DNA of 29,141 nt from Promethearchaeota archaeon (GTDB lineage Archaea > Asgardarchaeota > Lokiarchaeia > Sigyniarchaeales > SOKP01), in contig JAHLWH010000111.1 of NCBI GenBank assembly GCA_019058015.1, forward strand, positions 1 to 29,141. The letters are read 5' to 3'. Shown here piece after piece: positions 1 through 29,141 of this stretch (positions within the stretch are counted from its first letter, which is position 1; each line of letters begins with the position of its first letter). The notes under the pieces are model-generated. The model was not told the origin of the DNA. It saw only the letters and a program-made list of their open reading frames with translations, and made no database searches. The translations under genes were made by a program, and so were the position numbers.

Positions 1-303
1 ATTATTAACCCTGATGGAGTGATATTATCTTCCGCACTTTCAGGAAGAGTAAATGACTCATTATTTGTCTCAATTGGAAAAACTTGATCGGTCATTGGTA
101 ATGATATAGTTAATGCATTAAATACAGGAGCCTTAAAATCCTTTACAATTAATGGAACTCATGGAAAATTTAGTTTAGCGCCAATTGTCAGTGATGTACT
201 TCTTTTAATCTTAAGTGGTCCGAGAGTAAAAGCAGGAATTATACATTTAGCAGTTAGCTTATTTAAAAAAAAATTTAAATCATATTCGGAAAAGAAAAAA
301 TAA
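1..303 (+). CDS. Roadblock/LC7 (MglB-like) domain protein, 5'-truncated by window, with in-frame TGA at 85-87
   Basis: Frame 1 reads IINPDGVILSSALSGRVNDSLFVSIGKT*SVIGNDIVNALNTGALKSFTINGTHGKFSLAPIVSDVLLLILSGPRVKAGIIHLAV..., the roadblock pattern (DG-hydrophobic-S strand, helix, three strands, terminal helix). Ends at TAA 301-303. Not in the ORF track. Confidence 0.75.
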
Positions 304-323
304 TAATCTCTAATTGCTGAATT

Positions 324-1151
324 TTAAAATTTATTTGTTAAATTTTTTTGAATTGTTATATTAGTGATTATTTCATAAATAAAAAATTTTTCGTTGAAAT
401 CAAATTCTTGGATGAATCTGTTTAAATGAAAAATAGATACAATAGGAACTTGAATGTAACTTAATTTAACTTTATTCTCAATTAATGTTACAATCATTGG
501 AATAAGTTTAAAGGGCATAGATGCTTTTATTTTTTGAAGCTCATTTTGATTTAAAAGTATAGTAATTAATTTTGATATAACATCAGGATTTTTTATTAAG
601 GCACTCATTCTTCTTGATTGGAGTTTTGATGCTTTATTAATTGCTGATAAATTATTTGTCCTACAATTCCAATGTTTTGCATCAATTAAAAGAATCAGTC
701 TTCCCAACATGGCTATTACATCTATTTCATACCGTTTTTGATTAGTTTTACGACCATAATTTGAGTGATCAGTAAATCTAAAATTTTTTATTACTTTAAA
801 TTCATTTTTTTCAAAAATCTTTGAAATTAAATCTTCAAATTCTTTCCAATTCAATAATTTTGACAATTTCATTATGTCTATATCTAAATATTTAGCAGCT
901 TCCAAAACAAAAAGAGATTTTTGAACTTTAACGTACTCATTATAAAATGTAAGACCACACTCAATAGATACCGAAAAATCTTTTATTAGTTCAATATCAT
1001 ATTGTGAGAAATTCTCAAAAAAATTTTCTTCAAGAGAGATATTAATATAAGTATCTTGAGTTCTAGATTGTTCTAATTTACTTATATTATTATAAATTTT
1101 TCGAAAAAGTAAAGAAATGGTTTTATATTTATCAGAAAATTTAGAAATCAT
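324..1151 (-). CDS. PD-(D/E)xK nuclease, Mrr/NERD-like restriction endonuclease family
   Basis: WKEFEDLISKIFEKNEF helix followed by YEIDVIA...LLIDAKHW catalytic-type motif. Confidence 0.7.
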   Translation of the reverse strand: MISKFSDKYKTISLLFRKIYNNISKLEQSRTQDTYINISLEENFFENFSQYDIELIKDFSVSIECGLTFYNEYVKVQKSLFVLEAAKYLDIDIMKLSKLLNWKEFEDLISKIFEKNEFKVIKNFRFTDHSNYGRKTNQKRYEIDVIAMLGRLILLIDAKHWNCRTNNLSAINKASKLQSRRMSALIKNPDVISKLITILLNQNELQKIKASMPFKLIPMIVTLIENKVKLSYIQVPIVSIFHLNRFIQEFDFNEKFFIYEIITNITIQKNLTNKF

Positions 1152-1267
1152 TAAATTTCAAGGTAGAAATTTTATATTAAATTTTTATTGATCAATTTTT
1201 TTAATCCTAAGATAATTTATAATACAACGAGATAATTCAATAAGTATAAAATTTCAATAGATAATAT

Positions 1268-1711
1268 GTGAATATAGTGAAAAGCAAAAAATTAGACGAC
1301 GAGTTTAATTTAGTTAAGCATATGTTGCCGGATGTTATAAATAGTAAATTAGAGGTTGTTAAATTTAAACCCGAAGCGATTATTAATTCCTTATCACTTG
1401 AAACTGATATAACAAGAGATGAAGCAAATCTTGTAACTCTAGAGGTAATAAGAAAGATTATCTCTGCAGATCTAAAAATTTTAACTGCACCCTTAATCAG
1501 AGAATTAGTCAATGCTACATTATTATCAAAAGGGTTTGAATTATATCGATATCAATATACTAGATTAGGATTTCCATTTTATGATTTTGGTAAGAAATTG
1601 GAATCTCAAAATATTAGTAGCGAAGATATTTTTAATCATTTAAAAACCGAATACGTGGAAGTACAAAAATTAATAAATAAAATAAAAAATGAAGAATTTA
1701 AAGACAAGTAA
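1268..1711 (+). CDS. Stand-alone ATP-cone domain protein (similar to N-terminus of archaeal class III RNR NrdD)
   Basis: F-KPEAIINSL..ET...EA..VT.EV.RKI...LTAPLIRELVNATLL.KG.E.YR.QYTRLG.P matches the NrdD-type ATP cone. Only 147 aa, no catalytic domain. Confidence 0.8.
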   Translation: MNIVKSKKLDDEFNLVKHMLPDVINSKLEVVKFKPEAIINSLSLETDITRDEANLVTLEVIRKIISADLKILTAPLIRELVNATLLSKGFELYRYQYTRLGFPFYDFGKKLESQNISSEDIFNHLKTEYVEVQKLINKIKNEEFKDK

Positions 1712-1923
1712 AGAAAGAAAAACTAATCTTATTTTTCAAAGATTTAATAATTTCTAACGCTTCTAAAATTAAATTGAATTTATGTTTTGGAACAAATTAA
1801 AAATAATTGAAGATTTAAATAAGTTAAATAGATTAAACTAGTAAAAACTATTGATTGAAATACTAGGAAATTCTATAATAATTTCTATACTATAAAACAT
1901 TATCAGGTAGGATAGGGTATAAG

Positions 1924-3366
1924 TTGGCTAATAGTCAGAATTCAAATGATCTCGAAAATAACGTGAATAATATAGAAAAATCTTCACTTATTAAAGCTAT
2001 TGTTGTATCTATTTTTGATACGGAAGGCCCAACACCAAAATATTATTATCCAGAGGATTTAGATGAAAATTCACGCCTATTAATAGCAATGAAAACCATA
2101 AGTTTGCTTATGGGGGAGGCAACATATCAAGATGGCAATGCAATAGAAGGCGTTAATTATTTTGGCATTTTACCTTTCCCAGATATAAAATTAAATGGAT
2201 TGACCTATTTTTTTCTAATATATGACCCTGAAGCAAGAGGTCAGGCAAAAGCAGCTACAATTACTATTTTAGTTGACGAGGAAAACATATCATTTTTCTA
2301 TGAAAATATTAAATATTTACGAGTTATTATTGACAAATCTGCTTCACAGATCCAAACTGCTAAGGACTCAAATGAAATGAAAAACATTTTAAATTCTCTA
2401 CGTATGCAATTAATAAATTTTATCAAAGATTTAAAACACCCATTTTCTCAAACCAGACAAATAAAAATTTTATTTGCGGGATTGGATAGGTCCGGTAAGA
2501 GTTCATTTGTTCTTGGAATAAAGAAAAAATATTCTGAAATAATAAAAGTCTTACCCACAAAAGGTGTTTCAAGGGAGATAAGTGAGTTATTTGGTGCTCA
2601 ACTCATACGCTGGGAACTTGGTGGTCAGAAAAGCTACCGAGATCAGTATCTTAAAGAAAGTGAAGTTTATTTATATAACGTTGATTTATTATTTTTCTTA
2701 ATTGATGTGCAAGATTTAAAGAGAAGGGAGGAAGGATTAAAATATTTTAAAAAATTAATTGAATCCCTTGAAAACATTGATGATTACCCTCCGATTGTAT
2801 TATGTCTCCATAAAACAGACCCAGACATAAAAAATGACAAACAAATTCGCGAAAACATTGAATTCTTAATTATGAGAATTCAAGAATTTACTCAAAATTA
2901 TTATATTAAAATATTTGAGACATCAATATTTGATCACTGGTCATTAGTCTCTGCCTTTTCCTACGGTATTAGTCGATTATCCCCAAATAGAGAGATTTTT
3001 AGAAAGCAATTGGAGTGGTTTGCTAATAAAACAGATTCTGAATTTATTTTACTCTTAAATGAAAAAGCAATAATTTTATCTAACTTTTCAAGAGATGATG
3101 TCTCAGGAAAAGTCTTCGAGATCTCCGCCCCTCATTTTCAGACGTTATATAAGACATTTAAGGAATTTAAGATTTTGAAAAAGGATTTTCTTGTGTCTTC
3201 CGGAATTTCTCAAACTAAAAAGATTTTATTTAAGAAACTTAATGTTGAGAAATATAATTTATATCTTCTCCTATTCATTAGTAGCGAAGATTATATTAAA
3301 AAAATTGATGAAAATTTGAAAGAGTTTATTTCACGGATTGAAGTATTGATAGACACATACATTTAG
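1924..3366 (+). CDS. Arf/Rag-like small GTPase fused to an N-terminal longin/uDENN-like domain and a C-terminal roadblock/longin-like domain
   Basis: G1 GLDRSGKSS, G2 PTKG, G3 WELGGQ, G4 HKTD, G5 ETSIFD. N-terminal VVSIFDTEGPTPKYYYP (uDENN-like FD..GP motif). C-terminal FILLLNEKAIILSNF roadblock-like strand pattern. TTG start after a purine-rich tract. Confidence 0.85.
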   Translation: MANSQNSNDLENNVNNIEKSSLIKAIVVSIFDTEGPTPKYYYPEDLDENSRLLIAMKTISLLMGEATYQDGNAIEGVNYFGILPFPDIKLNGLTYFFLIYDPEARGQAKAATITILVDEENISFFYENIKYLRVIIDKSASQIQTAKDSNEMKNILNSLRMQLINFIKDLKHPFSQTRQIKILFAGLDRSGKSSFVLGIKKKYSEIIKVLPTKGVSREISELFGAQLIRWELGGQKSYRDQYLKESEVYLYNVDLLFFLIDVQDLKRREEGLKYFKKLIESLENIDDYPPIVLCLHKTDPDIKNDKQIRENIEFLIMRIQEFTQNYYIKIFETSIFDHWSLVSAFSYGISRLSPNREIFRKQLEWFANKTDSEFILLLNEKAIILSNFSRDDVSGKVFEISAPHFQTLYKTFKEFKILKKDFLVSSGISQTKKILFKKLNVEKYNLYLLLFISSEDYIKKIDENLKEFISRIEVLIDTYI

Positions 3367-3397
3367 GGAAAAATAATTTAATTCCTATTTTTAAAAT

Positions 3398-4726
3398 TCA
3401 ATAATTGTTAGAATAAGAATAATTTTGATACATTGCTTCCTTTTTCTTCTTATTTTTACCAGTTTTTATAAAAATATAAATTATGATTAAAAAAGTTATT
3501 AGGATAATTAATCCAACTATAATATACATCATAGTATTATCTTCTATTAAATTTACTTCAAGTACTTTAATGTTTATTGATGTATCATACTTAAAAATTG
3601 CATCAGATTGAAATACAGGATTAGGAAGAACAGAATGTTCACTAACATCATCTGATAAAGATGGAACTTCGAACCATGCGCCAATATTTGATGCTAAATG
3701 AATAAAGTCCATATTATTAAAATAATTATATCCGGCGCTACCCCAAGTTGGGTCGCAAGCAATAAAGCCTATATTGGGAACATAATATTCTAGCCAAGCA
3801 TGTAATAAAGCATTGGAATCAAGATTTCCTGCTGAAATTAGTGAATTTTTAAGATAATTACTATAATAACTCCATTCGGCACCTACTTCGGGATTATTGT
3901 TTGATGTAGCTTGACCAGTAGCAGAAACATTACTTAAAATCATACCCGTGCATTTCCTAGCCGGAATTCCTTGAATTCTTAATAAAGTAATCATCAAATT
4001 AGAGTATTCACTGCAATCTCCTTTTTTATTTTGATATGTCCAAAGAGCACCTCTTTCTTTGACTTGACCTACATATTCAATATTTTCAGAAACATAATCA
4101 TAAATTGCTTTAGCTTTATCAATAGGGTTGCTTAATCCCTCAACAAGGCTATTAGAAAGAGATATTAAAGTAGAGTCATTCATTTCAAAGAGTGGTTCTG
4201 CTTGACAATAGAGGTCATGAATTATATCTGAAGTGTTATATATACCAATATCTCCCTCAGGAATATTAGTATCAAAAGATATTTCATTCAATGTTATAAC
4301 GTATTTCTGATTAATCAAAATTGGAGCACTATTTAAGTTATCAATTGTTCGATTAAATAAATAGTGATGATTACCGAACTTATCTGTTTGAGTAATTATA
4401 TCAGTCCCATTACCTTCAATTGAATGATATTCTAATGATGATACTTGTATCGGGGGAGTAAATTCATATTCGCTGGGAATACGATTATCAAAAAGAGAAT
4501 ATTTTAAGTAAAATGTATAAGAATTTGGACCTAAACGAGTTAAAGTCCAATTTATCGTAATTTCGTAAGTAACATTTTGAATCATATTATAATGTGTTAT
4601 TCCTGGGTATTCTGAGTTAATTGAAACTTGTTCTAGCCCTTTCACAAAATTAAGGTGAATAAATGAGAGATGACAAAAAGTTAATTCAAATAAAAGGAAT
4701 GCTAATGCAATAGTTTTTTTTTGCAT
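3398..4726 (-). CDS. Membrane-anchored transglutaminase-like (TGc) protein
   Basis: Catalytic triad motifs GDCSEYS (Cys), HAWLEYY (His), CDPTW (Asp); N-terminal signal peptide; C-terminal TM helix followed by a basic tail. Confidence 0.88.
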   Translation of the reverse strand: MQKKTIALAFLLFELTFCHLSFIHLNFVKGLEQVSINSEYPGITHYNMIQNVTYEITINWTLTRLGPNSYTFYLKYSLFDNRIPSEYEFTPPIQVSSLEYHSIEGNGTDIITQTDKFGNHHYLFNRTIDNLNSAPILINQKYVITLNEISFDTNIPEGDIGIYNTSDIIHDLYCQAEPLFEMNDSTLISLSNSLVEGLSNPIDKAKAIYDYVSENIEYVGQVKERGALWTYQNKKGDCSEYSNLMITLLRIQGIPARKCTGMILSNVSATGQATSNNNPEVGAEWSYYSNYLKNSLISAGNLDSNALLHAWLEYYVPNIGFIACDPTWGSAGYNYFNNMDFIHLASNIGAWFEVPSLSDDVSEHSVLPNPVFQSDAIFKYDTSINIKVLEVNLIEDNTMMYIIVGLIILITFLIIIYIFIKTGKNKKKKEAMYQNYSYSNNY

Positions 4727-4840
4727 AATATTATCAATTCTTATTTTTATCGATCTAATAAAGTCAAAAAATATAAAATTGACTATTTAATATCGGAAAA
4801 TTCCATTCAAAAAATATATTAATCCAAAAGAGGCTTATAT

Positions 4841-5485
4841 TTGATTTACAAAGTATTTTTGATTGATGGGGATGCTGGTATTCTTATTTTAGAAAAATCT
4901 TTTAAGGAATTTAATAAAAGTAAAAACTTAAAAACAGAATTATTAACTGATTTCTTTAAAGAAGTAAATAAGATGATTGATGATTTACAAGATGCCATGA
5001 CCAAGGGGAATAGAGTAGGTGATACAAATAGGATTATTTCTGGAGATTACTCCACGATAATAATGTACTACCATTCATTGTCTCATGTGCTATTTTGCTC
5101 AATATCTGATGATGATGATGATAAAGAAAAACTAATCGAAATATTACAAAATTGTGGTTTAACTTTTTATAAAAAACATGAAAAGGATTTAAAGAAATTT
5201 AGAAAAACCTCAGAGAAAAATTATTTTTTAAGTTTTATTGATGAGATAGATGTATTATCAGTCGGAGGTCGTGGAGCAGAAATTTTACCAAAACTAATTA
5301 TCGCAAAAAATGTACTTGAACGTATCAAAAATATGGGTATAATAAATAATAAAGAATTAAAAATTGCTCTAGAATGTAATGGAAAAAAATCCCCACTCCG
5401 AATTTCAAGAATTTTTAATACTATAGAAAGCAAAATAAGAGAGAGCCTTAAAAAATTGGAAAATCTAGAAATTATTAAATTATAA
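4841..5485 (+). CDS. Longin-like domain protein with C-terminal winged helix-turn-helix
   Basis: N-terminus MIYKVFLIDGDAGILILEKSF and later VLFCSISD...LIEILQ...FYKKH fit a longin fold; C-terminal ECNGKKSPLRISRIF...IRESLKKLENLEIIKL fits a wHTH. Confidence 0.65.
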   Translation: MIYKVFLIDGDAGILILEKSFKEFNKSKNLKTELLTDFFKEVNKMIDDLQDAMTKGNRVGDTNRIISGDYSTIIMYYHSLSHVLFCSISDDDDDKEKLIEILQNCGLTFYKKHEKDLKKFRKTSEKNYFLSFIDEIDVLSVGGRGAEILPKLIIAKNVLERIKNMGIINNKELKIALECNGKKSPLRISRIFNTIESKIRESLKKLENLEIIKL

Positions 5486-5590
5486 AAACTCAAATTGGGA
5501 AAAAAAAGAAAATTTCAAAAATTCATTTTAATTAATAAACTCAAAATAATAATTTCATAATTTTTGAAAAATTGGAAAAATCGAATTATC

Positions 5591-6058
5591 ATGGTACAAA
5601 AACCAATAGTTATATCACCAAGTAGAGAAAAGCATTTTAAAAATGGTACCGGATTTTCACTTAAAGAAGTTAGAAAATCAAATAAAACATTGCAAGATTT
5701 AAAAAGCGCAAAAATAAAGATTGATTTTCGTAGAAAAACAGAACATCAACAAAATATTGAATATTTAAATAATTTAAAATTAGATTTGAAGAAAAAGCCA
5801 AAACGTGAGCCTTATAGGAAAAAGGAAGAAAGACTTAAAAAAATTATAAAAAAGAAAGTAACTAAGAAGGCTCCAATAAAATTAACTGTATTAGACAAAT
5901 TAGGTCCATCTACTGAGAAAAAAATGATGGAAATTGGAATTCCTGATGTTCAAACACTAATTAAAGAAGATCCTAAGGAAGTTGCTAGCTTAGTCTCAGG
6001 ATGTTCAGAAGAACGAGTAATTAAATGGATTGAAGCAGGTAAGAAATTAGTTGAGTAA
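5591..6058 (+). CDS. rpl13e: 50S ribosomal protein L13e fused to a C-terminal helix-hairpin-helix domain
   Basis: GTGFSLKEV...IKIDFRRKTEHQQNIEYL matches L13e; Lys-rich linker; then LTVLDKLGPSTEKKMMEIGI..V..L...P.EV...V.G.SEERV.KWIE HhH. ATG 5591 preferred over TTG 5564. Confidence 0.8.
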   Translation: MVQKPIVISPSREKHFKNGTGFSLKEVRKSNKTLQDLKSAKIKIDFRRKTEHQQNIEYLNNLKLDLKKKPKREPYRKKEERLKKIIKKKVTKKAPIKLTVLDKLGPSTEKKMMEIGIPDVQTLIKEDPKEVASLVSGCSEERVIKWIEAGKKLVE

Positions 6059-6091
6059 TTATACTTAATAAAGAAAGTTAGTGGAATAACA

Positions 6092-6583
6092 TTGCAAAAA
6101 AATTATTATGTTTATTCTAACGACAAATGTAAAATAGTAATAAATAAAACCCCAATCTGGTTTGAAGAAGTAAAAGTAGAAGGGAATCATGAAAAAGGAA
6201 CAATATTCTTCGAATCTCATGATGAATTTGACGAAAATTTTGGTAAAAGTGTAAAAATTGAATTATCCTGGTACCAAAAGGCAAGAGAACAATATTATCA
6301 TGCCAAAGAAGTGCAAGATTCTATTGATACATATAATAGCATTAATATTGTAGTTACAAAAAAAGAAAACATTTGGCTCTTAAGTCATGAATGCACATAT
6401 TGGTTTGGAACAAGGACTAAAATGATAAGAAAAGGTTATTACCCTTCAAAAATCATTCATTCAATATTTTTTTGTGAAATTACTGGGCGAGTTATAACTA
6501 TTCATTTTGAAGTGATTAGAAAATATTATTTAAACTATGAGAAATTTATAATTGAAATGCTTCAATCGATTATATGCCATTAA
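6092..6583 (+). CDS. Hypothetical protein (beta-rich, ends in ...SIICH)
   Basis: 163-aa ORF co-oriented 33 bp after rpl13e; no recognised family. Confidence 0.65.
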   Translation: MQKNYYVYSNDKCKIVINKTPIWFEEVKVEGNHEKGTIFFESHDEFDENFGKSVKIELSWYQKAREQYYHAKEVQDSIDTYNSINIVVTKKENIWLLSHECTYWFGTRTKMIRKGYYPSKIIHSIFFCEITGRVITIHFEVIRKYYLNYEKFIIEMLQSIICH

Positions 6584-6613
6584 ATAATAAATAAATTCTT
6601 ATTTTACTGATTT

Positions 6614-7354
6614 TTATTTTCGCAACCAAATAAAAAAATTATCCTTATTTCCTGGTCCTCCTAAAATTGAAAATTTTCGGATTTTAAAGTGTTTAGTTAA
6701 TTTTTTAAGTTCTTTTTCTGAAAATAAGTGGTAATAGCGAATGTAAGATCCTTTATTATTCGATTTTTTCCAAGGTATAATTATATCACCAAATTCTTGC
6801 AACCCGTTGCTATATTGAGATTTCCTATATTTGTGAGAGAACTTTCTTTTTAACCAATCTTTTATGAAATATTTTCGAAACCTTTTTTGCCATTTTCTCC
6901 ATACAGATAGGATAAATGAACCATTTTCTATCATTAAATTTTGGATATTATGCATAAAATCTGAACGATTTTTTTTGCTATATAAGTGGTGAATCGAAGC
7001 GATTGCAAAGATATGGTCAAATACTTCTTTTCTAAATGGAAGGTAAATTAGATCAGATAATATTATTTCGATTTTTCTTGTTTTTAAGCGATTATTTCCA
7101 TATCTAATCAATTCATCTCTTTGATTTTTAATAATTTTCAATAATTCAATCGAATTATCTAATCCGATTATTCGAAAATCATTTTTATTACCTCCAATAA
7201 TTGACATATTCCTACCATTTCCACATCCAGCATCTAAGATTGTTCCGCTAACATCAAGATCGCCTTCCATTATGGATTCATAAAACTCTTTAAACGCTCT
7301 CCAGGGCTTCCTCCTTTTTAAATCAAAATCTTTTGCAAAACAATCATAAATCAT
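6614..7354 (-). CDS. Class I SAM-dependent methyltransferase, Trm9/ALKBH8-like
   Basis: Motif I ILDAGCGNGRN, GLDNS, AIASIHHL, and the Trm9-type GDIIIPWK...RYYHLFSEKEL. Confidence 0.8.
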   Translation of the reverse strand: MIYDCFAKDFDLKRRKPWRAFKEFYESIMEGDLDVSGTILDAGCGNGRNMSIIGGNKNDFRIIGLDNSIELLKIIKNQRDELIRYGNNRLKTRKIEIILSDLIYLPFRKEVFDHIFAIASIHHLYSKKNRSDFMHNIQNLMIENGSFILSVWRKWQKRFRKYFIKDWLKRKFSHKYRKSQYSNGLQEFGDIIIPWKKSNNKGSYIRYYHLFSEKELKKLTKHFKIRKFSILGGPGNKDNFFIWLRK

Positions 7355-7383
7355 AATATACCAAAATCATAATATACCAAAAT
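7348..7383. repeat. Tandem duplication of 16-bp unit AAATCATAATATACCA (2 copies plus AAAT)
   Basis: Identical units at 7348-7363 and 7364-7379; overlaps the start codon of the methyltransferase. Confidence 0.9.
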
Positions 7384-7489
7384 ATAAAAAAATATAGTTA
7401 GCAAAAATAACAAATCCCATAAAACTTTCAATTATTTGATAATATTTTAGAGTTTCTAATAATTTTATGTAAAAAGTTACTAAATTGAA

Positions 7490-8836
7490 GAACTGTATCT
7501 CATATAGAGTGCATGTTCATCTAATAATATTAATGAAGAGGATTAAAGTTTTAAAAATATTAAGAATATATAGATTAAATTTATAGAGAAAAATGAGATT
7601 AACTGAACAAATACAGGTAAGAGCATCGGCAGAATTATCTAAATTGTGTCATAAATCCAAGAATCTTTATAATTTAGCTAATTGGTATTTTAGACAAGAT
7701 TTCTTCAAATTAGAAAATATTCTTTCTTATTACGATTTAGACTTTATTCTTAAGCATAAAAATACATACAAGGAAATGCCCTCTCAGACTTCTCAGCAAA
7801 TACTTAAATTGGTGAGTAGAAATTGGAAATCGTTTTTTAATGCTAAAAAAGATTACAAAGTGAATTATAAGAAGTATAAACGGAGGCCCAGACCTCCAAA
7901 ATATAAGTCTAAGAATGGAGAATTTATTGTAATTTTTACAAACCAACAATGCAGAATAAAGAATGGTTATCTACATTTTCCAGAAAAGTCTAATCTCAAC
8001 CCTATAAAGACGAGAATTAAAGAAAAATTAAATGAAGTAAGGATAATTCCTAAAGGAGTTTGTTATGTTGTAGAAATAATTTATGAGAAAAAAGAGCAAG
8101 ATTTAAGCCTGGATAAAGATTATAAATTATCTATTGATTTAGGATTAAATAATCTCATAACCGCTGTAAATAATATTGGAGTAAAGCCAATTATTATTAA
8201 GGGTGGGGTTGTAAAATCGGTAAATCAATATTATAATAAGCAATTAGCGTATTATAGAAGTATTGAAAATAAGAAAGGCAATTTTCGGGATACTAAAAGA
8301 ATACAAAAGTTACATTTAAAAAGTAATAATAAAATAAATACCTTGTTTCATAGAATTTCCAAGAATCTGATTGATTATTGTATTAAAAATGATATTGGTT
8401 CAATTGGGATTGGATATAATAATGGGTGGAAACAAAATATCAATATTGGGAAAAGAAATAACCAGAAGTTCGTTCAAATTCCATTCTGTAAATTATTAAA
8501 ACAAATAAAGTATAAAGCAAAATTAAAAGGAATTATTTTTAAAATTACAGGCGAACCATATACTTCTAAATGTAGTTTTCTGGATAATGAACCGATAAAA
8601 AGGCATAAAAGATATTTGGGCAAAAGAATCTCCAGAGGTTTGTTTAGAGCTTCTGATGGGACAATTATCAATGCGGATGTAAATGGAGCTTATAATATAA
8701 TGAAGAAGGCATTCCCAAATTCCATTTCGGTTGATGGAATAGAGGCATTAGGACTAATACCGCAAATAATTAATCAAAACATAGTTGATAATATTATTTG
8801 AAATAAGATTTATCTCCTTTGATAAGTTTTAATAAT
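7490..8836 (+). mobile_element. Putative non-autonomous IS200/IS605-family element carrying only tnpB; ends approximate
   Basis: tnpB without adjacent tnpA; imperfect hairpin at 7490-7518 upstream and hairpins at the 3' end. Confidence 0.5.
7593..8801 (+). CDS. tnpB: TnpB RNA-guided endonuclease (IS200/IS605 superfamily, IS1341-like solo tnpB)
   Basis: N-terminal LCHKSKNLYNLAN, PSQTSQQ, RPPKYK; RuvC-I SIDLGLNNL; GEPYTSKCSFLD; RuvC-III INADVNGAYNI. Confidence 0.93.
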   Translation: MRLTEQIQVRASAELSKLCHKSKNLYNLANWYFRQDFFKLENILSYYDLDFILKHKNTYKEMPSQTSQQILKLVSRNWKSFFNAKKDYKVNYKKYKRRPRPPKYKSKNGEFIVIFTNQQCRIKNGYLHFPEKSNLNPIKTRIKEKLNEVRIIPKGVCYVVEIIYEKKEQDLSLDKDYKLSIDLGLNNLITAVNNIGVKPIIIKGGVVKSVNQYYNKQLAYYRSIENKKGNFRDTKRIQKLHLKSNNKINTLFHRISKNLIDYCIKNDIGSIGIGYNNGWKQNINIGKRNNQKFVQIPFCKLLKQIKYKAKLKGIIFKITGEPYTSKCSFLDNEPIKRHKRYLGKRISRGLFRASDGTIINADVNGAYNIMKKAFPNSISVDGIEALGLIPQIINQNIVDNII

Positions 8837-8855
8837 CTAGATACTTTTATAAAAT
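8710..8855 (+). ncRNA. Putative omegaRNA/reRNA overlapping the tnpB 3' end
   Basis: Stems ATTCCAT(8719-8725)/ATGGAAT(8734-8740); CAAATAAT(8763-8770)/ATTATTTG(8793-8800) enclosing ATCAA/TTGAT; TTATC(8810-8814)/GATAA(8821-8825). Position is typical of TnpB guide scaffolds; boundaries uncertain. Confidence 0.5.
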
Positions 8856-10526
8856 ATGGAAAATGTTGAAAATTTCTTTCAAACTTTTAATCAAGTGCTT
8901 GGAGAAGATATTTTAACTTATTTTGGTAAATTTTATGATTATTTATCTGATTTATTTATAGAAGCATTTATTAAATTAGAAAATGAGACTAAAAATGATG
9001 ATTTCATAACTTATAAAAAAAATATTGAAGGTATTTTTGAGGTCATTTCATTAGGATTAAGAACAATTGGTGTTTCAAGAGAAATGATTATCTCATTTAA
9101 AAATGATTTTCTTAATTCGATTAAAGATAAATATGAAAATATTGATAAATATAGTCAAATAATGGATTTAATCTTAAAGCCTATAATTGAAGCTTCTCTC
9201 ATAGAAATTATTATTCAATATTTTATAAGTGAAGATAAGACCCAACTTTTAAATCTCAATGTTTTCAATTTACTTCCAAAAGGTTTTATTAAAAAAGTTG
9301 AGAATTTTAAAGAATCTTATGTCTCACCTCCAATTGTTGTTTTTTTAAAAAGTGATAAAATTAAGAAGGAACCTACTCCAGTTCCAGTCGAAGTTAGGAA
9401 AATACCGGCGAGATTTATTAAACCTGCAGAAAAAGCTATAATGAATCTTTTAGATAAACTTAAACAACAAAGAATTGATAGTGAAAAAATTCTACATGAA
9501 AAGATACCTATCGAAAACAAGGATGAAGCCACGGAGATCTTAAATAAAATTAGTAAAATTCGAGCTGAGGATCTCTCTCTTATTGAATCAACTGGAGTTA
9601 AAGAATCAATCGAGGAAGTAAAAATAAAAGAATCATTAGATGTTAGAAGTGAAACATTTATTGAATTTTTTGGTAACTTCCCTCAATTATCTCCAATTAT
9701 TAGAAATAAAATTAAAATTAATATTGAAAATTTACAACAACATAATTCTAAAGAGTTTCAAGATTTAGAGACATTCTATTATTTTATTTGCTCTTTTAAG
9801 ATGATGGGTTTAGATTTACCTTATTCTAGAAATGAGATCGTTAATAGATTGCAAAATTTTATCTCAGATAAAGTTTTTTGTGCAGGAATCGGTTCTACCC
9901 CTGATCCTTTAAATGTTTTTTTCGGAACTGCTATTTTTTCCGAGTTTAATTTATTGTCACATGAAAATATTGACATCGGAAAGATAAAAGAATTTATTAA
10001 TGGAGAGCTATCAGATTCTATTCCCTGGAAATTACATCTAAATACATATTCTTTATTAACTCTTAAAATTTTAGGAAAAAATGGAGTTTCTATCCAAAAA
10101 TATCCCGAATTAGAATCTAATTTATTAAAATATGATATCACGACAACCGAAGATTATTATCCAATTATAGATTTATTTGATAAAATTTTTTCTCTTAAAT
10201 TATTAAATAATCTTGGTGATTTAAATGATATTTCTCAAGAATTTCTCAAACAACTAAAACAAAGTATTACAAAAAATGGCTCTATTAATAACAATCTTAC
10301 TGACACTGCTAAATTTCTGCTAATGGCATCTCTATTAAATTTTAAAAATAAAATAAAAGATGATATAAATCAAATGAAAAATTATATTCAAAATGAAACG
10401 ATACTCTTTAGTAATCCAAAACGTATTAAAAAGTTAAATTGGAATGTTGATAATCTTGGATGTAAAATAGAAATTAGGATATTATATTGGATATTATTAG
10501 CATTATCCCAATTCCCAAATATTTAG
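8856..10526 (+). CDS. Hypothetical protein; C-terminal half possibly an alpha/alpha toroid (prenyltransferase/terpene cyclase-like)
   Basis: 556-aa ORF; helical N-terminus, Pro/charged linker, repeat-like segments DLETFYYFICSFKMMG, GSTPDPLNVFFGTAIF, GSINNNLTDTAKFLLMASLL. Confidence 0.55.
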   Translation: MENVENFFQTFNQVLGEDILTYFGKFYDYLSDLFIEAFIKLENETKNDDFITYKKNIEGIFEVISLGLRTIGVSREMIISFKNDFLNSIKDKYENIDKYSQIMDLILKPIIEASLIEIIIQYFISEDKTQLLNLNVFNLLPKGFIKKVENFKESYVSPPIVVFLKSDKIKKEPTPVPVEVRKIPARFIKPAEKAIMNLLDKLKQQRIDSEKILHEKIPIENKDEATEILNKISKIRAEDLSLIESTGVKESIEEVKIKESLDVRSETFIEFFGNFPQLSPIIRNKIKINIENLQQHNSKEFQDLETFYYFICSFKMMGLDLPYSRNEIVNRLQNFISDKVFCAGIGSTPDPLNVFFGTAIFSEFNLLSHENIDIGKIKEFINGELSDSIPWKLHLNTYSLLTLKILGKNGVSIQKYPELESNLLKYDITTTEDYYPIIDLFDKIFSLKLLNNLGDLNDISQEFLKQLKQSITKNGSINNNLTDTAKFLLMASLLNFKNKIKDDINQMKNYIQNETILFSNPKRIKKLNWNVDNLGCKIEIRILYWILLALSQFPNI

Positions 10527-10531
10527 CTTCT

Positions 10532-11161
10532 TTATATAACATTTTTCAATTTGCGATCGAATTTTAAGATTGTTTTAATGAATTTTTTTGCAGTGGCTTT
10601 AACTCTGTCTTTTTTTACGTTCGTATTCCAAATTTCGAGAAATTTATTATTATCCTGCAATTCCTTCAAAACTTTTTTGCCAATTTTTATCCATTTTTTA
10701 GTACTAATATATGGAGCATCAACTGAAATGCCTTTACAATATTCTTTTGCTTTTGTTGTATAGAACATCTGGATACTGATTTTTGAATTAGAACTTCTTA
10801 GATTTAATAGTTTAAATATAAATGGAAATGTTCGACAAAACATAGGGCGTAAATTATAAATTTTGCACTTTTTTTCTTCATCTAAATAGATACACGCCCC
10901 AGTAGATTTTTTTAATAGCCCAACAAAAGCGTTTCCTTTTTCGGTGATTATCGGTGGAATTACCATCTTTTTAAAAAAATCATTTGAGACATTTTTTTCA
11001 TATATATAAAAACCTAAAATTTCTAAAATTTCATTAAAAGATAAATTTAATCCTTTAGTTATTCTTAAAATATCAAGATAAGTTACATTAACTATTGTTT
11101 TTTTATCGGAACAGCAATCCGCGCAACAAATACATCGAAATTTGAAACGATCCTTTTGCAT
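10532..11161 (-). CDS. YkgJ family (CxxCxxCC) cysteine-cluster protein
   Basis: FRCICCADCC ... CIYLDEEKKCKIYNLRPMFCRTFPF ... YCKGI. Confidence 0.9.
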   Translation of the reverse strand: MQKDRFKFRCICCADCCSDKKTIVNVTYLDILRITKGLNLSFNEILEILGFYIYEKNVSNDFFKKMVIPPIITEKGNAFVGLLKKSTGACIYLDEEKKCKIYNLRPMFCRTFPFIFKLLNLRSSNSKISIQMFYTTKAKEYCKGISVDAPYISTKKWIKIGKKVLKELQDNNKFLEIWNTNVKKDRVKATAKKFIKTILKFDRKLKNVI

Positions 11162-11196
11162 TTTAATATATTAAAATAAGAAAGAATAGTTTTTAA

Positions 11197-11523
11197 TTAA
11201 TCTAGAAATTCCTTTTTTAATAAACTAATAATATCATCGCGATCTGAATTATCAATAACTTTTACATCTTTACCCATTGAGTTATATTTATCAGGGGGGA
11301 CATCGTGGAAAAGAGATAAGATTAAAATTATGGCATTTTCAACAAGTTTGTAGTTATTATATAAATTTTCAATTTCTTTTTTTTTCTTTAAAAAACCCAT
11401 TAAATTTATATAAGTTTGATCTTCCCAAATTTCAGTTTCTTTATTGGTTCTATCCTTTTTATTAAAGAATTTTAGAATTTGGTCATAGGCTTCCAATTCT
11501 TTACCGCCGTTAATGGTATTCAA
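11197..11523 (-). CDS. Hypothetical protein
   Basis: 108-aa ORF co-oriented just upstream of the YkgJ gene; TTG start uncertain. Confidence 0.6.
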   Translation of the reverse strand: MNTINGGKELEAYDQILKFFNKKDRTNKETEIWEDQTYINLMGFLKKKKEIENLYNNYKLVENAIILILSLFHDVPPDKYNSMGKDVKVIDNSDRDDIISLLKKEFLD

Positions 11524-11827
11524 ACCTTTTTAATATTTTTTATTATCATCAAAATTTTTTTAATAATAAGTTCTTATAATTCAAATTTTTAAAACTCCTA
11601 AAAAAAAAATATAATATGCGCATAATATTAGTCTGTGGGTTGAAATTTTTAATAACGATTCTATTTTTGTCGTATGTTGTTCTTACTGCTTGGAGGTTTA
11701 TTATTTTTGTCGGTACATATAAAAATGAAATCTTTGAAAATTGTTCTTATTAGCATCTAATTACTAAAAAAATATTTTTTTTCGAAAATAGTAATCTTTA
11801 ATTAATTTCAAAACTAATTTTCTAAAA

Positions 11828-12604
11828 ATGAAATCAAAAACTAATCTGAAAAAAATGAAGTATCATAGTATACTTCTTTATGGAATAAGTTTTTTTCTGA
11901 TTTATTTTGTTTCATTTGGTATTCCAGGAATTCTTTTTATTACATTTATCAATTCTTTTTTTATTCCTCAAGTATTAAATGCTTCAAATTTTCTGGATCT
12001 TTTTACGAATCTAAACTCTCTTATTATTTTAATTATTACTCCAATTATTATAATTGTATGTTATTTATTACATTTATTCATAATAGCAATTAATTTAAAG
12101 ATAGTTTTTTATTATACAGAGAAAAAGGAACCTACTAGAGATGGTATAATTCCAAGAGATTTCCCTAATAAAGCCTTAAAGTTTTATCATGTAAGATCAT
12201 TTATTTTAAAGTATCCGAAATGGGCTTTTTCAAAAAGTCCATTCCCTTGGCTTACTATTAAATTATTTAATTTTATTGGTGCAAACCAGATGGGAAAAGG
12301 CACAACACTTGAAGAACAAGTTGTTGGTGATAAATTAATTAAAACGGGAAAAAATTGCTATTTTGGAGTAAATAGTGCTTTAGCTAGTCATTTAGTAGAA
12401 GGGATTTCTGGAAATGTAAATTTCTTTACTATTAAAATAGGAAATAATGTTACATTTTCAGCCTTTGGATTGGTAGGTCCAGGGACGGAGATAGGTGATA
12501 ATGTAGCCATACTTCCAATTTCTGCTGCGCCAAAGCATAACCAATTGAGAAGTAATAATTATTATTTTGGATTACCCGTAAGAAAAATATTTAAAAAAAA
12601 ATAA
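11828..12604 (+). CDS. Membrane protein with left-handed beta-helix (hexapeptide repeat) acyltransferase-like domain, paralog 1; C-terminus probably cut short at an A9 run
   Basis: Two N-terminal TM segments; IKTGKNCYFGVNS, IKIGNNVTFS, GTEIGDNVAI repeats; YFGLPVR end motif. Confidence 0.8.
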   Translation: MKSKTNLKKMKYHSILLYGISFFLIYFVSFGIPGILFITFINSFFIPQVLNASNFLDLFTNLNSLIILIITPIIIIVCYLLHLFIIAINLKIVFYYTEKKEPTRDGIIPRDFPNKALKFYHVRSFILKYPKWAFSKSPFPWLTIKLFNFIGANQMGKGTTLEEQVVGDKLIKTGKNCYFGVNSALASHLVEGISGNVNFFTIKIGNNVTFSAFGLVGPGTEIGDNVAILPISAAPKHNQLRSNNYYFGLPVRKIFKKK

Positions 12605-12658
12605 AAGAATGTACTGGATTAACCGAAGACCAAATCATAATCAAAAAAAAATCAAGAG

Positions 12659-13528
12659 ATGTATAAAGATATGAAAGAATCAACAGAATTTACGGAATCT
12701 ATGGAATTAACTATTGACGTTCTTACAGGAAGCGGAATGCCTAAGGATGCTTTGAAATTTTTATGGTTTTATATTCCGATTATATGGTTTGCCGGAACAA
12801 TAACTTTAATACAATTCACATCCTTTTGGAAGGATTTTTTTGGTATACCTATACTTTTTTATTTATTATTACCATTTGTGATATTTGGCGATATTTATAT
12901 TTTTCTTGGTCTTTCATTGTTTTTTACTAAACTATTATTAATTTTTATAAATCTTATTCATAAACCAAAAGAAGGAATTTTTCATATTAGAGAAGAGAGA
13001 AGAGTTTATCTTTTTTGGTGCATCAGAAAATTACTAAAAAAATTTGTAATATGGTTTGCAAGAAATACCCCTCTCCCATATGTTGATATTATAGCTTTTA
13101 GATGCTTGGGAGTGAAAGTGAATTTTTCAAATTCAATATTAGACAGCTGGTTAGATTTAGAATTTATTGAAGCTGGAAAAAAGGTTTTTATTGGACAAGG
13201 TTCAACGGTTTGTAGTGGCATCGTTGTTGGAAATTATTTAATAATAAAAAGGATAATATTTGAAGATCTCGCTATAGTTGGGGGTCATTCTGTTGTTTCT
13301 CCAGGAACAATTATCCGAAAAAACGCAATATTGGGTGCTGCATCAATTACTAGCTTTAACCAAGAATTAGAAAAAGATTGGGTATATATGGGGATTCCAG
13401 CAAGAAAATTTAAACTAAATAAATATGCCGAAAGTAATAGAGAGATTATTATAAAAAAGGACGTCGAATTTAGAGAGACATCTATAGTTAAATATAAAAA
13501 AATAGAAAAAAAAGAAGGTGAAAAATAA
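12659..13528 (+). CDS. Membrane LbetaH acyltransferase-like protein, paralog 2 (start may be ATG 12671 or 12701)
   Basis: TM segments, HKPKEGIF, RCLGVKV, IEAGKKVFIGQGS, VVSPGTII, WVYMGIPARK. Confidence 0.82.
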   Translation: MYKDMKESTEFTESMELTIDVLTGSGMPKDALKFLWFYIPIIWFAGTITLIQFTSFWKDFFGIPILFYLLLPFVIFGDIYIFLGLSLFFTKLLLIFINLIHKPKEGIFHIREERRVYLFWCIRKLLKKFVIWFARNTPLPYVDIIAFRCLGVKVNFSNSILDSWLDLEFIEAGKKVFIGQGSTVCSGIVVGNYLIIKRIIFEDLAIVGGHSVVSPGTIIRKNAILGAASITSFNQELEKDWVYMGIPARKFKLNKYAESNREIIIKKDVEFRETSIVKYKKIEKKEGEK

Positions 13529-13551
13529 CGGCGACTCCTGTATCTTTAAAA

Positions 13552-14358
13552 ATGGCTCCTTTTACGGCAAGTGTTATAGCTAAAAAGAGATATTTTATTA
13601 TATATTTTATTTTAATATGGGGAAGTTGCATTCCTCCCATTTTACAATTTTGGTTTTTTTGGAAAATTCTAAATATTAATGAATTATTATTTTTTTCTCT
13701 TTTGCCATTAGAATTTCTTCTTTTTTATTTAACTTTAGTTTTTAGTTCAATATTTTTTGCAAAAATAATCTTAATTTTTGTAAATTTATTTCATAAACCT
13801 CGAGAAGGTGTGTTCAAAAGAGATCCTAAAAATAGAGATTATTGTTATTGGAGCCTTCGATCAATGATTATAAAATGGCCAGCATGGATCAGTCATTCAT
13901 TCCCCGTTCCTTGGCATGATGTAATTTTAATGAAAATATTTGGAGTAAAAACAAATTTTTCAAACTCAACTTTTGATGGATGGATAAATTGTGAATTTAT
14001 TGAATTTGGAAATAGTATATCGGTTGGTCAAGCTGCGATAATATTATCTTCAATGATTATTAGCGATTATTTAATCATTAAAAGAGTTAAAATAAGAGAT
14101 AATGTAATCATTGGCTCGCATTCAGTTATTTCACCTGGAACAATTATTGGAAAAAATTGTATACTTTCTGCATTTTCTTATACTATGGTTGACCAAGAAT
14201 TAGAAGAAGGTTGGGTTTATATAGGGATTCCAGCAAAAAAATATAAAGAAAATAAATTTATAAAGACTGAAAAAGAGTTAAAGATTAAAAAAAAATTAAA
14301 GGAATCAGAAAAATGGGATAGTTACATTGAAAAACGGGAGAGTATCACGTCAAAATAG
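13552..14358 (+). CDS. Membrane LbetaH acyltransferase-like protein, paralog 3
   Basis: TM segments, HKPREGVF, KIFGVKT, IEFGNSISVGQAA, VKIRDNVIIGSHSVISPGTIIGKNCIL, WVYIGIPAKK. Confidence 0.82.
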   Translation: MAPFTASVIAKKRYFIIYFILIWGSCIPPILQFWFFWKILNINELLFFSLLPLEFLLFYLTLVFSSIFFAKIILIFVNLFHKPREGVFKRDPKNRDYCYWSLRSMIIKWPAWISHSFPVPWHDVILMKIFGVKTNFSNSTFDGWINCEFIEFGNSISVGQAAIILSSMIISDYLIIKRVKIRDNVIIGSHSVISPGTIIGKNCILSAFSYTMVDQELEEGWVYIGIPAKKYKENKFIKTEKELKIKKKLKESEKWDSYIEKRESITSK

Positions 14359-14402
14359 GAAAATATTAAGATAAATTAAATTTAAAAAAAATCTTCTATA
14401 AG

Positions 14403-15383
14403 TTAATCTAATTCCTTTGGAATATATCCATAAGTCTCTTTAAATTTGGTTTTAATAGTTTCGAAATTATATTCCTGAGATTGCGCTCCCATTGATTGAA
14501 CAATAAAAGAACCAATAACGGATCCTAATTTACAAGCATCTTCTAATGACATTCCCTTGACTAATCCCGATAAATAACCAGCACGATAGCCATCTCCTGC
14601 TCCCGTTGGATCAATAACATCATTAACTTTGCAGCAAGGAATTTCATATTTCATATTTTTTTCTTTAAAATATAAAATCGAACCATTTTCACCCATTGTT
14701 ATTATAACAATTGGTATCAAATTGTAAAGCTCATCATCAGAGAAGTTGGTTTTTTGTTTAATAATCTCAATCTCATTTTCGTTGCAAATCAATACTTGAG
14801 CTTTTTCAAAAATATTTATCAATTCTTGATGTTGAAATAATGGGAGCACTTGTCCAGGGTCAAAAATGAAAGGTATTCCAAGTTCTTCTAATTCTTCTGC
14901 AAAATGGATCATGGCTGGAACACTCTGAACTGAATTAATAGCAAAAAAATATTCGTTAGGATCTTTAATTTTCGATTTTAGTGAGAAATCAACGTTTTTG
15001 TCCAATGCTCCACCATGAAAAGTTATCATTTGATTTTTTGAATTATCATTTACTACAAAACATGCTGCAGTGTATAAATCATCATATATTTCAATAAGTT
15101 GATTTATCTTCTCAAATTTATCTAAATGCTCCTTATAACCAAGACTTATGAAGTCCTTTCCGACTGAACCACATATATCACAATGAATACCCAATTTACC
15201 AATATGATAAGAAATATTGCCTGCAGTCCCTCCAAATTGACAAGTTCTAGAACTGGCAGTTACAATTGATTGATATTTTCGATTCTCTACATCAATGCTA
15301 ACAACATCTAAGAAGTTTTTATCGAAATTCATAATATGATCATATGCAATAGAACCTAAAACCAGAATTTTATTCTTGTTCAT
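14403..15383 (-). CDS. PfkB/ribokinase-family kinase, nucleoside/adenosine kinase-like
   Basis: GSIAYDHIM, FGGTAGNI, FDPGQ, CNENE, DPTGAGDGYRAG. Confidence 0.9.
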   Translation of the reverse strand: MNKNKILVLGSIAYDHIMNFDKNFLDVVSIDVENRKYQSIVTASSRTCQFGGTAGNISYHIGKLGIHCDICGSVGKDFISLGYKEHLDKFEKINQLIEIYDDLYTAACFVVNDNSKNQMITFHGGALDKNVDFSLKSKIKDPNEYFFAINSVQSVPAMIHFAEELEELGIPFIFDPGQVLPLFQHQELINIFEKAQVLICNENEIEIIKQKTNFSDDELYNLIPIVIITMGENGSILYFKEKNMKYEIPCCKVNDVIDPTGAGDGYRAGYLSGLVKGMSLEDACKLGSVIGSFIVQSMGAQSQEYNFETIKTKFKETYGYIPKELD

Positions 15384-15611
15384 ACTTATTTCTAAATTAA
15401 AAATAATTAATATTAAAAATTAATCTTACGTTCAATCTAAAAAAAAGTAGTGGTAATTAAAATTTAATGTATATAATTTCGGATTTCTTTATTTTTTTTT
15501 ATCTTTTCTATTTTTAAATATAGTATTCAAATATGATTTATATAAGATTAATATTAACAGCATTAATTCAAAATCAAAAGACATAAAAGATTTCAAATTT
15601 TTTCTTACACA

Positions 15612-17042
15612 ATGGTTGATGATCAACAAGACTTTGACAAATTTGATACTTTATTCCATCCTAAACATATAGCTTTTATTGGAGCTTCAGAAAAATCAGC
15701 TCTCGGATCTATGCTTTTTTTGAGATCTTTTAAAAACTCTCAATGGTCAGAAACTTTTTATCCAATTAACCCAAGAAGTGAAAAAATTCTTGATTGGAAA
15801 TGTTATCCTTCTGTTCTAGATGTTCCATATCCTGTTGATACGGCTTATATTTCCACAAAGACAAAATATATCCCAAAAATAATGAAGGAATGCGTTGATA
15901 AAAGAATTCCTTGGGTGATAATTTTTTCCTCTGGATTTTCTGAGACAGGAGATCCTGAGAGAAAAAAATTAGAAAGGGAAATAGTGGAGATAATTAAAAG
16001 AACTGATACAAGAGTTATCGGCCCCAATTGTTTAGGACCTTTTAATGGAGAAACGGGGATGGCATTTACTTTTTCTACTCCATTTGGAGTTCCTGGCTCA
16101 GTTTCTTTTATGAGCCAATCTGGAGGGCACCTCACTCAATTAGTTGATGTGGGTTTCAAACGTGATCTTAGATTTCGATATGGTATTTCATTCGGTAATC
16201 AGATAGATTTAAATTGTTTAGATTTCTTAAGGCATTTCCGTAGAGATATTAAAACAAAAGTAATTGCTATATATTTAGAATCTTTTGGATCCGCAAATGG
16301 TCATGAATTTTATTTGGAATTGAGAAAGACAACCAAAACTAAACCAGTTATAATTTGGAAAGGTGGATTTACAGAAGATGGTTCTCATGCGGCCTTTTCA
16401 CATACAGGAGCTATAGCTTCAAATCAAAAATTATGGGACTCAATGGCAAAGCAAACAGGGGCAATCTTAGTAAAAAATAATGATGAATTTTGGAATATAA
16501 TAAAAACTATAGAATTATTATTCTCAAATCATCTTCCCAATGGAAGAAATGTAGGAATTATCACCCCTGGTGGTGGATCATCGGTAAATGTTACTGATTT
16601 ATTTGCATTTCACAATTTAAAGGTTCCTATGTTAACATCGAGGTCTCAAGAAAAAATTGCAAATATTCTGCCAGATGTTAATGTGAATATCAAGAATCCG
16701 ATAGACTTAGGGGCTTCCGGGTTTATTTTAGATATTTTTGCAGATTGTATAGAGATTGTAGTTGATGACCCAAATATTGATATAGTTATCGTTCCATTAT
16801 GGCCAGATCATTTGTATCGACATGTTTTCAATAGAATGATTAAAATTCAAAAAAGAATTTCAAAACCATTTGCTTTTTGCTTGCCCAGCATTGCAGATTC
16901 TATTGAATTGGCAAAAAAATTTAATATTGTTAAGAAAAATTTACATAAAAACCGTGTTCTTTACTTCTTTTCTTTAAAAGAGGCTGCAAAAAGTATTTCC
17001 CTATTTTGTGATTATTGTGATTATTTAAATTTTGGAAGATAA
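15612..17042 (+). CDS. acdA: ADP-forming acyl-CoA synthetase alpha-type subunit (CoA-binding protein)
   Basis: PKHIAFIGAS, YPINP, YPSVLDVP, IGPNCLG, SQSGG, phospho-His motif SHTGAIA, NPIDLG. Confidence 0.85.
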   Translation: MVDDQQDFDKFDTLFHPKHIAFIGASEKSALGSMLFLRSFKNSQWSETFYPINPRSEKILDWKCYPSVLDVPYPVDTAYISTKTKYIPKIMKECVDKRIPWVIIFSSGFSETGDPERKKLEREIVEIIKRTDTRVIGPNCLGPFNGETGMAFTFSTPFGVPGSVSFMSQSGGHLTQLVDVGFKRDLRFRYGISFGNQIDLNCLDFLRHFRRDIKTKVIAIYLESFGSANGHEFYLELRKTTKTKPVIIWKGGFTEDGSHAAFSHTGAIASNQKLWDSMAKQTGAILVKNNDEFWNIIKTIELLFSNHLPNGRNVGIITPGGGSSVNVTDLFAFHNLKVPMLTSRSQEKIANILPDVNVNIKNPIDLGASGFILDIFADCIEIVVDDPNIDIVIVPLWPDHLYRHVFNRMIKIQKRISKPFAFCLPSIADSIELAKKFNIVKKNLHKNRVLYFFSLKEAAKSISLFCDYCDYLNFGR

Positions 17043-18346
17043 TCTTTTTGCAACTCAATCATTTCGTTAAAAATTGCTTCAGCCATTTCGGCATTTCCCA
17101 CATTTGGATCGATGGTTAGACATTGTAATGCAATTTCACAGGATCTTTTTATGACAGCATCAATACATAAATCCTGCACACATGCTTCGATGCGAAGTAA
17201 TGCTGCTATACCTTTAGGCAAATTACCGATTTTTATACCATGAACCCCATCACCATCAACCCACACAGGTCCTTCGATTATTAAATCTTGAGGTAAATTA
17301 TCTATAAATCCATCATTCGGTATATTTACTGAACTTTCATAACTCTTTTTGCCTGTAATAATTGCTTCAATTATCGGAATCGCACGCTCACCAGTAGAAT
17401 GTTGAGGTAATAACCTCATCCTTTTAAATGTTCCTTTTTTAAAACGTCTATGAAATCTCATAATGCGATCGTAAATTGCCTTTCCGCCTTGGTCGGTATG
17501 ATCAATCCAATCTATCATATCCTGAGTTTTTGTAAATTCCTCTCCAAATTGCAGATATTCACCTAGATGATTATCACAAGCATATGAAAAATATCCAAAT
17601 TTTTTATAAACCTCAAATGTTAATTCAGAATATTCAAATCGATTTTTAACCTTATTAAGATAATTTAAAGATTTTTTATTAAATTCTGGCATTAAGTTTT
17701 TGCCTGTTTTAAAATCTACTAACCCAATTAAAAAACCAAAGTGATTTAATCCAACAGCAGTTATTTTAAAATCTTCAAGTTTTTTATTAAACATTTTTGG
17801 GAGATTTTTATTCAAATAACCGATTTGATGACACAGGCCAATAAATTCTAAACTTTTTGTGCTTCTTTTAATTGCTAAACATACCCTTGACATAGGATTT
17901 GAGAAATTAATAAAAAATGCATTAGGACAAATCTTTTCAACGTCTTTTACAATTTCTATGATCGGTGGAATTATTCTGAATGCATGAAAAGTCCCCCCAG
18001 GACCTCCACATTCCCCCAGAATCTGGGTTGAGCCATATTTTCTCGGTATTTCATAATCTTGCCTCCATAATTCCATTCGATCACCAACCTCTATAGAATT
18101 TATTACGAAATTAGCATTTTCAAGGGCTTTTTGACGATTTGTGGTGTGCTCGATAGTGAAATCCTTCCCTAATTTTTCATTTTCATTAACAATTAATTCA
18201 TAAATTATTTCTAATTTCTTTTTATCAATATCATGCAATACAATAGTTGAACCTTGTAAAATGTTGCTTAAAAAAATATCAGTGAGCATTGAGGGTCCAA
18301 ATGAAGTACTGCCTGCTCCAATTAATACAATACGGTGATTCGGCAT
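17021..18346 (-). CDS. Glycoside hydrolase family 4 (NAD+-dependent alpha-galactosidase/glucosidase, MelA-like)
   Basis: IVLIGAGSTSF, GECGGPGG, INFSNPM, GLCHQ, GLNHF, DNHLGEY. Confidence 0.92.
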   Translation of the reverse strand: MPNHRIVLIGAGSTSFGPSMLTDIFLSNILQGSTIVLHDIDKKKLEIIYELIVNENEKLGKDFTIEHTTNRQKALENANFVINSIEVGDRMELWRQDYEIPRKYGSTQILGECGGPGGTFHAFRIIPPIIEIVKDVEKICPNAFFINFSNPMSRVCLAIKRSTKSLEFIGLCHQIGYLNKNLPKMFNKKLEDFKITAVGLNHFGFLIGLVDFKTGKNLMPEFNKKSLNYLNKVKNRFEYSELTFEVYKKFGYFSYACDNHLGEYLQFGEEFTKTQDMIDWIDHTDQGGKAIYDRIMRFHRRFKKGTFKRMRLLPQHSTGERAIPIIEAIITGKKSYESSVNIPNDGFIDNLPQDLIIEGPVWVDGDGVHGIKIGNLPKGIAALLRIEACVQDLCIDAVIKRSCEIALQCLTIDPNVGNAEMAEAIFNEMIELQKDYLPKFK

Positions 18347-18481
18347 TTTTTTTTAACTTTTCTTTTATTTGCTGAATTTATTAAAAAAAATTAAGTTTTT
18401 TAATAAAAGACTATATGTTTAAATATTAATTGATTAATTATACAAATAACTAATTGTTTAAAATTTTGATGGGGGCATAAA

Positions 18482-19912
18482 TTGACACAAATGTTTGGTA
18501 CTTCCGGAATCAGAAAGGTTTTTAAAAATTACGGGGGAACTGAAGCTCATTTTACTCCAGAAATGGCGTTAAAGTTAGGATTAGCTATAGGTTCGTATAT
18601 TAATGGGGGTGTTGCAATAATCGGTAAAGATATCCGCATTGCCGCATTACCAATTGAACACGCATTAATCGCTGGTCTTATTAGCACGGGATGTAAGGTT
18701 AAGACCGTTGGCATAGTTACAACACCAACTCTTGCAATGTCTTGCAAAATTCTTAATGGAGATTGCGGAATTATGATAACTGCATCACATAACACTCCTG
18801 AATATATTGGTGTCAAGCTATGGAACCCATCCGGCCTAGGGTTTTCAGCCGAACAGGAAGAAACAATTGAAGATATATATAATAAAGAAAAGTTTAACAA
18901 AACCGATTGGCGGGGCATTGGCAGTGCTACACCAGTGTATGACCTTAACGAGTTTCATGTTAATGATATTTTAGAAAAAATTAAAATCCCAAGAGATAAT
19001 CATCTTCATTTAATTGTAGACCCCGGGAATGGTTCTTCGTGTGATATTCTCCCAATAATTCTTAATAAATATAATATTAAATATATGACAATTAATGCGC
19101 AAATGGATGGATCATTTCCAGGAAGATTATCTGAACCTAACAAAGAAAATTTAAACCAATTAAGTAAATTTGTTAAAATCTCAGATGTCCAAGACATAGG
19201 AATTGCTCTTGATGGTGATGCAGACAGAGTTATTTTTATTGCTGAAGATGGTAAGTTAGTTGACCCAATTAGATTACTTGCTTTATGTGCAAAAGACATA
19301 CTGACAGAAAATGGCGGAATACCCGAAAAAGATCGAAAAATAGCAACCCCAATTAATAGTTCAAGCCTGCTTGAAAGATTACTAGAACCATTAGGTTATG
19401 AGGTAATTAGAACTGAGGTTGGAGACATTAAAGTTGCAACAGCATTAAAGGAAAAGGGAGGCATTCTTGGTGGCGAAACCAGTGGTACATATATCTGGCC
19501 AAAATACCACTACGGACCTGACTCTCTTTTAACTATAGCGTATGTTTTAGAGATGTTAAATAGAAAAGGAAAACCATTAAGAGAATTATTAAAAGAGATT
19601 CCGGATTTTCCATTTGTTCGAGAGAGTTTTCAATTAAAAGAAGATATTCCTTTTACTAGAGAAGTAAATGAAAAAACAATAACAGAAATGAATAATTTGT
19701 TTCAAAATTTGGGCAAAGATCATGTTAAAATAAATAAATTAGATGGCGTTAGATTTGATTATCAAGAAGGCTGGGTGATGGTGAGAAGAAGCGGAACATC
19801 TCCTAAATTAAGAATTTCTGTTGAATCAACAATAGATATTCCTCATGCTGAAGAAATGTTAAAATTAACACAAAAAAGGATGGAAAAATTAGGTTTAATT
19901 AAAGAATATTAG
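18482..19912 (+). CDS. Alpha-D-phosphohexomutase (phosphoglucomutase/phosphomannomutase/GlmM-like)
   Basis: FGTSGIR, phosphoserine loop TASHNT, metal loop DGDADR, sugar loop GGETSG, VRRSGTSPKLR. Confidence 0.92.
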   Translation: MTQMFGTSGIRKVFKNYGGTEAHFTPEMALKLGLAIGSYINGGVAIIGKDIRIAALPIEHALIAGLISTGCKVKTVGIVTTPTLAMSCKILNGDCGIMITASHNTPEYIGVKLWNPSGLGFSAEQEETIEDIYNKEKFNKTDWRGIGSATPVYDLNEFHVNDILEKIKIPRDNHLHLIVDPGNGSSCDILPIILNKYNIKYMTINAQMDGSFPGRLSEPNKENLNQLSKFVKISDVQDIGIALDGDADRVIFIAEDGKLVDPIRLLALCAKDILTENGGIPEKDRKIATPINSSSLLERLLEPLGYEVIRTEVGDIKVATALKEKGGILGGETSGTYIWPKYHYGPDSLLTIAYVLEMLNRKGKPLRELLKEIPDFPFVRESFQLKEDIPFTREVNEKTITEMNNLFQNLGKDHVKINKLDGVRFDYQEGWVMVRRSGTSPKLRISVESTIDIPHAEEMLKLTQKRMEKLGLIKEY

Positions 19913-19949
19913 ATTTAATTATTAGTTAAAAATTTAAATTCAATTTCAA

Positions 19950-20462
19950 TTATAGAACCTTGAGCAAAGCATCTATATCTAACCAACCTAATTTTTCATG
20001 AATAATTATGCCCTCAGAGTTTATAATAAACTGCCCGGGTGATTGTTTTTCCCAACCTTCATATTCTCCATGTTTAATTCCAAATTTTGTTGCTTCCTTA
20101 AACTTATCACGAACTTGTTTAACTGCCTCCATCCCCATTATTCCTAATCCATAATCATTATATAGTTCATTTTTTGAACTTGGAATAACTGGAAATGTAA
20201 TTTTTTTCTCCTCGATAAATTGTTTTGCTATTTTTTCACCAGATTGTGTAATATATAAAATCTTAGCATCTTTCGCTTCTATTTCTGACTTACGTTCTAA
20301 TAAATTTTTTAGATCTAAATGACATATGGGGCAACCAAAATACCTTGAGAAAATAAGGATAATTTTTTGCTTTCCAATAAGATCAGATAAATCAATAATT
20401 CCAGCATTATATGAATCGATTTTAAAAAGTGGTGCTTTATCTCCAATATTTAATTTTCCCAT
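19950..20462 (-). CDS. Peroxiredoxin-like AhpC/TSA (PRXL2/SelU-like) thioredoxin-fold protein
   Basis: IGDKAPLF, FSRYFGCPIC, QSPGQFII. ATG 20462 preferred (GTG 20474 possible). Confidence 0.85.
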   Translation of the reverse strand: MGKLNIGDKAPLFKIDSYNAGIIDLSDLIGKQKIILIFSRYFGCPICHLDLKNLLERKSEIEAKDAKILYITQSGEKIAKQFIEEKKITFPVIPSSKNELYNDYGLGIMGMEAVKQVRDKFKEATKFGIKHGEYEGWEKQSPGQFIINSEGIIIHEKLGWLDIDALLKVL

Positions 20463-20805
20463 AGAATAAGTCACTTTAGTTTTATATTTATTTTTTAGAA
20501 TTCTGAATTTCTTTTAATTGTTTTGAATACTCTTGAATTAAATAGCTAGGTTTAGAAAATTTATTTCTATCACCTTAACAACAGATTTCAAATATGTTTT
20601 TGACTTTTTACAAATAAGTAAATTTTAATTAATTAAAAAATTAAATTCTAATATTACAATAAAAAACACGTGCTAATATTAAACATCAAAAAAAATACAT
20701 TTATTGGATAAGACTGAAATTTTAATTGTAGTTGGAATAGTATATCTTAAACCTAAAAAAAGTCAAATATAAAAATTAACTTTAACAAAAGTGTATATGA
20801 TATAA

Positions 20806-20973
20806 ATGAATGAAATAGAGAACCATATAAAAGAATTGATGAGAATTTTAAGTATTTTGAATGGAAAAAGAGAGTTATTTGTAAATAAAAAAGGTTACGA
20901 TTCAATAATTTCTGTATTAGAGAAAGAACTTGAAGCTTATAGATCGATCTTAGAGGTGGAGCAAGAATTTTAG
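20806..20973 (+). CDS. Small (55 aa) helical/coiled-coil protein missed by the ORF track
   Basis: ATG 20806 to TAG 20973: MNEIENHIKELMRILSILNGKRELFVNKKGYDSIISVLEKELEAYRSILEVEQEF. Purine-rich, coding-like, fills an otherwise empty gap. Confidence 0.6.
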   Translation: MNEIENHIKELMRILSILNGKRELFVNKKGYDSIISVLEKELEAYRSILEVEQEF

Positions 20974-21028
20974 GAATTAATATAAAGAATTCTAAGATAA
21001 ATGAGATAAAAGTAAATTTAAGAAAAAT

Positions 21029-22111
21029 TTAAGGTTTTAATAATTCCCAATTGATATATTTTTCTATAATTTCTAAAGCAATCTGTTTTTCTTCTGGTTG
21101 AATTCCCGGTTTAATTCTTTCTATATTATATAAGGTCGTGTATGTATCACTGGGGCTTAACAAAAGCGGAATACCTAATTCATCTGCTTTTACTTTAACT
21201 GAAATGTCTGGATGGATATAGCCAGTTAGGATGATTACAGAAACATTAGATTCGAGAGTGGCTAAAATTAACTCACTTCTATCTCCACCAGTAATACAAG
21301 CAGCATTTATACTCTGTCTAACATACTTCATAGCGCTAGGAACATCCATAGCTCCAATTAATATTGATTTAACATTTTTATTCATAGATTCGTCTGGTGG
21401 ATTGTTTATTAATTCAGCACCAATGCCTTCCATAATTTCTAAAACTGTAGGTTCTGATAATGAGGGATCTTTTTGAATTATACCTACTAAAGGGATGTCA
21501 TATTTTTCGATATGTTTTTTCTGTAATTCTTTGACTCTTTCTACATAGTCAAAATCGATTTGATTCATAATAAGCCCATTTATTTTCATTTCTCTAAAAT
21601 CGAGGTACTTCTTTGTAAAAAGTAATGTATCTACAAAATTATCAGTAGAAATATCTAATATAAAATATATTCCATCGATTCCTAATTCTTTTGCAATTGT
21701 AACATCATCTAGTCCAACTCGGCAATAATATCTAAAATTAGGCGTTCCCTCAATAATAACCATATCGCAATCTTGTTTAATTTTCTCATAAGCCTTTTTA
21801 ATTTTCTCTGTATATTCAGTTCTTTGTTCAATATCTATATTATCAATATAATAATTAGGGGTAATTGATACAGGACAAATCGTATCTATATCATGCTCAG
21901 ATTCAATAATATTCATAAAAATAAACGAAACATCGCGATCAGCCTTGTTGGTTAATGCTCCAATTGGTTTGCCCACAGGTTTGAAATATTTAACTTTATA
22001 ACCTTCTCTCTTGAATTTTTGGAGCAATCCTATAGCAATTAGAGTTTTACCAGCTCTTTCATTAAATGAACTCAAATATATTGTTTTTACCAATTTTTCT
22101 CTCACATGCAT
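21029..22111 (-). CDS. Phosphotransacetylase N-terminal-like protein (BioD-like P-loop plus DRTGG domain)
   Basis: ERAGKTLIAIGL, YFKPVG, IIEG, CITGGDRSEL, LSPSDTYTT. Confidence 0.88.
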   Translation of the reverse strand: MHVREKLVKTIYLSSFNERAGKTLIAIGLLQKFKREGYKVKYFKPVGKPIGALTNKADRDVSFIFMNIIESEHDIDTICPVSITPNYYIDNIDIEQRTEYTEKIKKAYEKIKQDCDMVIIEGTPNFRYYCRVGLDDVTIAKELGIDGIYFILDISTDNFVDTLLFTKKYLDFREMKINGLIMNQIDFDYVERVKELQKKHIEKYDIPLVGIIQKDPSLSEPTVLEIMEGIGAELINNPPDESMNKNVKSILIGAMDVPSAMKYVRQSINAACITGGDRSELILATLESNVSVIILTGYIHPDISVKVKADELGIPLLLSPSDTYTTLYNIERIKPGIQPEEKQIALEIIEKYINWELLKP

Positions 22112-22166
22112 TTTTAATTTTTTTATTCAAATAAATTTTAATTTTTTTCTTTTTCTGTTTATTATT

Positions 22167-24353
22167 TTAAGATTTAATTGTAATTTTAATATCAACAGCG
22201 GAACATCCTTTAACAAAGGATAATAAAGGATTTATATCTAATTCTACTATCTCAGGAAAATCATTTACTAATTGAGAGAGTTTAAGAAGTACATCAATAA
22301 CAGCATCGATATCTGATGGAGGCTCGCCACGAACTCCTTGGAGTAAAGCAAAAATTTTAGTCTGAGATAATAAATTAACTGCATCTTCTCTTGTAAATTT
22401 ATATGTTAATGAGAATGCAACATCTTTAATGAAATTGGCATAAATACCGCCACTACCTACCATAATCATCGGTCCGAAAGTAGGATCTCTACTCATCCCC
22501 AAAATTAATTCATTTACTTTTAGTTGGGCTTTAAAATCTATCATTTCTTGAATTTCTATACCATAAATCTTTGCATTTCTATGTCCAAATTTTTTTACTT
22601 TTGTCATAATTTGAGTATATGCTTCTCTTGCTTGTTTTTGGTCAATAATATTCAATAAAACACCTCCCACATCAGTCTTATGTAAAATCTGAGGGCTTAC
22701 AACTTTCGCTACTAAGGGAAAACCCATCTCATTACTTGTTTCAAAAGCTTGTATTGGAGAGCGGACTAATTTTGATTTTGGCGATGGAATTCCATAAATT
22801 TGAAATATTTCATTAGTTTCATAGCTCAATAATACTGAGCGATTATCTTTACGTACTTCTTCAAAAATCTCATTAACTCTATTTTTATTAACATTAAATT
22901 TCTCAATATTAATACTTTTTAAGGGTTGTCTTATCTTATTTTCACAATACTTTACCAACACTTTTAAAGTTTGAGCAGCTCGGCTTGGAAAATAATAACA
23001 TGGTATATGATTGTCATTTAATAATTTTTGTCCTTCCGCAATATTTTTTCCACCAATAAAAGAACAAACCATTGGTATATCAGGAATTTTTTTTGATGTT
23101 TCAAGAACCAGACTTGCAACATCAGTTGGTCTTGTTAACGCTTGAGGTGCAAGAATAAGGCAGCATCCATTAGGAATCTCTTGATTTGGCATATCTCCTT
23201 TAGTGGACTCACTAATAGAATTTTTATCAAAATTGGAATCTAATCTAAAAATAGTATTAAGTGTAAATCTATATCTTTCTGGCGTTGCATCTCCTACTAT
23301 ATCAACAGGATTAAATATACTTGCCTCTGCCGGTAAATTTTCTCTCAATTTATGAAGTATATCTTCTGGAAATTTTGTAAACTTTAAGCCTTCCCGAGAA
23401 AAAGCATCTGCTGCGACGATGCCAGGACCTCCAGCATTACTTATAATAACAAAAGAATTTTTTTTTGGTAAAGGTTGAAATGCAAAAATTTCTCCGAAAT
23501 CGAATAAATCTTCAATAGTTTTTGCTCTAATTACACCTGTCTTTTCAAATGATAAATCATATGCCCTATCAGAACCTGCTAAGGCTCCAGTATGACTTGA
23601 TGCTGCTTTTGCACCTTGTTCAGATATGCCAGATTTCAGAATTACTACAGGTTTCTTTCTTGTAATTTCAGATACAACCTCTAAAAAGCGATCTCCATCA
23701 ATAACATTTTCTAAATACGCAAGAATAACTTTTGTATTGTCATCATCTGCTAAATATTTTAAAAAATCGACAAGTGTTAAATCTGCTTTATTACCCAAAG
23801 ATATACAACAAGAAAAGCCAAAAGTTCGACCCATTGAATAATCTAACATCCCTGTAAGCATAGCACCTGACTGTGATATGATTGCTATATTTCCTTTTTT
23901 GGGTTGATCAGCTGCAAAGGTTGCATTATAATTAAGACCCATAAAGCCCAAACAATTAGGGCCTAAGATACGAATGTTATTTTCTCTGCATATTTTAGCC
24001 AATTCTAACTCTCTTTCAACCCCATCTCCACCAACTTCTTTAAATCCTGCAGTAATTACGATTAATCCCTTAATTTTTTTTTGTGCGCATTCTTTTACTA
24101 CATTAACAATATACTTTGCAGGAATTACAATAACGCAAATGTCAATATCTTCTTTTACATCTAATACGCTTTTATAACATTTGTATCCAAGAATTTCACT
24201 GGCTGAAGGATTAATTGGATATAATTTTCCTTTATATCCTGAATTTTTTATATTTTTTACCACACTATTTCCAATTTTAGTTTCATTTGCGCTTGCTCCT
24301 ATAACTGCAATACTATCAGGATTAAAAAAATAACCTAAATCACTTTCCGCCAT
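22167..24353 (-). CDS. acd: ADP-forming acetate/acyl-CoA ligase, fused alpha-beta
   Basis: CoA-binding domain (IAVIGAS, GPNCLG, SQSGA, SHTGALAG, NAGGPG, NPVDIVGDA) plus ATP-grasp (GFPLVAKVVSPQILHKTDVGGV, DPTFGP, ELDINPL). Confidence 0.93.
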   Translation of the reverse strand: MAESDLGYFFNPDSIAVIGASANETKIGNSVVKNIKNSGYKGKLYPINPSASEILGYKCYKSVLDVKEDIDICVIVIPAKYIVNVVKECAQKKIKGLIVITAGFKEVGGDGVERELELAKICRENNIRILGPNCLGFMGLNYNATFAADQPKKGNIAIISQSGAMLTGMLDYSMGRTFGFSCCISLGNKADLTLVDFLKYLADDDNTKVILAYLENVIDGDRFLEVVSEITRKKPVVILKSGISEQGAKAASSHTGALAGSDRAYDLSFEKTGVIRAKTIEDLFDFGEIFAFQPLPKKNSFVIISNAGGPGIVAADAFSREGLKFTKFPEDILHKLRENLPAEASIFNPVDIVGDATPERYRFTLNTIFRLDSNFDKNSISESTKGDMPNQEIPNGCCLILAPQALTRPTDVASLVLETSKKIPDIPMVCSFIGGKNIAEGQKLLNDNHIPCYYFPSRAAQTLKVLVKYCENKIRQPLKSINIEKFNVNKNRVNEIFEEVRKDNRSVLLSYETNEIFQIYGIPSPKSKLVRSPIQAFETSNEMGFPLVAKVVSPQILHKTDVGGVLLNIIDQKQAREAYTQIMTKVKKFGHRNAKIYGIEIQEMIDFKAQLKVNELILGMSRDPTFGPMIMVGSGGIYANFIKDVAFSLTYKFTREDAVNLLSQTKIFALLQGVRGEPPSDIDAVIDVLLKLSQLVNDFPEIVELDINPLLSFVKGCSAVDIKITIKS

Positions 24354-24457
24354 TACTTATCGATTTATATTGATAAACCTATGTTATCATTTAGCTAATT
24401 TAAATTTCTTATTAATTAATTGTTTTTTCTGTATAATATTATGAAATAATTAAATCC

Positions 24458-24466
24458 TTTTATATA
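24458..24466 (+). promoter_or_regulatory. Candidate archaeal TATA box for the cyclophilin gene
   Basis: TTTTATATA centred about 27 nt upstream of ATG 24489, consistent with a leaderless transcript; weak given the AT-rich background. Confidence 0.35.
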
Positions 24467-24488
24467 TGTCAATTATTTCTTATTAAAT

Positions 24489-24965
24489 ATGACTAATATC
24501 GTGATTAAAACAAATAAAGGAGACATTAACTTGCAACTTTTTGACGAGGATGCACCTTTAACCGTCGCATCTTTTCTCTACCTAATAAGAAAGGAGTTGT
24601 ATAACGGGCTTACATTTCATCGAGTTATAGAAAATTTCATGGTTCAAGGAGGTTGCCCATTGGGAACGGGAACTGGTGGTCCTAAAAATGTAGGGATTAA
24701 CGCGTTTGAATATCAAGGACAGATGGTTTCCTATCCATTCAAGGATGAATTTCAAAGTAGCAAAGTATTTGATAAACCTGGCTTATTGGCCATGGCAAAT
24801 GCAGGACCAAATACAAATGGCTCTCAATTTTTTATAACTCATATAGTCACCGACTGGCTAACTAACAAGCATACAATTTTCGGTGAAGTTAAATCTGATG
24901 CTGATCAAGGAATTGTTAATTCAATTATTACAGGAGATAAAATCTTAGAAATACAAATTTTTTAA
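24489..24965 (+). CDS. Cyclophilin-type peptidyl-prolyl cis-trans isomerase
   Basis: [59 protein letters not shown]. Confidence 0.96.
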
Positions 24966-25063
24966 GTCAATATTTTTTTATTTTTAATTAATTAACACTA
25001 TAAAGCGAGAAATTATCTTATTATGGGGAAAAAACAATAAGTTTAATTGTTTTATTTCAATTT

Positions 25064-25195
25064 TTATTCTTCTCTTAGGTTATTAATATAATTACAGATA
25101 ATTTGAATTGTCTTCTCAACAATAATTTTTTCTTCATTATCCAATTCTCTTTTAAGTAACTCCAAATACTTTAAAATCTTCTCTGCTTTTCCCAT
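25064..25195 (-). CDS. Small hypothetical helical protein (start ATG 25195 or 25246)
   Basis: MGKAEKILKYLELLKRELDNEEKIIVEKTIQIICNYINNLREE; co-oriented downstream of the membrane protein gene. Confidence 0.5.
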   Translation of the reverse strand: MGKAEKILKYLELLKRELDNEEKIIVEKTIQIICNYINNLREE

Positions 25196-25269
25196 CTTCC
25201 TAAGATAATTACTTCCTTTCTTATCTATAAAGCCTCCCCATGTCATGAAGATCCTTTTCTTGCCTTATT

Positions 25270-25728
25270 TTATGGAGTCATCATTTTTCCAACAAAATAA
25301 AATATTATCATTAGAATAAATCCAATGAGATAAACTGTGTAGGTAATGTATGCACTTTTCATCTCTCCCGGTTTAATCAGAAGCTTCCATAATAATAAAT
25401 AAAATGCTGCAGCTAGTGTGACAAAAATAATATCCATAGAAGCATTTAATAATGAATCTTGTCTACCTTCAAATTTTAGGCCCCAACTCCATAATACAAA
25501 ATTTTCAAAGAATTCCCAGAAAATTCCAATTATTACTGTAATTAAAAATGCTAACCAAATGGGGAATTTATCGTTTTGTTTAACATATTTGGCGTATACA
25601 TGAAGAAATGACAATAGGGCAAAAAATCCAAATCCCATTGCGATGTGGCCCCAAGTGAAAAAATCTATTGCTGAAATACCAACTTCAGCAGTTATTTCTG
25701 CTATAATATCATTTTGAATTCCAATCAT
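25270..25728 (-). CDS. Integral membrane protein, DUF2585/DUF2238/VanZ-like
   Basis: About four TM helices with polar motifs DFFTWGH, FWEFFEN, DSLLNASMDI. Confidence 0.65.
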   Translation of the reverse strand: MIGIQNDIIAEITAEVGISAIDFFTWGHIAMGFGFFALLSFLHVYAKYVKQNDKFPIWLAFLITVIIGIFWEFFENFVLWSWGLKFEGRQDSLLNASMDIIFVTLAAAFYLLLWKLLIKPGEMKSAYITYTVYLIGFILMIIFYFVGKMMTP

Positions 25729-25900
25729 TTCTTATTACGTTATTTTTTTTTTGAATTTCTTATAATATATGATACGTTGAATTGCTTTTTAATATTATAT
25801 TCAAATAGATACCTTTAATAAATTGAGAATAAATAAAATTCATTTTAGTATTTAATTAATTAATACAATCGATCAATAATACACCATAAAATAAAATAAA

Positions 25901-26554
25901 TTGAACATTGAAATTCCTTTTGTAATTTTAATCGGTGGAAAGAGTAAAAGATTTGGTCTGGATAAAGGTTTGATAAAAGTATCCGGTAAATCATTTATTG
26001 TTCATCAAATTGAAACATTAAAAAAAATTAGTAAAAATATTTTCATTTCTGCGTATGATAAATTTCAAATTCAAACTTATAAAAAAGGATTGACTAAATT
26101 TGATTTTTTATCCTTTATTTTAGATGATTATTCAATTTTGGATGGAAAAAAATTACGAAGCCCTCTACTTGGAATATATTCATCCTTTAAATATCTTTTA
26201 AGAACTAAATTTAAAAAAATTTTTATAATCTCTTGCGATTTGCCGCTAATAAATTATGAGGTTCTCATCTTGATGTTAAAAGAATCCTTAAATTTCGATT
26301 GTTGTATCCCTCGATGGAAAAATGGATACCTAGAACCACTTTTCGCTGTATATCCTATAGAAAAAGGATATCTTATGGCAAAACAAAATTTAAAACTTAA
26401 GAAATTTAGGTTAAGAAAACTTCTAAATGAAGATTGGAAGATAAATTTTGTATCGATTGAAGATAAAATTAAAAATTATGATAATGAATTAACGACTTTT
26501 TATAACATCAATAAAGAAGAAGATCTAGAAAAATTAAAGACTAAGCTTTCTTAA
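25901..26554 (+). CDS. mobA: Molybdenum cofactor guanylyltransferase
   Basis: ILIGGKSKRFGLDKGL, SPLLGIYS, SCDLPLI, EPLFAVY, FYNINKEEDL. Confidence 0.9.
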   Translation: MNIEIPFVILIGGKSKRFGLDKGLIKVSGKSFIVHQIETLKKISKNIFISAYDKFQIQTYKKGLTKFDFLSFILDDYSILDGKKLRSPLLGIYSSFKYLLRTKFKKIFIISCDLPLINYEVLILMLKESLNFDCCIPRWKNGYLEPLFAVYPIEKGYLMAKQNLKLKKFRLRKLLNEDWKINFVSIEDKIKNYDNELTTFYNINKEEDLEKLKTKLS

Positions 26555-26683
26555 AAAAAAGAGTTATTAAGATAAAGTCTTCAGACATTCTTGTTAATAG
26601 AATTAAATCTAAACTTTTTTAATATATATAATTTTTAACTAATTAAGATTCAATAGAAGAGAGAAGAAGAAAAAATCAAGAAA

Positions 26684-28075
26684 ATGCCCGTTCAAGTAGC
26701 ATTCATGCAACTTTCTAGTTGTTGGGGTTGCCACCAAAGTCTCCTTAATGCACACTTAGGATTATTGGGTATTCTCCCAGAGTTAGAAATTGTATATTGG
26801 CCAGCTGTTGTGGATTTCAAACATGATTCACTTGAAGCAAGAGAAGATAGTTCAATTGTCGTAGGATTTATTGAGGGTTTAATCCGAACCCATGAAGATT
26901 TAGAAAATACTAAATTAATGAGAAAGAAATGTCAAATTATAATTGCTTTTGGATCATGTGCTTGTTATGGAGGCATTCCTGGGCTAAGTAATCTTTATAA
27001 AAAAGATGATCTTTTACAAAGGAAATTTATTGAAGCAGAATCAATTACAGAATCTAGAATTCCAGACCAGAATGTTCCACCTATTGAAGACTATATTGTT
27101 AATGTTAAAGAAATTATTGGTGTTGATATTTTTCTTCCTGGTTGCCCCCCAACCACTGATAATATTATTGCTTCAATTTCATATTTATTAAGTTTATTAG
27201 CACCCGATCCAGAAAAGAAAGATGTTAATAAATGTGTATGCGAACAATGTTCATTATATAAAGATGAGTGTCTCATTGAAAAAGGAAAGTTATGTTTTGG
27301 ACCAATTACCGCTAGTGGATGTGATTTAAAATGCCCGGAAAACGGTAGTCCTTGTGTAGGTTGTTTTAAAGCAAGTTCAAAAGTTGGTGATAAAGGAAAG
27401 AGTCTTTTAAATTTACTAACCTCAATTGGTGAAATCGACACGCCCACCGGATTAGATATTCAAAAATTTCTCGCACTATATTTAGGATTATCTAATTTGG
27501 AACATATGTATTTCAAAGGAGATTTATTGCAACGATTGGCCAAAGAACCTGATACCTTTTCTGAAAAAATAATTTCAACTTCTAATGGAAATCAAAAAGT
27601 TTTAGAAATTAAAATGACGGGAAATGAATTAATTGATAACATTATTGGATTACTGCTTTATATATTAAGAGATAGCCCAGAATTTAAATTTAGCCAAAAA
27701 ACCGTTTGTAGTACATGCGACAGAGAAGTTGTTGATAAAGTTTTTACTGAAATAAAAAGGGATTATGAAGGCTTACCTACAATGGATACGTGCTTTTTTG
27801 AACAAGGATATGTATGTCTAGGACCAGTAACTAAAGCTGGATGTGGAACAATTTGTCTAAATAAAGCAAATGCTCCATGCTTGGGCTGCTATGGACCTCC
27901 CGAAAATATAAAAGATGCAGGAGCTAAATTCTTATCTACTTATTGTTCTATTGCACAAAATGAACCCGAAGAAATTGCTCAAATAATTAAAGATCCTGCT
28001 GGACTCTTTTACAGATTCACGCTCCCAAGTAGCATTTTTAGACGAAAACGCGATGATTTTAAGGAGGATAAATAA
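26684..28075 (+). CDS. mvhG: Group 3 [NiFe]-hydrogenase small subunit (MvhG/VhuG-like) with duplicated C-terminal Fe-S module
   Basis: SSCWGCHQS, EGLIRTHED, GSCACYGG, PGCPP; two Cys modules CEQC..CL.EKG.LCFGP.T..GC...CP.NG.PCVGC and CSTC..CFFEQG.VCLGP.T.AGC...C...NAPCLGCYGP; DPAGLFYRFTL. Confidence 0.85.
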   Translation: MPVQVAFMQLSSCWGCHQSLLNAHLGLLGILPELEIVYWPAVVDFKHDSLEAREDSSIVVGFIEGLIRTHEDLENTKLMRKKCQIIIAFGSCACYGGIPGLSNLYKKDDLLQRKFIEAESITESRIPDQNVPPIEDYIVNVKEIIGVDIFLPGCPPTTDNIIASISYLLSLLAPDPEKKDVNKCVCEQCSLYKDECLIEKGKLCFGPITASGCDLKCPENGSPCVGCFKASSKVGDKGKSLLNLLTSIGEIDTPTGLDIQKFLALYLGLSNLEHMYFKGDLLQRLAKEPDTFSEKIISTSNGNQKVLEIKMTGNELIDNIIGLLLYILRDSPEFKFSQKTVCSTCDREVVDKVFTEIKRDYEGLPTMDTCFFEQGYVCLGPVTKAGCGTICLNKANAPCLGCYGPPENIKDAGAKFLSTYCSIAQNEPEEIAQIIKDPAGLFYRFTLPSSIFRRKRDDFKEDK

Positions 28076-28143
28076 TCTTATAAAAAATAAAATAAAAAAA
28101 TATATTGAATATTATTATTAAAAACCCGATAATGAATAAAAAA

Positions 28144-29141
28144 ATGTCAAAATCAATAATAATAAAAAATGGTCGTGTATATGACCCCAAAAATGGGATC
28201 GACGGAGATAAAATCCAAATTCATATTAAGGATGGTAAAATTGTAGAAAAAGTTAATGAAAAAGACGCAAAAGTTATCGATGCAACTGGAATGATTGTAT
28301 TTCCTGGTGGAGTAGATATTCATGCACATATTGCTGGTGCTAAAGTAAATACAGGACGAGCTTTTAGACCAGAAGACCATAAAAAAGACCCTGTGCCAAA
28401 AACTAAATTTACAAGAGGTGGATCGGGATATTCTGTTCCATCAACATTTGTCACTGCATATAGATATGCTCAATTAGGTTATACAACAGTTGCAGAACCT
28501 GCAATGCCTCCACTAAAAGCAAGACATACCCATGAAGAATTTATAGATATGCCAATAATAGATAAAATGGCTTTTCCATTATTCGGAAATAATTGGTTTG
28601 TAATTCAATATATTAAAGACAATGATATTGATAAATTATCAGCTTATATTGCTTGGTTATTAGAAGCCACTAAAGGTTATGCAGTAAAACTCGTAAATCC
28701 AGGGGGGGTTGAGTCTTGGGGTTGGGGGAAGAATTGCGAATCTTTGGACGACCATGTAACTTATTTTGACGTAACTCCCAGACAAATTATTGAAGGTTTA
28801 GCCAATGCTAATGAAAGATTAGGATTACCCCATACTATTCATGTTCATGCAAATAATTTAGGACACCCAGGCAATTATTCTCATACCATCGAAACCTTTA
28901 AAACAGTCGAGAAAATTTCTCCATCATTGGGAAGAAAAAATGTTATGCACATCACTCATCTTCAATTTAATTGTTATGGAGGGACAGATTGGAAAGATTT
29001 TGAATCAGCTGCATCAAAAGTTGCCGAATATCTTAATTCTCATGAACCTATAACCGCTGATATTGGGCAGGTAATCTTTACTAATACAACAACTATGACA
29101 GCAGATGGTCCTTGGGAATATGCTTTACATCATATTTCTGG
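28144..29141 (+). CDS. fwdA: Formylmethanofuran dehydrogenase subunit A, 3'-truncated by window
   Basis: MSKSIIIKNGRVYDPKNGIDG...PGGVDIHAHIAGAKVNTGRAFRPEDH...GYSVPSTFVTAYRYAQLGYT...VKLVNPGG...HVHANNLGHPGN; open to the window end; in-frame ATG 28132 is an alternative start. Confidence 0.95.
   Translation, partial: MSKSIIIKNGRVYDPKNGIDGDKIQIHIKDGKIVEKVNEKDAKVIDATGMIVFPGGVDIHAHIAGAKVNTGRAFRPEDHKKDPVPKTKFTRGGSGYSVPSTFVTAYRYAQLGYTTVAEPAMPPLKARHTHEEFIDMPIIDKMAFPLFGNNWFVIQYIKDNDIDKLSAYIAWLLEATKGYAVKLVNPGGVESWGWGKNCESLDDHVTYFDVTPRQIIEGLANANERLGLPHTIHVHANNLGHPGNYSHTIETFKTVEKISPSLGRKNVMHITHLQFNCYGGTDWKDFESAASKVAEYLNSHEPITADIGQVIFTNTTTMTADGPWEYALHHIS

Follow-up and report, generated by a model that had tools for sequence, protein, structure and literature searches.

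A gene block is kept together within a single order of Asgard archaea of the Loki type (Promethearchaeia), and its right-hand part occupies positions 1-7354 of the 29,141-nt stretch of archaeal DNA analysed here (contig C105, positions 1-29141, of genome G000; hereafter, the window). The block encodes a Rag-family GTPase fused to longin and roadblock domains and, downstream on the same strand, a 214-aa longin and winged-helix protein; its left-hand part lies on contig C21 and contains two further Rag-like GTPases. As the best explanation, held tentatively, we propose a one-chain Rag-type switch with the 214-aa protein as its partner or output and with the roadblock and Rag-like genes in the same system. 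An earlier note on this DNA had listed four plus-strand parts within 5.5 kb (a roadblock protein, a stand-alone ATP cone, a GTPase and a longin and winged-helix protein), interrupted by two opposite-strand genes, and had read them as one Rag/Ragulator/GATOR-like circuit. All of these genes, including the two on the minus strand, were located where the earlier note had placed them, except that its roadblock protein is a piece of a larger gene.

Domain architecture of the Rag-family GTPase

The GTPase gene (1924..3366, plus strand) encodes a protein of 480 aa, in which a folliculin-type longin domain, a Rag G domain and a roadblock domain were delineated by Pfam, profile and AF2 analyses, in agreement with the Rag-like motifs, longin head and roadblock tail described earlier. 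Residues 181-392 match the Gtr1_RagA model (E 7.9e-24, 84.8 bits with a cut-off of 22), and the Arf model also matches with 59 bits. The G domain (residues 179-350, nt 2458-2973) carries the complete set of G1-G5 motifs, GLDRSGKS, PTKG, WELGGQ, HKTD and TSIFD (alignment A2), the G3 motif having E instead of D in the source genus. The combination of HKxD in G4 and TSIxD in G5 is typical of Rag GTPases. Straight after the G domain, the AF2 model shows a roadblock domain (residues 356-479, nt 2989-3360) with the order alpha-beta-beta-alpha-beta-beta-beta-alpha; Rag GTPases dimerise through such domains. A profile of 23 relatives of the protein matched, across its G and C-terminal domains, LokiRagO (8yl2, 4e-55) and human RagA (1e-23); it aligned to residues 6-273 of RagA, and Foldseek comparison of the AF2 model with 8yl2, RagA, RagC and Gtr1 gave a TM of ~0.7 over ~300 residues. 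By its Gtr1_RagA match, its roadblock C-terminal domain and its G1-G5 motifs the protein belongs to the Rag/Gtr family. The longin-Rag-roadblock architecture as such is already published.

The N-terminal domain (residues 23-168, nt 1990-2427) has a longin fold in the AF2 model, with strands at 23-32 and 35-42, a helix at 48-63, strands at 80-85, 90-100 and 108-118, and helices at 119-144 and 149-168, that is, in the order beta-beta-alpha-beta-beta-beta-alpha-alpha. Its match to the Pfam Folliculin model is equal to the cut-off (23.3 bits), and the same model matches the N-termini of 10 of 11 orthologues at E<=0.01; a profile search of PDB sequences returned no FLCN, NPRL2 or SMCR8 match. The glycine and proline with which strand 2 begins (G35-P36, the GP motif) are invariant in 23/23 alignment rows, paralogues included. 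Arg105, in the strand 4-5 loop (which joins strands 90-100 and 108-118), is invariant in 11/11 orthologues and is not kept in the four rows of alignment A2 that represent 503-aa-type paralogues. By the position of this loop only, without superposition, Arg105 may be likened to the arginine finger of FLCN and NPRL2. In the accessible part of a published study (PMC12290439), the GP motif and the arginine finger are described as marks of FLCN, NPRL2, SMCR8 and some Asgard longins that are absent from FNIP2 and NPRL3.

The longin and winged-helix protein

The 214-aa protein (4841..5485, plus strand), encoded by a single-copy gene, consists of a longin domain (residues 1-150) and a winged helix (residues ~151-214), as proposed earlier and as now supported by an AF2 model (pLDDT 87) and fold searches. 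The longin domain gave Z-scores of 12-14 to synbindin, VAMP7 and Sec22, with MglB also among its fold matches (Z 9.1-9.5), and the winged helix gave Z 9.4 to the winged helix in 3k9t. The protein has an invariant acidic loop, CSISDxDD, and its longin domain has no GP motif. Profile comparison of this domain with the GTPase longin detected no relationship (probability 0.2).

The likeness to NPRL2/NPRL3 drawn in the earlier note is unsupported by sequence: the protein has no match to Pfam NPR2/NPR3 at E<=10. Its closest folds are SNARE/TRAPP longins. Over residues 1-214, the comparisons with 8fw5_C (Z 8.9) and 8adl_S (Z 8.3) have an rmsd of 13-14 A, versus Z 12-14 for plain longins. Searching 1.84 billion representatives with a profile returned 61 matches, all of 46-339 aa, and the named entries among the 10 that were looked up are Asgard. 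The cultured Promethearchaeum syntrophicum also encodes a member of the family (WP_147663353.1). The protein is a generic longin and a member of an Asgard-wide family without a name. Its C-terminal domain is matched in the window protein by HTH_5 at E 0.14 only, and in distant relatives the corresponding part is matched by TrmB (3e-5 to 1.6e-4) and HTH_47 (1e-4 to 4e-4), all below cut-offs, with weak HTH_24 matches as well. The winged helix is short, with one wing strand; folds of this kind also mediate protein contacts.

Conservation of gene order

The earlier note had suggested a comparison of synteny and had named the absence of conserved linkage as evidence against its circuit; linkage was found. 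In all of the 70 species loci assessable among 80, the GTPase gene lies upstream of the 214-aa gene on the same strand, directly adjoining it in 12 (gaps 22-302 nt) and separated from it by a transglutaminase gene in 58. Among 41 genomes searched, the two genes are linked in 28 of the 33 related genomes that hold both, and the GTPase orthologue occurs without the 214-aa gene in 8, including the one-contig genome G032. As a control, one unrelated adjacent gene pair from the same window was followed through the family genomes outside the genus, where it was found on one contig in 0/16 versus 19/19 for the GTPase and 214-aa genes. Judged by conservation and this one control pair, the clustering exceeds chance.

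Order conservation alone does not single out the GTPase and 214-aa pair, since L13e-like, 163-aa, methyltransferase and nuclease-like genes are equally kept in the block. The first part of the window contains a gene (324..1151, minus strand) for a 275-aa protein that weakly resembles NERD/Mrr-type nuclease folds, all matches being below the cut-offs; the gene holds this slot in 59/61 assessable loci. The 214-aa gene is followed by a co-directional gene for a 164-aa protein with L13e-like and helix-hairpin-helix parts (5564..6058, plus strand; 66/66 loci), the only L13e-type match in the genome, then by a gene for a 163-aa conserved protein of unknown family (6092..6583, plus strand; 65/66 loci), and the conserved block is closed by a class-I methyltransferase of 246 aa (6614..7354, minus strand; 65/66 loci). 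Within the genus, dN/dS is 0.08-0.40 across all block genes.

This mixture on both strands of L13e-like, methyltransferase, nuclease-like and NrdD genes is what would be expected if the genes were neighbours by descent only, in a slowly rearranging segment, with the GTPase, longin and winged-helix, roadblock and ATP-cone proteins acting in separate processes, an explanation that we consider unlikely. It agrees with the dissolution of the block in the sister family f4, where the GTPase and 214-aa genes are unlinked in 4/4 genomes (in one case 2.27 Mb apart on a single contig), and with its absence around distant relatives: in other families of the phylum, neither a GTPase nor a transglutaminase gene was seen within ~3.5 kb of the genes for 12 distant homologues of the 214-aa protein. 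The genome is also very rich in these part families, with 27 Gtr1_RagA and 16 Robl_LC7 matches. As far as the accessible parts of the two sources go, GTPase genes of MK-D1 generally do not share an operon with genes for roadblock or longin proteins (Tran et al. 2024, PMC10933270), and most Asgard ESP genes lie outside conserved neighbourhoods (Liu et al. 2020, 10.1101/2020.10.19.343400). Against common descent alone stand the difference from the control pair and the persistence of the GTPase and 214-aa pair both with and without the transglutaminase insertion. Moreover, three Rag-like GTPases, a roadblock protein and a longin protein are gathered within ~16 kb, which is hard to credit to chance, tandem paralogy explaining part of it.

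A second alternative concerns the intervening gene, which encodes a 442-aa transglutaminase-core protein with an N-terminal signal-like segment and a C-terminal membrane segment (3398..4726, minus strand) and is divergent from the 214-aa gene, with a 114-nt spacer between them in the window. The 214-aa protein could be a local transcription factor for this surface protein gene and only incidentally linked to the GTPase. In family f4 the transglutaminase gene is the sole block neighbour that the 214-aa gene retains, and this pair is the one part of the block that survives there (adjacent and divergent in 2/4 genomes, G033 and G031; 2.5 kb apart in G027), and the C-terminal winged helix with its weak TrmB-type matches in relatives would suit such a role. 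Nevertheless, we regard the proposal as rather improbable, since the 214-aa gene has no transglutaminase gene beside it in 12 of the 70 loci or in the 12 distant relatives. In five such genomes (78-99% complete) no transglutaminase orthologue was found at E<=1e-10, with positive controls found at 1e-33 or better, and yet in them the 214-aa gene is retained right behind the GTPase gene. Inspection of the spacer also revealed AT-rich TATA-like words only, with no shared palindrome seen.

The upstream roadblock and ATP-cone genes

The gene at 1..303 (plus strand) is truncated by the contig end and comprises the last 100 codons of a Zn-ribbon and roadblock (Robl_LC7) protein of ~313 aa, the N-terminal part of which lies at the end of contig C21; the end of C21 and the start of the window overlap by ~79 nt with 3 mismatches. 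The piece contains an in-frame TGA at 85-87. Position 86 is T (TTA, Leu) in G001, G004 and the contigs of 4/4 sequencing runs, which makes the TGA either an assembly error or a rare variant. By itself the window piece has no Pfam match; the full-length orthologue in G004 (313 aa) has a Zn ribbon and a Robl_LC7 match of 23.5 bits versus a cut-off of 23, and a relative in G030 reaches 20.9 bits. The roadblock assignment of the earlier note is probably right, for what proves to be the C-terminal fragment of a fusion protein. A small single-domain LAMTOR-like protein is ruled out by the orthologues, which are 313-354 aa long and have an N-terminal Zn ribbon. The Zn-ribbon-roadblock gene is found upstream in 20 of 24 assessable loci, and in G030 it has a Rag-like GTPase gene 138 nt before it and the gene for the longin-Rag-roadblock GTPase 54 nt after it, all three on one strand.

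The stand-alone ATP-cone gene (1268..1711, plus strand; 147 aa, with the start in relatives 3 codons later) scores 18.2 bits with the Pfam ATP-cone model, below the cut-off of 25.8. Homology suggests, as the earlier note did, an ATP cone: residues ~8-142 align with the N-termini of 580-720-aa ribonucleotide-reductase-type open frames (E 1e-14 to 1e-20), one of which has matches to NRDD (4.9e-68) and ATP-cone (25.1 bits), and the protein is collinear with NrdD-type reductases over their first ~140 residues. The gene has a dN/dS of 0.16-0.21, i.e. it is under purifying selection. Across 63 species, its slot is occupied by a complete anaerobic reductase (NrdD) with ATP-cone and NRDD domains in 45, by an ATP-cone-only gene on either strand in 14, and by nothing in 4. 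Accordingly, the ATP cone is a ribonucleotide-reductase-type neighbour, a real, selected gene in a reductase slot but no conserved member of the module.

These data bear on the circuit proposed in the earlier note, namely a Rag/Ragulator/GATOR-like nutrient or nucleotide sensor in which the ATP cone senses ATP/dATP. All four domain types are present, the ATP-cone gene is selected, gene order is conserved, and in some species the slot does hold an ATP cone alone. A sensor role for the ATP cone is nonetheless unsupported, because the slot most often holds a complete reductase; in addition, other genomes of the family carry stand-alone ATP-cone genes of the same kind in unrelated positions, and the block of family f2 lacks the gene. 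With the 214-aa protein having no sequence link to NPRL2/3, the roadblock gene being a 313-aa Zn-ribbon fusion unlike LAMTOR subunits, and the block holding L13e-like, methyltransferase and nuclease-like genes just as firmly, this circuit seems very improbable. A nutrient-sensing role for the block is speculation without support.

Comparison with known systems

The closest known system is that of the Asgard longin-GTPase-roadblock Rag-like GTPases, as presented in the accessible part of Tran et al. 2024 (PMC10933270), with the structurally solved relatives LokiRagO (8YL2) and LokiRagM (8ZLA/9M28). LokiRagO is the best match to the G and roadblock parts of the window GTPase in both sequence and fold, but at 342 aa it is devoid of the N-terminal longin domain that the window GTPase has. 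Whereas the GTPases in that source are generally not in longin or roadblock operons, the window GTPase group has a conserved longin and winged-helix neighbour.

Like eukaryotic Rag/Gtr proteins, the window GTPase combines a Rag-type G domain with a roadblock C-terminal domain, and its longin domain shares the GP motif of FLCN, NPRL2 and SMCR8, together with a conserved arginine that may correspond to theirs; unlike in the eukaryotic Rag/GAP systems, this putative GAP-type longin is fused to the GTPase in cis. The 214-aa protein, a neighbouring longin without a GP motif, recalls FNIP/NPRL3 beside FLCN/NPRL2, yet homology to NPRL or FNIP is not detectable from its sequence, and its C-terminal part is a TrmB-like winged helix in place of DENN or NPRL C-terminal domains. 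NPRL2-like longin proteins that share with it a longin plus a small C-terminal domain occur in Thor and some Loki genomes, according to the accessible part of Liu et al. 2020 (10.1101/2020.10.19.343400); the 214-aa protein differs in being unmatched by NPR2/NPR3 and in having SNARE/TRAPP longins as its best folds. The roadblock protein and the second Rag-like GTPase near the window GTPase resemble Rag/Ragulator, and the Zn ribbon of the roadblock protein has no counterpart in Ragulator. The encoding of a small GTPase near roadblock- or longin-fold regulators is also seen in bacterial MglA-MglB, but the window G domain is of the Rag/Arf and not the MglA type, a regulator fold is fused in cis, and the neighbour protein is a longin with a beta-beta-alpha start, unlike the roadblock protein MglB.

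A putative one-chain Rag-type switch

At the centre of the system that we tentatively propose would be a one-chain GTP switch made of a folliculin/NPRL2-class longin, a Rag-like G domain and a roadblock domain, in which the longin, with its GP motif and conserved arginine, may act as a GAP. The 214-aa protein would be the partner or output of this switch: its longin domain would dock on the GTPase, taking the place that FNIP/NPRL3 has beside FLCN/NPRL2, and its TrmB-like winged helix would relay the state of the switch, in the simplest case to DNA. Probably also part of this system are the Zn-ribbon-roadblock protein encoded upstream and a 323-aa Rag-like GTPase, in the arrangement of a Rag pair on a roadblock platform. 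The opposite-strand gene for the membrane-anchored transglutaminase-like protein lies between the GTPase and 214-aa genes in most loci but not in all. Any physiological input to such a switch would be conjectural, and a functional circuit among the block products is plausible but unproven; the neighbourhood itself, an order-specific and conserved assembly of already known Asgard signalling parts, is real.

Gene layout and the left end of the contig

The window, with a G+C content of 22-33%, makes up all of contig C105, in a genome of 3.84 Mb and 283 contigs. Its left part carries the 3' fragment of a roadblock gene (1-303, + strand), followed by genes for a 275-aa nuclease-like protein (324-1151, -), a 147-aa ATP-cone protein (1268-1711, +), a 480-aa GTPase (1924-3366, +), a 442-aa transglutaminase-like protein (3398-4726, -) and a 214-aa longin and winged-helix protein (4841-5485, +); after 5485, and up to 7354, lie genes for proteins of 164 aa (+), 163 aa (+) and 246 aa (-). 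These positions agree with the layout described in the earlier note, in which four plus-strand genes are broken up by two minus-strand genes. The gene at 5564-6058 encodes the sole L13e-type match of the genome, fused to a helix-hairpin-helix domain; the protein scores under the curated cut-offs (Pfam, 23.8 versus 24.9; NCBIfam, 42 versus 96), and phmmer searches of the PDB with this and the 163-aa protein returned no match. The NCBIfam search added nothing to the family assignments. A 402-aa TnpB/OrfB_IS605 gene with a Cas12f-like TNB domain (7593-8801) is located between the methyltransferase gene (6614-7354, -) and a 556-aa gene; since these two genes directly adjoin each other in the related genomes G004 and G001, the TnpB gene is an insertion particular to the present genome.

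Frame 1 of the roadblock fragment consists of 100 codons with an in-frame TGA at 85-87, and by itself it matches no Pfam family. The remainder of the gene was found on another contig of the same genome, C21, whose last ~79 nt are shared with the window start apart from 3 mismatches. Because the codon is TTA in G001 and G004, and position 86 is T in the contigs of all four sequencing runs, two of which may have yielded this DNA (at position 142 the window likewise differs from all four), the TGA is an error or a rare variant at the contig end, and recoding, as by selenocysteine, was dropped as an explanation on the same evidence. The assembly broke at the window start on strain variation or error. 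The orthologue in G004 has 313 aa, starting with a Zn ribbon and ending in a domain that matches Robl_LC7 (23.5 bits; cut-off, 23); the gene thus encodes a Zn-ribbon-roadblock fusion and no small protein of the LAMTOR kind.

Conservation of the gene neighborhood

A conserved neighborhood specific to the taxonomic order surrounds a Rag-type switch, to which a folliculin-type longin domain is fused in cis, and a constant longin and winged-helix neighbor. In a first set of 41 genomes (the present one and 40 relatives), an orthologue of the GTPase was identified in all 41 and the 214-aa gene in 33, in 28 of which it lies downstream of a longin-Rag-roadblock GTPase on the same strand and contig; four genomes, all from family f4, lack this linkage, and one could not be assessed. 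The second set was made up of 80 species loci, the best of the 102 retrieved with a profile of the 214-aa family, and the GTPase was found upstream of the 214-aa gene at all 70 of these that had enough upstream DNA. The two genes are directly adjacent at 12 of these loci (gaps of 22-302 nt) and separated by the transglutaminase gene at the other 58. The conserved linkage called for by the earlier proposal thus exists for this pair. Downstream of the 214-aa gene, the L13e-like gene (66/66 loci), the 163-aa gene (65/66) and the methyltransferase gene (65/66) are retained, and upstream the nuclease-like gene (59 of 61 assessable loci) and the Zn-ribbon-roadblock gene (20 of 24).

Further to the left, on C21 and in relatives, the neighborhood continues with genes for a Rag-like GTPase of 323 aa, a SLOG protein, an AIR-synthase-like protein and a 503-aa paralogue of the longin-Rag-roadblock GTPase. 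On C21, the 503-aa paralogue and the 323-aa GTPase occupy 7322-8833 and 13728-14699. In most relatives these two genes lie 4-10 kb left of the region corresponding to the window, which places three Rag-like GTPases within ~16 kb, and in genome G030 the 323-aa-type GTPase, the Zn-ribbon-roadblock protein and the longin-Rag-roadblock GTPase are encoded in succession, separated by 138 and 54 nt. Genome G016 has two tandem copies of the 323-aa-type GTPase gene (contig C115, 815-2812), after which a glycoside hydrolase family 3 gene is inserted into the block.

The stability of the block was compared with that of an unrelated adjacent gene pair of the window (17021-18346 and 18482-19912), which served as the one control. 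The control genes are adjacent inside the genus and share a contig in none of the 16 genomes of the family outside the genus that hold both; by the same measure, the GTPase/214-aa pair is linked in 19 of 19, and the block is therefore unusually stable. The phosphoglucomutase-like gene at 18482-19912 is 13 kb from the block here, only 4-6 kb from it in five genomes of family f2 (G025, G028, G032, G036 and G038), and on other contigs than the block in other genera of its own family. Stability extends to genes without an evident tie to GTPases, as would be seen if neighboring genes had merely descended together, a reading that we regard as unlikely beside the scattering of the control pair.

The linkage is limited in several lineages. 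The 214-aa gene was not found in 8 of the 41 genomes, all of which encode the GTPase, and in one genome (G032) a gene for a small Arf-like GTPase takes its place. Around 12 distant relatives of the 214-aa protein, neither a GTPase nor a transglutaminase gene was found within ~3.5 kb, the neighbors being unrelated. In family f4 the block is dissolved and only the divergent transglutaminase/214-aa pair survives, adjacent in two of four genomes and 2.5 kb apart in one. Such a pair would be expected if the 214-aa protein regulated the transglutaminase gene locally; in five genomes that retain the GTPase/214-aa pair, however, searches that recovered the positive controls gave no transglutaminase orthologue, and thus the 214-aa protein is not merely a transglutaminase regulator, a role that we consider quite unlikely. 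A word count over 32 transglutaminase/214-aa spacers returned AT-rich TATA-like words only.

The ATP-cone slot

The ATP-cone protein scores 18.2 bits in Pfam, under the cut-off of 25.8; its residues ~8-142 are collinear with the N-termini of reductase-type proteins of 580-720 aa, and within the genus the gene is under purifying selection (dN/dS 0.16-0.21). In most relatives, a protein of ~600 aa that combines an ATP cone with an NRDD domain (4.9e-68) is encoded in this slot, which the nuclease-like and GTPase genes flank. Among 63 assessable loci, 45 carry a full NrdD gene, 14 a gene for an ATP cone alone (3 on the same strand and 11 on the opposite one), and 4 have no gene in the slot, which is vacant in family f2 as well. 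Phylogenetic analysis placed the stand-alone ATP cones outside the syntenic NrdD clade, with the exception of a 162-aa form of genus g6, in a tree whose very long branches fit truncation in situ as well as they do replacement by a stand-alone paralogue. Whichever the origin, this is a ribonucleotide-reductase slot, and the ATP cone is hence not a constant neighbor of the GTPase. The earlier note had proposed a full nutrient- or nucleotide-sensing circuit with the ATP cone as a possible sensor; the present analysis takes the ATP cone off the list of likely module members, and the full circuit now appears highly improbable, the linkage of the GTPase/214-aa pair notwithstanding, and its nutrient-sensing role speculative.

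Domain architecture of the GTPase

The GTPase matches the Pfam families Gtr1_RagA (7.9e-24) and Arf (5e-16), and a profile built from 23 relatives retrieved the Lokiarchaeota RagA-like structure 8yl2 (4e-55), human RagA (1e-23, spanning the G and C-terminal domains) and then Gtr1 and Gtr2. In the AF2 model (pLDDT 74), a longin fold (residues 23-168) is followed by the G domain (179-350) and a roadblock fold (356-479), and the top Foldseek matches are 8yl2, RagA/C and Gtr1 (TM ~0.7 over ~300 residues). This longin-GTPase-roadblock layout was reported earlier for MK-D1 (Tran et al. 2024, PMC10933270), and longin-Rag fusions have been described (Liu et al. 2020, 10.1101/2020.10.19.343400). The G motifs are GLDRSGKS, PTKG, WELGGQ, HKTD and TSIFD. 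The G3 motif (2611-2628) reads WELGGQ in the genus and its two closest clusters and WDLGGQ in all other orthologues, the exchange of D for E being a conservative change at the position of the Mg-water ligand.

The N-terminal 179 residues match the Pfam Folliculin model at 23.3 bits, exactly the cut-off, and the same match was obtained for 10 of 11 orthologue N-termini (E<=0.01). A profile search of the PDB with this domain returned nothing relevant, and the ESM Atlas gave one cluster, a lead only, with NPR2 on 19% of its members (score 0.81). All 23 alignment rows have G35-P36, directly ahead of strand 2 of the longin domain, and all 11 orthologues have R105, in the loop between strands 4 and 5; the 503-aa paralogues keep the GP motif and not the arginine. 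The GAP longins FLCN, NPRL2 and SMCR8, like some longins of Asgard archaea, are characterized by such a GP motif with an arginine finger beside it (PMC12290439), and the loop position suggests that R105 may be an arginine finger of the FLCN/NPRL2 type. In one f4 genome (G033), a stand-alone 179-aa protein encoded two genes from the GTPase orthologue (contig C1, 10366-10905) resembles the longin domain at the N-terminus of the GTPase itself (26% identity over 175 residues, E 3e-10).

The longin and winged-helix protein

The 214-aa protein has no Pfam family. Its AF2 model (pLDDT 87) contains a longin fold (residues 1-150) and a four-helix winged-helix unit, and the proposed longin plus winged-helix assignment proved right on the model and its fold matches. 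Among the VIA-align matches listed, which are dominated by the longin domain, synbindin, VAMP7, Sec22 and CPLANE longins score Z 12-14, and residues 148-214 match a winged helix (Z 9.4, 64 residues, rmsd 2.2 A). The NPRL-type chains 8fw5_C and 8adl_S align with the whole chain at Z 8.3-8.9 with an rmsd of 13-14 A, so that, compared with the plain longins, the suggested likeness to NPRL2/3 reduces to a shared layout. Foldseek matches to longin, roadblock and some GATOR1 chains (E ~1e-3) agree with VIA-align. The protein is without a GP motif, and the CSISDxDD loop that follows its strand 5 is invariant.

The gene is single-copy in the genome (protein query, 1e-5 level) and its family is small, with 40 clusters in one search and 61 representatives, all of <=339 aa, among 1.84 billion proteins; members occur in 116 of 251 sampled genomes of the phylum. 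Those named among 10 clusters looked up come from Promethearchaeota, Hodarchaeota and Heimdallarchaeota MAGs and from Promethearchaeum syntrophicum. The C-terminal part of distant relatives weakly matches TrmB, HTH_47 and HTH_24, and one such relative also matches the clathrin-adaptor small-chain (longin) model (1.7e-5). Against the PDB, the family profile gave nothing significant (VAMP7-type longins at best E 0.18-0.69, unrelated proteins 0.009-0.08), and the ESM Atlas returned unnamed Promethearchaeota/Thorarchaeota clusters only, with HTH_47 and TrmB leads below 0.9. Longer fused forms were absent from 2759 candidates, which is weak evidence. In genome G075 (contig C1, 6438-7649), a distant relative fused to TPR repeats is encoded between two genes for Ser/Thr kinases with TPR repeats.

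Proposed role of the neighborhood

The individual parts and the GTPase architecture have been published (Tran et al. 2024; PMC12290439; Liu et al. 2020). We found no paper on this neighborhood or on the 214-aa family; the supplements of Tran et al. and Liu et al. may list the genes. Rag-, Arf- and Rab-like GTPases number in the dozens in Asgard archaea, longin and roadblock proteins are still more numerous there, and in the literature consulted gene order rarely shows which regulator serves which GTPase. The present orthologue group is an exception, since one Rag-like GTPase with a built-in folliculin-type longin has one single-copy longin and winged-helix neighbor across a whole order, which includes a genome whose protein does not differ from that of Promethearchaeum syntrophicum, a cultured species.

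The conserved linkage is consistent with a system, to which we give slightly less than an even chance as a whole, in which the 214-aa protein would pair with the GTPase in an FNIP/NPRL3-like position, its winged helix would relay the state of the GTPase, and the roadblock protein would belong to the same system as the switch, as would the second Rag-like GTPase. A complex prediction for the full GTPase and the 214-aa protein scored 0.16 versus a mark of 0.32, was run without controls and is evidence neither way. The GTPase/214-aa pair, together with the Zn-ribbon-roadblock protein and the second Rag-like GTPase, constitutes a concrete set for joint testing. A direct path from GTP switch to transcription, which we judge very unlikely, would require that the Rag-type GTPase with its own folliculin-type GAP longin control the 214-aa protein as a DNA-binding protein through longin-longin pairing, with the latter as the archaeal equivalent of FNIP/NPRL3, the partner without catalytic function; the block, with its ribosomal-protein gene and ribonucleotide reductase, would then be a growth-control module predating TOR. 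If true, such a path would operate in those archaea that are most closely related to eukaryotes.

Follow-up and report, generated by a model that had tools for sequence, protein, structure and literature searches.

Three adjacent Lokiarchaeial genes related to the repeats of the Pls/PosA polymerization domain, candidate subunits of one membrane-anchored acyltransferase

The locus lies in the genome of a Promethearchaeota archaeon of the Lokiarchaeia (Asgard; assembly GCA_019058015.1, 94% complete), on contig JAHLWH010000111.1, and the whole stretch of 29,141 nt that was analysed is referred to here as the window. Three open reading frames lie side by side and co-oriented on the + strand, with intergenic gaps of 54 and 23 bp: P1 (11828..12604, 258 aa), P2 (12659..13528, 289 aa) and P3 (13552..14358, 268 aa). 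Each is predicted to encode a two-helix membrane hairpin and a left-handed beta-helix (LbH) domain, joined in P1 by a linker. In P3, a conserved N-terminal motif extends 5' of the ATG, to approximately position 13528. P1 is preceded by an AT-rich intergenic spacer of 304 bp (11524..11827, + strand) that holds no + strand ORF of at least 60 aa; the gene upstream is divergent, and a convergent gene lies 44 bp downstream of P3. The spacer presumably acts as promoter region for an operon made up of these three genes alone.

A sequence-only reading of this DNA had described the three genes as adjacent, co-oriented paralogs. Indeed, P2 and P3 share 45% identity over 221 aa (E 2e-66), and P1 and P3 share 25% over 208 aa (E 5e-20), far beyond chance. 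The motifs quoted in that reading are all present in the translations, namely FIGANQMG in P1, RCLGVKV in P2 and KIFGVKT in P3, along with the P..G and Y.W..R segment after helix 2 and the terminal GLPV (P1) or GIPA (P2 and P3). Relatives of the three proteins are named in databases only as "hypothetical" or as generic acetyltransferases (for example, 'acetyltransferase-like isoleucine patch superfamily enzyme'), and a protein atlas search matched only Promethearchaeota clusters called 'acetyltransferase' or hypothetical. A search of sequencing runs returned only four, from a single study and holding about one third of the sampled words, with no RNA run among them.

Alignment to E. coli LacA with hhalign gave probabilities of 95–96.5% for the P1, P2 and P3 types, and of 95–97% over 53–109 columns across the archaeal types. 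Hexapeptide repeats had been read in all three proteins; P3 scores above the Pfam cut-off (Hexapep, PF00132; 33.5 bits against a cut-off of 27), but P1 (18.1 bits) and P2 (19.9 bits) fall below it. As a stand-in for the window proteins we used the AlphaFold2 model of P0115, a natural archaeal three-in-one fusion of 797 aa, as a single chain (pLDDT 80.6, pTM 0.82). In each of its modules a pair of long helices leads into a strand, two further helices and an LbH domain, with LbH strands in all three. In structure comparison, a single module comes closest to maltose and galactoside O-acetyltransferases, with TM-scores of 0.55–0.62 on the target. The claim of two transmembrane helices per protein agrees with the two long helices of each modelled module, but only in part with a strict hydropathy scan, which finds two hydrophobic helices in P1, one strong one in P2 and three peaks in P3. 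Lysine and arginine are distributed unevenly around the helices (3–5 residues before helix 1, 0–1 in the loop and 7–9 after helix 2), a pattern that fits an N-in/C-in topology with a cytoplasmic LbH domain. A matching anatomy, both for the P0115 modules and for the window proteins, is seen in the published PosA model (PMC10522769), and no solved structure of a Pls/PosA polymerization domain was present in the PDB copy searched.

The top NCBIfam match for all three proteins is TIGR02353 (NRPS_term_dom). The scores of P1, P2 and P3 (26.2, 31.2 and 45.4 bits) are far under the curated cut-off of 423.1, and family membership by score did not hold up. The P0115 fusion reaches 54.3 bits and the best match in the same genome as the window 67.7 bits, and weak matches of this kind are unspecific by themselves, as the model responds in 13 of 14 control genomes. 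From a set of 1.84 billion representatives, a family profile built from 18 members retrieved 226 matches at E<=1e-30. The best 150 of these include 19 proteins of 1296–6612 aa, each matched in exactly three stretches, which in most repeats reach back into the helix region. The three long proteins that were scanned all score 471–603 bits on TIGR02353 and all have an adenylation domain, and by these features they are true Pls/PosA synthetases. Aligned with the Pls repeats C1, C2 and C3, six archaeal types gave hhalign probabilities of 97.7–99.6% over 110–199 columns, and the alignments take in helix 2 as well as the linker, pointing to homology of the whole repeat. Judged from sequence comparison, P1, P2 and P3 are homologous specifically to the C-terminal polymerization domain of Pls/PosA and are more than generic LbH proteins, and the resemblance to this terminal module noticed from the DNA alone is borne out. 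We regard it as very improbable that they are generic LacA/WcaF-type sugar O-acetyltransferases that carry a membrane anchor and have no special relation to Pls/PosA. Matches to the WcaF, LacA, Maa and NeuD models and the database names would suit such enzymes; the coverage of helix 2 and linker in the Pls alignments, and the recovery of Pls-type proteins by the family profile at E ~1e-36 to 1e-41 with three stretches each, argue against them.

All 40 genomes sampled from the taxonomic family of the host yielded LbH modules of this kind, which also occur in parts of other Asgard lineages. The genomes carry 12–17 modules each, in 4–5 sets. A tree of the modules separates the P1, P2 and P3 types, and complete genomes carry these types in sets of three, in a 1:1:1 ratio that holds across genomes of several genera. 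The genome of the window has 12 modules, arranged as three triplets, a doublet and a single gene, and the same arrangement is found in genome G004; genome G008 has 15 modules, and one locus in genome G026 has only two. Database proteins repeatedly join unlike types (18 are P3-P1, six P1-P2 and three P3-P1-P2), and the same proteins include no clear case of two full modules of like type joined together; P0013, listed as P3-P3, is only 317 aa long. Gene order is cyclic, 1-2-3, in all 14 complete triplet loci, in three different permutations. Together with the asymmetric catalytic signature described below, this comparative evidence backs the proposal, made from the window alone, that the three products form one unit. 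Prediction of a complex of P1, P2 and P3 from separate alignments gave a score of 0.81, but a control in which chain 2 was replaced scored 0.73, and the prediction is given no weight in either direction.

Classical LbH acyltransferases are homotrimers, and the three genes could also be the outcome of ordinary tandem duplication, with each product forming a separate homotrimeric acetyltransferase that is anchored in the membrane and has a substrate of its own. The paralogy of the genes and the structural similarity to maltose and galactoside O-acetyltransferases would be as expected for such enzymes. We nevertheless consider this quite unlikely, given the constant type ratio over several genera, the recurrent fusions of unlike rather than like types, the cyclic order at 14 of 14 loci and the absence from P2 and P3 of the residue equivalent to the catalytic histidine of LacA.

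This residue is His115, which is catalytic in E. coli LacA and whose replacement (H115A) abolishes about 90% of activity (PMC12775004). His115 and Lys166 of LacA align with His188 (codon 12389..12391, + strand) and Lys236 (codon 12533..12535, + strand) of P1, whereas the histidine column is occupied by Gly187 in P2 and by Ser167 in P3. The third position is Glu191 of P1 (codon 12398..12400, + strand), which is Glu or Asp in P1 and Pls C3. The putative catalytic signature of C3 type (His, Glu/Asp and Lys in the LbH domain), a marker derived in this analysis and not a curated one, is thus complete in the P1 of the window. At the His188 column, histidine is found in 14/14 P1, 4/4 P1s, 5/5 Da and 15/15 Pls C3 modules, and in 0/15 P2, 0/14 P3 and none of the Db, C1 and C2 rows. 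Lysine at the Lys236 column is confined to P1 (14/14), P1s (4/4) and C3 (15/15). The Glu/Asp191 column is filled in 14/14 P1 and 15/15 C3, and is less exclusive (8/15 C1, 4/5 Db, 1/4 P1s). Among 42 further P1 modules, 38 have the His, 39 the Glu/Asp and all 42 the Lys, the His being absent in four. The restriction of the signature to P1 within the triplet, and to C3 among the Pls repeats, leads us to infer that the three proteins form an obligate pseudo-trimer whose active centre is single. A single active site would not be general in the family, since Da and P1s, two subunits of the doublet-plus-single set (P1s, Da and Db), both carry the His.

A maximum-likelihood tree places the archaeal modules and the Pls repeats in two separate clades and does not group P1 with C3. 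Orthology of P1 and Pls C3 was thus not recovered; constraining P1, P1s and C3 to be together costs 26.7 log-likelihood units and is not rejected (AU p = 0.188). With P1 and C3 ungrouped, the shared His/Glu/Lys could be either retained from a common ancestor or convergent.

Two of the three subunits are without the catalytic His, and gamma-carbonic-anhydrase-like complex I subunits are among the PDB sequence matches (chains of 7ar9 among others; E 8.7e-9 with the P1 profile for 7ar9). By analogy, the triplet might form a membrane module with no catalytic role, serving as scaffold or anchor, or else an LbH assembly that works as a sensor or in the manner of a channel. In P1, however, His188, Glu/Asp191 and Lys236 are nearly invariant, as expected under selection for catalysis, and the nearest characterized homologs are enzymes, so we think a purely structural role improbable.

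Scans with Pfam and NCBIfam models found no adenylation or carrier domain in the P1, P2 and P3 ORFs, in keeping with the sequence-only reading, and the carrier domain PF00550 has no match in the whole genome; of 41 genomes in the taxonomic family, 4 have one. The genome encodes 17 AMP-binding enzymes above the Pfam cut-off, all outside the triplet. None of their genes adjoins a locus of the family in this genome, and the shortest distance, approximately 13.5 kb, is to the C98 gene. When 302 ORFs flanking 25 loci were clustered, no partner common to the paralogous triplet loci emerged. A gene resembling the alpha subunit of ADP-forming acyl-CoA synthetase, which the sequence-only reading had mentioned in connection with acyl-CoA, occurs close to the triplet of the window and to two loci paralogous to it, L047 and L048. 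The synthetase-like genes at these loci are different paralogs, 27–31% identical, and in the genome of the window their orthologs lie elsewhere. The link is weak because there are approximately 11 such paralogs per genome and because it is not retained at orthologous loci. The ancestral single subunit has a conserved linkage to a glycerophosphodiester phosphodiesterase (GDPD).

These data also bear on the possibility that the triplet is a Pls-like polymer synthase working in trans, in which a free-standing enzyme supplies an aminoacyl-adenylate, an aminoacyl-CoA or another thioester and the polymer is extruded through a six-helix bundle. Among characterized proteins, the nearest relatives are amino acid polymerases whose growing chain stays free rather than bound to the enzyme (PMC9205021), and the C3-type signature retained in P1, the 17 AMP-binding enzymes and the 4–5 module sets per genome would also speak for such a synthase. 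The search of the genome revealed no carrier domain, though, the family loci adjoin no AMP-binding gene, the triplets have no conserved partner gene beside them, and the archaeal modules are distant from TIGR02353 (26–54 bits). We judge such a synthase unlikely.

On balance we lean slightly towards the explanation that the three genes encode non-identical subunits of one membrane-anchored, pseudo-threefold LbH acyltransferase. Each subunit would begin with an N-in/C-in hairpin of two long helices, followed on the cytoplasmic side by the strand, two helices and the LbH coil, and the assembly of P1, P2 and P3 would set three bundled beta-helices on top of six membrane helices. There would probably be one catalytic centre, at an interface of P1, and P2 and P3 would be partners without catalytic function. 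His188 of P1 would be the equivalent of the general base in LacA-type acetyltransferases, acting with the Glu/Asp and the Lys. The acyl donor would most likely be an acyl- or aminoacyl-CoA thioester, given that the genome search revealed no carrier protein. The acceptor would most likely be membrane-associated, for example a lipid head group or a lipid-linked glycan, or else a product passed through the helix bundle. A wider picture, about which we are doubtful, would be that Lokiarchaeial and some other Asgard archaea use a carrier-independent polymerase or acyltransferase of Pls type, in 4–5 differentiated heterotrimeric sets per cell, each with one catalytic and two helper repeats, to build or decorate membrane or surface molecules, possibly lipid head groups in view of the linkage of the ancestral single subunit to GDPD.

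The division of work among the three Pls/PosA repeats is not settled in the literature searched. The natural split into three genes, with the LacA-type His in only one of them, gives the direct hypothesis that C3/P1 is the catalytic repeat, and the split form makes each subunit accessible to expression and mutation on its own. If true, the split would expose a working asymmetry across the superfamily, with one catalytic repeat (P1 = C3) and two helpers. The analysis also flags a large Asgard family, annotated as hypothetical, that probably acts at the membrane, and the envelope and lipid biochemistry of Asgard archaea is largely uncharted. As the sequence-only reading had supposed, no such archaeal system was found described in the literature searched.

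Among known systems, the mitochondrial complex I of plants and protists has a heterotrimeric gamma-carbonic-anhydrase-like module, in which three unlike LbH subunits sit on a membrane complex. The likeness is an analogy only: the sequence matches are weak, the anchoring is different and there is no Pls-type hairpin or linker. O-acetyltransferases of the LacA/Maa type share the LbH fold and the aligned His and Lys of P1, and differ in that they are soluble, have no membrane hairpin and form homotrimers in which all three active sites are equal, while P2 and P3 are without the His; the donor of LacA is acetyl-CoA. Closer in architecture are unnamed, uncharacterized stand-alone fused proteins of 650–960 aa (for example P0156, P0184 and P0170), which likewise have three hairpin-LbH modules and no adenylation or thiolation domains. 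They score 168–184 bits on TIGR02353, closer than the archaeal proteins, but each is one continuous chain, and at least some of them come from bacteria. The P0184 group has a member from Elusimicrobiota, and P0170 has an N-terminal SDR domain. The Pls/PosA domain has the same repeat of two membrane helices, linker (a strand and two helices) and LbH, three times over, with the same linker motifs (P..G after helix 2, G.K.G and a terminal G.PA) and one repeat bearing the His, Glu/Asp and Lys signature (C3 in Pls, P1 here). It differs in holding its three repeats in one polypeptide, where the archaeal module is split over three genes or 2+1, and in being preceded, within that polypeptide, by adenylation and thiolation (carrier) domains, whereas the archaeal system has an archaeal host, 4–5 sets per genome and scores far under the family cut-off. 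The archaeal triplet would correspond to three unlike parts of the module that is fused in the bacterial epsilon-poly-L-lysine and delta-poly-L-ornithine synthetases, freed of the domains that load the amino acid.

The three open reading frames of the triplet lie on the forward strand, P1 at 11828-12604 (+, 258 aa), P2 at 12659-13528 (+, 289 aa) and P3 at 13552-14358 (+, 268 aa), exactly where the sequence-only reading had placed three co-oriented genes, and every motif cited there is present in their translations. The genes are separated by 54 bp (P1-P2) and 23 bp (P2-P3). Since a 304-bp AT-rich spacer and then a divergent gene lie 5' of the triplet, and a gap of 44 bp and then a convergent PfkB kinase gene 3' of it, the triplet looks like a self-contained three-gene operon. 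P2 and P3 share 45% identity (E 2e-66), and P1 and P3 share 25% (E 5e-20). Lysine and arginine residues number 3-5 ahead of helix 1, 0-1 in the loop and 7-9 past helix 2, counts that fit membrane hairpins with both termini inside, in which case the left-handed beta-helix (LbH) would be cytoplasmic. P3-type proteins carry an N-terminal motif conserved within the family, S.P.SLK.GPFT, which here extends in frame past the ATG at 13552 by five or more upstream codons (window 13519-13560), suggesting a possible non-ATG start or shortened N-terminus for P3; this upstream extension runs over the P2 stop codon (13526-13528), and a TGA in the same frame is found at 13519-13521.

Elsewhere in the window, we noted a TnpB-like gene with OrfB_IS605 and a Cas12f1-like TNB domain (7593-8801) and a 556-aa open reading frame that matches no Pfam family (E<=0.001; 8856-10526). 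Beside the triplet (14403-19912) are sugar-metabolism genes, namely the PfkB kinase (-), a family 4 glycosyl hydrolase (-) and a phosphoglucomutase/phosphomannomutase (+); their strands are mixed, with no sign of an operon shared with the triplet.

The window corresponds to contig C105 of an assembly of 3.84 Mb (94% complete); relatives in public collections are labelled Lokiarchaeota or Promethearchaeota. Matches to the family were found in 31/31 close relatives and, at E<=1e-25, in 74 of 201 genomes sampled across the phylum. In this sample the family is present throughout the taxonomic family of the own genome (40/40) and family f2 (3/3), and is patchy in others (f10 5/5, f19 4/5, f21 6/6, f24 9/10, f9 4/43; none in the remainder). 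Records labelled Helarchaeota, and one labelled Nanoarchaeota, contain split forms too. The source names are all 'hypothetical protein' or generic isoleucine-patch or acetyltransferase terms, and a full-text literature search (Lokiarchaeal hexapeptide membrane acetyltransferases; TIGR02353) found no description of the family within the library searched, in agreement with the earlier claim that no archaeal system like the triplet had been described.

Twelve modules, each a membrane hairpin plus LbH, are encoded at five loci in the own genome: the window triplet, a second triplet (C96), a fused P3~P1 gene with a P2 gene (C74), a doublet of types Da and Db (C125) and an unlinked, P1-like single, P1s (C98). 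The complete genome G004, of the same genus, shows the same arrangement of 12 modules; G008 has 15, G014 has 16-17, two of them at contig ends, and G026, from another family, has one locus with just two. In a tree of 61 modules, the P1 clade (19 rows, singles included) is apart from the P2 and P3 clades and the doublet clades Da and Db, and each complete set holds one member of every kind. The cyclic order 1-2-3 is kept in 14/14 complete triplet loci from four genomes (P1 P2 P3 in 7, P3~P1 P2 in 6, P2 P3~P1 in 1) and the reverse cycle never occurs, the 14 loci including orthologs and not representing 14 independent events. Typing of 264 database proteins revealed fusions of P3-P1 (18), P1-P2 (6), P3-P1-P2 (3) and P1s-Da (1), and, in other subfamilies, a small number of proteins with two modules and low scores (P2-P1 in 2, P3-P2 in 3). 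Judging from these sequence patterns, P1, P2 and P3 may well assemble into one complex. In the second triplet, the P2-type gene (G000:C96:1169-2110, locus L028, - strand) has no ATG, GTG or TTG ahead of its first membrane helix, and its open frame extends to the point where the P1 gene, in another frame, ends; this could reflect a frameshift, an assembly error or a non-canonical start. Relatives have P1~P2 fusions (P0111-P0114, P0116).

The sequence-only reading had likened the triplet to the three terminal repeats (C1, C2, C3) of Pls and PosA, the epsilon-poly-L-lysine and delta-poly-L-ornithine synthetases, and had proposed a search with TIGR02353, the model of that domain. This model was indeed the top NCBIfam match for P1, P2 and P3, but at 26-45 bits, far under the cut-off of 423; neither by this curated threshold nor by domain make-up is the triplet a member. 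Because TIGR02353 also responds in 13/14 control genomes, above cut-off in only one, a lone match is weak evidence, and the resemblance was therefore tested independently with a profile of 18 family members (286 positions), searched against 1.84 billion representative proteins. This gave 19,117 matches at E<=1e-3, 2,112 at E<=1e-10 and 226 at E<=1e-30. The best 150 include 19 proteins of 1296-6612 aa, each with exactly three matched stretches; in most of these repeats the matched part begins at about position 12-60 of the profile and extends to about 240, and thus includes the membrane helices and linker. All three of the long proteins scanned are bona fide Pls/PosA synthetases, with TIGR02353 scores of 590, 603 and 471 bits and an amino-acid adenylation domain. 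Using hhalign, each of the six archaeal module types aligned to the C1, C2 and C3 alignments (15 proteins) with 97.7-99.6% probability over 110-199 columns, and to the E. coli galactoside acetyltransferase LacA with 95-97% over 53-109 columns. Independent lines of evidence (profiles, a fold model and comparative data) support the core reading, that the triplet is a split module of the Pls/PosA type lacking A and T domains.

The module types differ in their putative catalytic residues. We aligned 57 archaeal modules together with 45 Pls repeats and numbered the columns by the window P1. His188 is present in P1 (14/14), P1s (4/4), Da (5/5) and Pls C3 (15/15), and absent from every P2 (15), P3 (14), Db (5), C1 (15) and C2 (15) row; the window P2 and P3 have Gly187 and Ser167 in this column. 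Lys236 is found in P1 (14/14), P1s (4/4) and Pls C3 (15/15) and in no other type. Glu/Asp191 (P1 14/14, Pls C3 15/15) is less exclusive, with Glu in 8/15 C1 and Glu/Asp in 4/5 Db and 1/4 P1s rows. A further 42 database P1 modules have His in 38, Glu/Asp in 39 and Lys in 42, and 13 further P1s modules have His in 13 and Lys in 11. With each of P1, P1s, Da and Pls C3, hhalign places the His on LacA His115 and the Lys on LacA Lys166. His115 is catalytic, and the H115A substitution removes about 90% of LacA activity (PMC12775004). We infer that the set may have a single catalytic centre, in P1. In the tree, archaeal modules and Pls repeats fall into two separate clades, and P1 does not join C3, but constraining P1, P1s and C3 together cost 26.7 log-likelihood units and was not rejected (AU p = 0.188); the signature may therefore be shared by descent.

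A genome search for stand-alone A/T domains, as the sequence-only reading had proposed, gave 0 matches to the PP-binding carrier domain in the own genome (94% complete) and 17 AMP-binding genes, none adjoining a family locus. Across the taxonomic family, the PP-binding domain occurs in 4/41 genomes versus LbH modules in 40/40. Since LbH acyltransferases and Pls both use thioesters on a pantetheine arm, a CoA thioester would be the most economical donor. The nearby ADP-forming acyl-CoA synthetase alpha-like gene (15612-17042) has CoA_binding_2 and Succ_CoA_lig domains, without the ATP-grasp part, and counterparts lie near two other paralogous loci, both in G008. Its link to the triplet is weak, because there are about 11 such paralogs per genome, the alpha-like genes of the three loci share just 27-31% identity, and the own genome carries their orthologs elsewhere. 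The window also holds a 728-aa paralog of the alpha-like gene (22167-24353; 35.5% identity over 352 aa), adjoined by a DRTGG/AAA_26 gene (21029-22111).

With regard to a putative acceptor, the only conserved functional lead is an association with genes for glycerophosphodiester phosphodiesterase (GDPD, PF03009) that concerns the ancestral set, the doublet and single, whose synteny is kept over three taxonomic families of the order. A GDPD gene lies within about 4 kb of P1s in 16/24 loci (f1 11/13, f2 5/9, f4 0/2), counted within the flanks retrieved, three of which were cut by contig ends; inherited synteny may inflate this count. The loci are G000:C98:12485-14615 (L026), L042, L048, L056 and L059-L078, and three genomes have P1s and GDPD side by side in the same direction, 33-67 bp apart. 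From the only 4 GDPD-like open reading frames in the own genome, we estimate chance proximity at under 1% per locus. No GDPD gene neighbours the window triplet itself. At G000:C125:11043-11843 (L029), a gene for a coiled-coil protein adjoins the Da-Db doublet divergently; it is present in 6/6 doublet loci examined from three taxonomic families, with a RagA/Arf-like GTPase gene in 5/6.

Profile and fold searches for a solved counterpart returned soluble LbH enzymes only, the best fold matches being maltose and galactoside O-acetyltransferases (target TM-score 0.55-0.62). For PosA, the published account describes an AlphaFold/RoseTTAFold model in which three left-handed beta-helices sit above six bent membrane helices with approximate threefold symmetry, each beta-helix being separated from its helix pair by a strand and two helices (PMC10522769). 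We modelled P0115, a natural archaeal three-in-one fusion of 797 aa, with AlphaFold2 (19-row alignment; mean pLDDT 80.6, pTM 0.82). The P0115 model displays this very succession of elements, helix pair, strand plus two helices, and beta-helix, three times over.
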